A DNA stretch of 62,927 nt, the filler included, from Asterionella formosa (lineage: Eukaryota), in the NCBI GenBank assembly GCA_002256025.1. It is 5 parts of 5 records of this genome, joined end to end, with 100 filler letters (N's around TTAATTAATTAA, not from the genome) between each part and the next. Parts side by side here need not be neighbours in the genome. Positions count along the whole stretch, not along the records: positions 37,833 to 50,335 come from NKIB01007471.1; 4 more parts are not named here. One strand, 5' to 3'. Numbering within the stretch: position 1 is the first letter of the stretch; each line of letters begins with the position of its first letter. Positions 1 to 62,927 of the stretch are shown piece after piece. The translations under genes were made by a program, and so were the position numbers. The notes under the pieces are model-generated. The model saw only the letters and a program-made list of their open reading frames with translations, made no database searches and had not been told where the DNA came from.

Positions 1-319
1 ACATGGCCGAAATCTAAAAGCGATGACGATCGATTTATTGAGGAGGTTGATTGATATGTAACGATATGCATATGTATATGCATACCTATTTTGGCAAGAG
101 CAAGCCATTTTGAGTATGAGCAAGCAAGTCTTGAAATATTCCGGGAAATTCTATATAGTCATTCATGTCTAAACATCTTTTTATGTAATGCACTGTTATT
201 TATAACTGTAAAAAATTTGTGTTTGTGTTGACCAAATTTTGGGGTTATGGGTACAACGATTTGTGTTATAATACACATGATATAATAATTTTTTATTATC
301 AGAGCGCGCCAAGTATCAT

Positions 320-748
320 AATTCTCGCTAGCTTTTGCTACTTACCTTCTCTGTCAATTCTCACTGTTTCTTAAATTAACAAGCTTACTCCAAAAACATA
401 GTTTCAATACCATTCATCACACTTTGAGAACCTGTTCTTCGCGTTCCCTTTTGCTGATGCAAACATTCTTCTGATTGATCCAAAACATCAATCTCGTTAG
501 CCAGTTTCTTGAGAAGGGAATGCTCCATTTGATTCATTGGACTTAAGTCGAGTCCACAATTCTCGTGACTCATCATAGCCATTGATACTTTATTCTTGAC
601 ATCATCCACATTACCATGTACAAGAAGCTCCAAAATAGTTCCTTCCATTTCACATGCAGACAATCTCATATGAATTTGTTTGTTGATGTTCTTGGTCATA
701 CTGTCAGCTGGGCTGTTTTCAGATTGTACAAAAACAATACATAGCTCA
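320..748 (-). mobile_element. Ty1/copia remnant: RNase H C-terminus (748->~650) followed by a partial 3' LTR starting TG at 601
   Basis: Minus-strand ELCIVFVQSENSPADSMTKN matches the copia RNase H terminal motif (FV.S..N.AD..TK). About 325-601 aligns with 48950-49215, which lies upstream of a copia gag. Confidence 0.7.
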
Positions 749-771
749 CGTCTGCAAATAAAAAGTATCAT
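749..771 (+). repeat. Terminal inverted repeat of transposon copy 1
   Basis: 22/23 identical to the reverse complement of 48577-48599, with similarity continuing about 70 bp inward. It lies exactly where the copia RNase H frame is broken. Confidence 0.8.
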
Positions 772-1199
772 GCATAAAAGGCCAGGGGTACCGTGCAATA
801 ACTGGCGCAGAATTTTTCTGTGCATGATATGCATTTTGTTATTTGTGTTACAGGTACATCTTTTATATATGAATATTTGATAAGCATGTTTATACTTATA
901 ATATTTGATCATATTGTTCTAATAATGATCCATACTGACTCATAACAGTACCCACAAAGTAATCATACAAATACAGTAATTGAGTAACTACAAATCAAGT
1001 AAAAATCACTACTTCTCTTTGAATTTCAATCGCTCTTCTCATGACCATGAATTACTAATTGTATTTACAAGACCATCATTGATTTACCTTCTTAGCTACA
1101 TCCTATATTGTGTATTTGTTCATCTTATAGCCATATCATTACCATCGTATCTCTATGATGTATTTGTCCAAAATATGTGGAAATGGATTGTAAATTAAC

Positions 1200-2264
1200 T
1201 ACTAAATTTAGAATTGTTTCAATCTATCTATATAAACAGTTATCTCACACTGTCTCACTCCTGTTCATTCTCTTGTCTGCTGCTTCCCTGCTACCCCGTT
1301 TCTGACACAACGGTCACTGCCCACTTCGTCCTTTCCCTTGTACTTGTCTGATTCTGAAGGATAAATTGATGTCGCTGATAGCGGCGGGTTGCCTCTCCTC
1401 ATTCCCTTCTTCTCTGTATCAGAGCTTTCCTTCATTATTAGTATTCATGTTAATGTTGTAACAACTGCGAAGCAAATACATGTTAGTCATATTATTTTTA
1501 TGCAACAACATGCAGGTCCATTCTATTTTCACTTCTTACCATGAATAGATGTATTCCGTCACCCAGGTTTTCCCATCACAATGTGTCCAACGATCCATTT
1601 CGATTGTTCAATGTATTAACTAATGGGAAGGAATTGTTTGTTAGGCTTGTCTTGTCTAGCTTTTAATACAACAGGCAGTTCCAATCATGATATGGTATGG
1701 TCATTTACCGAAACAATGATACGAATCAATGTTCAGTTTCCATATTCCTCAATAAATCGTGAAGACATTGATGTTCAGAACTTCCCTATACTCTTTGTAT
1801 ACAATTTACCCTGATAGATATAAAAGGATGTGTTACTTATGTTCTAACGGGTGATTCTTGTGAGCATTGATCCAACGACAGCACTTACCGCGACCGTCAT
1901 TTCTTCACATTGAATTTGTCCCCACAAGTATGCATATACAGGTAAGTAAATAAACACTTGAAGAGAATGTACGCATTGAGTTACTGTCAACCCAACAATT
2001 GAATAATCTGACATTGGACCTACCGTATCTTTCGGCCTTATGTTCAGCACCATTCCTTATTGTGTTTCCAATGAAGTCGCAAGGTATCGGTAAATTGATC
2101 TGTAGCTGTAATAAACTGCTTATCTGTATGTTGTTTACACATTTCATGTAGCGTGCATGAGAATGAAGATGAGCACACGAGTCCCGATATAATTGAGCCA
2201 ACAATATATGTATATATTTATTTGTATGTTTGAATATTTCAAACACCCGTGTACTATCATACAC
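1200..2264 (-). pseudogene. Transposon gene C, spliced, unknown function (boundaries approximate)
   Basis: 78-nt GT-AG intron 1888->1811. Its donor context (caatgt...GTAAGTGCTG) is conserved at 47663 (78-nt intron) and 15991 (75-nt intron). Confidence 0.4.
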
Positions 2265-3450
2265 ATAGATCTGAATATCATCAAAATTACCGATACTTAA
2301 TTCGATTTATACAATGTTGTCTGATTTCATTTGTTTTGAAATTACTAGTCTGCAAACATTTCAGTAAGTGATATTAGAATATATACAATGCTGTGTGAGT
2401 TCATTATTTACCACGACCTAATATAGAGGATAAACATAGGTTGTACGACAATTCGTTATGGAGTAATAGTTTATGATATAATTAAGCCCCATCATGGATG
2501 TGACATATACATAAAAAGGGTTAGGGTTAGAATGCGAAGTATGAATATGTACTGCGGTTGTACAAAATTTGGCGTAAAATGATCTTACAATTAGTTGTTT
2601 GTGATCTTAATTCTAGTGTTTGTATTATAGTGGTGTGCAGTAATACATTTTAAAACATGCATTGTTGTAAATAGGGCTCTATTTCATCTACATCTATCAT
2701 GTTCACAAGTAAGGACTGCTAGGAGTACGTAGTAACATGTTAAAGTATTACCTTTTTTGATAGATCTATATCGTTAGACAAAGAAGACTATAGATAGAGA
2801 CGTTCGTTTCTCTTTCCGTTTCTATATTTTTATTGTGAGTTTACTAATCTAGTTTAGGTTGTTCTGTTTGAACAAACAAACGAACTATTCTCCAAATGCT
2901 ATTTGCATTTCTAGAAACATACAATCATAGATAGACCCATGTCTATCTCACACTTACTGATCATAGGTTTTTTAACCATGATCATTCATTTTCAAACTAT
3001 CGGTCTTCCGAAATAGCTTATATTGTCCGGCTCATTATAGTCGAAGTAACAAGGTATAATGTGTGGTTGATGAGAGCTTGATACATCCAAGTTGACTCAT
3101 TCGAATCGTTTGACTCGTTTGACTCCGAGTCCTAATTACGTAGATGAGCTCACTTTAACAGTAACAAGGTACCGGTAGTTATGAACAACTGTGTACATAA
3201 TGTTGAAGGAGATGATATGATGATGTATGTACCTGGAAGTACAATCTTTTTCCAGTTGTGTACATATATATATATATGTATATATACGCACATTATCTCT
3301 ATATCCATAAGTGTGTAAGTAGCTACCGGTATGCTATTTGTCTATTGCAACGGTACTTCTAAGAGCATTTATGATCCCCATTTCCCTTAATTTTTAGCGA
3401 CACTTCATCATATGCTTCTTGTCATTCCTCACCACACCTGTTATACAATC

Positions 3451-5412
3451 ATGCCTCCAAAACCTGTGACTACAAAACCAGTGCGAGATGCGGCAGCTGC
3501 AAGGAGAGTACCGGATTTTGCTCCAAAGCGAGTGATAGCTGATTTTGGAACCTTTCCTGCCGGTTATTTTAATAAAAGTCAAAAGCAGTATACTTTTCAT
3601 GATGCCTTTGGTGGTGCCAAACCTTCCACTCCATACATTCCAACAAACGTAAATCCTCCTTTTACTACTAATACTACTAAGGCTCGTTTCAATCGTTCTA
3701 CTCCCGAAGATTCTGTCTCGAATTCTGCCAGTGAGAATGAAGATGATGATTCACTCGATTCCGGTTCAAGAAAGGTTGCTGCTATTGAGACCACCCATAA
3801 TATTCAACCTACGTTTGTTTTTGAAAAGCTTTGCAATCAAAGTGATCAGGTGAAGTATGACAAACTCAAAGATGAGCACATCAGTCTTCAAGAAATCCAC
3901 AACAAACTCAAAGATGAGTACACCAGTCTTCAAGAAATCCACAGTGTTCTTGTTCGTTCTTACTATAAAATCTCATCTGCCTGAATCACTACAAAGGGCA
4001 ACATTCAGTTCAAGTTTCATCCTTACGTGGTTATGAAGATTCATCCGCTTTAGCAGCGAATTCAGCACGACGTTTGTCTTTAGCTAAAATGGATCCCGCT
4101 GTTGTCGCAAAAGTTGTTAGTTATATTTTCAAAACCAAGAAATTTTGCTGTGAATAGGTTAGTGATGTATTGCTATACATCAGACTTACTATGGAAGTTT
4201 TGTTACTAAAAGGATGTCACTTAAACCTATTTTTGGATTTCCCAAAAAGGCTATAAAACACCCAGTCATATCTGCAAGTTGCAACTCCGTAGGCATATCG
4301 GATGTGAATGCAGATTGGTTTGCTAACCGATGTATCTCCTGCTTATTTCAACTAAAACCGCAGTTAGGCGAAGAAGCAGAGAGTGATCCTGAACTTTCAA
4401 ATTACATATGGAATGGATGTGATGCACAACTTCCGGATAATTATAGAATGGAATGTACAAACAAAGCACATTAGAATATATCAACTCTACATTTGGAGGT
4501 ATGTGCATTAATAAAATGCGAGAACGACAAAATAAATTCAACAATCATTTTAAACCGATTTTAAGTAAGTCAATCGTGATGTCTTGTTCTACTTTTAAAA
4601 CATTTTAATTCTTCTACTTCGATGTTCTAAACATTTTCTTGTCTTAGCTAGTTGGTGTTACAGAAGATAACTTCAACAAGCTTGGTCTGTCGGAGATTAT
4701 CGGTTGGCTGGGCATGAAAGTTGTATGCATTTGCTCAAGCAAGTTTCATTGATATAGCAAGCAATTCCTATCAACTATGGATTGATGTTCTTGCTCGAGT
4801 TCATTTTATAGGTAGGCTCAGCCGTGGCGATCCCTATCTTATAGGAGAGAAAGTTGGTGAAATTAAATTCCTTGTAAGTGATCGAGCTAAATGTGAATTA
4901 CAATCAAGGTTTGTTGGTTAGGTTATTAATGCTTCGACAGAAGCATTTTGTTTCCTTATATTAAAAGGGAAATTCCGATTACAACCTAGACGGATTAATT
5001 GTAATCCATCCTCTTATTTACCTCAAGACCAATTGCCTCGTTTCTGGCAGGATGTTGTTGATATCGGTGGAAAACCACTTTGAAAGAAAAGTACGAGAGA
5101 GCAAAGTTCAGTGTCAGGAGGTCTCACTGATCAATGGAATGATGTCTTATTGGAATATTATCAACAATTGTGTGGTGATCTTGCACAGGATAATCGGTCT
5201 GTACAAGCAATGAACCATAGCGGATTGGTCAGTAAAGCACCTCCAAGTCACTTTCCAAACACATATTTTTCTTTCCCTGAAATCCCAGAAGAGCAAATGA
5301 AGAAATATAGTGGAGATGAGAACTTCGACAAGATGATGTTTATGGTAGTAGCATCAATTTACGACATTATGAAAATCGTCAGATCATGACTGACGATGAA
5401 GATATTGAATGA
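3451..5412 (+). pseudogene. Transposon gene A, spliced, unknown function, with stops and frameshifts
   Basis: Motifs shared with other copies: LNHYKG, IFKTKKFCCE, ESDPEL..Y/F.WNG.D..LP, GGMCI, RA.CELQS.FVG..INASTEAFC.L.LKGKFRLQ, DIGGKP, GLTDQW. Intron positions after CCE and after FK.xL are conserved. Confidence 0.7.
3860..3942 (+). repeat. 42-bp in-frame tandem duplication (KLKDEHISLQEIHN x2)
   Basis: acaaactcaaagatgag(c/t)aca(t/c)cagtcttcaagaaatccaca at 3860 and 3902. Confidence 0.9.
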
Positions 5413-5478
5413 GAGTAATAACTGTTAATATTAATATTAATATGAATCATTGATCTAATTTATAATAACACCTAGCTA

Positions 5479-8400
5479 TCATCGTTCACTAGACTTTTTT
5501 TGTTCCCACCCAATTGATTTCCATAAATGCCTTGCAGGTAGGGAAACATAGTAATGATCATTTTCTAATCGTTCCAATTACTTCCTTGGGCTTCATTGGT
5601 TTCCTAGATTGAATAGAACCTTCTTGCGGCTTTAAGGCAGGCACAACAAACGCAGCGGACAGAATGTTGTTAAACTCAACCACACTCAGTTCAGTTGTAT
5701 CGTTGCATATAGTGTCGCCTTTTGCAAAAAACATACGTTTATGAGCTTTCATTTCGGATGAACTTTTCAAGGAACATATAGAGGCTAAAATAATGGTGGT
5801 ATCGTTCGAGAAAATTACATTTTCCCAAAGAAATAATTTTCCAGGAACAGTAAATGAATTTGACCCATCCCCCTTCTCCCAGTTCACTTCAATCCAATCA
5901 AACCATTCCCGACCAGAGATCCCAGCTTTTGAATGATTGTTCCATTTCAGATGACATCTCAAAATAGTGCTTTGTCCTGGAGCATCGGCGTGAATTTTGA
6001 CATGGTAGTAAAAATCAATCCTAATTACAGTCACGGATTTCTCTTCCTTTTCAATTACACTTTTCGCTCTTTCCACCGCTGAATTGGTACTGTTTTTAAC
6101 ATGGATAGCACCGTGTCGTGAATTTGGATGAAATAACTGTGAGAATGGTGTTCTCAACATTCCACGTGATGATAAAGGTTGCTGTAAATTTGTTAAAGGA
6201 ATACCAGAAATAGTCCAGTGACGCTAGTGCAGAAAATTGAACTCTGGCAGGAAGTTATGTTTAATTCTTGGTAGTTCTTGCTTCCTTGTTAGAAAGGGAA
6301 GAAAGTACTTTCATTTTTGCATCCAAAGAGATATTTTCTAAGCCATCATAAAATACATCCTGTTCGGAATAGTTATCAAATACTATTTTGCGTGCTAGGG
6401 AAAATTGTCTTGTTTCGTAGGATCGTATCAAAATATCATGCTTGACACGATGAAGTTGTCCGTATACGCGTTTACTGGAACGATTCAATTTATCTCTCAG
6501 AAAAGATTCCAAACAGCCACCGAAAAATTTAAGAGGTAAACCAAATTTTTTGAATCAAATGAGGATAATGTTCCATGCCATGGAACTTTGACATTCTTAA
6601 TCCAATTTTTAGATACCATCTCCCTCTGAGGACCAACCAGTGTCTTTGTGACAGAAGTGAACCTATTTATTGTTTCTTTCAAAGTTATCACACAAGTTTC
6701 AGTATATTGCGGAAGGAATAAACTGTCATTGATGGAAATACCTAACCAGAATAGCTATGTGAAGTCTTTTTCAAGTTCGGTGTTCTCAGGACCTAACATT
6801 CCTCCCATTGAGAAAATTGTTAGCAAACATAGACCAGGGATTTCTTGGCCAGACATCTTGGATAACGCGGTCAATCCTGATCGATACGATAGTTTTGGTA
6901 TATTACGATCACTTTGTCTCTCCAGGTGGCTATTAATGTATCTAGCATTTTTTTCAAATTGAAGTTTTGCAAACACATTTCTTGTACTAGACCATGTAGG
7001 TGGTCGTAACTTTTGCCAGTGAACGTACTTTTGAAAATTGGTTCGTATGCCAGTAGTTGTTATGGTGACATTCGTTTTTTTGGCCCGTTTTCTCGAACTA
7101 GGTTGGTCAGGATCAGTCAGGTCTACTGGAGGTAAACCCGTTTCGTTCGCCTCAGAGTCCCTGTTTGGTACTTCTGGACAACTCCTTTTCTTAAAAAAGG
7201 ATCCCCAATCTTTAGGAATAGTTCGATAATTATTTGATGACTCCAAAAAGTACTTCAATAGGCCAAGTAACAGTTGATAGAGCACCTCGAACGGTGTTGC
7301 ACCAAATACTCCTTCTGAATGACCGCCAGAGTAATGCGTCATCAATGCCAGGATGATTGGATTATGGAAAATTACCCGTTGCGAACTTACTATTAGTCTG
7401 AGTCACACCAAAACATGTTGGTATAGATGGTAACTTTCCATCTGGATAAGTTTCTTTATCCAAATATTGCTTCAGAAATTTACATGCATCTCCAACTTCT
7501 CGCAGTTCACATTCTATGTCCGGATTGTCAGCGTCTTCTGTACGTACGGAGCAATCTTGCCAAACATGTTGTCGATATAATCCATTACTTCCACGGAAAC
7601 CACAAATTTTATAATGTTCCTCCGTATCTCCAACTACCATTCCAGTTTGGAAATAAACTTTGTATACCCCAGACCTTGCACCCATCTATCATGAAAAAAT
7701 TTTGGATCTTGAAAAGGTTCTAATAAAAACCCAGTAACAGGATGATATAACTTCAGTCTAGAAAGAGAGATATCATTACCTGACTTCTTAGTGTCCATTT
7801 CTTTCTCCAAGTCACTATCGTCGATATCTGGTAATAATGACACGAGTTGCCACGCATCCACTTTCTTCCTTTCTTCCAACGTTAAGTTTAAGATTGTTAG
7901 TAAGAATGGATGTTCTGAGTGCTTCATTTGTTTATCAATAGGTGAACCGTCACTAAAGACAGTCAATGACACAAACATATGACCAGGCTTTAAAACTCCG
8001 TTTTCCGTTGCTTTTGAAGTGTTGAATGAATTTTCAAACCAAGTAGCAGAGGTAACTTTGTCATATATTCGTTTTCCGCAGTTTGTAAGCTTTCTTTGTG
8101 CATAACATACAAAATGTTCCATGATGTCAGGATCACGTATCAACGATGACATGAGTTGTACTGGTTCAAAGTAATGTAATGTCCGTGGAATAGAGAGTAT
8201 TCCATTATTCTCAAGAAAAATTTCTTTTTTCAACAGTTCACCACCTGTTAATCTTGGTGGAAATGAATCATCCATTCTTTTCAAAGTTTGATAGGAAGGA
8301 ACGTGATTCTTTCCATGACAATATTTCATTCTCTGCGATATGAATAACCATTTCATAAGATGATCGAAGTACATTGGTGGTAGATAGTTCTCGTTCAGGA

Positions 8401-8950
8401 ATAACATGAGTTCTAATTCGATTGGATGCATGTTTAGTAAATATTTTTTGGGAAGTTGAAATTTAACAGGTCGAGGAATTTTCATAGATTCCTTGGGAAT
8501 GAACCCACTTCGATCTTGGTACTCAGGATAATGCATAGTATCATTATCCAACCCAATAATTTCTGATAATTCTGTTTCCTCTCCACATTGCCTTGATGTA
8601 TTTGAAGTCAATGAGATACTTTCGTCATAGAATGGAAATAACAAATTCTGGTCATCTAATTGTGAAAGAGATTCTTCCGTATGCAAAGTATCAGAAATAA
8701 GAATGTTGGGAAATGAGGAAGAGACACCTGACTTTCCTGTTTCATTTAAATCACTTGATAGTTTACCGCCACAATACATAGTTTGATTGCAAATTCCAGG
8801 AATGCGGTGTTCTTCCAAGCAGTGATGGCACAAACCAAAATCATAAAATTTTCGATTGTTGCAGTTTCGATTGTGAAAGTCAGAGGAAGATTAGTTCTTC
8901 CGAAATTTATAGTTGCATACCGAGCACCAGTTAAAGGTTTGTAAAGCCAT
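5479..8950 (-). pseudogene. Plavaka-family transposase, full length but disrupted
   Basis: ATG at 8950 (MALQTFNWCSVC..., premature TAA at 8893-8891). N-terminal Cys/His clusters. Core motifs SLTVFSDGS...HPFLLTILNL..EERKK..AWQLVSLLP, GDTEEH..ICG, TPFEVLYQLLLGLLKY, SGLTALSKMSGQE, and C-terminal WFDWIEVNW..PGKL resemble Plavaka transposases as I recall them. Several frameshifts. Ends ...WKSIGWEQKKSSER* at 5479. Confidence 0.75.
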
Positions 8951-9091
8951 TGTTTGGGCAAAAATGCAAAATCAAAATAGAGTAGAGGGATCGATTTGAG
9001 GGCAGCGGTATGAATAGAAATGAATATAAAGAAATGTCCAAGTATCGCTTTTTCGTCAATAAATACCGAATACCGGTATATAAGTGTATAT

Positions 9092-10930
9092 TCAATAATG
9101 TGTCATGCAGTACATAGTACAAAGCACTGCAACCTTATTATGCAACACTAACCTTTTAAATTTTAGCTTTTCTTTAATCTGCAATGCGTTGTCAACTGCA
9201 TTGACAAAGAGAGAAAATTTCTCATTGATAGCAACATCACTTGAGAGTCCAGATGATACTGACTCCCAATTGAAAGGGGAAATTTCAATTGTTGCATCAC
9301 CACGGTGACGGTAGGCGTCAACTTCCTTTTCATTCAAGAAATTGCAAGGGAATTTTCCAAATGTTTCATTCAACATTTTCAATTCCATAAAACTATTCTG
9401 CACAACTTTCTTTATACAGAAGGCAACTACAGCTTTTTCAATTTGCACCTTCTCCTTCTTGGTAAGAACCTTCGATGATTTTTTAGACCTAACGGTTCCA
9501 AGGCAAAAAAATTATCAATCATCTTGACATGAGGTACTTTCGACGGAAAGCCCGCATGATCTGATGATACTACCATGCCGTCCAATTGCTTCCAATTGCA
9601 GTTCTCTAGACGAAATCCAAAACATTTGGTTTCACCATTTGTTTCCAATTGAAGTAGACTTTCTAAAAGTTTCATAACAGTGAATGGTCCACAGGACCAT
9701 CCAGTATCACCTTCTGGCTGGTGTAATAGTGAGTCATGAATAGATGCCATAAAAACTTGCAATGGAGCTTTTGTAGAATGATAGAAACTCTCACTCTGAA
9801 TGACCTGTTGCGGCTTATAAGCCTGGCTTGGAAGGTAGGCATCCCATGATGATGCTATTTCTTTTCCCTTTTACATCCAGGGATGATGCAATATTTACGG
9901 GCAAGGTGAGACACTTGATCGAGATGTTCTTGGACTATGGCTGCTTCTGCTGGATCGCGGATTTGACATATCCCTTCCTTAAGACCAAATATGTAATGAA
10001 CAAAATGATTATTTCCACAAGATGATCTCTTTCAGTACACTATAATCACATGTAATTAATGAGAGAATCTTTTTCAGCTTCTTATGATTCAATAAAAATA
10101 CCATTTCGATCATCCCGGTCATTGGGCATAACGAATTGGGAAAGGTCCAACATTGTCTGGCTGATTATGGTATATTTGTTCTTCAACAGCTTGATCTCTT
10201 CCACAATATCCTGAACAGAAGTTTGATTTTCGAAAACAGGTTGATCTTCAGTAGCATGAACAAAGATTCCTTTATTGTCATTTTGATGTTCCTCTTCATG
10301 ACCAATCCTTGACGAATTATTATTGTTTATAATCTTTTCATTAATTGATATTGTTGTCTTTCTTGAAAGGACAACAGAATCTATCAAACCAGCACCTAAG
10401 TCACCATCATCTCCATCGATCAGGTAATCGGGGGTAGGGTTGTCGACATTTTCTGTTTCAGAATGCTTAGCCTCTAAATGTAGAGATACCCTTGTCTCGT
10501 CACGGGACACATGGTGCATTATCATGAGAGATCGACTGGCTTCTTCTAGATCTGGTGAACGATCAATAAGAATAGTCCGCTGCTTTTCATTTGAAAAACA
10601 AATGGTTCAATTGTTTTGAATTCGCCGTATAAGATGACCTCTCTGATAAATGCATTGGGGCAACTATGGAATTAACATATGAACTCTTTTTTCTGGAGAA
10701 TTGTAAACCTTCTCGAAATCATCAGATTTGGAAGGAAACAGACATGTGCTCTCAACCGATTCAATGAGTCGTTTCAATTTCTTCCTCGATGTTAAAACGT
10801 CTTCTAGTGTAAACCCAAATGGACCATCCTCTTTGTCATTCCAAATGTTCTTGTTGTGTTCCATGATATCAACTTTGATTGGTATTGAAATGACGAGTGA
10901 TGCAGTATGGTTACGTGAAATGATAAACAA
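9092..10930 (-). pseudogene. Transposon gene B: Ulp1/SENP-like (clan CE) cysteine protease-domain protein, disrupted (start approximate)
   Basis: NNHFVHYIFGLKEGICQIRDP (His..Asp, +17) followed by LHQPEGDTGWSCGPF (Gln..Cys). Homologous to 12619-13679 and 41817-43835. Confidence 0.65.
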
Positions 10931-11599
10931 TGCAATGAAGCAAACGGAGTTCGATTACTATCATTGATGTGATGGGAAGGCAACAGCAGCGGCCACAGCA
11001 GCAGTATAATTGCATTTGCTTGCACCGATGGTACCGCGGTACATCATGCATGCTATTCTATGTTGGTATTAACCGCTATAGCATTACATTCATCAAATTA
11101 TTTATTTTGACGTAATGATAGAGATGATAATAACATCTTATTATTTTAAAATTATTTAGTTATATATATTAGAAATATTAGCAAGAACATTTTATTATAT
11201 GTGCATTTATTTGACCTAATAAATGTGATCAAACTATCATAGGTTTACTTACGAGTGATTGTGAGTATGTGATAATGAATTATAAGTTAACTGTCGTAAT
11301 CATTCGATAATATGTTAGTAACGGTACGATCTCTTTTGAGTGTACAGATCCCTACCTCACCTCGTTTGTACAAGATCGTGTTATAGCCCCCCCCCCCATC
11401 AAGTATAGGTATCTCACCTGGTTTGTACAAGACATGTTATTGCATACACAACATCACCTATAGGTACTGGTACCAAAGTCACCTTGCTTGTTTGTACGAG
11501 AAGAACGTGTGATTGTTGCGTACCAGGTAACGGTACTCTCCGCCACTCCCTCATCTTAACTCTATCCCTGTGATTAACATTATTTAAATTCAAATCAAT

Positions 11600-11845
11600 C
11601 CTACACAGTACGCGCGCTTACTTACAAAAATATCAGTGCAACAAATATACAGCACTGGGAGGTATGGCACACTCCGTAATTCCTCGCTACGTGGAAAATT
11701 CCTTATGTGTATCGTTAACAGACCACGCTGTTTTTTTTCAAATATCTTGCAAAGTTCTAGTCGCGCGTTCTTTTGCAAAGTTCGCGTACTTTTTGCGAAG
11801 TTCGCGAGGTTCGCGTACTTCTTGAAAAGTACGCGCGACTACCAT
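11600..11845. repeat. Short direct/inverted repeat cluster (AAGTTCGCG / GTACGCGCG), likely a transposon subterminal region
   Basis: Several agttcgcg(tactt) units at about 11775-11820, with agtacgcgcg at about 11607 and 11828. CpG-rich within AT-rich DNA. Confidence 0.5.
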
Positions 11846-12285
11846 TTCGTCGAATCGAGTTTGAGGTCTGATCAGGCATTTAACATCCACGGGCAATAAC
11901 ATTGCTCATCATCAGACATCTACCGGACACTGACGCTGATTTTCGTAGAGATGTTCGGACAGTAGGCCGGTTTTCAGCCAAAGTCTGAACTTCCGTTCAT
12001 TCCCATTTGATAATTTAAAACGGTATATCTAGTACTACTATGTTGAACTTGGAGTGAAGTTTGATCATTTGAGGAAAATACCGGACGAACGGCCATTTTT
12101 TTCTTGTAGCTGTTTTCTCGTGTCATTTTACATATTAAGACTTTAAACTGGTCATTGATTTAATTTCTATTTGTCAACAAAATAAATAATATATTTTCCA
12201 TTTGTAAGTCAGACATGTAGTTTGAAAACGATATATTAAACAAATAAAAGATTTAATCACTAAATATTATCCAAATATACTACAA

Positions 12286-12518
12286 CTAAAGTAGACCAGC
12301 TTTGTATCCAATACTGGCTCAGGTCTTTGTGATCAACGACACAGTTACCTTGGCCCATGGAGCCTCCACCCATTGCGCAACATTATCCCTCATAACTTTT
12401 TTATTTTCTATGTTTTGAATCATAAAATTCTCCCATGCAGCCTGCACATAGCCTTTGAATGGCTTGTTGACGCCCACATCCAGTACTTGAGCGAAGCTGG
12501 GATGTGTAGCCAGGGGTT
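12286..12518 (-). mobile_element. pogo-like (DDE_1, Tc1/mariner superfamily) transposase C-terminal fragment, cut by the contig end
   Basis: Minus strand reads PGYTSQL/QVLDVGVNKPFKGYVQAAWENFM...VAQWVEAPWAKVTVSLITKT*ASIGY, containing the T..LQ.LDVG.NKPFK motif. One frameshift and one stop. Confidence 0.8.
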
Positions 12519-12618
12519 NNNNNNNNNNNNNNNNNNNNNNNNNNNNNNNNNNNNNNNNNNNNTTAATTAATTAANNNNNNNNNNNNNNNNNNNNNNNNNN
12601 NNNNNNNNNNNNNNNNNN
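12519..12618. other. Artificial contig linker
   Basis: N44-TTAATTAATTAA-N44 (six-frame stop spacer). Confidence 0.98.
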
Positions 12619-13679
12619 TCCACTTCATCATGACAGTAACTATGTGCTAATTGTGTATTGCAAAAGATCAGATGAGGAGGAAAACAACCATTTTGTGCAT
12701 TATCTTTTTGCTATAAATGATGGATTATGTCAAGTCCGTGATCCAGGAAAAGATGCAAGTGTGGATGAAAATTATGATCAAGTATTTCACCTTGCCCGTA
12801 AGTACTGCATCATCCCTGGATGCTGCAGACAATTGTAATTGTTTCGCACCAATACAGGATATCTTCCACAAGAATACCATACACCTGAAGAAATTGGTTT
12901 ATCGGAATCTTTCTATACTGGCACCAAAGCACGGCGCCATTGCAGATCATTGTGGCCACTGAACATGATTCCATGTTATTTCAACCAGAAGATGACAGCC
13001 AGTGGATGGTCACGTGGACCATTTACAATTGTGAAAGTGTTGGAAACTCTATTGCAACTAGAAAGGAATGGCAAAACCAAATTTCTTGGCAAACGGGCAC
13101 AATTCCGTTTGGAGACGGAGTCCTGGAAAGTTTTAAAACTTCAGCTGGTAGCAACAGATCGAGCAGACGATTTGTTATCTGTTACATCTGACACACCAAC
13201 CAAGTCAACCTACTTTCATCGTGGAACAGTTTGGCCTCAAGCGACAACGACAAACATTCGTGAGGATCTGTTTCAGTTGGAAATAACTGTTCTTCAATTT
13301 TGTATCGACAAAATTTTGAGCTGCCTCGTATTTAGATTTTAAAATGTTGAACGAAGTATTTGGACGAGTTCCTTACAATTCTTCTTTCAAGAAGGATGAT
13401 GTTGTCTACGTAAAATCCATGATGATTAAACAAAGGAATGAAAAAGTTGCTCCCTTCAAATGGTATAATCATGCACCTCTTGGCCACATTTCTGGATGCA
13501 TAAAAATTGACAGAATGTTGAAAAATAAATTTGTAACTGATGATAGCCCTTCTGGAATCAAATTCAAAAATTTTACAGACTCATATCGAACTGCAGTTGA
13601 AAAGTGGAGAAGCAAAATTTCGGACGAAACGAGAAGGACCATCTTAGGTTCTTTGGGAGTGAAAAAGTACAAATATTAA
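12619..13679 (+). pseudogene. Gene B (Ulp1-like protease) C-terminal part, frameshifted
   Basis: NNHFVHYLFAINDGLCQVRDP...LFQPEDDS/GWSRGPF. The putative catalytic Cys is Arg in this copy. Confidence 0.7.
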
Positions 13680-14868
13680 AGCGTGAATGCCCACCTAATA
13701 AAGTCATCAATATCCATAGTCTGGAAGTTATATTCTGTTTGACCAGCTGGTGTGTCACGAATTATCTTAGATTTTTAAAATTGAAACATATTTGATAAGA
13801 ATAAAATCACCAAATCAAAACATCATGCTTTGGGAGGCACCATCTCCCTGCAAGAACTTACCTAAGGTTCCTTTAAACTGATTATTCAATACATTCTGAC
13901 ATTCTCTCAACCTTTTAATGCACATGCCACCAAATGTTGATTTGATGTAATCTAAACGTGCCTTGTTGCTATGTTCAATGATCTGATTCATCGGAAGTAG
14001 TGTATCAGAACCATTCCACATGAAATCGGCAAGCTCTGGGTCACTCTCCACATCTTTGCCCAACTCCGGTTTTACAGTGTATAACCGAGTTAGGCAACAT
14101 TGGGCAACCCAATCCTGTTTGTGATTGGAAATGCCTTTCATACTACTTGGACCAGATGGGGCGGGATGTTTGATTCTCTTTTTGGACCAGAAAAAAGCAC
14201 ATTAGATTGACATTCTTTTTAACAGTACCTGCAATTCACGAACTATAACCTCAAACTTACATGTTCACAGCAAAACTTCTTGGTTTTGAAAATAAAACTC
14301 ACAACCTTTGTTACAATTGATGGTTCAATTTTAGCTAAGCGGCCGGGAACGACGTTCTGATAAGACTGCTGAAATTGAAGAGTCTTGATAAACTCGTACG
14401 GACGAGTTTTAAACCGAATTACGACCTTTGTAGTGATTGAGTTCATTGACCAATTGATAATATCCTTTGGCAAGTGCAAAGTGTTTTTCCCTTAGAGTGT
14501 CATGCACTTGTTGGTCCGAGCAATTAGAAAATTTATGATATGGAACGATGTTGTCCATCTGCATCCGGGAGTTATTAATGGTATTATCGACAGGAGCCAT
14601 TTTTCTTGTAGCAAGCAACAACTGAAGAAGAAACGTCATCATCGCTTTGAGTATCAATTATAGGATCCTGTGTAGCTGATGGTGTCCCCATTGAAGATGG
14701 GGTAGTAACCACACTAACTCCCTGTCGCCGATTGGGTTCCTTTGGATAATTGCCGATTCGCTTTTTCTTCGTTAACTCATTTTGGTACTTGCTTCTTTGT
14801 TCCATACCGGCAGTGTTTGCCACATGTTGCTTGTTTCCATGAACCTCTTTATGGCTTTTTGAAGACAT
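13680..14868 (-). pseudogene. Gene A, 3'-truncated
   Basis: MSSKSHKEVHG...LNHYKGRNSV...KTKKFCCEH|gtaagt...ESDPELADFMWNGSD...GGMCIK. Confidence 0.7.
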
Positions 14869-15476
14869 TGCACTACTAGATAAATGTTCTTGTAAGTTTG
14901 ATGATCATAAAATCAGGTGTTGCAAGCTACAATGAAATGAATCATCAGCCACTACATATAATTTTTTACGCTGTCTAGTAGATACGATACCATGAGAACC
15001 GTGTTTGAGTAATAGCATATCTTGCTTTCAATTTTACGATTATACGATCCTGAAACTATGATGATTTAGTGTCCCGTTGCAGCAGCAACAGTCCTGAACA
15101 TATGGTGTTCTGTTGCTCGCTTACTACCCCGACTACTGCCAGTATATCACTTTCTACCTGCTACTGGTGGTACTCTGTATATAAATGATAAAATGTTATG
15201 ATCATATGATGTACACATGAAGAACTCCCGCAAAAAAGGGGCTTAAATAATTAGTTACTAAAATCCTTCCGTATCAACAATTATTATACAAATGGGTTGT
15301 GATTTACACCAATTGAATTGTCTATATAATCAGTTCCAACGGACGTAGAAAATATTGATGCAAACAAATTTCAGAAACAGTGCTGGTACACGAAGTCGTG
15401 GAAAACAATTGACATATTGTGCATTGAATATTTTCGAATTATATATATATATGCGAATATGATCATCTCAACAATA

Positions 15477-15688
15477 CCAGACGTGCCATATTGAGAGTGC
15501 CTTTGAATTATATTAATGTACGACTCTTAATATATTTATATATTTACAAATTTATAACTCTATATATGGCAAATTTATTTGACCAGACGTGCCATATTGA
15601 GAGTGCCTTTTAATTTCATAAATATACGACTCTTAATATATTTATATATTTACAAATTTTATAACTATATACATGGCAAATATATTTG
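15477..15688 (+). repeat. ~106-bp tandem duplication
   Basis: ccagacgtgccatattgagagtgccttt...atggcaaat.tatttga occurs twice here and once in the paralogous region (~47237-47345). Confidence 0.9.
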
Positions 15689-17289
15689 AAATCGTTCTGT
15701 CATGTTAACAAACAATGCCTGCTTCGTGAAAAGAAATATTGTAGTACAGCATTTGACAAGGAAAGTTTACGCAATAACGAAAAACATTGTGGCTTCGACA
15801 CATTCCGCCTTCAAAGGATGGAGTATGTTTAAGGTAATGAAGCCATCAATGTGGTACATGGATGACAATCAATGGGAGGACAACAGCAAATAGTAAACTA
15901 AATGCATGTTTCCTTTCTTCTCAGTTGATTCAATATTAAAAAGCTCATTTCGCTTGTTGGGGAGCACCAATGTAAAACAAAACAAAATTGGTAAGCGCTC
16001 TTGTCATTGGACCTATTCACTACTGTTGGAACATAACTGATGGACACGTTTTCCTTCTTTCAAAGTTAAGCTTACGAAAATGAATCGGTAAGTTTTATTC
16101 GATAAAATTGGATACCTGAAACTTACTTATTCAAGAATTTACTGACAATTTACTATTACAGACATATGCATCAGTTGCTTTGATTTTTGGTAAGTGAAGC
16201 AAACAAGAGGATACTTTGGAATGGCGTGTTGTTGTGTCAGTGTAACATGTTTAGCTAACAAGTCATTCCTTTGCATTGTTACTGTAATTGCATTGGACAA
16301 CAAAACTAATCAAACAACAGAATAGTCGGCGAGTACAGAGTGACACTAATAGCAGGGAAAGAGACGCAACATTAGTAGGCAGTGCCTGACACATGATTCA
16401 GAATAGAGGAAGAAAAGGGCAAGACAGGAATATACATTGAGACAAGTGGAGAGGAGAGAAACATTCCTTGGGTAGCTATCGAAACAGAAATATCATTGCT
16501 AAATGTGTTAATTAAATTAAGATCCATTCCAACCCTTTTTGAACATTCCTTGTGATTAGTAGTATTATGATCATGTTTAAGATAGATATACAATGAAACA
16601 ATTCACATGATGGCATAGAGTTTAGCTGATTTTAGGATGCGTTGTAGTAATAATTTATATCTGGCAATCACGAGAAGAGAAAATAAAATGAGAAGGTTTA
16701 TGATATTGATAAGAAATGTTGTTGATTGATGGAAGCAATGTTGCGCTCAGGTAGCTCCAATAGGATACCTCGACTGTTAATCAATCATTTGGAAATAACG
16801 GATTAGTGTTTCCAATCACTCTGAGATTAAGGTTCACTAGGTGAACTTGTTTGGTAAATGTAGGTGAAACCTTTCAACATCTGAGATTTACTATCAATCA
16901 GTAAACTCTCTTTCCTGCATGGAATTTACCATTCAACATTTTTCTGTACCAAATGTCTGAAGGCCAATAGACTTGATACATTATTGTGCAGTGTTCCATC
17001 CATCAAGTACAACGACACTAGGGTCATGTTTTTTTCATTTCAAAGACGCGAGCAAATGTTGGAATCAGGAATCAAGAATCTATCTGTGTTTCAACTCGGG
17101 CAGCATATGTTAAACATTTATATTGGGTACCGGTAACCTGGTATGTATATACGGAATATTATCATTTCTTATTTATAACCGCTGAGGGTTTTACTAAAAC
17201 CCTAACAAGATGATGCATGTGTAAAATTCAACCAATATAATAATACTAACATATTGTTTTGCCGAATCAATAATCACAGAACAACGACA

Positions 17290-18654
17290 ATGATGCATGC
17301 TTTCGTCCTGTTTTCGGTTCTCTCTAGCCTTCTTACGGAAGCTGGAGCATTTCTGTTTCCTCAGAACCAAAAAATGAGAATGGAGTTTGGGCTGCTCGCC
17401 AAGAAATCTGTTGGCAGCGAAGACAACGGTGAACCAGTGGCAAACAAGGCCAAGAAGGCTGCCCTCGATGGTGTACTGCAGCAGATTGAACGGTCGTATG
17501 GACGTGGTTCAATTGTTAAGTTGGGAGATGCTAAGAATATGATCGTTGATTGTATTGGGTCCGGGTCCTTGACACTTGGTGAGCTTTGACTCGCGTTGGT
17601 GGCAATTCCGTTTTCACTCAAGTCCCTTCTCACATCTTGTTCCACAGATGCTGCTCTTGGTGGAGGCTATCCAAAGGGACGAGTGGTAGAAATTTACGGA
17701 CCTGAAAGTTCTGGAAAGACAACGCTGGCTCTTCATGCTATTGCGGAATGCCAGAAGGTTGGAGGCACAGCTGCGTTTGTGGACGCCGAACATGCCCTTG
17801 ATCCTCAGTACGCGGCCAACATGGGGGTAGATATCGATGCATTGCTTGTTTCACAACCCGATTCGGGAGAAATGGCTCTCGATATTGTAGACAAACTTGT
17901 AAGAAGCTCAGCTGTTGACGTCATCGTTGTGGATAGTGTGGCAGCTTTGGTACCAAGGGCTGAGCTTGAAGGTGAAATGTCGGACTCTCAAATTGGTCTG
18001 CAAGCTCGCCTCATGTCCAAGGCTATGCGGAAGATTACTGGATCACTAAACTTGAGTCAATGCACTGTGATATTTATTAATCAGCTGAGATCAAAGGTAT
18101 GTAAACTTTAATTCTGAATGCGACGTTTCCGAGATGCTTATGTAATCCACTAACAAATCATTAAGGTCGGTGTAATTTATGGATCCCCAGAGGTTACTTC
18201 GGGAGGAAATGCTCTCAAGTTTTATGCATCAGTACGTCTAGATACCCGAAGAAAAGAAATCTTACCCGATAACACTGGAATTCGAGTCAAGGTCAAAGTA
18301 GTTAAGAACAAGATTGCTGCGCCTTTTAAAGTGGTCAACTTTGATATTCTCTTTGGTTCTGGTATCGATACCATGGGCTGCATGCTGGATGCAGCCCAGG
18401 AATTGAATGTGGTGGAGCGCAAAGGGTCGTGGTATGCCTACAAAGGAACTAACATTGCTCAAGGCCGCCTCAATGTAGTTGAACTTTTGAAGAGCGACCC
18501 TAGTTTGGCGGCTCAGATGGAGACAGAGGTACGATTAGCGCTGTCTAACTATGGAACGTCAGTGGGAGATACTGAATTGGAGGTGGAAATGCACGACGAT
18601 GGACTTGACATGGTCAAGATGGAGTCTGACATTGTTGAGTCTTATCTTGAATAA
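17290..18654 (+). CDS. recA: Plastid-targeted RecA; exons 17290-17578, 17648-18096, 18166-18654
   Basis: Motifs [60 protein letters not shown] introns restore the frame. N-terminal signal peptide ends AGA-F (ASAF-type). Confidence 0.95.
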
Positions 18655-18717
18655 CTCAATTATTTGAGATTTAGTTATTGTGTGTAAATATTCAGTGGCT
18701 GTCAATAGTAGGTGAGG

Positions 18718-19501
18718 CTAGCTCCTTTTTTGGTGGCGAACGAGATTGTTGAAAAGTTCAACAGTTGCGGAAACAGATTCGTCGAATTTCTGTGACAAAA
18801 TTCTGTGATCTCCCATCGGGTTGAATGGGTTCAATGTATATTCAACGTATAATCTATGCACGTCAATCTGCGAGTAATGCGATGCACATCAGATTTTGAC
18901 AGCTCAATGCTCGGCACGAAACTATAATGCTTCACCGATTACAAGCATATGCCTGACTGTCTCGAGCACGTACCATTAACCTCTTGATATCTAAATCTCT
19001 CCTTGGGTTCGACACGGAAGTCTGGCCTGGAACTGCATCGTCCTCCACGACCGCGATGAATTTTATCTTTGTTTGTGACATGTAGCCTGCGTTATTATCA
19101 GATTGTTAGATCCTCATGAAAGGTTGTTTCGTTAGCCTACACAGGGCTGGAAGGGTATGACGATTCTCACCATAAACGCGGTTCTCTTCAACAGGGCATA
19201 GACAGCCTACAAACATAGCATCTGGTCCAGAAGTGTTTGAATCTCTCCATCCAAATCCCGGTGGTGGCCCTGCAAGTTGGTCGAATCTATCGAGAGCTGC
19301 ATGGAGAATAAACTGTTGTTTCAGTCCGCAATTGAATCCCCCCGGCCCCTTTTTCTTGTCACCAGAAGTAGGGTCCGTTGAAAAGGACAATCCGAATAAT
19401 TCTACCTCTCCAATACCTTCAACGTTTTCTTCTTTGTTGAACTCCTTGAGAAAGATGGGTTCATTGGTCTTTCCGACGATTGCGATGCTCAGAAGCGCCA
19501 T
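18718..19501 (-). CDS. TRAPPC2L: Sedlin-family TRAPP subunit (TRAPPC2L-like); exons 19501-19171, 19086-18974, 18867-18718
   Basis: MALLSIAIVGKTNEP, QFILHAALD, VYGYMSQTKIKFI, HRLYVEYTLNPF. Two GT-AG introns keep the frame. Confidence 0.85.
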
Positions 19502-19745
19502 GGTAATAATGCACGCGGAAAATTGAGGCACAGCTTGTCTCAAATGATACCGGTAGTATTATCGTTTGCAATTCCTTGTAGTCGAACATGTCGAGTCACA
19601 TTCCCGAGTTTCAGTCACGGCGGCAACTTTTTAAAATCATTTTTCGAAAACCCTCAGACGCGATCACCCCACAGCAGGGTCCAATTCTAGTATACTACTT
19701 TGTCGATGATACTTCACTGCTTCATTTGTTTCGACGTTGCATCCG

Positions 19746-21506
19746 ATGACATTGAAAGGCAATCATGAGGTTGATGCACTCCTTATGCCTCCTCCGAGCA
19801 AGCGACTACGATCGATTGCAAATGCAACAGCTAGACTTCCGAACGATGACTTGGTCTTGCCAATAGAAGGAGTCGATCGAGTGATTCCGTGGCAACAGTC
19901 ACTCACTCAAAATACCAATGCTGAAATTGTTCCAGAGAAAATTTACGCGCTTCCATTGGTATCCTTCGATAACTTAGAAGCTTCGGACTCTCAACAGACG
20001 ATGAACGGACCAACTGCTAGGTCGATGTGTCAAGATTCAGAGTTGATGGAAGCCAATCACAATCAGAAACAACACCAACAGAACCACAGAGAAATTGCTC
20101 CCAATAATATAAAGGGAATTTCTGGAGGGCATTCGGAAGAATACGAGCAGCAAGTCGAGGAAGATAGTCTACAATTGACATATTTGACAACTCGGTTCAG
20201 CGACATCATCGGTCATGGTGCTGTCAAGCTACGAATCGATGAAATGCTCTTGCCTTTGGCCCTTCCATCATCCCTGACCAATTCTATCTTGAAAGGAGTG
20301 AGATCATTACCAGCTTCTTTATTGTTATATGGCCCTCCTGGGTGCGGAAAGGTGAGTTTTCTTGTCAAATTTGAATTGTACCAATAATAGCGTTTCCTTT
20401 TGTCTGACATTAATGATGCACACGAAGACACAACTTGCCCGTGCAATTGCAGGTGAAGCTCAAGCTGCGTTCATGACAGTTGGTCCTAGCGATGTGCTTA
20501 GTAAATATGTTGGTGAATCTGAAGCTTCCATCCGTGATCTTTTCAAAAAAGGTGAGACTACTACATGTACTAGCTGCTTTATAAGCATATGTTTTGCGAG
20601 TATCGCCTCTAACCCGCGTTCAAAGCCGCTCGACTTGCCATCCGAACTGAAAGTCGGTGTACCGTGCTTTTCTTTGATGAGATTGACGCACTCGGGCAAT
20701 CAAGAGGCGGAGAAGAAAATAGTGGCCTTGCTAGCAGCGGTGGTGCAGACGGATCATCGCGCCGCATCTTGGCGGAACTCCTCATTCAGTTGACGAATCT
20801 GACGAAGTCCGACAGATCGGATGACGCAGCTGTAATGGAAGAACACGATGGAGCTCATAGCAAGGAAGAAGTATATGATTCAGGCAGTGACGAAGACGAA
20901 GACTATCGAGGTAGCCTGGATTCACCAAATACCATATGCGCCACCAAAATCAAAGTGATAGTTGTGGCAGCAACCAATCGTCCAGAGGATTGTGATCCTG
21001 CATTGGTTCGACGATTTGCCATTCGTCTTCAAGTAGGCCTCCCTGCGAAAAGGGACCGTTGGAAAATTATCAACAAGCACCTGCTGGGCATCGAAAATAC
21101 CCTCTCGAAAGCTCAACTTGATGACATCGCCATTGCCACCGAAGGTTGGTCTGGTTCAGATTTGGAGTCTTTGACAAGAGAAGCAGCAATGGCCCCCGTT
21201 CGCGAATGCCTTCGTTCTGCTGCCCGTGCCAAGCGACGAGCCAAGAAGCTCAAGCAAAGTGGCGGCGACGAATCTTCTCAGAAAAATGCCAGCAAAGCAA
21301 AGGACGGGGATGAAGTTGCCAGAATTCTGTTATTGAAGGGTTTTCAGAATATTCGAGCAGTCAGCTTCCATGACTTTGACGACGCCATATCGTTCTTGTT
21401 GGGAAACGAACAACCCAATGTTGCAAACCAATCCCTCCTTCAACGCCTACAACACCGCAATCATGCATATGATAGCTCGAGTGACTCGAATTCAGAGCCG
21501 GATTAA
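19746..21506 (+). CDS. AAA+ ATPase, meiotic clade (katanin/spastin/VPS4-like); exons 19746-20351, 20428-20551, 20626-21506
   Basis: Walker A LLYGPPGCGKT, pore loop SKYVGESE, Walker B LFFDEIDA, AATNRPEDCDPALVRRF, TEGWSGSDL...EAAMAPVRE. Confidence 0.9.
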
Positions 21507-21693
21507 TAAGGTGTATCCCTTATGAGAATTAGATTTCGATTGCCCTATCGAATGTTGGAGTTTTCGTGGTGATTCGCATGTTTGTCGGAATTTCTGGATT
21601 ATTTTAACTCTAAGCACCTACCTAGATTTGCTTCAAATAGTCTACTCCACTATAATGAGTGTGCAAGTGAGTATTTTATTTCTCTAAACGTGA

Positions 21694-23517
21694 TTACATC
21701 ATGCCACCCATGCCTCCCATTCCACCCATACCACCTCCCATGCCACCTCCTGGCGCACCGCCCTCTTCAGGCTTATCAACAATCATAGCTTCAGAGGTTG
21801 TCAGCAGACCAGAAACAGATGCAGCATCAACGAGTCCTGTTCGCGTTACTTTGGTGGGGTCAATGATTCCGGCAGCGAACATATCGACGTAAGTTCCATC
21901 GGCTGCATTAAATCCTAGCTCAATGGCGACACCAGGTTTTGTGAGCTCACCGCAGACTACAGCTCCTTCCTCTCCGGCGTTAGCAGCAATAGTGGTAATC
22001 GGGGCACGGAGCGCACGTTGAATAATCTCAATTCCAATGCGTTGGTCCATATTTTTAGCATACTTGTCCGCAATGGCTGGCAGAAGTGTGGATGCGTAAA
22101 GCAGGGCCTTTCCTCCTCCTGGAACAATGCCTTCTTCGACAGCAGCTCGGGTAGCATTCAGAGCATCAACGACGCGATCCTTCTTTTCATTAACTTCAAT
22201 TTCGGAAGCACCTCCCACCTTGATAATAGCAACTCCACCGGAGAGCTTGGCGAGTCTCTCTTGGAGTTTTTCACGCTCATAGTCTGACTTCGTGGTTTCG
22301 ATGGAATCACGGATAAAGTCGCATCTCTCGGCAAGTACGGCACTGTCACCACCTCCGTCCAACAGGATAGTATCGTTCTTGGTGATGGTAACCTTCTTGC
22401 ATGTTCCTAGGTGAATAGGTTGGACCTCCTCCAACTTTATGCCAACATCCTCCGACACAATTGTCGCTCCAGTCAAGATCGCAATATCTTGCATGCTTCC
22501 CTTACGGTTGTCACCGAAACCAGGTGCTTTGACGGCACATACTTTGATTCCAGCTCGTAGCTTGTTGACAACGAGAGTGGCAAGGGCTTCAGACTCAACA
22601 TCTTCAGCAATGATCAACAGCGATGCCTGCGTCTTGATAACTGACTCCAAAAGGGGGATCATCTGCTGAAGAGAGCTGACCTTTTTCTCGACCAAAAGGA
22701 TGAGAGGATTATCCATTTCTACCGTCTGTGTCTTGGGATTGGTGATGAAATATGGAGAAATGAAACCCCGTTCAAATCTCATTCCTTCGACAACCTCAAG
22801 CTCGTTCTCAAGGGTCTTTCCGTCCTGAACGGTGATGACACCCTCCTTCCCGACTCGCTCCATAGCATCAGAAAGCAAAGCACCAATCTCCTCATCGGCA
22901 TTCGCAGAAATGGTTCCAACCTGAGCCACCTCTTCCTTGGAAGTGATGGGTCGACTAATCTTGCCCAATGTATCAACAACTGAATCAACAGCCAACTGAA
23001 TGCCTCTACGAAGATCCATCGGATTCAAGCCAGCAGCCACAGCCTTGCAGCCTTCAGAGTAGATGGCTCTCGCAAGAACCGTAGCGGTGGTGGTTCCATC
23101 TCCGGCAACATCGTTAGTTTTGCTAGCGACACTCTTGATTAATTGCGCGCCCATATCTTCAAACTTGTCTGCAAGATCGATGGACTTGGCAACAGTCACA
23201 CCATCCTTGGTAATTTTGGGAGGCCCGTATGGCTGGGCGATAATAACATTGCGTCCTTTGGGTCCGAGTGTCACCTAATCAAAAGTGGCAGAGGCGATGG
23301 GCAAACATCTGTTAGTCAGTACGATGTTCTTAGAAAGTGATGCGACGGACACATAACCCATCAAAACGCTCCTTACCTGGACAGTATTCGCCAAGAGGTC
23401 AACTCCTCTCAGCATGGCTGCTCGTCCCTCAACACCAAATTTGATCTCCTTGCTCATGAGGCGGATGGCGCCATGAGTGGCTCTAGGAGCACTTCGTTGG
23501 ACAACGGCGCGTAACAT
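21694..23517 (-). CDS. HSP60: Mitochondrial chaperonin 60; exons 23517-23377, 23274-21694
   Basis: [31 protein letters not shown]-terminal tail and an Arg-rich presequence. Confidence 0.97.
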
Positions 23518-24343
23518 TTTCGTTTTATTTTGCGGTTGGTGAAAAAGTTTTGAGGCGCAGGTGATTAGTACCCGGTTACCACCAGCAAATAGTAGGATGG
23601 GTTTCGATCTTTCGAGAGAAGTGTGAAACGAAGAAAGAAGGAGGATCGAAAAAAATCCTTGGTGCACATCATGTGACGATCATTTCTTCTCGTACACTAC
23701 TATGGTACTACGAAACGTCTTCCAACATGGGTATCATTCATAGGAAGTCCCGACCTCCTCACCGTCATCTCGATGAGACTCGTAAATGTACATACCAGAG
23801 TACCGGTAGTAGGCAGTGTTCATTTAATGAAATGCCGCTACCGGTAAGTAGATCTCAATTGTAAAAAATATGCGTACATCTTCATGCAGTAGTAAATCAC
23901 ATATCTATCTATCCACTGTAGTGATTTGATCATCGTGCTTTTGAATTTTAGTTATTCATGTATGAAGTGTATTCTCATATGCCTATGACCCCCAATCAAT
24001 CCCATTAGAACTACCAGTATGATCATGCATTGCACTCCAAGTAGCCCAGTATAACATAGCGTATGTTGTTATTGTCATTAATATGTAAACACAACGAGTT
24101 GCAGCTTTTCTGACCCCTTTGTAATATGCATGTGTGTTGCCAGTCTTTATGCGCTGGTTAGATCACACGATTGTTTCGCTGGAGATACTGCACTCACCCA
24201 TTTTTTATGCGGCTGCAACTAACCTACCATCAGCAATTCGTACTGTACCATTATTTGTTCAATTCCTTTATTTGATGTTCGATCAAGTAAGTAGGGTAGT
24301 AGTTTCCTTTTTGTTTTTTCAACTAATAATACTAACAACTGTC

Positions 24344-25118
24344 TCATCGTGGACCATACTGGCCACTTGGAGGTCCACCATACTGGCCACCAGGAGGCCC
24401 ACCAAAGGGTCGACTATATCCCCTGCCAGCAAACGGCTGTCCTCGTCCACCAGAAAACCCACCACGCCCTGGCGGTCCTCCCTCTGACCCTCCAGGACCT
24501 CTCCCAAATCTACCGCTTCCTCCTCCTCCTCCGCCACCACCTCTGCCACCGAAACCTCCTCGTCGTCTCTCGTTGGCCTTTCTCAAGATGGCAGCCGCTT
24601 GACCTACCGCGGCCCCAACTCCTTCTGGCGGAGCTCCACCATGTTTCCGCCAGTGCTTAATTCTGAATATGTTTGTGCAACAGTGGTCAGATCAGAGCCA
24701 AAAGGTAGGTTAGCAATGATCCAGTAGCAAAGCACTCACCTTGAAACTACAAAGCGACCATCAAGTAGAAGTATCCGACCTTACGAGTCTAACTACCGTC
24801 TAAACGCACATAAAGAAGACACATGGAGAACAACACACACACGTACCTTCCAAACATGGGAGCATGCTGCAGCATCGTAGGCAGGACAATGAAAAGAATT
24901 TCTGGTCCTCGCAAATAGACTTGATTTGTCTTGCGTTTGACTCCTTTAGGATCAGTAATAACCGCATTCTTGATATAAAGATTCATCATGTCTTCAGCTT
25001 CAAACAACAGACCTCGAATCAACTCGCCTTGCTTAGTTTCCACAGTAATGACTGCACCTTCCGCGTCGTGCAGCAAGACAATTGGAATACCAACACGGTT
25101 GTTTCCAACGATAGACAT
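24344..25118 (-). CDS. SmD3: snRNP core protein SmD3; exons 25118-24847, 24662-24344
   Basis: VGIPIVLLHDAEG..ITVE, EAEDMMN, VYLRG..I.FIVLP.ML.HAPMF, followed by an RG/G-rich tail. Confidence 0.9.
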
Positions 25119-25128
25119 TTTACTCGGA

Positions 25129-25228
25129 NNNNNNNNNNNNNNNNNNNNNNNNNNNNNNNNNNNNNNNNNNNNTTAATTAATTAANNNNNNNNNNNNNNNN
25201 NNNNNNNNNNNNNNNNNNNNNNNNNNNN
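25129..25228. other. Artificial contig linker
   Basis: N-run with central TTAATTAATTAA. Confidence 0.98.
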
Positions 25229-26035
25229 TAAGTTCAACGTTTGTTGGTGGTGGTAAGTGCGAATTAGCGGCCGACCAACGTTATACTCTTCGGAACGGTG
25301 GTTGTCTGCTTCTGAGAGCTCAACGTAGTCACGAGAACGCTGACTACCACCGGAGTGGCGCGACCAAGATTGTTGAGAAGCATTACATTGCGAGCCACTG
25401 TACTGAGACCCACTATAGCGCGATCTGGGGATAGAAAAACTATCTCGTACGGGAGGAGTGCGCGACCTCGTCTCAACCCTAGAACTTGTGTACTCGGGGC
25501 GACGATATGCACCGTCAGCCATCAAAAAGCGGATCAAATCATCACTCTTTGATCCGCGGGACTCTCTTGATCCTTGGCTTTGAATGTCAATAGAGTTGGC
25601 ATGTTCGTTATTCGCGAAGCCACAAACGATTTCGTTCTGGTTGCATTGTTCCTGCTCCATAAAGGCGTTCGAAAGTTTAGTGTACGATTGCTCTGGCATT
25701 TCAGTGTGGGGCAGTCCTTGAGACTGTTGTAGGAGAGTAGGCTTTGGTGCTTGCTTGAGCTTGCTGGAAGGAAGTGGCTCCATTGTGTCCACCTTGTTCG
25801 ACTTCTTTTTTTTCAATTTGATTGATGTAACAGCTTCGAGAGGGTTCGAGCCTTGTGACTGTTCAACCCTCGCATCATCATGGTGACTGGAACTTAGTGA
25901 GTGCATAGCGTGCGTGAGCGATGTTCCGTCAGAGAGGAAATCATCCATTTTACGTCTCGTGGTTGATTGGGAGTGGTCGTACCACTTCGGTTCCATTCTT
26001 GGGGACAACCATTCATCGCAGGTAGATGGATCCAT
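25229..26035 (-). CDS. Partial hypothetical Ser/Gln/Arg-rich protein (cut by the contig end; may have upstream exons)
   Basis: More than 265 open codons with gene-like GC and CpG content. No recognised domain. Confidence 0.5.
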
Positions 26036-27080
26036 CTTTGGTCAGGTGACAAACAGGTTTCAGGTTGTGCACTAGATGACAAGGGAACAAACCTTGGGCT
26101 TCTGTTGCGTTAGCTTGTTCGTGTACTTTCTGTCTGCGTGGTAGATCACAGCAGATGCAGATCTTTGAACCCGAAGATCCAAACTGACTTGTATGAATAT
26201 TCCGAATTATCTCCTAGGGTCTGCTTTTGTGTTGTCAGGCTATTGGGAGGTGAAAAAATCGCCTCATTATTGTTGTGAAATGATCGTCGAATGTGTTGGT
26301 GAGGCAGCTGTATTTTCGCCTGCTACACCTACAAGTAGCTAAGAACTGATAACGCGCCCCCATAGCCGTTACGCACCTATCTTGGAGTACATACAGGTTT
26401 TCCAAGTTATTTCTACGTGAAATGCCAGTACTTTAGTACATGACTATACATACCGTATAGTTCCATATGTATGGCTGGGGAGCTATATCTCGCTAGTTAT
26501 GTTACGTTGAGTACCTACACCGGCACGGTACCAGGTGGTTTGCTTCATTGTTCATGACACCATAAGCAATCATAATGACGGACTCCTACATATGTACCAG
26601 AAATCTGTTATCTGGTACCTGCTGATGCCACCAGGTGGTACCTCGTACCATGTGTACAAGGGCACATTGTGTCATCTTTTGTTTGTGGTTGCGTACTAAG
26701 TACGCACGACATAAGTATGTACATTCCAGAAATGGACCGCGGGGTTATTCATATGAATACCGGTACGGTAAACAAATCTGGTTTCAAGTATGTACATAGC
26801 TTGGCTCATTTCAGATTGCAGATACCGGTACGCACCCCGCTCAATGTCGTACATACATCATTTGTATAATAAGAACTGCGAGGTGACATCTAGACTCTGA
26901 ACTCGGTACAATGTTACCACACATGAAGCACTTTCCGTGTGCAAACTCGATCAAGATGCCGGGGCAGTTACAACACGTTCTGGCCTTTAGACTGTAGATT
27001 TGTATGTTAATCCCCCAGATGCTCTCCAAATGTTGAGATTACGAGAAATTGGGGGGTCTCGTTTAGGTACCTTGATTTTG

Positions 27081-27195
27081 TAACTTAGTCAAAAGCATAG
27101 AATTTCTGGTAAGCATTTCTTGAGCACCCTCTTTATAACCACAGGATGCATCCCTGAAAATGCTTATGAGAAATTCTATACTTTTGAAGAAGTTA
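27081..27195. repeat. ~115-bp imperfect palindrome
   Basis: taactt..tcaaaagcatagaatttct..taagcattt pairs with aaatgctta..agaaattctatacttttga..aagtta. Centre near ttataa. Confidence 0.75.
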
Positions 27196-27360
27196 TATTT
27201 CCATCAAAACAAGCTGTCATATTGCATACGTCATGAATCGAATTTTGGGCTGTAGCTAGTATATTGCAATGTAATTTTATTAAAACATGATCACTATAAT
27301 TCTATCCTAAGTAATTCCAATTCATCAGCCATGCAAAATCGTTAAATCAATCAAATAATC

Positions 27361-30300
27361 ATGTCTGATCAAAATGGAGACCAGTTAAGAGCTGTATTTG
27401 CAAAGGTATACTGCTCAACTGTTCCTAAAGGCTTTGCTAATCTCCGTGGTATCTACTCTTGCAGTGAGTGTGACTATTTGGCTACAAATGCAGGATCTAA
27501 AAGAGCTGAGTACCACAGAATGATGGTGGGAGGTGACAATGATGCCAGGCATGCAACCTTTATGCAGGGGAAGGTGAGCCTAATCATTCCATCACAATCA
27601 ACATTTCCCACTTGTCAGCCTCTGCTCCAATAAGCAAGCCAGTAGGTTCTGTAAATGAGTTATCATGCCTTGCAGACCGAAGCAAAGGCAACAACCGCCA
27701 CTGCCAATAATATTCTACAATCGTTGGGAATGAATCAACATCCAAGCTTCGGTGGCTCCACTTCCACAGCTGCAAGAATTGTGTAGGCAGAGTGAGCAGA
27801 AAAATGGCATACTACTTGAAGAACCATTGACAGATCAGCATCAAGAATCTGTGGCTCCAGCTCTGCAGCTGAAAGAATTGATGAGGCAGAATGAACAGCA
27901 AAATGACATTCTTGAACAACCATTAACAGATTTACACAAACAAATGGAATATAATTCGTCTTCAGCTGCAAGAATCGTTGAGCAGAGTGAGCAACGAAAT
28001 CACATTCTTGAACAGCAATTAAGAGACTTACGCAAACAAATTGCAAGATCTAAACAAGACACATTTCTGAATAGGAGTACAAGGAAGAAAGCAAAATGGT
28101 CGATGAGCTGGAATGATGTGCACACCAGCTTAATCTACTCAAATGCGAGCAGAGTAAGTGGCCAAAAATAGCCATCACAGAGCATGCAGCAACTGTGCGA
28201 GCCGCGACTAGAGCACTATTGGCTATCCTCCTCGGAAATACTTGGGAATCAACAAGAGCTCACCTTTTAGTTGACTGTTGTTTCCAAGGATATATATATG
28301 AAAAACATCTTTATGAAGAACATTGTGAGCAGTGAGTAGAGGATTTATAAGAGACAACATTTTCAAGGCATACCTTCTGAAAAAGACAATTGATAGCGCA
28401 ACAGTTGCTGGAGATCTCAACTACTACAAGGCCATTGATGAATTGCGCGTTCTTGAGAAGCACCCAAACCTCAAGTGTTGTATGCCGGGCTCCTCAACAA
28501 TAAAACAGAAAATTAAAGAATTAGAGGATTATGCAAAGCAAGCAAGTGATTGTTACATAGACACACAAGGCAGATGACTGGTGAATATGGGGAAACTTAC
28601 CAATTCGCTTTTGAGAAATGCTTTCATTATCTCCTCATTGGCAAATTCGGATAACTGGAACATAGTCTGCAAGGAAACACATAGTCTGCCAGGAAACACA
28701 AGTCAAAAATTATTAGTTTCATTTACCCTTCTTGATGGAGCTACATTAACGAAGTACTTGCGCCACCTCCTGGCAGGGATCAGCCAAGTCAGTTGTACCT
28801 CTACTAATACAACAACAGCCAAAAGACAGCCTATAGGGGAGGTTTTTTCTGTGTAAACCAGATTATTAATAAAGGATGAGCATGAGCACAGTGCATGTCA
28901 TTTATGCATAGATACTTACTTCACCAGTCACGTATCTCTACCAGTTGACATAGCACGCACCTTTCTTCTTTCTTCCTTGTACTTTCGTCCATCCTTTGTC
29001 AGAATCTTGTACATTTGTATCCTCCATATTATTCAACACATTCCTGTGATCCTGTTAGTTTTCAGTTGCTGGATCAACATTCATAATCTCATCCCTAAAT
29101 TTCTTGAAAATAGAACCCTGCAGAGGCTTAGAAAAGAATCTGCTACCATCTTGCTCACCAGTCAGACAATATTGGATTGACACCTCGTTAGCCTCAATTC
29201 AATCAGTCACAAAGCAAGAAGTATCGAATATTAATGTGATGACGAGTGCGCTTACTACTGGATGCCTTAACATTTTTCTCCAATAAAATGGCACTTTGAT
29301 TGTCCTGATAGATCCCTGAGTCTGAGAAATGATACCCCTGGGCCTCCAGGAAATATCCTGTCCAAAATATTTTTGGCTTGGCATTGTTGACATCCGCCCA
29401 CCAGCTCGCCTTCTCTAGAGCTCTTTGTCTTGATCCTTTGTATGTTCGAAGTGCTATAACTGTCCCTTTATCCAGGGTCATGGCAGCGCTGGTGTGACTC
29501 TTCATGTCTGGGTGTAATGCAAATGAGGCATCAACCCACCACTTAATCACTCATTAGGAGTCTTTTGCCTCCAGTATCAATGGCAAATAGACGGTTCCTT
29601 GCAGGTATTTCCTAACTTGGTGCCCGAGTTTTTAATAATCTGCCATGTCAGGGCGGGGCTTTAACACGTGTACAAAGCAAGGAATGCCACTAATGTTTGG
29701 ATAAATGGACAAGCTCACTTACTGCATAGGAACAAGAGTTTGCAACATTATGATGGAACATCATTGATTGCTTTTCATCGTGATTGCTTTTCATCGAGTT
29801 TGGTAGGGTTACTCTCATTTACCTCGAAAAGGTGACTGGATACCATTTGTTATATGTAGTCCTTCATTGAAATCAAAGCTTTTCCGGTGCCCTTCTTTAG
29901 TGTAGTCAAGAATTATCCCTAAACACTACTCATGTATTTTTCTTTGTGTCTTTGTGAGTGGGGATTCAACATTGAACTCTGCCTCCAGATGTTTGATGAC
30001 CGCAGTGACCATGCTTGCGTCAACATGTGATATCTAAAGATTTTCTACATGCCACAGGATGGTAATACACTGCGCCCAATTAATCAACTTGTTCATAACA
30101 CACCAGTCATATGGCTGGGTTCACTTCGAATCCGCCCCAGTCAGTTCTTCAGTTTAGCCGTGAGTTTTTCCGGAGCAATAATGTTCCTTTTAGAGTTCCA
30201 TAAAATGCCTTTTTCAGTTCAAACGTACAGAGCTTCTTGCTTTTCTTATTGCATGTGCACAAGCTTACTGTACATTTTTGGATCAATTCGCACAAGGAGC

Positions 30301-32260
30301 TCAGCCATTTTTCCTTCAAGCTACATGTGAACTGTGTCATCCATGTCTGCCTGCATGAATGCCCCAGGTATATCCATTGTAGCCACATCGCAATTTTCTA
30401 TTGCATCAATTACACATGACCAAAGCACTGATTTGATTGCTACAGTTGCATCTGTCTTCCTTGTTTGTGTATGCTCTCTGTTTTATAGTAACACAGTCTG
30501 CACAGCCTTGTCCTTTGATGGTTCCATTTCGTTTCTGTTTGAGAAACATTAGAAATTGCAGGGCACTTTTTTTCTTCTTTTGCACTTATTGGTTGTATCA
30601 CGACTATTCTGTCATGTAGCTTTTGTAATTCCCTTAGTATCCATGCCCACATCGCCAAATAACTTCTTAATCCCTTTCGTCTTGCTGTGTTGCGTCATCA
30701 CGGTGCTTTCAAGAGTTGTGTGAATGTGGCAATAGTCCCAGGGGTCATGTCTAGGTCGCAAATCATATCTGGTTCCTTGTGGTCCATATTTTTCGTCCAT
30801 TTCTTCATCTAATGGCATGGGTCCCCCCTTGTTACTGAGTATCGATTTCATCATTATATTTGTTCGCCATGCCAGCTGTGAAATTCTCCTCATCCACCAT
30901 TCCTGCTTGTTCAGCTTCATGTTTCTCATTGATGATCTCCTTGATTTCGTTGTATTTATTTTGACTGGCATAGTATTCATTGTCATCGTTATATTGTCGG
31001 CATTGTTGGCATTATTTTCGTTGTATTCATGTTGACCTGCCTAGTATTCATTGTTGTTGTTATCATCGTTGGCATTGTACACTCCTGCAATGAATAGTAC
31101 ATCAGGGACATTGTCATCAGCATAGCTGAAATTTTCATCTTCGTCGGCCTGATGATCATCCTGGTCATTGTCCTGCTCTGGGATGTAGGATTCATCATCG
31201 CTGTCATCATCATCCAGATCAACAAATGGATCGCCGAGACAATCGGTAAAATTCAGCCCTGGATTTCCAGCACCAACGGTTTGTAATGTGAATTCGATTG
31301 ATGACTTTGGCGGGCATGGGCAGTGGTTCCAGTGATTGTGGTTCAGCACCCAACCGCTAGTGAGGCTGTAAAAGTAGTGGTAGGCACCTTGTGCATTTCC
31401 AGTGGGTGCGTCGTATCGCAATTGCCCCTATTGTTCTGGTTGTCATAGAATTATGATGTTTCTCATGCACCTGCAAATATGTTCCAAACTCAAATTGACA
31501 GGGCTGTGTGTAATCTAGTTGAGTGCCAATCACAATAGCAAGGAGACTAAGAGTAGAGGATATCCCATCCTATGGGCGGAGGAAAGCTATTGAGCCAGAA
31601 AACACTGTAATATACCATTTCAATAGTAATCATCCTGGACGGCATTCTCCTACAAGGTAGTGTGTTGTAGACACAACGCACCCGCTCTTTGATGGCGGTA
31701 TTGTGTTGTAGCTAGACACAACGCACCCGCTCTTTGATGGTCCGGAAGTAACATTCCACTTATGGAACATGTTCATCACTTGATACTGTGTTTAGAGTGA
31801 TTTGCATCTCCGCTAAATCACCTCGAATCGACTCGAACTGGCCATCCATGCATCAATAGGGCGGGGGGTGGAAAGCTTAAGCCTGCGCTTCAACATATAG
31901 ACACTTTTCACGTGTCTAATTGCTGAGAAATATATAAATGGATTGTATACGACAATTTATGGTGCTTTTTGTCAAGAATTAGATGTGAACGACGACTTCG
32001 GAACACAGGAAATAAATGAGGCAAAACGGGCCGAAGGGAATAACTTGACAACCAAATACAGGCGGGGGTTGATAAATTTTGCAAGGCAAGAAGAAGACTT
32101 CACAGATGTCGAAATGATAGAGGAGTTCTAAAATATATGTGGTGACTTCTTGGGGAAGTGGGTTGCTTTGAAAGGCACAACAAGGAATGTCACAAACTAC
32201 GTGAAACGATGTGCTGCATATGATTGGGGCAGGTCACCTGGTGTATTACGAGATATTTAA
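27361..32260 (+). mobile_element. Decayed putative DNA-transposon ORF (27361-~28900 and ~31860-32260), interrupted by a copia element
   Basis: Broken + strand ORF with Cys motifs and three ~99-bp coiled-coil repeats. The distal part reads WVALKG...VTNY/LHMIGAGHLVYY. That the two parts belong together is inferred. Confidence 0.4.
28900..31850 (-). mobile_element. Ty1/copia (CoDi-type) LTR retrotransposon remnant: integrase C-terminus, RT, RNase H, PPT and partial 3' LTR
   Basis: PTGNAQGAYHYFYSL, DIPGAFMQAD, LKKAFYGTL, WWVDASFALHPDMKSHT, YQDNQSAILLEKN, KRTRH.INIRYF, SKPLQG..F.KFR. cacaggaatg-TGTTG boundary at about 29038. Confidence 0.9.
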
Positions 32261-33572
32261 CTTAATCTTTTCTTAAGTTAAAAAAGTGTTTACCGGACCT
32301 TCCAGGTACCAGGTTACCAGGTATACCTGTTAAAGTGAGGGATCCCAGCGCTCAACTACGTATACCCTAATAGGGATAGGATTACATAGATTATATCGGA
32401 TTTCTATCAGGAGAGAACTCGACAAACAACGCCTATTGAATACTTAAGTGTCAACCTAGGAGATGGCATAGTAGTCACTTTTCTACAAACTATGCATATT
32501 ACTTGACATATTAATATTCATTATATCTAACCTTTTCAAAGGTGAAGGGTTTTCCCTTAGTGTGGGAGAGTGAGCAACCCTGCTCAAATACACATACCCC
32601 TATAGGTTTAGGGCTACATAGATTATATCAGAAATCTATCAGGACAAGAGAACTCCACTAACACCTAGTGTCAACCTAGGAGAATGAGTTGCACACAAAG
32701 GATTAAATAATAAGCTCATATATTCAATAAAAACTACTACTAGGGATACTTCTAGTTGGATACGTCACCTGCTGTTACCAGGGAACAAAGGGTAACAGCA
32801 GAAACCCATTGACAACTGATTTATCCCATTTGTTTGATTAATTGGACTAAAACGTAGCTCGCCTAACTATCTCTGATATTTGTTCTGTGCTGGTGGTATT
32901 GAAGTCAGAAGGCATACGTACTATCTTGTATTAGCATCCTGTTCCTAGTTAAATTGAACATCTGGTTCAGAAGGTGGGGAATTTTACGTTATTTTAATTG
33001 CTCCGGGGAGGTGCCAGAAACTCCGAATTACAAAAAGACATGTACAAAAATTATTTTTTATCTAAACTCGACCTCACATCCGCCTGATTCGACTCTTTTC
33101 TTGCTGCCTACACACGTTCGTGTGACACCACATCATATCATCAAACAAATTTGTGTGTGGCTCAATACAGCACAGATAGCGATTCAGGCGTGGAATAACG
33201 AAGGAGGGATAACACTGGTGGGAGATGAAGCTCGGCTACGCCTCGCTCAACAAATCGAGATATTGGAGGGACGAGAAGTCCAAGAACACATTTTCGGTTA
33301 CCACAAATTCTTTTTCTTCTCTTATGTCATTTCGGCCCAGGTGCGATTAGACGTATAGATTTAGTAACATACTTTAAAATTTTCATTTCCCCCCAAACTT
33401 ATCGACTTTCCTCGACCAGGATTTCCGATTTTCTTTGTCCTCATCGGACGATGTGAACAAGATTCATCTCGACATTGCAGAGACTTCGTGAAGTCAATAG
33501 TTTTCTCCTTCCAAACATTCCTGCCTTTGTTGATTATCGCTTGTAATAAATTGATTATGGTAAAAACCCTGC

Positions 33573-33803
33573 CTTACTATCCTTTTCCCTCTGATTTTCT
33601 GTCGCAACTGTGTAGAAACGGTGCTCCGTAGTGGTTTCATGACGACAACTCTCACTGTGGGAATATCGCTAGTAATCAATTGATTACATGAAAATCGTTA
33701 CTATCCTTTTTCAATATCATTTTCTGTCGCAACTGTGTAGAAACGGTGCTTTGTACTGGTTCCATGAAGACAACTCTCACCATGGGAATATCGTTAGTAT
33801 CTA
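33573..33803 (+). repeat. ~125-bp tandem duplication
   Basis: ttactatcctttt...ttttctgtcgcaactgtgtagaaacggtgct...acaactctcac..tgggaatatcg occurs twice. Confidence 0.85.
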
Positions 33804-34462
33804 GCAATCATTTCTATAGCGCATTAATACTAGCCCATTTTTTTCGCATTGTTCTCCATGGCCCAGAAAATTGGGGCGGTGGATTTTTTGATGCGTGGTC
33901 ACCTCCTCGTATGGAAGCTGGGTTTGAAAAAAATTTGCGCTAACGTTTATCTTGTCCCAATTTCTGTGGCTGAACAGCTCGTGTCAGCTGGAAAATTGAA
34001 TGATAAGTGCTGTGGATTGATGAAATGCCTTTTGTGTGGGCCACACTCGGGGTGTTTCTGTTGTTAATATTCCTGTGGCTCCTTGCTCTGAACCATGTGC
34101 AGCAAAAATCCTTGATTGACGTCTGACCTTGACTTGGTTAGCTTGAAGCCTGGAAGTCTCGACCAAGTAGTGTGCCTTTTCAAGAAATCGTAATTTTTAA
34201 TTCAATTTTGCTGGGAGCATATCATCTAATGGAAGTGAGAAAAGATGGGCATCATACCTGGTGCGAATTTCCCGCCGGATTGCATAGTACTTTTTTTTGT
34301 CGTCCTTGTCAAGCAATTCGAATTGGAATCGCTCAAGGAGATACGGAGTTTGCTTCAAAAGTGGCAAAGTCTATGTGAAAGCATGAAGACTTTCGAGAAA
34401 GTGCACTCCCTGGATCTGGTACTACAATATTGATAATGCGGCGATAAACGTTATAACATGAA

Positions 34463-34502
34463 TACATACATACATACATACATACATACATACATACATA
34501 CA
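34463..34502 (+). repeat. (TACA)10 microsatellite
   Basis: Read directly from the sequence. Confidence 0.95.
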
Positions 34503-35519
34503 AAATTATACAAGTATGATTACACAATTGAAGGGATGATGGGTATTAATATATCTGAGTGCGGCTAGAGTTAGATATTTTTTATCTGGGTGGGGCGAAT
34601 GCATTGAATTTTATTATACCTTCGAGTATAATATATTATTTTGACTGGTATTAAATTTCGAAGCAGTCCTAATTATTATTATTACTATTCTGCTCTTCTG
34701 AAGCAAGTGTTGCGGCTAGCGCGTGATCACTTATTTTCTGTATGCTCAAGTTGCGCAGCATACAAACGATCACGAAAATAAACGATAAGAATGGGCGATT
34801 CGTGATTTCGACCATGAACAAGGAACTGTGCGGCAATGGGATCAATCTTGATCTTGATCCAGAACTCATTCTCCAAAACAGATTCTAATTATTCAGATAA
34901 AGGAGACAAATTGTCCCAAGGAACAATTTCTTGATTTCAGAAGGCTTGCAGGCATGGTCGAGAATGGATTGGTTTGACACCCTGTTGTACACATTGACGA
35001 AAGCTTTGGCTTTTGTGTAGCTAGCATACAAAGTGGCCAACTTCGCCAGCATAATTACCATTCAATACTAAGGAAACGAAATCACTCGTCTTCAGAGAGA
35101 GTTCTTCATCTTCGTTTCGAACAGACAATGCGATGGGGGTGCGAGAGGCACTTATGTTTGGATATATTCATGACATATGAAATTGTTGAATAGATGGCAC
35201 ATGAATAATCATAACAATACTACATAATACCAGTAGTCTACATGATATACTATGATTGTATTACGACGTGGTGACATTTGTTATATGACGTCAGCTATGA
35301 CGTCATGATCACTAAATCGGATACACAATTTCGAAAAAAATTACTTACATTTTTCGATTTTTAAGCAAAAAGAGTCATTTAGAGTTTAGTTAGGAAACTT
35401 TTCTATCAGCCATTGATAGAAATGATTAATGATTTGCTACATATTTAATCAGAAAAGGTAGTCCCAAGTTCCCTGGACGAACTCATAGTGCATTTTCGGA
35501 AACTTTTGTGCAAAAGATG

Positions 35520-36230
35520 TAATGAACCTTGGGTCTGACTCAAGGGTAACATTTTATTGTGTCAAAATCAAGGTACACCTTGTATAGGCATGTCCAAACA
35601 AGGTTTACCTTAAATCAGAACTGATGATCTGATTGGTTTACCAATACAAGGTGGATGCGAAAATAGCAGAAATCAATACAAGGTACACCTTGTATTGAAC
35701 ATGAACCCTATTTGAAGAAACTATCCATGCCTTGCTTGTATTCGAGGGTAATTTTGAAAATCACCTTGTATTGGGAATAATTCCCTTTCCTTGTATTGTT
35801 GGCAAGAGCATGGATTTGCAACCCTTGCTAGTAACAACAGAGCTAGCCAGTGCAACGTAAACCTTATTTTGGTTATTTACTTTTCATCTTGTATTGGATT
35901 TGAATACAATGTATTTTTGCTTTCTGTGTATCCTGGCAACTGAACCAAATAAACTCAACATAGTTTTGTCAAAGTAGCTGACTCTGAAAGCATACCTTAT
36001 TAAGACTGAAAAGAAACTATATACACCATTCTTTTATTTGAGGGTCATTTTAGAAATTAGCTTGTACTGGAAAGAAGTGCCTATATCCTTGTATTGGCCT
36101 GAGCATAGATTTGCAACCCTAATGACAAAGCTAGCCAATACAATGTCACCTTGTTTTGGCATATTATTATTTCACCTTGTGCTGGATTCCAATACAATGT
36201 CTTTTCGTTTCCTGTGTAGGTACTCTAGGA
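35520..36230. repeat. Array of CAAGGT/ACCTTG(TATTG) motifs in both orientations, with a ~300-bp higher-order duplication
   Basis: Palindrome caaggtacaccttg at about 35569 and 35679. 35790-35930 resembles 36088-36220. Confidence 0.7.
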
Positions 36231-37732
36231 AGGCCTGATAATCAAGCTATTTTTCCACATTTTGGATTAAGGTTAGCAGCTTTCAAGGACAAGCATTTTC
36301 ACACTGCAAGTCATCCCTATGATGACCCAAGTTTTGGCATATCACCAACCATTCCACACCTGCCTCATCTTTTAACAATCTCCCTGATCATGCAACTCCA
36401 AGTTTTGGCATGCATTTGGTTTTGGTCCAACCATTAGCTTGGACTAACTTGAATCAATGCCTCACATAGGACTGCTTGCTGTTTTGAAAAGTGATTTGAG
36501 TTCCTACCAGTAGGAACTTCTGGCACTTGTATTTACGTATGATGCACTCGCGAACGACCACAACACAATAATCATAAAATAGACAATTTTACACAAAGAA
36601 ATACAGACTTACCCATAAGTCATTATTGCACACAGATGTACCCTTTCGAATTTAATTATCCATACTTTACCTTAAATGTCACTTGGTTCACACTATGCAT
36701 CATTTCTTTTTGATTGTTACTCGGTTAATTAAAAGTCTACTATCATTTATGAAAACCAGTGCCGGTAGGAGTACCAGTTACTACTCTATCAGCCTATCAA
36801 GCACACAAAAATCATTTATACACCAAATGGTCCTGGTATGTATTCTGTACTCTGTGTTTTTTTAAATCATGCGGGTATATGTGTTTTCATGTATGAATTA
36901 GAGTGTATTGTATATACTCCGAGAGTAACCACTAATACGGTATTTCGTCGAATACACTGGTACTGGTACCGGTATGGTACCTGCGCTCCTTCCTACCAGT
37001 AGCATACCTGCTACGGGGTGTCAGTACCGCTACAGTAACAGGTACACGAAGGACTGGGAAGGCCTTGGTGCGGTCATTTGCTGACGACGAAAAGATGCTC
37101 GCCTTTCACATACATTGCTACCGGTATATCCATATATGCACAGTGATCTTGTGTACTTTTACATGGGACTCCTCTATTTAGAACATTACTGTTCTTATTG
37201 AAACCGACAGTACTGGTATATACAGGGACATAAAGATTTACATGATACCAGGTATTGTCCATATTTATGTTCACTGTAAGTAAGTGAGTGACAAAAGGCT
37301 GTCTCTGTCACAGCCAAAAATTCATCAACCAAAGCAGAATTCTGTGTACCTGGTACCAGGTAGATCATACGGGGAGATGGGTCCCTGGTAGGTACTATTG
37401 TAGTAAGTACCTGGTACCCAGGTACAGGTACCGACATGCCGCTATGGATTGGTATACCGGGTAGTCTAATAAAAATATACCCCATCGCAAACCAGTACCG
37501 TTATTATGATACACCGGTATTCATAGGTATATGACCCGTTTGTTGGTTCTTCAACTGAAAAGTACAGTATAATCAATATTACTTATTCATTTCCCCGCAA
37601 CAATGGCCACGTATACATCGAGTCCAGACGAGAGGCAGAGACGGATCAAAGAGGAGATGGAAAGCTCCGAGCGAAGAAGCCGTGAGGTAGATACTGACCC
37701 TCGGAGCAGTGACGAAATCTCACCACTGGCTT

Positions 37733-37832
37733 NNNNNNNNNNNNNNNNNNNNNNNNNNNNNNNNNNNNNNNNNNNNTTAATTAATTAANNNNNNNNNNNN
37801 NNNNNNNNNNNNNNNNNNNNNNNNNNNNNNNN
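37733..37832. other. Artificial contig linker
   Basis: N-run with central TTAATTAATTAA. Confidence 0.98.
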
Positions 37833-38260
37833 GAGACATGCAATGCTCAACGATGCTCAACAAGTACCAACGGTGCTTTATTTCCAATCTGGCAGGCTAT
37901 TGTAATCTCTACAATCAACAATGACTTAATTATGTGTCTACAACATCAACTACTACTACTACGTGTGCTGAATTCTACAGTGTGAATCTTCCTCTTGCAT
38001 GTGTTATTCTTTGCCAGTTCAGATCAAAGAAATATGTCGGAGCGGAAAAAATAATAAGTGAATCGGAATTGGCGACTCTTTCGTTCATTATATGGTGAAA
38101 GCAGCATAATATTGCGGCAGAGCAGCATAATTTCGCTTTTAAACTGTTGCGATGGCTAGTTGGTCAACATATATTGTCACGAACACACATAATTATTGGT
38201 GTGATCACATAATTATTCGATAAGTGAAATAAATTTTTGTTTAACCCGAATAAATTAGGG

Positions 38261-38338
38261 AAAAAGTAGCATAATATTTCAAAAAAGTAACATAATATTT
38301 TAGAAAAGTAACATAATATTTTAAAAAAGTAGCATAAA
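38261..38338 (+). repeat. 21-bp tandem repeat x~4 (aaaaagta(g/a)cataatattt)
   Basis: Read directly from the sequence. Confidence 0.85.
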
Positions 38339-38399
38339 TACGTCACTTTACACATAAATTCGAAAAAGTGCCGTAAACGGCGTCTTAGATGTAGGACCA

Positions 38400-39703
38400 G
38401 CATGCATTTTGGTCACCCTTGAGTGGGTAATCCTTGTCTGGAATATGTCTAGTTTTTCCCATCCAACAAGTTGTGTTGGATATTGCTTTGTGATCACAAT
38501 TTTATGTGGCACCCTGCGAGAGCGCTATTTACAACATTAGGTTCAGTATTCCCCCCATTGCCTGTTTGATAGGAGAGTTAGTCGATACATTGCTCCAAGT
38601 TTTCGAGTTTTGTCTCTTTTGCAGGTCAGAAAGCCGCTCTTGTTTCGTATCGTCATGCTATTGTCCTCGAAGATCACTTGATTACCCTTGTCAATCATTC
38701 TTGAGACACTGATGATGTTCTGCTTGAACTCCAGTGCATGAAGCACATCGGTCAGTTTCAAAGGTTTTCCTTTGTCCATAGTGGTCGTCTGTCAGGGTCA
38801 CGGTACCAGAGACAGTTGATTCTATCTCAGTTCCATTCCCTACCATGACCGTTTCACTCACTTGTTTGTGCGATGTGAACAGTAGAACCGCTGTCTAACA
38901 ACCAGCGATTTCTGACGTCACGAGCGAGGTTGACTTCCTCGTTGTAACTAATTTCGACACACATGGTGGGTATGAACATTCCTTGCTGGGTAGATGTAGT
39001 CATGTTATTCTCTTCGCTTTTATTATGTTTAGATGCGCTGTTTCTGGTGCACTCACTTGCGTAGCGTCCCATGCGTTGGCACTTGAAACACTTGATCTTT
39101 TTCCTCTTTTCTTTCTGCTCAGGAGTGAGCTCCTTCTTGTTGGCACTATCGCCCTTGCTTGCTGCGACAGTCAGCTGCCTTGTGGCCATACTTGCCACAC
39201 TTACAACAGTCACCTTTGAACCTCCCTTTCGTGTAGAAGGCATGTTCACTCTTGTTCTTGTTAGTCGTTTTGAAATCATCCCGGAAATATAGATCGTAGT
39301 AATCGCGGATGTCTGTCATAATCTCGTCGACCATTAGCGTGTTGTGCGCCAGGCCAAACCTTCCTACTACCAAACTCTTGTAGCTACCTAGTAGTTTGTT
39401 GATCATGTGTGCCACATGGGCACCATCCGAAACAGCGGATCTCGTATTGCCCAATCATTCCCGGATAAAATCCAACTCCGAATACCAGCTGTCGGGTTCT
39501 CATTTTCCCTTAGAGTGCACTTCGTCCATTGGTGGGATAAGGCAACGGCATTTGCCATGTTGCCTGACTTAAACGTGTCCCATGCTTTTTTAGCATTGCC
39601 ATTAGGAAACTCGGCACTTCTTGCATTATTTACGTGTCCGAATGGTCCACTCTGGCATGCCATCATCAAACTTGCGTAAGCAACTGTGTTGTTCCTTCGG
39701 ATG
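38400..39703 (-). mobile_element. Ty1/copia gag-protease remnant (distal part of the element split by transposon copy 3)
   Basis: AYASLMMAC...PNGNAKKAWD, zinc knuckles FKGDCCKCGKYGHKAADC and CFKCQRMGRYASEC, protease WLLDSGSTVHI, LTDVLH...NIISVS. Confidence 0.9.
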
Positions 39704-40265
39704 CGTCTGCAAATAAAAACTATCATATTTCCATGAAGCATCATAGGATTGTGATCATCTCATCATAATATTTCGTTATATCATCTAATAATTTGGATAA
39801 ATGCCTTTGTAATTTAAATAGTAACCCTTTTGACTACATATATTTAATTATTATATGTATTGTTTCTATTTGATTCCTGTATTCGAATTTCTTGGTAGGA
39901 TAATGTAACAGTTCAAGTAATGTAATTTGGCTCATCATTTCCATCCGTCATCACTCCGATTTTTGCAACAACAACGAAATACTAGCGATGACAAGCGGAA
40001 TGAATGTTTGCGATAACGTCTTCAATTTGTTGGTCAAGTGATCTTTATATCTTCGAGTAATTGTCATGTGCAGTGAACCTTTGTTCATAATCATTCAATT
40101 AAGAGTTTACAGGAGAGAAGAAATCATTCGAACTCGTAATGGTTCCGCACACAGCGCACAAAGTATATCCGTTTCGTCCACTTCAGCATGACAATCTCGC
40201 CAATCAACCCGTAAACAAACACATTCTACTTGTTCTCGTTGACATTTTCAATTCTCACATGATAC

Positions 40266-40352
40266 TACATCTACTATTGAGATTCAGCATAGAAGGAGAT
40301 ACGAAAATTTTACATCTACTATTGAGATTCAGCATAGAAGGAGATACGAAAA
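40266..40352 (+). repeat. 45-bp tandem duplication, followed by a diverged ~200-250-bp duplication (40470-40900)
   Basis: tacatctactattgagattcagcatagaaggagatacgaaaa at 40266 and 40311. Confidence 0.9.
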
Positions 40353-41816
40353 TGTGCATTACAGACTACTGTCCACAGCATAGCTATAGTTATAGAATGA
40401 TTCTGATTAGAATGTATTTCATTTTCATATCGCTCGCTCGTTTCTGCATTTGGCATACTGAACTTGAATTAACTATTGAACTTTTCCGCATCTTTGATAC
40501 CATCAAGAGAGCGAAAGCAAGTGGCTCTTTTCATTGTTGTTTGCTCGTAGGAAAAATTTGATATCTGTATCGTCATTTGCTTGTTGGAATTGTCCGTTGC
40601 CTCAAACCTGCTAGGCGTGTGCGTACACACACTGTCGACTTGTTTTCATTGGTATGTTGTTCTTGTATTCACTGTTGAACTTGTCCGCATCTTTGATAAC
40701 ATCAATAGAGCGACAAGTGGGTTTCTTCATTGTTATTTGCTCCTGGAAAAGTCTGTGTCCGTGTCATCCTCATCAATAGAGAGACAAGTTCTTTCGCTGG
40801 AAAAATTGGTACTCGTGGTATCATCATTCGCTCGTTGGAACCACTGTCCGTTTCCTCAAACCTGATTAGCGTGTGGGTATGTGCACTGTCGACTTTTGTA
40901 CATTACAGGCGGAGTGACTTGTTATCTACTAAATTACGTGATAACAATATACCCCGTAGTACGATGCATAATACAGTTGCTTCCCAATCATCTCATCATG
41001 ATTGATAAGATGATAATGTGATATCATGATAGGGTTACATCGATGCATACATCACCAAAGTATGATACGTAATAATGAATAAAGTACATTACATAGCTAT
41101 GATGCAGCGATCATGAAACTGTGATGATTTTTTAAAATGTATATGGTATAATTTTGATCAATATATGATTATGTAAAAATAGTACAATGACAATAAAGTA
41201 CGATATAATATGTACGTAAGTGTTATCGATACATCACAGAAAATAAATAAATAAATCATAATTATGTTACTTAATATAGAAATTCGCTTTTTAATGTATA
41301 CAGTTAAAGTCAACACTTAATATGATAGTATTATACAGTGGATAGGATCTAAGTATACGGATGCATTGATATGTACATCACTATAATATGATTTGTGATA
41401 TGGATTGATGCATATCACATACCGGTATCCTCAACAACCAGCCATCATGTTCATTGTCATGTCGTCTTTCCTTGTTTTAGCTATATATATGCCAGCATGT
41501 GTATTGTGTAAACACTACACTTGCGGAACATGCATATTACACTGTGCTCTGTTCAACAATTACTACACTCGGTTACCATCACACCAGTTCAACCTCCATA
41601 AGCGCCGCAATAAGCTCCGCGTTTCCCTTCCACTGTTTTACATCATTGTCTTCTGGCCCTTTGACAACTTGCTTTCCAAATGGCATCTAACGGATTTCAT
41701 GGAAAGGATCAGTCAAACAAGAAACGAGACTTACTTCCATTGTTTACACTACACGACTTTATGTTTTCGGAAAAGAAGATGAAGAAACTTATGAAATCAA
41801 TCATTCGAAGGTTCCT

Positions 41817-43835
41817 TTGAATACACTCAAAGATCAAATGAATTTTGAACAGATTCATAATACTCCAGAAGAAATAATGAAGCATGCCGATACAATAGTG
41901 GCTGAGATTGAAAAGAAGGAAAGATTGCTTTCGAAGAGGAAACCCAAACAGTTGGTCTTTGTAAATGAAGACTCTATTCGTACAGAGTCACAGTTCCACC
42001 ATCCATTGTCGTATTTTGCTCATTCAACCGAAATCGCTGATAATGAAGAAGAACTCAGTGATTCTCATTCATTTGATGAACAAATTCATGCGATGAATGA
42101 AAATATGGGCGGAAATGTGGCAGACAACACTTCAGATGAAAAGTTGCAAAACCAAGAAACATATCTCACTATCCGTCCAGAACATCAAGATGAACATCAT
42201 GAAAGCAGAGAAACTATTGCATTTATAAAAGAACAGATATTCAAGAAAAAGTCTGAGCTAGATCAAGACCTCGAATTCAAGAAGATCAATGCAGATAGAG
42301 ATGTGATGCTGGCTAAGGCAGTTGATGCTCTGAATAGGGAACGAAGTCAGAAACACAAAATTGAATCTTTTTCCAAATCATACATGGAAGAAAAAGAATT
42401 TCTTTGTAAAATCATTGAAAACAATCCAGAAGGCAGCTATTTTTGTGAAAAGTCGGCATGTGAAATGTGTAGAGTTATTATGCCAAAGCAAACGGCATTT
42501 TCCTTGAGTTTGCCGAAATCGCATGGACAACTAAAATTGCGGAAAGAGTTGTACACTCGTACCCCGCAAGATATATGCAATTACGCCTCTGTATTTTATG
42601 GAGTCAAAGTTATCAAAAAATCATCTTCAGATTTTAAAGATCTTGCATATTGGGACCTTGAAACAATTACCTCTATGATCCATTATATGATTCATGAACT
42701 TCATCCAACTTGTGTAAAGGTTATCTTTGATTTGGATGAGGACCCAGAAAAGGTTAATAAAGATCCATATATATACCAAGGTGATTGTCATCCACTTCAT
42801 CACGAAAGTAACTATGTGCTAATTGTTTATTGCAAAAGATCAGATGAGGAGGAGGAAAACAACCATTTTGTGCATTATCTTTTTGCTATAAATGATGGAT
42901 TATGTCAAGTCCATGACCCAGGAAAAGATGCAAATGTGGATGACATTATGATCAAGTATTTCACCTTGCCCGTAAGTACTGCATCATCACTGGATGCAGA
43001 AAAGGATTGGAATTGTTATGCACCGATACAGGATATCTTCCACAAGAATCCCATATACCTGAAGCAATTTGGTTCTCGGAATCTTTCTATACTGACACCA
43101 AAGCACCATTGCAGATTAGTATGGCCACTGAACATTATTCCATGTTATTTCAACCAGAAGATGACAGTGGATGGTCATGTGGACCTTTTACAATTGTGAA
43201 AGTGTTGGAAACTCTATTGCAACAAGAAAGGAATGGCAAAACCAAATTTCTTGGCAAACGGCCACATTTCCGTTTGGAGACTAAGTCCTGGAAAGCTTTA
43301 AAACGTCAGGTGGCAGCAATAGATCGAACAGACGATTTCTTATCCATTACATCTGACCCACCAACCAAGTCAACATACTTTCATCTTGGAACAGTTGGGC
43401 CTCAAGTGACAACGACAAATTTTTGTGAGGATATGTTTCAGTTGGACATAACTGTTCTTCAATTTTGTATCGACAAAATTTTGAGCTCCTATTTAGATTT
43501 AAAAATTTTGAACGAAGTATTTGGACGAGTTTCTTGCAACTCTTCTTTTCAAGAAGGATGAAGTTGTCTACGAAAAATCCGTGATACAACAAAGTAATGA
43601 CAAACTTGCTCCCTTCAAATGGTATAATCATGCACCTCTTGGACAAATTTCTGGATGCATCACAATTGACAAAAACTTGAAAGAAAATTTTGTATCTGAT
43701 GATAGCCCTTTTGGAATCAACTTGAAGAAGTTTGCAGACTCATATCGAACTGCAGTTGAAAAGTGGAGAAGCAAAATTTCGGACGAAACGAAAAGGACCA
43801 TCTTAGGTTCTTTGGGAGTGAAAAAGAACAAATAA
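41817..43835 (+). pseudogene. Gene B (Ulp1-like protease), two frameshifts; true start probably further upstream
   Basis: Acidic/coiled-coil N-terminal part, CxxxxCxxC, WDLETITSMI, NNHFVHYLFAINDGLCQVHDP, LFQPEDDSGWSCGPF. Confidence 0.7.
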
Positions 43836-43956
43836 TGGACCATTGGATAATCATTTATCTAAGGAAATTGTAGTTTGTGAAAACCTTCATGATAACCAAT
43901 TTAGTATGCGAAACTATATTGTTACCATTATCATTTATATTACTCTTTTATTTTTA

Positions 43957-44516
43957 TCAACGTTCGCTTGTTAGTTTTTGGTCCCACCCGATTGATTTCC
44001 ATGAATTACGTGGAGGAATGGCAACATTAAAATTATCTTTCCGTATCTGTTCCAAAACTTCTTGCGGTTTCAGAGACTTCCTTGATTCCTGTGGTTTCAA
44101 AGCAGGAACAACAAATGCTGCCGAAAGTATGTTATGAAATTCAACAACGCTCAATTCTGTTGTATCAATGCATAAGTTGTCTCCTCTTGCCAAAAACAAA
44201 CGTTTATGAATTTTCATGTCAGGTGAACTTGGATAGGACACATAATCTCTTCTTGTCTAATCTCCCTAAATGCTGCAGCAGCTACACTGCTGCAATCATT
44301 AACTTCTTTCCTTGAATGATTAGATGCACTACTGCAATACATAGTTTCACTAGTATGTATTACAGGAACTCGATGTTCTTGCATGCAATGTCGACAGTGA
44401 CCATATGCATAAAAAACACGGTTGCTACAATTTCCATTGTGAGACTCAGATGGGGATTTGTTCTTCCGAAATTTGTAGTTACACAGAAAACACCATTGCA
44501 ATGTGCGTAAAGACAT
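43957..44516 (-). pseudogene. Internally deleted Plavaka transposase (N-terminus fused to C-terminus)
   Basis: MSLRTLQWCFLCNYKFRKN...HCRHCMQEHR matches the copy 1 N-terminus. TTELSVVEF.NILSAAFVVPALKPQE...WKSIGW..K..SER* matches its C-terminus. About 2.9 kb of core is missing. Confidence 0.85.
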
Positions 44517-44826
44517 TGCAAATTGCAATTGATGAACAAGTCAGGATATGAAAAGTATAGAATGAAAATGAATTAATATATAAAAATAAATTGAGCGCCA
44601 CTTCGAACAGGCTGTGCTGGAAAATACAGAGTCGTGAAATTATCACTCCACCATAGTAGTAAAAATGGAGGTATACCGCTACATGTAGTACAGGCGGCAC
44701 TAATAGTAAATGTAGTATAGAGCAGAATCAATGTTTTCCTATCATCTATGATATGGCTTGCGTTGTAGAAGTCTCACACTTACTATAATTATTATCATGT
44801 AACTACTAAGTATGCATTGGATTCTA

Positions 44827-46578
44827 TTAGATCCATTCAAAATCAACATTGTCATCAATGTCCCGTTGATTAATGCGGTCATTGTAATCAATATTCTTTT
44901 CAGGAACATTTGGTTGAAGTGATACAACAAATTGATGCATATCCTCTTTACTTACGTTGGGAAATGAGAAGTATGAGTGTGGGTAGATGATATATGTTCC
45001 GAAAGTAGCAATTCCACTAGGATTCCTTCCATATTCAGATCGATTCTTTTGTGAAAGTCCAGTATAGATTTCCTTATACTAATATACGAGTAAATCATCA
45101 GTCCATTGATCAGTAAGACCATTTGAAACTGAACTTTCTTCCCTCACACTTTTTTGATACGTGGTTTCCCACCAATGTCGACAAAATCGGTAGAATGATG
45201 AATTTCGTTCTCTGAAATTTCATGGGTATCTGGATTGAAACCCAAATATTTTTGTTGCAATCGGAATTTTCCTTTCAACACCAAGACGCAAAAGGCTTCT
45301 GTACTGGCATTGATCAGCAAACCAACAAAACATGATTGCAATTCACACTGTGCCCGAAGACTTAGTTGAATTTTGGCTTGGTCACACCAGATTTGTCTAC
45401 TGTTAAAAATGGTTTTCCACGGCTTGTCCTGCCTATAAAATAAACTGGAGCAAGGACGCACATCACGCCAGACTTGGCATCCTTGGCTTCCCCTGTCAAT
45501 TTCCCTTGACTGCGCAAAACGATAAAGCGTGAACACCACCTAATAAAGTCATCAATATCCATAGTCTGGAAGTTATATTTTGTTAAACCAGCTGGTGTGT
45601 CGTGAATTATGTTAGCATTTTGAAATTGAAACATATTTGATAAGAATATAATCACCGACTCAAAGCATCATGCTTTCAGAGCATCTCCCGCCCTGCAAGA
45701 ACTTACCTAAGATTCCTTTAAATTGATTATTCAATACATTCTGACATTCTCTAAACTTTTTAATGCACATGCCACCTAATGTTGATTTGATGTAATCTAA
45801 ACGTGCCTTGTTGATACATTCAAGGGTCTGATTCATCGGAAGTAGTGCATCAGAACCATTCCATATGTAATCGGCAAGCTCTGGGTCACTCTCCAATTCT
45901 TTGCCTAACCCCGGTTTCACTGTGTATAGCCGAGTTAGGCAGGTCAGCATGGGGCAAACCAATCCAGTTTTTGATTGGAAATGCCTTTCATACTACTTGG
46001 ACCAGATAGGCAGGGCGGGATGTTTGATTCTCTTTTGGGACCAGAAAAAAGCACATTAGATTGATATTCTGTTTTATAGTACGTGCAATTCACAAACTAT
46101 AACATCAAACTTACATGTTCACAGCGAAACTTCTTGGTCTTGAAAACAAATAAAACTCAAAAACTTTGTGACAACTGATGGTTCATTTTTAGCTAAGCGA
46201 GAACGACATTCTGATAAGGCTGCTGAAATTGCAGATTCTTGATAACCTCGTATGGACGAGTTTTGAACCGAATTACGACCTTTGTAGTGATTGAGTTCAT
46301 TGACCAATTGATAATATCCTTCGGCAAGTGCAAAATGTTTTTCCCTCAGTTTGTCATGTACTTGTTGGTCCGTGCGATTAGAGAATGTATGAAATGGTAC
46401 CATGTCGTCCATCTGCATCCGGGAGTTTTCCCAATCGCCGATTGGGTTGCTTTGGATAATCGCCTATTCGCTTTTTCTTTGTAAAGTCATTTTGGAACTT
46501 GCTTCTTTGTTCCATACCGGCAGTATTTGCCACATGTCGCTATTTTCCATGAACCTCTTTATGGTTTCTTGAAGACAT
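44827..46578 (-). pseudogene. Gene A, near full length, disrupted
   Basis: Same motifs and intron positions as 3451-5412. Confidence 0.72.
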
Positions 46579-46619
46579 TGTACTACTTGATAACTGTTGT
46601 CGTTGTCTTCCTTGAAGTT

Positions 46620-46900
46620 CGATGATCTTAAATTCATTTACTGTCCCTCTGCAGTAGCTGCAGTCATAGACATATGGTGTTCTGTTGCTTGCTTATTACT
46701 CCGACTATTGGTTTTTATTTTTACGATCATACGATCCTAATACTATGATGATTTTCTGTCCCACTGCAGTAGCAACAGTCCTGAACATATGGTGTTCTAT
46801 TGGTTTTTAGTTTAACGATCATACGATCCTAAAACTATGATGATTTACTGTCCCACTGCAGTAGCAACAGTCCTGAACATACGGTGTTCTGTTGCTAGTT
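46620..46900 (+). repeat. Three diverged ~90-110-bp tandem units
   Basis: tgtccc.ctgcagtagc..cagtc...acata.ggtgttct occurs three times here and once in the paralog (~15036-15115). Confidence 0.8.
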
Positions 46901-47357
46901 TACTACTCCGACTACCCCCAGTATATCACTTACTACCTGCTACTGGTACTCTGTATATATACATGATATATTGTTATTGTAATATTATGTACCGGTACAC
47001 ATGAAGAGCTCCCAACCAAAAAAGGGGCTTGAACAATTTGCTACCAAAACCCTTGCGGTTATGACTTACACTAATTGAATGGTCTAAATAATTAGTTTCA
47101 ACGGACGTTGAAAATATCGATGCAAACAAATTTCAAAAAAACAGTACCGGTACACATAGTCATGGAAAACAATGGACATTTAGTGCATTGAGTATTTTCG
47201 AATTATGTATATGCGAGTATGATCAACTCAACCATACCAGATGTTCCATATCGAGAGCGCCTTTGAATTTCATAAATGTATAACACTTCATATATATACA
47301 CATTTACAAATTTTATTACTCTATTCATGGCATATGTATATTTGAAATCGTTTTGTC

Positions 47358-48150
47358 ATGTTAACAAACAATGCATGCTGCTTCATGAAAAGATTGGTCG
47401 TAGTAAAGCATATGACAATAAGAAAAGAAAGTTTACTCAATTTATAACGAAAAACATTGTGACTTCGAGCGACACATTGCGCATTCGAAGGATGGAGAAA
47501 GTTTAAGGTAATGAAGCCATCAATGTGGTACTTGGTTGACAATCATTGGGAGACAGGACAACAACAAATTGTTAACTAAACGCACATTTCCTTTTTTCTC
47601 AGTTGAATCAACAGCTCGTTTCGCTTGTTGGGGAGCACCAATGTAAAACAAAACCAAATTGCGTAAGTGCTGTTGTCGCTCGTTGGACCTATTCACTTCT
47701 TTTGGAACAAAACTAACAAAATGTTTACCTTCTCTCAAAGCTAAGATGACAAAAATGAACCGGTAAGTTTTATTCGACAACATTGGATACCCGAAACTTA
47801 CTTATTCAAGAATTTACTGACAAGTTACTATTACAGACTTATGCATCACTTGCTTTGATTTGGCTGTGGTAAGTGAAGCAAGCGAGAGGATGCAATGGAA
47901 TGGCGTGATGTTGTGTCAGTGTAACATGTCCAGCTAACAAGTCATTCCTTCTCATTGTTATTGTATTTGCATAGGACAATAATACCAATCAAAAAAGGAA
48001 TATTCGACGAGTTCAGAATGACACTAACAGCAGGAAGAGAGACGCAACATTAGTAAGGCATTGCTTGGCACAAGATTCAGAAAAGAGGAAGAAAAGGGTG
48101 GGACAGGAAAAATATACATTGAGCCGAGCAGAGAGAGAAACGTTGGGTCA
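47358..48150 (+). pseudogene. Gene C homolog (also at ~15702-16470); boundaries approximate
   Basis: ATGTTAACAAACAATGC start shared with 15702. Intron 47663-47740 with CTAAC branch site. Confidence 0.4.
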
Positions 48151-48599
48151 CTGGCATGTAAATAGATAGCATTGCTTAATTTGATAGTTAAATTACGATC
48201 CATTTCAATCTATTTTGAACAATGCTTGTGAATAGAATTATGATCATGTTTACGATAGATTTATGATGAAACAATTCACATGATAGCATAGAGTTGAGCT
48301 GGCTTTAGGATACGTTGTAGTTATAATTTACATCGGGCGATCACGAGAAGTGAAAATAATATGAGAAGGTTTATGATATTGATGGGAAATGTTGTTGATC
48401 AGTTTATATACATTGTGTGATGATAATGTTCTTATTATCATAATACTTCAAGGTCGGTAAAATATTAATAAATCATCATAGTTACAAGATACCCTGATCA
48501 TATTTTTGATCCAAAAATTATCATATATACGAAAATCCTGTGCCACTTAGCGTACAATACCCTTGATCCTATATGCATGATACTTTTTATTTGCAGACC

Positions 48600-49215
48600 T
48601 GCATTTCTCGTCAGCATCTGACAAAATGATCGTAGCGCCCTTTAGGTGTTTCTCTCCTCTTGATATTTTGTCACCGTTAAGTATTCCTTGAAAGTTCTTT
48701 AGCACGCATATGTGAGAAACTTCGCTTTCCATATGTGCCATTTAGCATCTTGCCCATTGAATGTCGGCAACCTCACTGACGTGTCTTTGTCACTTCCCGT
48801 CGTTCCTGAGTAGCCTGTGGCCTTCAAAGGTGCGCTTTAAAGCGTGTTGAAAGGTCTCGTACTCCTTCCTGTCTGACGGGTTCCTCTTACGTAGGACTTA
48901 CCTGTTATACCACTAGTATTGTTATCTTCTTTCTGCTGCTAGCCTTTGTGCTAGTTTTCGCTATTGACCTGCCCTACTATGTCAATTCTCACTCTTTCTT
49001 AATTATAAGCTTAAACCAAAACTAAGTTTCAATCCCATTCATTACACTTTGAGAGCCTGTTCTTGGTGTTCCCTTTTTGTTGATGTAAAACTGCTTCTGA
49101 TTGATCTAAGACATCAGTCTTGTTAGCAAGCTTCTGACTAATTGGACTATAGTCGAGTCCACATTCCTTGTGACTCAATATAGCCATTTTGATGCTATAC
49201 CCGGTATTCTTGACA
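48600..49215 (-). mobile_element. Copia LTR (49215->~48845, TG...CA) and gag N-terminus
   Basis: VRLPTFNGQDAKWHIWKAKFLTYAC/KNFQGILNG is a typical copia gag start. The LTR is homologous to 325-601. Confidence 0.8.
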
Positions 49216-49482
49216 TCCTTATCGTCCTCGGTACAAACTCTACCTGGTACTACTAGGGACGCAATAAGAAATGGATAGATTCTCCGGGTTTTCCCGCGCC
49301 AATTACGGTACCGGTACTTTTATGTACCGGTATGCTCATGTTTTCGTCCGAACAAGCAAATTGGTCTTCCGGTATCCATACTGTTACCTATTTGCTTGTA
49401 GTCGTATTGAATCAGTTTCATCCGCGCGGAGTTAGCATCCAGAAACAGGGAGACAGTCATCGAAGCCATCTCAACGACGGAA

Positions 49483-50335
49483 ATGGAAAAAGAAAGCGCT
49501 TCACAATCTCGAAGCTCCCAAAATGATGAGGGAAAGGACAACGAGCAAATAACCCTCAATGAACTCCTTCAGTCAACGGTATCTTACAGCAAACCTCGAG
49601 CCAACCGCGCAGAAACTGTTCGCATCATTGACGCTCTCACGAGGGAAGGTATGCGTCCTTCTCCTTCCAGCCTATTCGGAAATGGCGCCATGCTTGTATC
49701 GGACATTCCTGGGAGTGCTTTCAAGGAAGGTGTTAACATGGGAATTGACGAAGCTGGCCGTGGTCCCGTCCTTGGTCCAATGACTTACGCGGCTGCATTT
49801 TGGGCAAAATCACAGGATTCAAAAGTTCCCCATGGCTTTAATGATTCCAAGCAACTGACTGCCGACTCGCGCGAGAACTTATATCGGCAAATAATGACTT
49901 GCTCTGAAATGGGCTTTGTCTTACGGGTCCTACATGCATCCGAAATTTCCCGAAACATGCTTCGCAAGGAGCCATACAATCTCAATGCAATGTCACATGA
50001 TGCCGCTATGCAAATGATTCAGGCGGTTTTGGATGCTGGGGTCAAGATCCATAACTGCTACGTCGATACCGTGGGGAGTCCAGAAGCCTATCAAAGTAGA
50101 TTGAACAGAGTCTTCGCCGAACACGACATCAACTTTGTCGTTGAGAAGAAGGCAGATTCGAAGTATGCAGAGTGCTCAGCTGGTTCTATTGGTACGTATC
50201 TTAGGAATAATTGAATGTCATGCTTTGGCCATTGGTATTTTTGATGAGACTGTGTGCCTTATTGCTAAACTTTCCACACTAATTGCACTTGAAATATATT
50301 TATTTCAATTCCATTCATTGCAGTTGCCAAGGTGG
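49483..50335 (+). CDS. RNASEH2A: Ribonuclease H2 subunit A, 3'-partial; exon 49483-50191, intron 50192-50323, exon 50324->contig end
   Basis: GIDEAGRGPVLGPM, DSKQLT, YNLNAMSHD, YVDTVG, KADSKY..CSAGSI|VAKV. Confidence 0.93.
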
Positions 50336-50435
50336 NNNNNNNNNNNNNNNNNNNNNNNNNNNNNNNNNNNNNNNNNNNNTTAATTAATTAANNNNNNNNN
50401 NNNNNNNNNNNNNNNNNNNNNNNNNNNNNNNNNNN
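50336..50435. other. Artificial contig linker
   Basis: N-run with central TTAATTAATTAA. Confidence 0.98.
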
Positions 50436-50689
50436 CAAGATGCGGTCATTTTGCTAAAATCAACAATTCAATCTAGGATAAAGATAGCTAAATCTTTCGT
50501 TTTGCAAAATTACCGCAACTTGCCTGGTAGTCTATACACCCCGGAAAGCACATAACTCAAAACTCTAACAATATGTAATACAGAGCAGGATCTCCCATAC
50601 AGTGGGTTGGCTTCCAGATCATAATTTCATGATTGTAGGTGACTGTTGGACTAGTTTAGAGCTTAATAGACTACATTATGTTGTATAAT

Positions 50690-52984
50690 TTAAAAGCATA
50701 ATGCCAAAGATGGAAGGACAACAGACACACCCCAATAAGTAAGTAATGTGCCACTTGATACATTCAGTGGTTTTGATACAATTTTGCCAGCAGTTGTAGG
50801 AATAGATGTCACCATATGTGATGCAACAAACTGGGGCGGACTTGTCAACACTCCAGCAGTCACAGTAGTAAGTGGTGAGGCTGTAGGAAGTAAACCAGGA
50901 AAGGTTGTGGTTGTAGGGACAGATATATCCAATAATGATGCAGTTGGACGAGCCGTTACAACAAAAAATGATGGAGAAAGTGTGCTATCAAGTTTGATTG
51001 CTGGTGGAGAAGTTTGCTCAGTGCTGACAGGAGCAAGTGTTGTTGTGACTGGCAAAGGTGTAGAACCAGCTTTGAGTGGAGCAGATGTAACTCTTGCAAC
51101 ATGAGAAGGTACAATTGTTAGAACAGGTGTAACTTCTGTAACAGGACCTCTTGTCACTGGCAGATGAAGTGGAACTGTTGTTGTTGTTGCCACAGGCGAC
51201 AATGTCCTGACAATGATAGATACAGAAGTGCCTTTTGAAAATGGCATAAATGTTGCTGTAGTAATTGGAGTAGGTGTAATCTTTGTAACAGGAACATGCG
51301 TCACAGCAGGTATTGGAGCAGATGTAATCACTGCAATAGGATAAAGTGTTGGACTTGCCATTGGAACTGGTGAAAAAGGGATGGCAACAGAATTTGTGAT
51401 GTTCATAATTGGAGCAGATGTCACAGTTGCAACAGGATAATCCAAAGTTGGGGTGCTGTTGCAGCCACAAAAGGAACCAATCTCATGTTGCAGTTCTGCA
51501 CATTGAGTTTCATTTGCTACATACCGAAGGTAATCATCGTATTGTCCACATGAGAAACCATCAGGAAGGGTTGCATTTGTGTTTGGAGGGAATTGACCAT
51601 TTGAGCAAACACCGGAACAGGAAGGAATATTTCCATCACAGCCACAAGACAAACCAATGCTTTGTTGAATCTCAGCACATTGAGTTTCATCTGAAACAAA
51701 CTGAAGGTAGACATCCCACTCTTCACATGATGTATTGTAGAAATATGTCAAATTGCCATTAGGAGGAGGCTTGCCATTTTGACAAACACCAGAACAGATA
51801 GGAACAATTCCTGGGCAACCACAAAAGGAACCAATGCTTTGCTGGATCTCAGTACATTGGGTCTCATTAGTCACAAACTTGAGATAGTCATCATATTGTT
51901 GACACAAGATATCCTGCAAAGGGCTAATATTACCATTTTGAGGGGGCTGACCATCGGAACAAACACCAGAACAGGTTGGTACAGTATCTGCACAGCCGCA
52001 ATAAGAACCAATGCTTTGTTGAATCTCAGCACATTGAGTCTTATCTGAAACAAATTGAATATAGGAATTCAAATCTTCACATGATGTATTGTAGACAAAC
52101 GTAGTATTACCATTTGGAGGAGGCTGACCATTGGAACAAACACCAGAACAGGTAGGAACAATTCCTGGGCAACCACAGAAAGAACCAATGCTTTGCTGAA
52201 TCTCAGTGCATTGAGTCTCATTGGAAACTAGCCTGAGGTACTGGTCATATTGTTGACATGATGTACCATCAATCAAAGTAGTATTGCCATTTGGAGGAGG
52301 CTGACCATTGGAACAAACGCCAAGACAAGTAGTATTAGACTCAAATCCAGCACAGCCACAAAAAAAACCAATGCTTTGCTGAATCTCAGTGCATTGAGTC
52401 TCATTGGAAACTAGCCTGAGGTACTGGTCATATTGTTGACATGATGTACCATCAATCAAAGTAGTATTGCCATTTGGAGGAGGCTGACCATTGGAACAAA
52501 CACCAGGACAAGTAGTATTAGACTCAAATCCAGCACAGCCACAAAAGGAACCAATGCTTTGCTGAATCTCAGTGCATTGAGTCTCATTGGAAACTAGTTT
52601 TAGGTAGTCATTGTAATCTCCACAAGAAACACCACCAAACCAAGTTGTATTCGGATTTGGAGGAGGCTGACCATTGGAGCAAAGACCAGAACAAAAAGTA
52701 GAACCATCAGGTGCAGCAATTCCAATTTCATCAACAGTAGTGCACCCACAGGATTCACCAAGTTCTTGGAAAGTAAAACATTCTGTATCATTCAAAACAG
52801 AGACAAACGCTACTGCCATGTTGCAAGTAATATTTCCCAATTCTTTATCATGAAGTAAAATTACATGGCCATTAGTGGGTGTGGCATTTCCAGGGCACAA
52901 GGTGCACTCGTCAGCTGTACTAGTCTTGACTATCATGGTGACTAGTAGGGTAACAAGCACAGTCAGTATCATGTTTCTCTTCAT
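50690..52984 (-). CDS. Secreted/surface protein with ~8 six-Cys repeats, a Thr/Pro-rich stalk and a hydrophobic, GPI-like C-terminus
   Basis: Signal-like MKRNMILTVLVTLLVTMIV. Repeats of C.gvCsnGqpPpN...sC..y...vsnetqC.eiQqsiGsfCGC (59-62 aa). Many N-x-T/S sequons. Confidence 0.85.
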   Translation of the reverse strand: MKRNMILTVLVTLLVTMIVKTSTADECTLCPGNATPTNGHVILLHDKELGNITCNMAVAFVSVLNDTECFTFQELGESCGCTTVDEIGIAAPDGSTFCSGLCSNGQPPPNPNTTWFGGVSCGDYNDYLKLVSNETQCTEIQQSIGSFCGCAGFESNTTCPGVCSNGQPPPNGNTTLIDGTSCQQYDQYLRLVSNETQCTEIQQSIGFFCGCAGFESNTTCLGVCSNGQPPPNGNTTLIDGTSCQQYDQYLRLVSNETQCTEIQQSIGSFCGCPGIVPTCSGVCSNGQPPPNGNTTFVYNTSCEDLNSYIQFVSDKTQCAEIQQSIGSYCGCADTVPTCSGVCSDGQPPQNGNISPLQDILCQQYDDYLKFVTNETQCTEIQQSIGSFCGCPGIVPICSGVCQNGKPPPNGNLTYFYNTSCEEWDVYLQFVSDETQCAEIQQSIGLSCGCDGNIPSCSGVCSNGQFPPNTNATLPDGFSCGQYDDYLRYVANETQCAELQHEIGSFCGCNSTPTLDYPVATVTSAPIMNITNSVAIPFSPVPMASPTLYPIAVITSAPIPAVTHVPVTKITPTPITTATFMPFSKGTSVSIIVRTLSPVATTTTVPLHLPVTRGPVTEVTPVLTIVPSHVARVTSAPLKAGSTPLPVTTTLAPVSTEQTSPPAIKLDSTLSPSFFVVTARPTASLLDISVPTTTTFPGLLPTASPLTTVTAGVLTSPPQFVASHMVTSIPTTAGKIVSKPLNVSSGTLLTYWGVSVVLPSLALCF

Positions 52985-53973
52985 TTGACTGCCGTTAATG
53001 TTGAGTGTTTCATACAAACCAAATGATAAATAAGAGCCGAATAACAAGAACAATGAGCCAATCCATCACTCATGTCTCTTGGTTTCAAACACTGGGAAAT
53101 CGGTTCATTCCACTATCAATCTCATCTTGTGCGAGATTACTTTTATTGAATACTCCATATTGCTATTACGAGAAGTCAGCAGTTATAAATTCTGTCGTGC
53201 ACGACTTGAAGCAAAACAAACGGGAGGTTGGTTTTCTGGTGAGAAATTCGTTTTGATTCCATGTAATGTCGTCCTCAAATCGTTTTCTTGTGACATGGCT
53301 GATATGCATGTTCCTTTCTCCCGGTAATTACTACCGTTTCTATGCCAGTATGTATATGCATGCGCTTCTATTCTATTATGACTATTATTTTTTGTGTGGA
53401 TATGCGGCACACGAAAATAGGATTAGCGAATGTCTGCTATTGGCTGAAGGAGTTTAGATGACTGAAATGCAAAATGTGCGTACATGTACAGCACCATCAA
53501 GGTCGAATAATTAAGCTCTGCTGACAACGCTTATCGTGATGCGATGCATATGTACACAATACATATGTATGATGTGTCGTGCGATGGATGATATTGTGAT
53601 ATAGTGTTTTCTTTGTCCTGGGGTTTGAAATTATCGTTTATTCATAGCTATAGACTAAAGTCAGTCTATCCATGTAGGATAGATCAAATTACAAAAGAAC
53701 CGGTAGTGCATACCGGCACTAGACAGTACCGGTAAATAAATTGTCATTTCCCCCCTACCCAACCCATAAAAACAATTGGAGCATCATGATTTGGCGTTGT
53801 GATACTTATGCATACTAGAATTGAACTGAAGACGGTAATTTGCAGCGTACAAGGTTCTCTATTATTAAAATCACAAGCTATTTAATTGGCGTTTTGCCAA
53901 ATAGAGGCCGATCCAGAGCTGTTGGATTCAGGCTTTTACAAAGGATTGCATTGTGGTGGTCAAGCAATTAAAT

Positions 53974-54564
53974 TTAGTTGGGGATGAGGGACACTCCAAG
54001 TTTCTCGTGAACCATGAGGGCAAGGATTCCCATCTGGGCAGCACGGCCCTGGTTGAGCTCAATGGCACGCTTGGAAAGCTGGGTCTCAGCATCGAACGAG
54101 TCCCATCCAAAGTCGAGGGCTCCGTTACGGAAATCTCCAACAAACTCTCCTCCAGTAATGTCCTTCATGACAGCAACTTCGAGGAAGCCGATGAAAGCAA
54201 CGATTTGGGCAATTCCGGCTCCAGAAATGGCATCGAGAGCACCGAATCCGTTAGGGATGGAGGCGAAGGTGGTGCCAGAGTAGTCAATGTCACCTGGGAG
54301 ACGGATTCCGTTCTCAGCAACAAGGTATCCAACAACGGCAAGCATGGAGATACGTCCGTGCTTGATCTCGACATAACGAAGGCGGTCGAACTTGTCCTGG
54401 TCACCATCAGAAACCATGCCAAGAGGATCAAAGAATCCAAGAGGAGCTTGGGCACCGAGTTCGTTTTCGAAAGCCATGTTCACAGCAGTGGTCTTGGCGG
54501 CCTGCTTGGCAGGGGCGAAGGCAGCGGCAGAGGCGAGGAGGGAGGCGATGATAACAGACTTCAT
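53974..54564 (-). CDS. LHCF: Fucoxanthin-chlorophyll a/c binding protein
   Basis: AAAFAP targeting motif, ELGAQAPLGFFDPLG, RYVEIKHGRISMLA, RAIELNQGRAAQMG. Confidence 0.97.
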   Translation of the reverse strand: MKSVIIASLLASAAAFAPAKQAAKTTAVNMAFENELGAQAPLGFFDPLGMVSDGDQDKFDRLRYVEIKHGRISMLAVVGYLVAENGIRLPGDIDYSGTTFASIPNGFGALDAISGAGIAQIVAFIGFLEVAVMKDITGGEFVGDFRNGALDFGWDSFDAETQLSKRAIELNQGRAAQMGILALMVHEKLGVSLIPN

Positions 54565-55274
54565 GTTGTTGTTGTTTGGTGTTGTTGTTGTTTGTTATGT
54601 GTCGACGAGAGGAAATTGTGAGTTTCTCGAAATAGAAGTACATTTGTACATTTTGTGTTTTGGAAATGAACAGTAGGGTTCTGTGTCGTGATTCTACGAC
54701 ATAAATATTGTACAATATTTCCACACAGGAACTGGTACATAATATTTCCTCGTAAATCCATGTGTGCGAAGGGAATCCTTGCCCTTCAAGTAGCACTGTA
54801 TCACTCGATTTGGCCAGATCTCATTCAACATGATGCTGAGCAACATCAATTTGACCAGGTGGTCGGGTTAGCCTTCATCGGTGCCTATCCGTCCTTGAGA
54901 GTCATCAATTGTCCGGTTCTCTAGTCCAAACGATTTATGAATTGGATCCAATGATAAAGAAAATGTCCTGAATAGTGACGGACGGGATGCGATGCATCTC
55001 GTATTCCTCGACTTTGAGAACAACATGGCATCCAGAGTCAAAGTAACGGTACATATGAAAACTCTTGATTGTGGAGGCGACGAGTTTGCATTCCAGTCAT
55101 AACATGATGGTTCGCGAAATGCAGCCATTCTCTGTGACTTGTTGTGAATATTGCGCTGCAGTTTTCTACGACTGTGTGAGCGTCACAATCTCAGACGCGT
55201 TTCATCGCTCGCGAACTCGTTACCGGTAGTCGATTTCGAGCCTAGATTAAATCGAAGCGTTACAGTGTGTCACC

Positions 55275-56483
55275 ATGTTCCGAACTCAACTATTTTCTAT
55301 TGCCGGTACTCGCGGTGCTACTATCGCCCGCCGCCTACTTGCTGCCCCAGGAATTCGTGAAAAGGCCTCCATGGCCGTCGAACATCGCGCACACCAAGCA
55401 CCTCCTTTGACTCAGTCGCCAGCCTCGAGTAGGATGTTGCTTTCTCTCTTGGCTGCAGCTGCTGGCGTTGGAACTGTCTCAGCGGTTACCGCGGTCGTTG
55501 AATGCACCTCGCCTGTTCCAAAGTATGACCCCAATGGTCAACGCTTTTCGCAAGAAACATTTGGTGGACGATTTGCCCGAATGCTCTTGGCCTGCGATCC
55601 ACGTCTCTTGTTGTACAGTCACGACTATGTGCATCAATGCGCAAGTATACTGGCCAATGCAGCATTGTATGACGACCCAGCCTACAACGACCGAGCCCTC
55701 TGGGAAGCCAAGCGAGTGTTTGAAGCCGCCTGTCCTGACGGGGAAACCATTATTCCTCGACCCTTCCGCATGTCTGGATTCGTCCCATACAATGGACCCG
55801 TTTGTGTCGCCATTGTGGCGTCCCAATCCACCTTTCCACTACTATTTTCGAGCTGGGTCAATCAATCACAAAATGCCCTTGTCAATTACTACAACAGAAA
55901 TGCCAGCAGCCCCATGGCAAATGCGACACTGGCTATGAGTTATGGAGCTGCCGTAGGTTCAGCGCTCATTGTGGCCTTCGGTCTGGCCACTGCTATCCAA
56001 CGCCACTATTCACCACAACAAGCAAAGCAACTGTTGCAATGGGTGGCTTTTCCATCAGCGGTGGTGGCATCGTCGTTGAATTGCTACATTGTCCGTTCTC
56101 CTGAGCTTGAAACAGGCATTCCATTGATGAATGTACAAGGAGAAAATGTCTTGGAGGGCGCCACGTCTTTAGAAGCTGCACGTCGCGGTGTGAATGCAAC
56201 AACGGCATCTCGTGCCTTGTTACAAGCACCAGTGTACTTGTTACCACCACTCTTAATGTCCACGGCGATTGCCAAACAATGGGTGATGCGACACCCAGCC
56301 ATGATGGTACCAATGACCACGTACCTTTTGTTAACATCATTTGGAATTGGATTGCCAGCGACTGTGGCTATTTTTCCTGTTATGAGTCAAGTGAATGCGA
56401 AGGATGTGGAGGAGGGCTTTCGAAATTTGAGAGATTCCGAGGGAAAGCCATACGAGACCTTTTATTACAACAAGGGGCTGTGA
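55275..56483 (+). CDS. SFXN: Sideroflexin, copy 1
   Basis: RFSQETFGGR...DPRLL, PFRMSGFVP.N, WVNQSQNALVNYYNRNASSP, R..EL.TGI, TT.SR..L..P, E.FYYNKGL terminus. Confidence 0.9.
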   Translation: MFRTQLFSIAGTRGATIARRLLAAPGIREKASMAVEHRAHQAPPLTQSPASSRMLLSLLAAAAGVGTVSAVTAVVECTSPVPKYDPNGQRFSQETFGGRFARMLLACDPRLLLYSHDYVHQCASILANAALYDDPAYNDRALWEAKRVFEAACPDGETIIPRPFRMSGFVPYNGPVCVAIVASQSTFPLLFSSWVNQSQNALVNYYNRNASSPMANATLAMSYGAAVGSALIVAFGLATAIQRHYSPQQAKQLLQWVAFPSAVVASSLNCYIVRSPELETGIPLMNVQGENVLEGATSLEAARRGVNATTASRALLQAPVYLLPPLLMSTAIAKQWVMRHPAMMVPMTTYLLLTSFGIGLPATVAIFPVMSQVNAKDVEEGFRNLRDSEGKPYETFYYNKGL

Positions 56484-56658
56484 ATGATATAACGTGCGCA
56501 TGAATAAACTAGAAAGTATATTTCATTCATTCGACCATGATTATTACTGCGACAATTTAGTTGATTTCATTTCTTATTTCCGCCATCAAATGACCAGTTG
56601 TTTTTCGGCTGAGGCCCTACTGCCCACTTCGGATATTTCAAACTACTGTTGACACACT

Positions 56659-58080
56659 TTACCTCTTCTCTGTGGAGATTGGGTCCCTGACATCGGGTTT
56701 CAAAGGACCATTGGTGCCATACCATCGTCCACGCACCCATAGGTTCCAGTAGACAAATGGGAAAACCTGTTCTTTTAAAAAATAGAAGAAACGCTGCTGG
56801 AAAGCACCCTCCGTTCCAATCATTTTCAACGGAAAATTGCCAGTTTCCCAACTAAATGTCTCCATAATTTTTCCACCATACCCAAACTCAGCAAGCATGA
56901 CTTTTTTTCTTGCAATAATCAATGGACAAGACGCATATCCAGAGTACTTCCCATCCAAAGTCTTGTTTTCGATCAATCTCTCAATGTTGTGAACAACCAC
57001 TGGGGCTTGGGATGTGACAGCCGCAGCTGTCTTGCTATTGGGAGTACTTGTGCAATCGCCAAGTCCAAACACATTTTGATATTTGGAGGATTGCATGGTA
57101 TGTTGATCCACTTCCATCCAACCATCTTTGTTTGCAAAAGGAGAGTTCTTTATAACATCTGGAGCCGACATATGAGGAACCACATGTATGAGATCGTAGC
57201 TTTGCTGAACAAGTCGATTGTTGTCCGCTAGATTTTTAAATGTTGCCACCTTCTTGTCCACGTCCAGGGCGACAAGCTCATGATGGAACATGGCAAGCAC
57301 ACCTCGTTCCTGACGCAATGCCTCCAACTTGTCCGAGTAATACCTCACGCCAAACATTGAACCTCCTGGGACCCAAAACTGGACACTTGTGCGGTCACGA
57401 AGGCCAAGACCACGGAGTGTATCTTCCAACAGCCACATAATCTTCTGTGGCGCACCTGCACATTTGATCACCGTTGGCGGCATGGTAAATATCATAGTGC
57501 TCGTGGGCTTATTTTGATTGATTACCGATTGAAATTCTTGCCATGTCTTTTTGGAATAGTTGAAATCGTACACTGATACAACACCTGATCCTTCCTTCTG
57601 GAGCCCATCAACTTGTCCCTTGACTTTTGTCCAGTCAGATTGGATACCCGCTGCAACCACGAGATAGTCGTACTCTACCACCGTTCCATCGTCAAGGGTC
57701 AAAGTATTCTTTTCAGGAGCAAAATCTTGCACGCGCTTTTCGATCCAATTTGTGCCCTTGGGTAAGATCTGTTTCATGGTTCTGACACTATCATTGTTGG
57801 ATTTGACTCCCCCACCAACCAAGGTCCATAGGGGTTGATAATAATGCACCGATTTTGGTTCAATGACAGTAACATTCTTCATTCCCTCATTTTGTAGCAT
57901 AGCAGCCACTCCTATTCCTGCTGTTCCTCCTCCGACCACTACAATCTTTTGTGTTCGCTTGTCTTTTCGCTCGTCATCCACGCAACTTGTAACGAGAAGA
58001 GCCATGGAAGTCAAGCTTCCCAACGAAGCGGCAAGAAGGATCTTTCTTGAAACCTTTGACATTAACGTGTAGGACACCAT
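56659..58080 (-). CDS. SQOR: Sulfide:quinone oxidoreductase, mitochondrial type
   Basis: VVVGGGTAG, HYYQPLWTLVGGG, IKCAGAPQKI, GDC..TPNSKTAAA, YSGYASCPL, LAEFGY. Confidence 0.93.
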   Translation of the reverse strand: MVSYTLMSKVSRKILLAASLGSLTSMALLVTSCVDDERKDKRTQKIVVVGGGTAGIGVAAMLQNEGMKNVTVIEPKSVHYYQPLWTLVGGGVKSNNDSVRTMKQILPKGTNWIEKRVQDFAPEKNTLTLDDGTVVEYDYLVVAAGIQSDWTKVKGQVDGLQKEGSGVVSVYDFNYSKKTWQEFQSVINQNKPTSTMIFTMPPTVIKCAGAPQKIMWLLEDTLRGLGLRDRTSVQFWVPGGSMFGVRYYSDKLEALRQERGVLAMFHHELVALDVDKKVATFKNLADNNRLVQQSYDLIHVVPHMSAPDVIKNSPFANKDGWMEVDQHTMQSSKYQNVFGLGDCTSTPNSKTAAAVTSQAPVVVHNIERLIENKTLDGKYSGYASCPLIIARKKVMLAEFGYGGKIMETFSWETGNFPLKMIGTEGAFQQRFFYFLKEQVFPFVYWNLWVRGRWYGTNGPLKPDVRDPISTEKR

Positions 58081-60612
58081 CGTTTAGGCAGCAGGTGTTT
58101 GTGCTTGTTTACAATTCGCTTTCTGTCGTTCACCGTCGAACATCAACACATTTGTGAGTATTCGTATTTTCTATTTCCCAGCAAAATATGAATTCGGTAT
58201 ATAATATAATAGAATAAGAATAGAATAAAAAAGAACAAACAAATATGGTATAATTAAAAATACAATATACCAATCACATATTAGGCAGGAGTAACAACGA
58301 TTCACAACAAAATAATACCGGTTGCCATCCTTTTTGTCAGAATGTCCGCAGATATGCAAGACTGAAATTACTGCAAGAACCGGAATGGTAAGACGACGGT
58401 ACCGCTATACCAGTATTCTTATGTTGTGGGTGCATGATTTCGGCAAAATGCTGTTATTAAATACCGGTAATAAATAAACCCAACAATAATTTCTGATTTG
58501 TTATGTTACTGGTAGTATATAAATATATTTTATAAATCGAAGTCATCTATGTTCCAAGTAGATATTTATGTATGCCCGCATTGCCACAATCTTGAAAAAT
58601 GATTGTCCAATGATAATCTACTGCCTTGTTTGATTAACATCAAGGCCATCGGGATGATAGTGTAAGAAGTTAGTTGTAGTAGTTCGATCGAACATCATGT
58701 GAACTACTTACTATGTCTGTATTGGTAACATAGAGGTTCAAACAAACCTTGTCAACTCAGGTACCAGGTAAGAAGTACACCCGGTAACACCACGATATAT
58801 CACAAGTCAAAATTCTATTTTCAGCATATATTTTATTCTCATCACGAAACTTCATCCTCAAGCAAGCATGAATATCGCAAATATTATTTGAAATTTTGTC
58901 ATTTAAGTGCAATCACTTCACCTAAAATTATGAGAGGACCATTGCAGAGATCTGTATCATCAATGGGCCACTAAGGGAATATTCGCAACGCATATTTCAA
59001 ATTTCCGAACTGACAGTGGCGCCAATACTACATCATATTGAGGGCTATATATCTCTGTTCCCAATCAAGTACTAGGCCGCTAGTCACTACAACCAAACCG
59101 TCCATTGAGTGTCACCAAAGGAATCCTATACTAGTAAAGACAACGAAAGAGAGAACGATCAAAACATGAGACGATTCATGGTAGCAAATCATCCTTTTAT
59201 TATCGTCTTCGTTATTCGTCTACTCCCACCAGCTCAGAGCAGAAACAGGAAAAATCCGTACTGGTTGTGCACCCCAGCACTCAACTTTATCTCACAGTTC
59301 GTGCTGGTGAGCTCCCAATAAATCATGATGATCACGGCCAAGGAATCCGCAACCAGTCGACGAATCACTATTTTGTGCCTTGCAACATCACACGACCAGA
59401 ATGGCTGGTCTACACCTCCTGGTGCTTTGGTGGAAGCCAGTAATAAATTTTCTCCTCTGAATAGGATGAATATTGTATGCGATGCAAACTCGGAAATTAT
59501 CGAGTGTGTACTTCGAGGATTTGGGATTAGATTGTTTTTGTGTCGACCAAAGGCACATTGTCCCCAAACACAGACTGCTGTGTAGCACCTGATGATAGCC
59601 AAGCCGGAGATGTATATGGATACTGCTAAGAAGAATGTCCCAAAAATGTTTCACTGCATATGTAAAGTCACCATCATGTCAGATGGGATTAAGTTTGAGG
59701 GTGTATCGATACAATCGAAAATAGATGACATGACAATTAAGAGTAAAATACCAAGGTATGACTCACCATTAGATCAAATGACGCCACAGCAATTGGGAGG
59801 AAGTGACTTATGTATGTACACCGTGTTAGGCTAGTACTTTTCACTCGCCTATCGTTTTGGAAAAACAAGACGATCTGCTGTAATCTAACTTCTTCCGCCA
59901 ATGATTTATGTAAAAAACTTTTCTTGTAAGTATTCAAAATGCCGTTGCCCTTCAAGTTCTTATGTATCCTCTTATGCTAAGCTTAACATCTTCTTCAAGT
60001 CTGAATGACTAGAATCACATCTACAACTTTTGGTGTTCGTATCAGCTCATTCGCCACATGCAACAACCATTTGTAGCTAGAGTCAAACTTTCAATCACTG
60101 GATTCAAAATACAGCTATGCAGGGAATTGAGATGCCGTTCTTTTTTTAAAAGACTTTTTGGTAATATTGAAATGCACTAATATGCAGTTGCACGTATTTT
60201 GGTTTTTCGCTGGTAGTAAAATGCAATTTTTCTTGGACATACTGTCACTCTGCGAATTCTCAACCCATTTATTGGCTTCCCTATGTGAATTAGATGTGAG
60301 AACCAGCATATGACTTGTCACTTATCCAGCGGCATACTCTATATCGAAAGTGGTCTTGACGACGTCATGGACAACATCATGGCAACCTTCCCAATGTTCA
60401 AAATGTAACCTGAAGCCCGTGACCCTTAATAAATGCATTACTGGCAGTTCAATCACTAGAAAGTTTTGACAAGTCCTCCTGATATATAAGTCCTAGCCCT
60501 TTGTATCTAAAACAGTGCAGATAGCTATAGCGATATATTAATTAAATAGAGTAGTCCAGATTCCATACGGGTTCGACAAATATACTTGTCCACTGTTTTA
60601 CTGAAAATCATG

Positions 60613-61806
60613 TTACAGCCCCTTGTTGTAATAAAAGGTCTCGTATGGCTTTCCCTCGGAATCTCTCAAATTTCGAAAGCCCTCCTCCACATCCTTCGCA
60701 TTCACTTGACTCATAACAGGAAAAATAGCCACAGTCGCTGGCAATCCAATTCCAAATGATGTTAACAAAAGGTACGTGGTCATTGGTACCACCATGGCTG
60801 GGTGTCGCATCACCCATTGTTTGGCAATCGCCGTGGACATTAAGAGTGGTGGCAAAAAGTACACTGGTGCTTGTAACAAGGCACGAGATGCCGTTGTTGC
60901 ATTCACACCGCGACGTGCAGCTTCTAAAGACGTGGCGCCCTCCAAGACGTTTGTTCCTTGAGCATCCAATAATGGAATGCCTGTTTCAAGCTCAGGAGAA
61001 CGGACAATGTAGCAATTCAACGACGATGCCACCACCGCCGATGGAAATGCCACCCATTGCAACAGTTGCTTAGCTTGTTGTGGTGAATAGCGACGTTGGA
61101 TAGCAGTGGCCAGACCAAAGGCCACAACGAGTGCCGAACCCACGGCAGCTCCATAACTCTTCGCCAATGTCTCGTTGGCCATGGGGCTGCTGGCATTTCT
61201 GTTGTAGTAATTGACAAGGGCATTTTGTGACTGATTGACCCAGCTCCAAAATAGTAGTGGCAAGGTGGATTGGGATGCCACCATGGCGACACAAATGGGT
61301 CCATTGTATGGGACGTATCCAGACATGCGGAATGGACGAGGAATAATGGTTTCCCCGTCAGGACAGGCGGCTTCAAACACTCGCTTGGCTTCCCAGAGGA
61401 CTCGGTCGTCGTACAATGCTGCATTGGCCAGTACACTTGCGCATTGATGCACATAGTCGTCACTGTACAGCAAGAGACGTGGATCGCAGGCCAAGAGCAT
61501 TCGGGCAAATCGTCCACCAAATGTTTCTTGCGAAAAGCGTTGACCATTGGGGTCATACTTTGGAACAGGCGAGGTGCATTCAACGACCGCGGCAACTGCT
61601 GAGACAGTTCCAACGCCAGCAGCTGCAGCCAAGAGAGAAAGCAACAGCCCACTCGAGGCTGACGACTGAGTCGACGACGATGCTTGGTGAGCGCGATGTT
61701 CGACGGCCATGGAGGCCTTTTCACGAATTCCTGAGGCTGCCGGGAGACGACGGGCGATAGTAGCGCCACGAGTGCGGGCAACAGTAAGGAGTTGAGGGCG
61801 GAACAT
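60613..61806 (-). CDS. SFXN: Sideroflexin, copy 2 (inverted paralog)
   Basis: Highly similar to 55275-56483 and intact. Start MFRPQL at 61806. A 15-bp indel relative to copy 1. Confidence 0.9.
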   Translation of the reverse strand: MFRPQLLTVARTRGATIARRLPAASGIREKASMAVEHRAHQASSSTQSSASSGLLLSLLAAAAGVGTVSAVAAVVECTSPVPKYDPNGQRFSQETFGGRFARMLLACDPRLLLYSDDYVHQCASVLANAALYDDRVLWEAKRVFEAACPDGETIIPRPFRMSGYVPYNGPICVAMVASQSTLPLLFWSWVNQSQNALVNYYNRNASSPMANETLAKSYGAAVGSALVVAFGLATAIQRRYSPQQAKQLLQWVAFPSAVVASSLNCYIVRSPELETGIPLLDAQGTNVLEGATSLEAARRGVNATTASRALLQAPVYFLPPLLMSTAIAKQWVMRHPAMVVPMTTYLLLTSFGIGLPATVAIFPVMSQVNAKDVEEGFRNLRDSEGKPYETFYYNKGL

Positions 61807-62927
61807 GGTGACACACAGTAACGTTTCGATTGAATTGACTGAGGATGAGTTTGCGAACGTTCGCACTTGGTATATGAGCGAGGCGCATGATGGGAAATTT
61901 CGGAGGACGTGACGCTAATCGTACAGAGCTACTACATATTACCAAATAGTACCGGTATTTGCTTCACTTTGTTTTGCGAACCGCATACTACATATTTGCA
62001 TATTTACCATGTTTTTTGCACTTTCAAACATGCTAGATTTAGTGAAGGGGGACGACTCTGATATATTCATGTATGCTTATCGGGGAGTACAAAGTCTAGA
62101 CGTCTACCGGTAGACTCGTCCTGTTCCTTTATATCGGTTTATATGTGGTATTACGACCGTCTGTATTCCGATTCACTGTTACCTGGTACCAGGTATCTGC
62201 ATACATGTTATGTAACTGGTAGAGTGATGCTGATGATTCGTGCAATTTCGGGCTGTATTTTTGTTGAACATACCGGTAGTGACATACTATCACTGGCCCT
62301 AGCCCATCATGAATTGCTGTGCGTCACGGCAGCTTAGATGTCGCTATATGTTTCCAGATGTACCGGTATGTTTGTTTTATACTTACATATGAATGTATTA
62401 TACATAATCTGTAGTAGTAAAACTACCAGTACCAGGTACCGCGGAGCGTATAAGAATATGATATGTACACTATATTGGAAGGAGTAACAGTCACATGAAA
62501 CTCCACCAGTGTAATGTTGATTAAAATGAAAGCCCATTTGCATCTCTTCAGGAACTCCTTGTTGATTGTCTTTGCAGCATGTTTCTTTTCAATCATCAAT
62601 TACTATTATATTGGCATGCAGATGACGAACATGCATGCCATTGCTTGAATCTTGATTCCAACCATTACCTTCCATTCCATGGTGGAACATGGACTGTGCC
62701 AACCTTCACACCATGCTACCTTATTCTAGGGCAATCTCAGACCATGGATTGAACTTAACAGGATGCCATTGGCTGATCATTGATGTGTGAAAGCGAACTT
62801 TGGGGATAACACTGAGAGTGCTGTACAGTTTTGGTTAATTGTAGCTACTTACATACTAGTCTGATGTATAAGGAATGTTATGCACCATTGGTCAAGAGCT
62901 GAATACAGAAGCAGTGAACAACAACAA

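Follow-up and report, generated by a model that had tools for sequence, protein, structure and literature searches.

A probable Plavaka-lineage DNA transposon family with 23-bp terminal inverted repeats and two accessory genes in an Asterionella formosa assembly

Introduction

Among DNA transposons, the CMCT clade comprises EnSpm/CACTA, Mirage, Chapaev, Transib and Plavaka. In maize, the CACTA element En/Spm encodes the transposase TnpD and the protein TnpA, which binds subterminal repeats, and Agaricomycotina fungi carry PlavakaA and PlavakaB elements, Plavaka having reportedly been described by Iyer and colleagues in 2014. The ends of fungal Plavaka elements, along with their target-site duplications (TSDs), were published in 2025, the available portions of that paper giving TSDs of 2 bp for PlavakaA and of 2-5 bp for the CMCT clade (PMC12730594). 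A giant red-algal Plavaka (Bostrychia, Chondrus) with three accessory genes, PAG1-3, has also been described, according to the accessible sections of that report (10.1101/2025.02.11.637652). An earlier note on the DNA analysed here took Plavaka ends and cargo in diatoms to be apparently undescribed, a novelty that was overstated in view of these two works, as far as their available text goes. Cargo genes are likewise known from other carriers, e.g., ULP1-bearing CACTA ("Cactavine") and MULE (KAONASHI) elements in plants (available text of PMC2528002, in which Hoen 2006 and van Leeuwen 2007 are cited) and oomycete Crypton elements, which encode a C48 peptidase (available text of PMC3212892).

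The window, i.e., the whole stretch of DNA that was analysed (62,927 nucleotides of assembly GCA_002256025.1), consists of five ~12.5 kb pieces joined by N runs. Homologous element DNA is common to pieces 1, 2 and 4 (copies 1, 2 and 3), which bears out the presence of the element in three contigs. The family is read here as belonging to the Plavaka lineage, with a full-length form that carries a transposase and two accessory genes, A and B, a reading given a probability of roughly 0.8. It shares with fungal PlavakaA/B a PF18759 transposase, DDE cut-and-paste, short terminal inverted repeats (TIRs) and, for some fungal members, an extra gene, and with PlavakaA a TSD of probably 2 bp; however, its termini are CGTCTG..CAGACG instead of TGT..ACA or CATCA..TGATG, its cargo is not a TET/JBP dioxygenase, its host is an alga and its length is at least 11.8 kb (compared with the available portions of PMC12730594). 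With the red-algal giant it has in common a transposase accompanied by several accessory genes, a size above 10 kb, massive amplification, mostly degenerate copies and low expression, but two accessory genes are confirmed here as against PAG1-3, and, in a comparison with PAG2, neither A nor B matches its DNA-methylase (PF01555) or SET domain (accessible sections of 10.1101/2025.02.11.637652).

Copies, ends and boundaries

Copy 3 is complete but non-autonomous and spans 8,896 bp (39704..48599), as delimited by its end repeats, by contig-end boundaries and by the host frame. The defined 23-bp TIRs ascribed to it are present: the left repeat, CGTCTGCAAATAAAAACTATCAT (39704..39726, plus strand), leads into a "left-type" subterminal sequence that also occurs in metagenome contigs L001, L002, L004 and L009, and the right repeat (48577..48599, minus strand) marks a "right-type" end that is found as well in L003, L005, L006, L007 and L008 and at window position 749. 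The family TIR is 23 bp long (5'-CGTCTGCAAATAAAAASTATCAT), and its pattern has exactly three sites in the window (749 and 39704 on the plus strand, 48577-48599 on the minus strand), a match being given by 0 of 100 shuffled windows. No extra copy appeared in the window with up to six substitutions allowed, and the pattern was unmatched in collections of prokaryote genomes and viral contigs. The TIR does recur at element boundaries elsewhere, a check that the earlier note had proposed. In all nine TIR-bearing metagenome contigs element homology begins at one identical base and the flanks are mutually unrelated, and in X1, the best-matching run (labelled "algae metagenome", most others being labelled "freshwater metagenome"), 33 contigs leave the element at 39704 and 51 at 48598 (84 contig ends), the sequence beyond these boundaries being dissimilar (consensus agreement of 0.41 and 0.38, respectively).

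Within the terminal 400 bp of three ends, ATCAT/ATGAT, a motif picked after inspection of the sequence, occurs 7, 12 and 7 times against ~1.7 expected, and no more than 1 in 300 shuffled sequences had as many. Short subterminal motifs reiterated at both ends are a feature shared with maize En/Spm, as are a transposase of a related clade and the possession of more than one element protein; unlike En/Spm, the family has no CACTA termini, a TSD of probably 2 bp instead of 3 bp, and separate genes instead of alternative splicing of a single transcript. Copy 3 also contains internal direct repeats in its left arm (40266..40904; 45 bp twice; units of ~200-254 bp), a stretch where RNA-contig depth peaks, and a 92-bp direct repeat in three copies upstream of gene B (46590..46888).

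Copy 1 (749..12518) represents a diverged subfamily and has a single end repeat (749-771), the junction of which (..CTCA/CGTCTGC, the slash marking the boundary) confirms the TIR reported at 749 next to CA; contig L006 matches 749-1636 at 92%. Because copy 1 (at least 11,770 bp) runs into the piece end at 12518 before a second end is reached, the full-length form measures at least 11.8 kb, in keeping with the ~12 kb suggested for the autonomous form. Apart from a single match of 35 aa where A begins, the left arm of copy 3 (39704-41690) has nothing in common with the corresponding copy-1 arm. Copy 2 (12619..16726) is of the copy-3 subfamily (80-90% identity) and lacks a transposase, as had been noted: it has no counterpart of 43835-45522, where the transposase remnant and the 3' part of B lie. 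Its last ~200 bp including the end repeat are missing as well, homology stopping there, and no end repeat could be recognised in this copy with up to six substitutions allowed. The piece boundary cuts copy 2 within gene A, so that genes upstream of A are not visible in it.

Target site and host retrotransposon

Copy 3 sits inside a Copia-like retrotransposon, whose gag it interrupts. Of the frame so split, the downstream half (38546..39703, minus strand) includes gag zinc knuckles and the beginning of pol, and the upstream half lies at 48602-48836, a leader/LTR-like stretch continuing to ~49319; the Pfam matches of this host are weak (zf-CCHC, E 0.03-0.05; Pol_BBD, E 2.7e-5). The junctions (..GGATG/CGTCTGC...GCAGACC/TGCATT..) confirm the TG seen earlier on both flanks, the left and right copies of a putative TSD at 39702..39703 and 48600-48601, respectively. 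Excision of copy 3 together with exactly 2 bp yields a junction-spanning open frame of 146 aa (46 aa upstream and 100 aa downstream), whereas the frame shrinks to 102-113 aa, of which only 2-13 aa lie upstream, when 0, 1, 3 or 4 bp are removed; the restoration of the gag frame claimed for a 2-bp TSD is thereby reproduced, as soft evidence, because decay has affected the host gag too.

This single complete copy is best read as flanked by a 2-bp TSD. It is unlikely that the two TG are fortuitous and that insertions of the family leave no TSD or a TSD of another length, even if a 2-bp match in one complete copy would arise by accident once in 16 cases and the right TIR of copy 3 begins with G, so that the right-end boundary could be off by one. 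Against coincidence speak the long junction frame, restored solely by 2-bp removal, the same initial C at 11 of the 12 termini examined and the 2-bp TSD published for PlavakaA. TG/CA does not serve as a fixed target, the flanks of the 12 termini being AG, TA, GT, AA, AT, TA, GG, TC, CA, CA, TG and CA.

Transposase and classification

The copy-1 transposase (5503..8965, minus strand; ~1,150 aa) is spread over several frames: the frame changes four times or more, and there is also one in-frame stop. A Pfam search, as had been advised, returned Plavaka (PF18759) at window:7637-8890:- with E 5.5e-10 and 39.4 bits, above the cut-off of 26.3. A phmmer search with the transposase retrieved 129 relatives (E<=1e-3), and 15 of the 19 long relatives scanned match Plavaka, the other four matching nothing. 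The alignment with full-length relatives spans copy-1 8965->5503, and the D (VFSDGS), D (VVGDTEE) and E (PFEVLY) of copy 1 line up with the residues of these relatives; two motifs described from Plavaka, C(2)C and H(3-4)H, were not recognised in the broken copy-1 gene. No intact transposase of the family was found, the closest database matches being fragments of ~70-370 aa.

The family is probably a cut-and-paste DNA transposon of the Plavaka lineage within the CMCT clade, in agreement with the Plavaka-type identity first proposed. Its membership of EnSpm/CACTA proper or of another CMCT lineage, with the Pfam match reflecting general transposase similarity, is quite unlikely. In favour of such an assignment, the match is moderate and extends over positions 45-196 of a 325-position profile, and the CG..CG termini depart from those of PlavakaA (TGT..ACA) and of PlavakaB (CATCA..TGATG) as well as from the CA..TG usual in the clade; moreover, Kojima 2025 classes Plavaka-similar fungal families as EnSpm (available portions of PMC12730594). 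However, Plavaka is the sole Pfam family on the transposase ORFs at E<=0.01, with no EnSpm-type profile, some of the 15 matching relatives align across nearly the full profile, the TSD probably measures 2 bp and CAC..GTG termini are absent.

Copy 3 had been described as transposase-bearing, but it is a non-autonomous deletion derivative. Its remnant (43954..44519, minus strand) consists of a C-terminal piece (43954-44238) and an N-terminal piece (44315-44519) that match copy-1 5476-5773 and 8749-8953, respectively (~490 bp aligned); where copy 1 has a further 2,975 bp between these two, with the Plavaka domain and the catalytic core, copy 3 has 76 bp. With the copy-1 gene broken and the copy-3 core lost, the window contains no copy that is autonomous. 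Compared with copy 1, the remnant moreover lies in the opposite orientation with respect to A and B.

Accessory genes

Gene A (41691..43832, plus strand; copy 1: 9095..10954, minus strand, frame-shifted near 9870) encodes ~700 aa with a C-terminal His/Asp...Gln/Cys set. In copy 3 its frame shifts near 42944 and again near 43546, the 1-bp difference at 43546 being present in 25 X1 contigs and both RNA runs. Copy 2 and the intact database relatives P0139 and P0141 show that a single gene underlies ORFs 41691-43196 and 42944-43558, each of which represents one of its frames; the two ORFs are probably the genes C and A of the earlier note, in which case there are two accessory genes and not three. 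The four-gene element of that note, with three accessory genes conserved across subfamilies, stands as regards the transposase and A and B, both under purifying selection, but the third accessory gene was not confirmed.

Gene B (44830..46641, minus strand; copy 1: 3391..5386, plus strand) is an orphan of three exons with introns at 45592-45706 and 46032-46114, its copy-3 frame being broken by small indels. A 3,673-nt polyA RNA contig (X21 record 27) skips exactly both introns; the splice sites are GTAAGT..AG on the minus strand and the frame is continuous across intron 2. Profile search detected no similarity of B to TnpA-type profiles, and any DNA-binding role of B would be conjectural.

A, B and the transposase are under purifying selection between subfamilies (piece 1 versus piece 4): dN/dS is 0.15 for A (104 codons), 0.28-0.35 for B (exon 2: 0.28, 46 codons) and 0.07 and 0.16 for the transposase, the values for A, B exon 2 and the transposase coming from local alignments that are short and in which dS is saturated (pS ~0.55-0.73). 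Within a subfamily (piece 2 versus piece 4) the dN/dS of A is ~1.0-1.45, as expected from post-insertion decay. It is very unlikely that A and B are pieces of host genes picked up by Pack-type transduplication and play no role in the element. Such an origin would accord with their having no family assignment, with the broken state of all three window copies of each and with the frequency of CACTA/MULE gene capture in plants (available text of PMC2528002). Yet two subfamilies near synonymous saturation have each retained A as well as B, intact long A ORFs exist for both subfamilies (P0139, 443 aa; P0141, 301 aa, in a cluster of 176 members) and polyA RNA shows B with its canonical introns spliced out. 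Word-indexed searches gave no host-like paralogue of either gene, the only matches of A being P0139-P0141, near-identical to the element's own copies, and the only match of B being P0142, which reads through the first intron of B.

By motif resemblance, the C-terminal part of A may be an Ulp1-like cysteine protease. NNHFVHY, (D/N)P and QPExDxGWSCGPF are conserved between A subfamilies that are 54-58% identical overall, and the His-to-Asp spacing is 17 residues, as in yeast Ulp1. At a little under even odds, though, A is not a protease, its His/Asp/Gln/Cys being fortuitous and its role a different one, e.g., DNA or chromatin binding: an Asn occupies the expected Asp position in P0139 and P0140, and the Asp-to-Gln spacing of ~78 residues far exceeds that of Ulp1. 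Searches of Pfam, NCBIfam, PHROGs and PDB profiles returned nothing for A, C48 thus escaping all profile methods run, and two AlphaFold models reach a pLDDT of just 29 and 32. In the ESM Atlas, 20 of 30 neighbours of A are Peptidase_C48-bearing clusters (scores up to 0.93), at values below the tool's yardsticks (recognition 2021 < 2300; 166 shared features < 170). A protease would also fit the known cargo of CACTA, MULE and Crypton elements, which includes Ulp1-type peptidases; Cactavine, KAONASHI and Crypton resemble the family in having a gene with an Ulp1-like motif set beside the transposase and kept across families, but their domain is a Pfam-recognisable C48 and their carrier transposases are of a different lineage, and the homology of A to C48 is unproven because no profile detected it (available text of PMC2528002 and PMC3212892).

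Amplification and proposed mobility

In its source organism the family is highly amplified, and decay has affected most of the copies seen; in run X1 the summed contig depth, which is not copy number, is 990,034-4,349,007 for the element as against 394-765 for a neighbouring RNase HII gene. In the proposed mechanism, the transposase would recognise the ends, excise the element and reinsert it at a 2-bp staggered cut without a fixed target, thereby generating a 2-bp duplication. One such event would have placed copy 3 within the gag of the Copia-like retrotransposon. Having lost ~3 kb of the transposase including the catalytic core, copy 3 would be mobile only if transposase were supplied in trans.

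Element Boundaries and Insertion Sites

The element of interest, copy 3 (39704-48599), lies in the fourth of the five pieces, each about 12.5 kb long, that N runs link into the 62,927-base window (1-12518, 12619-25128, 25229-37732, 37833-50335 and 50436-62927), and related element DNA is present in the first two pieces (copy 1, a diverged subfamily starting at 749, and copy 2). The 23-bp end repeat is found at three sites in the window, 749 (+), 39704 (+) and 48577-48599 (-), with no extra site in the window when up to six substitutions are allowed and no match to the pattern in any of 100 shuffles. The junctions of copy 3 read GGATG/CGTCTGC on one side and GCAGACC/TGCATT on the other. Scanning public metagenome contigs with the end repeat returned nine contigs, and the same pattern gave zero matches in the prokaryote-genome and viral-contig collections. 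In all nine contigs the base preceding GTCTGC is a C, which is the point at which homology to the window element starts, and the outer flanks of the nine are mutually unrelated. Together with the three ends in the window these loci provide 12 termini, 11 of which have C as first base and CGTCTGCAAAT as element start. The termini are of two types, a 'left' one (..AAAAACTATCATATTTCC; n = 5) and a 'right' one (..AAAAAGTATCATGCATA; n = 7). Since the flanking dinucleotides vary over the 12 termini (AG, TA, GT, AA, AT, TA, GG, TC, CA, CA, TG and CA), no fixed target is apparent. A second boundary test, in which contigs of four public runs were aligned to the fourth piece, gave the same answer: in the best-matching run (X1) contigs leave homology exactly at the termini, 33 of them at 39704 and 51 at 48598, and continue into dissimilar sequence with a consensus agreement of 0.41 and 0.38, respectively, too low to serve for reading a target preference. 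By two independent data sets the termini of copy 3 are thus real element boundaries, and the expectation of the earlier note that the same terminus bounds elements elsewhere is borne out by the nine metagenome contigs and the X1 contig ends. The inner part of one metagenome contig (L002) corresponds to 39704-39836 plus 41094-41225, that is, to a further internal-deletion derivative that lacks approximately 1.26 kb of the left arm.

Copy 3 is flanked by TG on both sides, and in silico excision of the element with exactly 2 bp yields an open frame of 146 aa (46 aa upstream and 100 aa downstream of the junction); excision with 0, 1, 3 or 4 bp yields 102-113 aa, of which just 2-13 aa are upstream. 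Both the TG/TG flanks and the frame restoration support the 2-bp target-site duplication (TSD) that had been proposed, on a single copy for which a 2-bp match by chance has a probability of 1 in 16. This value, for one copy, lies within the 2-3 bp that characterize Plavaka elements. The joint of an empty site (39703 to 48602) is absent among the 15 joints listed, with 294 further ones beyond these, and is uninformative either way.

The host of copy 3 is a decayed Copia-like retrotransposon on the minus strand, with two CCHC zinc-knuckle matches (E 0.03-0.05) and a Pol_BBD match (E 2.7e-5); the frames flanking the copy gave no match to Pfam gag profiles. Insertion into other repeats recurs, as seen for copy 3 in the Copia-like gag, for the flank of copy 1 and for that of L007, another of the metagenome contigs. 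The flank of copy 1 at 327-603 is 73% identical over about 290 bp to that of copy 3 at 48950-49217, and both copies with visible flanks sit in related repeats. The copy-1 flank at 388-747 (-), which presumably resembles the C terminus of a Copia pol with an LTR behind it, has zero Pfam matches. The L007 flank (L007:1-1999) is 84% identical to window 4447-4263, in gene B of copy 1, and L007 is thus an element nested inside another copy of the same element.

Transposase and Structure of the Copies

The copy-1 ORF at 7637-8890 (-) matches the Pfam Plavaka profile PF18759 with 39.4 bits (cut-off 26.3; E 5.5e-10), and the remaining transposase ORFs of this copy match zero Pfam families at E<=0.01. 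A phmmer search against 1.84 billion representative proteins returned 129 relatives at a threshold of E<=1e-3; tightening it to E<=1e-10 and E<=1e-30 leaves 68 and 14, respectively. The majority of these relatives are fragments of about 70-370 aa. Among 19 longer relatives scanned, 15 match the Plavaka profile and the other four match nothing. When ten relatives, including full-length ones of 864-1,269 aa, were compared by tblastn, they aligned along 8965 to 5503 in several frames. Alignment to two of the relatives (P0085 and P0071) shows that the catalytic D, D and E residues are retained in copy 1, in VFSDGS, VVGDTEE and PFEVLY, respectively. The assignment to Plavaka made in the earlier note therefore stands, with PF18759 passed above its curated cut-off and the DDE triad present. 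The C(2)C and H(3-4)H motifs were not recognized by eye in the copy-1 alignments, where the corresponding region sits in a frame-shifted piece. The reading frame of the gene shifts at least four times and contains one in-frame stop, and because the TCP-1 and sideroflexin host genes of the window are intact, these breaks look real rather than assembly noise.

The neighboring genes of the window match only generic eukaryotic Pfam families (RecA, TCP-1, AAA, RNase HII and sideroflexin). A bacterial-type RecA gene at 17206-18651 (+) is broken into three frames, the first break of which (stop at 17587-17589, approximately 19 extra residues) resembles a short intron that stays in frame; the gene probably encodes an organellar RecA from the nucleus. 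The two sideroflexin paralogues, at 55251-56480 (+) and 60616-61914 (-), match Pfam SFXNs at E 2e-80 and 5e-82, respectively, and lie in opposite orientation approximately 4 kb apart.

Copy 3 had been described as transposase-bearing, which does not hold, as just two remnants are left, at 43954-44238 and 44315-44519 (copy-1 positions 5476-5773 and 8749-8953, respectively), and 76 bp stand in place of the 2,975 bp between them, in which the entire Plavaka domain lies. Copy 3 is a deletion derivative. The remnants and copy 1 align in the same direction and all other shared blocks are reversed, so between the subfamilies the transposase segment has the opposite orientation with respect to genes A and B, the accessory genes of the element: copy 1 is arranged B-> <-Tpase <-A and copy 3, in the equivalent orientation, B-> Tpase-> <-A. 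Copy 2 (12619-16726) is 80-90% identical to copy 3, has no counterpart of 43835-45522, lacks the last approximately 200 bp including the end repeat, and is truncated in its left part by the piece boundary inside gene A.

Accessory Genes

In copy 3, gene A is split over two frames, 41691-43196 (502 aa) and 42944-43558 (205 aa). These are halves of one gene, because copy 2 reads uninterrupted across the frame shift of copy 3, as do two database relatives, P0139 (443 aa, of the copy-1 type) and P0141 (301 aa, of the copy-3 type, in a 176-member cluster). Copy 3 next changes frame at 43546, where 25 X1 contigs and the two RNA runs differ from it by 1 bp. The genes 'C' and 'A' of the earlier note are probably the two frames of gene A, in which case its gene count is reduced correspondingly. 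Alternatively, 'C' could lie to the left of A, a position that is not visible in copy 2 and to which nothing in copy 1 corresponds.

All subfamilies of gene A keep NNHFVHY..(D/N)P, with 17 residues from the His to the Asp/Asn, and QPExDxGWSCGPF. This conserved pattern, H-x17-(D/N) and Q-x8-C, was identified by eye and has the residue order of Ulp1-type C48 proteases, the His-Asp spacing of which agrees with the 17 residues of gene A. In the ESM Atlas, 20 of 30 neighbors of the C-terminal piece of gene A carry Peptidase_C48 (top score 0.93), a lead that is weak by the marks of the Atlas itself (recognition 2021, below 2300; shared features 166, below 170). The C48 Pfam profile gave no match to gene A at E<=10 (window ORFs and P0141) or E<=1 (P0139), NCBIfam and PHROGs contained nothing relevant, and a PDB profile search likewise returned nothing relevant, its best hit (E 0.063) falling on the non-conserved N-terminus. 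AlphaFold2 models of P0139 and P0141, built from 8-row alignments each, have mean pLDDT values of 29.2 and 31.7, respectively, and are unusable. Overall we lean slightly towards regarding gene A as encoding a putative Ulp1-like protease.

In copy 3, gene B is encoded on the minus strand from about 46641 to 44830. The sample behind X1 also yielded a polyA RNA library, one 3,673-nt contig of which omits 45592-45706 and 46032-46114; both stretches are GTAAGT..AG introns on the minus strand, and splicing out the latter preserves the frame. The contig also lacks 43846-44711, which carries no splice signals, and therefore comes from a variant without the transposase remnant. The block 45380-44929 (copy-1 4859-5308) belongs to exon 3 of gene B and may have been counted separately before. 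Among Pfam families at E<=10 gene B matches just RecX_HTH1 (0.018); it has no detectable family, and its ESM Atlas scores reach at most 0.77. Its sole long database match, P0142, reads through intron 1 and was discarded as not being a true protein.

Values of dN/dS, which are indications only since they come from short local alignments with dS close to saturation, were between subfamilies (piece 1 versus piece 4) 0.15 for gene A (104 codons), 0.28 for gene B exon 2 (46 codons; 0.35 over 79 codons for piece 1 versus piece 2) and 0.07 and 0.16 for two pieces of the transposase (67 and 40 codons, respectively), and within the subfamily (piece 2 versus piece 4) 1.0-1.45 for gene A (155 and 95 codons) and 0.35-0.64 for gene B (54 and 92 codons). 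This pattern fits genes that are functional in the active lineage, with neutral decay setting in once a copy has inserted.

Abundance, Transcription and Subterminal Repeats

Parts of the stretch searched for were found in 24 runs from 16 studies, mostly labelled freshwater metagenome; the best-matching run, X1, carries the label 'algae metagenome'. In X1 the summed contig depth per bin is 990,034-4,349,007 over the element versus 394-765 over the adjacent RNase HII gene, and in another public run (X2) it is 41,981-427,488 versus 128. This contrast indicates a very highly repeated family, with summed contig depth not being equivalent to copy number. In both RNA runs the RNA-contig depth peaks over the left arm at 40335-41168 (1,214-1,883 in X21 and 4,179-7,647 in X18), a repeat-rich region with no convincing ORF and no copy-1 counterpart; the signal could reflect transcription of non-coding sequence or carried-over DNA of a repeat present in very many copies.

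The pentamer ATCAT/ATGAT, also present within the end repeat itself, is several-fold enriched in the terminal 400 bp of all three ends (39704-40103, 48200-48599 and 749-1148), with counts of 7, 12 and 7 and approximately 1.7 expected; the observed count was reached in at most 1 of 300 shuffles, for a motif picked after inspection. It is a candidate protein-binding motif. The arms also contain direct repeats (45 bp twice, units of about 200-254 bp, and 92 bp three times). By analogy with En/Spm, the subterminal repeats could be binding sites for a protein of the element, for which gene B would be the obvious candidate.

Discussion

The element is real and belongs to a known kind, the Plavaka transposons with accessory genes. 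The anatomy proposed in the earlier note is mostly retained, with corrections to the number of genes, the reading of copy 3 and the claim of novelty: Plavaka ends and TSDs (PMC12730594) and accessory genes (10.1101/2025.02.11.637652) are already published. The termini are unusual, and, judged against published papers, the cargo is not yet described for Plavaka. Kojima 2025 places Plavaka in the CMCT clade (EnSpm/CACTA, Mirage, Chapaev, Transib and Plavaka), reports the C(2)C and H(3-4)H motifs, and gives a 2-bp TSD and TGT..ACA for PlavakaA and a 2-3-bp TSD and CATCA..TGATG for PlavakaB (PMC12730594). The putative 2-bp TSD of copy 3 agrees with that of PlavakaA; over 12 termini the ends of the present element are neither 5'-TGT..ACA-3' nor 5'-CATCA..TGATG-3'. 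EnSpm/CACTA proper, with CAC..GTG, a 3-bp TSD and an EnSpm-type transposase profile, is an unlikely assignment, as the present element has CG..CG and a 2-bp TSD and its transposase ORFs match Plavaka alone in Pfam at E<=0.01.

Plavaka elements are reported from the green alga Auxenochlorella (PMC12633428) and from Amoebidium (10.1101/2024.01.08.574619), and Spirogyra comes up among the search results; in the Bostrychia preprint, Plavaka elements 17-19 kb long and bearing three accessory genes make up approximately 36% of a red-algal genome (10.1101/2025.02.11.637652). The PAG2 gene of the red-algal version combines DNA-methylase (PF01555) and SET domains, whereas no ORF of the present element matches either family. 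EnSpm is among the DNA-transposon superfamilies listed for the diatom Cyclotella cryptica (PMC7466962), and the full-text literature search, as far as its sources extend, returned no description of a Plavaka element in diatoms. Transposons known to carry ULP1 domains include grapevine CACTA families and MULEs (PMC2528002), and oomycete Cryptons are known to carry C48 peptidases (PMC3212892).

A tentative reading, to which we give a probability of roughly 0.3, is that the element represents a third, as yet undescribed Plavaka sublineage (CG..CG, 2-bp TSD, no fixed target), amplified to very high copy number in a freshwater alga, part of whose success would come from a strongly diverged protease of the Ulp1-like (deSUMOylase) type and from a spliced orphan gene as its partner. 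If this is true, the element would be a convergent counterpart of the ULP-bearing CACTA elements and MULEs of plants and the C48-bearing Cryptons of oomycetes, and the stripping of SUMO/ubiquitin-like modifiers would be a recurrent transposon strategy against host silencing. If gene A proves to encode a Ulp1-like protease, it would add a further independent transposon-borne case to these. Gene B is a conserved and expressed orphan with a testable function. If the anatomy holds genome-wide, a well-bounded and very abundant Plavaka lineage would be added from a freshwater alga, with a cargo different from that of the fungal (TET/JBP) and red-algal (PAG1-3) versions, strengthening the view that Plavaka elements carry accessory genes as a habit of the group. 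The family probably represents a sizeable share of the repeats of its host organism and is thus relevant to the annotation of its genome.

Follow-up and report, generated by a model that had tools for sequence, protein, structure and literature searches.

What is the short palindrome TACCGGTA, and how did it come to recur so often in this DNA? We analyzed the whole stretch, referred to here as the window, which is 62,927 bases long and consists of five pieces of ~12.5 kb each (1-12518, 12619-25128, 25229-37732, 37833-50335 and 50436-62927), separated by spacers in which TTAATTAATTAA has 44 N on either side. An earlier note on this DNA had read the palindrome as the footprint that a transposon leaves when it is excised. 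We find it likely that TACCGGTA and its longer relative TACCWGGTA are footprints left by the excision of Tc1/mariner-type transposons that target TA and have ends beginning CC(W)G. Three lines of evidence support that reading: indels that duplicate TA, a miniature element (MITE) with matching tips, and the co-occurrence of the motif with that MITE. Most likely, these palindromes are scars of small cut-and-paste transposons, whose past jumps would thus be densely recorded in the genome.

The gene content of the window is that of a diatom-like alga. A fucoxanthin-chlorophyll protein gene lies on the minus strand at 53974-54594, and its product matches its best solved relatives with E 1e-95. The depositors of those structures named the chains FCP or fucoxanthin chlorophyll a/c protein, and we take the entries to be from diatoms. 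Other genes encode Hsp60, an organellar RecA, two sideroflexins, RNase HII, an AAA ATPase and an Sm protein. Contigs that cover the region 53000-62900 come from 13 studies, in runs of freshwater and lake samples. The window also holds a Plavaka-type transposon and Copia remnants. A Pfam scan of 142 window ORFs (39 + 103) gave the Plavaka transposase and the Copia remnants as its transposon matches, with host genes as the rest, and no Tc1/mariner transposase was found among these ORFs.

The earlier note had counted at least 20 copies of TACCGGTA against about one expected, and the exact count bears this out. There are 23 exact matches in the window, which include all 13 of the coordinates that had been listed. 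The expected number is 0.38 (sd 0.60, maximum 2) in 100 dinucleotide shuffles and 0.9 (maximum 4) in 200 third-order Markov simulations, corresponding to an excess of ~25 to 60 times. Among all 8-mers of the window, TACCGGTA ranks top by observed over expected, with 23 versus 0.86. When ACCGGTA is counted on both strands, 46 of the 50 words fall within TACCGGTA, indicating that the unit is exactly those eight letters. From the first piece to the fifth, the counts are 3, 4, 4, 5 and 7. The flanks carry at most 0.25 bit per position, and 60-nt flank pairs are never more than 48% alike. Because the flanks are unrelated, the sites are independent and do not represent copies of one repeat.

We then varied the distance between the two half-sites. 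Only two members of the series TACC-Nk-GGTA are prominent, k = 0 (23 versus 0.97 expected) and k = 1 (13 versus 1.13), and k = 2 gives 3 versus 0.73. The middle letter is A or T in 11 of the 13 k = 1 sites, and TACCWGGTA is accordingly enriched (11 versus 0.77). The 9-bp form TACCAGGTA is found at 11521-11529, 32315-32323 (as part of TACCAGGTTACCAGGTATACCTGTTA), 37246-37254 and 58762-58770, with TACCGGGTA at 37455-37463, TACCCGGTA at 49198-49206 and TACCTGGTA at 49241-49249. At 37347, 37408, 62180 and 62424, consecutive units have one TA in common. Two 9-bp forms are joined in this way in TACCTGGTACCAGGTA at 37347-37362, and the identical 16-mer occurs at 62180-62195; a 9-bp and a 10-bp form are joined in TACCTGGTACCCAGGTA at 37408-37424; and the fourth case is TACCAGTACCAGGTA at 62424-62438. 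Single 10-bp forms are TACCGCGGTA at 11032-11041 and TACCAAGGTA at 59749-59758. The motifs are densest in two patches, 36900-37520 and 62100-62440.

The claim that further variants are common held in part. In addition to TACCWGGTA, the forms TACTGGTA and TACCAGTA are mildly enriched (11 versus 3.27 together), but TACAGTA (7 versus 9.45) and TACGGTA/TACCGTA (5 versus 4.68) occur at chance level. TACCTGTA and TACAGGTA are not in excess either (3 versus 1.97), so the surplus of TACTGGTA and TACCAGTA fits CpG transitions of TACCGGTA. We located TACTGGTA at 11465-11472, 36961-36968, 37211-37218, 46941-46948 and 58507-58514, and TACCAGTA at 24012-24019, 35228-35235, 36505-36512, 36994-37001 and 58408-58415.

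All 47 sites (23 TACCGGTA, 13 TACCNGGTA and 11 TACTGGTA/TACCAGTA) lie outside the ORFs scored as coding, which hold 39% of the window bases and 26% of its TA dinucleotides. The statement that TACCGGTA occurs outside host exons thus agrees with the placement of all 23 copies. The clean scars number 36 in ~38 kb of non-coding DNA, or ~1 per kb. Many copies of TACCGGTA stand close to genes. One separates the divergent sedlin-like and AAA-ATPase genes (19548-19555), and others lie 5' of the recA-like gene (17128-17135, followed by ACCTGGTA), upstream of Hsp60 (23801-23808 and 23839-23846), upstream of RNase HII (49309-49316 and 49325-49332), ~50 bp upstream of a sideroflexin ATG (55221-55228), upstream of a sulfide:quinone-oxidoreductase-like gene (58462-58469) and upstream of the second sideroflexin copy (61950-61957). 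The regions upstream of the two sideroflexin copies, which contain the 55221 and 61950 sites, align poorly with each other. The copy at 9071-9078 lies within the Plavaka-type element, where it separates the ORFs. At 26758-26765 the motif runs on as TACCGGTACGGTA, at 36967-36974 it is part of the cluster TGGTACTGGTACCGGTATGGTACC, and at 53727-53734 it is preceded within 30 bp by AACCGGTA and TACCGGCA. Two copies, at 46990-46997 and 47145-47152, have paralogous counterparts. The remaining exact matches are at 3170-3177, 3324-3331, 26823-26830, 37119-37126, 41420-41427, 62105-62112, 62271-62278 and 62361-62368.

Paralogous DNA reveals how individual sites differ between copies. Pieces 2 and 4 have ~4 kb of repeated element in common, at 84-92% identity. 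Paralogous DNA could be aligned around three motif sites, and two of these are exact TA-duplicating indels, while the third is common to both copies but decayed. At 46990, piece 4 reads ATG-TA-CCGG-TA-CACATG and piece 2 reads ATG-TA-CACATG, leaving a 6-bp gap. In context, ATTATGTACCGGTACACATG is aligned with ATGAT-GTACACATG, in which the empty TA occupies 15212-15213. At 49198, GATGCTA-TA-CCCGG-TA-TTCTTGAC is aligned with GATACTT-TA-TTCTTGAC at 584-600, where the empty TA occupies 591-592 and the gap is 7 bp. Both pairs had been proposed as empty and filled sites, and each proves to be an exact indel, from TA to TA-CCGG-TA in the first pair and from TA to TA-CCCGG-TA in the second. TA is therefore duplicated in both of the paralogue presence/absence cases, and it is also duplicated in several differences at a locus that is represented by three environmental records (see below). 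The third site, at 47145, is found in both copies, and its piece 2 version is TGCTGGTA at 15381-15388. Footprints of the hAT type, with hairpin-derived "P nucleotides", were considered and rejected: the empty sites consist of TA only, not TACC.

The automatic paralogue alignments weigh somewhat against the footprint reading, in that only one of 54 gap blocks was of the motif type and the second case emerged after realignment. That same fraction indicates that the process is specific and does not reflect a general habit of indels. For a comparison between strains, we used contigs of four DNA runs on 50436-62927, which gave 25 indels and 270 substitutions, of which 12 and 40, respectively, were listed. 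Only one of the 12 listed indels is of the motif type, a share that likewise weighs against the footprint reading; in this one, run X2 carries one extra 7-bp unit, GTACCAG, behind 62428 in the TACCAGTACCAGGTA site. Two longer indels, one of 126 bp (53596-53721) and one of 14 bp at 58386, were examined as possible transposons and set aside, because neither has transposon-like ends.

If these palindromes are scars, an element with matching ends should exist, as the earlier note had also proposed. We found a mostly TA-flanked candidate with tips TA|CC(W)G, a high-copy MITE of ~95 bp at 50436-50529. Its arms (50436-50454 and 50504-50522) are inverted and complementary at 17 of 19 positions. The right end reads ...CAACTTG-CCTGG, with TA at 50528-50529 and then gtc, so that the tip read from the outside inward is TA|CCAGG-CAAGTTGCGGTAATTTTGC. 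The left tip is missing, since the piece begins inside the element. Relative to ordinary bins, coverage of the 88 bases 50436-50523 is 134-fold in X1 (120,592 versus ~900) and ~70-fold in X2. Beyond 50523, many contigs depart from the window and read (C)AGGTA or TGGTA, or CCAGGTA from 50521 on, before they continue into unrelated sequence. In two X1 contigs, the right end of one MITE copy is joined to the left end of another, through AGG-TA-CCGTG and AGG-TA-ACTTG. The tips of the window MITE and the loose ends of its relatives are CCW, which counts against the footprint reading. With CCW tips, the 8-bp scar needs the loss of both W's, or a further family with CCGG tips. When we searched the window for elements of the form TA-CC...GG-TA whose inner ends match, the sole hits were the inverted duplication of sideroflexin and pairs due to chance, a result that also counts against footprints.

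We also scanned metagenome contigs with the inverted-repeat core. The scan gave 69 loci: 13 belong to the MITE family, 5 are doubtful and 51 are unrelated, matching solely the 19-letter core. The 13 family loci are 74-89% alike across the element, and these environmental contigs may differ in species from the window. They contain 25 copies of TACCGGTA and 65 of TACCWGGTA in 9,482 bp, and neither motif occurs in the 40,257 bp of the 51 unrelated loci. The motif thus accompanies the element, being dense in MITE contigs and absent from the unrelated contigs of the same scan. The commoner scar is the 8-bp form in the window (23 versus 11) and the 9-bp form in the environmental contigs (65 versus 25).

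With one locus counted per duplicate set, TA stands directly before CC(N0-3)G-CAAGTTGCGG at 11 of 19 MITE ends, and one further end reads TA-T-G. The 8 of 19 ends that have no TA directly outside the tip speak against the footprint reading. So does the varying length of the tips: CCAG and CCTG are usual, CCGG occurs at 2 of 19 ends, and CCAAG, CCTTG, CCTGTG and CCAGAG are also seen. Many ends adjoin arrays such as GGTACCTGGTACCTGGTACCTG. At locus L016, TA is present on both flanks of the MITE. The flanks of this copy, ...GCATA|CC and GG|TACCAG, also bear on a PIF/Harbinger (Tourist-like) duplication of TWA, which we rejected: ATA and TAC differ, and TA alone is common to both sides. Target duplications of 7 bp or of 3 bp (CWG) were likewise rejected for want of matching flanks. 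Nothing recognizable was found in the ORFs of L056 and L036.

Single MITE copies carry the same kind of insertion within the element. Where the consensus reads GATAGC-TA-AATC (window, L028 and L036), L065 reads TAGC-TA-CCGG-TA-CCAG-TA-TGA-TA-AATC and L038 has TA-CCGG-TA-TGA-TA at the same position. A second insertion in L038, TACCAGGTACCGG, is located at the TA of GCT-TA-AAC. Since a family consensus exists, the extra letters in single copies are derived. The records L065, L016 (reversed) and L038 all cover a single locus. An alignment of L065 with L038, 623 columns long, contains 7 substitutions and 13 gap blocks. Judged by eye, ~10 of the 13 blocks lie within TACC..GGTA-type sequence or create it; the last four blocks are at an end that aligns poorly. 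The blocks include a clean change from TA to TACCGGTA, gatgaTACCGGtactc, and a 7-bp change within a TACCGGTA. CCGGTA also appears at alternative adjacent TAs, GCA-TA-CCGG-TA-TT-TA-TTTG in one record and GCA-TA-TT-TA-CCGG-TA-TTTG in the other (GCATACCGGTATTTATTTG versus GCATATTTACCGGTATTTG), and this arrangement needs two separate events. L065 and L016 are closer, with 2 substitutions and 2 indels over 905 columns; one indel is CGGTAG next to an existing TACCGGTA, and the other is an ordinary CATCT duplication. Among the contigs compared, we found no pair of MITE and scar alleles, no empty MITE insertion site and no direct excision.

In the scars, TA-CC(W)GG-TA, a duplicated TA encloses the first letters of the element ends, whose tips read CC(W)G, and a cut-and-paste cycle could produce this arrangement as follows. 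The element would insert at TA, which is thereby duplicated. A transposase, presumably still active, would then excise it with staggered cuts a few bases inside each end, so that each flank would retain TA plus a 3' overhang of CC or CCW. Joining of these ends could yield TA-CC+GG-TA, of 8 bp, when both W's are lost, and TA-CC-W-GG-TA, of 9 bp, when one W is retained or two W's are overlaid. A review of Sleeping Beauty transposition (PMC7827188) describes a comparable sequence of steps for mariner and Sleeping Beauty, in which a first nick falls three nucleotides inside the element and a second cut precisely at its end, the three-nucleotide 3' overhangs on the donor flanks are preserved by end joining as footprints, and integration at TA duplicates the TA. 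The earlier suggestion, that ends beginning CCG anneal through CG and so produce TACCGGTA, is only one possible route, given that the tips are mostly CCW-G and that CCGG is found at 2 of 19 ends. CpG transitions would later convert TACCGGTA into TACTGGTA or TACCAGTA. Repeated local insertion and excision could generate clusters of footprints and units with a common TA. The TA-sharing units, the dense patches and the arrays at MITE ends are all as expected if elements inserted and excised repeatedly at one place, and slippage may have contributed to the arrays and to the 7-bp unit differences.

We considered the possibility that the palindrome is instead a cis-regulatory element, bound by a dimeric transcription factor in promoters and kept by selection. 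The motif has the expected symmetry and often occurs in pairs or clusters. Within the host-gene parts, 17 sites lie in ~6.9 kb of promoter-bearing spacers and none in 975 bp of purely 3' or convergent spacers, where ~2.4 are expected, a bias that is not significant. However, sites originate as whole 6-7-bp insertions with TA duplication and not by substitution, they are also present inside the Plavaka-type element and MITE copies, and the site common to the paralogues has decayed in one of them. The spacing varies between 0 and 1 nt, tandem units have a TA in common, and the motif accompanies a MITE whose own tips provide the CC...GG letters. Given their birth by insertion at TA, their presence in transposons and their decay, selection for a binding site fails to explain the origin of these sites, and we judge this explanation very unlikely. 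Some sites may nevertheless have been co-opted later as regulatory elements.

Two other explanations dispense with excision. The units could belong to a 7-bp minisatellite, (GGTACCW)n, that spreads by slippage or recombination and that the MITE prefers as a target. Long (GGTACCW)n arrays do adjoin MITE ends in environmental contigs, and the number of units differs among records and strains. Yet the 23 copies of TACCGGTA in the window are single 8-mers with unrelated flanks, isolated insertions from TA to TACCGGTA occur away from arrays and at alternative adjacent TAs, slippage is unable to create the first unit at a plain TA, and the CC(W)G letters are continuous with the MITE's conserved inverted repeat. 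We regard the minisatellite as very improbable: in the window, units stand singly or in pairs, each with flanks of its own, and arrays are seen only in environmental contigs. The motif could also be the preferred target site of the element, or the product of some other TA-directed mutational process. MITE copies are often found in or beside motif-rich DNA, as target preference would predict, but this account leaves unexplained both the appearance of the motif as an insertion at plain TA and the match of its inner letters to the element tips. To our knowledge, no other process places CCGG or CCWGG between duplicated TAs, and we consider this alternative very unlikely.

Under the footprint explanation, the mechanism is textbook transposon biology, and it is the scale that is unusual. 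The feature belongs to a known kind, and its form is unusually dense and apparently active. Between near-identical environmental haplotypes, scar-type indels match substitutions in number. If the pattern is genome-wide, it provides a readable record of excision from which excision rates, end-joining outcomes and local hopping could be measured in diatoms, where little work exists on DNA transposons. Searches for motifs and analyses of promoters in these algae would then single out a transposon scar as the strongest "element", and transposon traffic would keep supplying CpG palindromes near genes. A more speculative extension, which we offer tentatively and think rather unlikely as a whole, is that the MITE family moves mostly by very short hops into TAs beside or inside its own scars, leaving trails of TACC(W)GGTA and 7-bp arrays. 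Scar insertion would then be at least as frequent as point substitution in non-coding DNA near elements, and it would rank as a main source from which promoters gain new palindromes with CpG, a few perhaps adopted by the host as regulatory sites.

A search of the available literature on the motif, the array words and diatom footprints, mariner elements or MITEs returned nothing on this phenomenon or on such a density. The closest parallels are with known transposon families. The footprint of Sleeping Beauty is TAC(A/T)GTA, and the 9-bp TACC(A/T)GGTA found here likewise has an A or T at its center. In contrast to Sleeping Beauty and mariner, the tips here begin CC(W)G and the scar is TACCGGTA or TACCWGGTA. 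The present case also differs in its 36 scars against one element copy in the window (~36 to 1) and in its tandem units with a common TA. What these systems have in common with the window sites is the duplication of TA and a scar made of TA, tip letters and TA, as described in PMC7827188. Stowaway-like MITEs resemble the present element in size (~95 bp), terminal inverted repeats, mostly TA flanks, high copy number and proximity to genes. The present element is unlike them in that its tips vary in length and 8 of 19 ends have no adjacent TA, and no DD(E/D) transposase of an autonomous partner was found among the 142 window ORFs. The plant Stowaway consensus also differs from the inverted repeat CC(W)GCAAGTTGCGGTMATTTTGC of this MITE. 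The left end of the Mos1 mariner begins CCAGG beside TA as well, a likeness to the first letters of this MITE.

The ends of the inverted-repeat element of about 95 bp (MITE) were compared at environmental contig loci, among them L016, L028, L001 and L036. In most transposons no other part is as well conserved as the tips. At the ends of these MITE copies, the stretch that leads from the TA to the conserved GCAAGTTGCGG differed in both length and sequence, reading CCA, CCT, CCG, CCAA, CCTT, CCTGT or CCAGA, and 8 of 19 MITE ends had no TA.

Five pieces of about 12.5 kb make up the window, with spacers of the form N44-TTAATTAATTAA-N44 between them (12519-12618, 25129-25228, 37733-37832 and 50336-50435). 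No feature can be followed over the spacer joins, and "window-wide" refers to five separate DNA samples. The putative excision scars were densest in a patch of 600 bp (36900-37520), which holds at least eight clean TACC..GGTA units together with many degenerate ones. No recognisable gene or element was found in this patch.

Contigs from DNA runs aligned on the fifth piece revealed three strain differences, none of which had transposon-like ends. Run X8 lacks 126 bp at 53596-53721, and runs X2 and X6 lack 14 bp at 58386-58399. The third is a segment of 228 bp (62196-62423), flanked by two scar clusters, that is replaced by 13 letters in a single X6 contig of low depth. The summed depth in X2 and in X6 was very high at the 5' end (54189-54605) of the fucoxanthin-chlorophyll protein (FCP) gene. 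Contigs from X2, X6 and X8 also link MITE-like sequence (50502) to position 54564 on opposite strands, a joint that may represent a MITE adjoining an FCP paralogue elsewhere.

The fifth piece also carries a sideroflexin gene as an inverted duplication (55246-56488 and 60607-61835), with 92.8% identity across 1.24 kb and upstream regions too diverged to align from about 50 bp ahead of the ATG. The protein encoded by a long minus-strand ORF (50690-53065) is rich in cysteine, contains internal repeats, with self-matches in the interval 51461-52700, and has a tail rich in Thr, Pro and Val; it matched no Pfam family.

A large repeated element (3391-10606) contains a Plavaka-type transposase ORF on the minus strand (7634-8890; Pfam E = 5.5e-10). 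Its partial paralogues in pieces 2 and 4 (12619-16726 and 41691-48399) are 84-92% alike, and the piece 4 paralogue has approximately 1.7 kb of additional sequence between 43834 and 45523. Remnants of Copia-type retrotransposons lie at 29203-31427 and 38546-39759, with gag/protease and RNase H-like ORFs and a Pol beta-barrel match.
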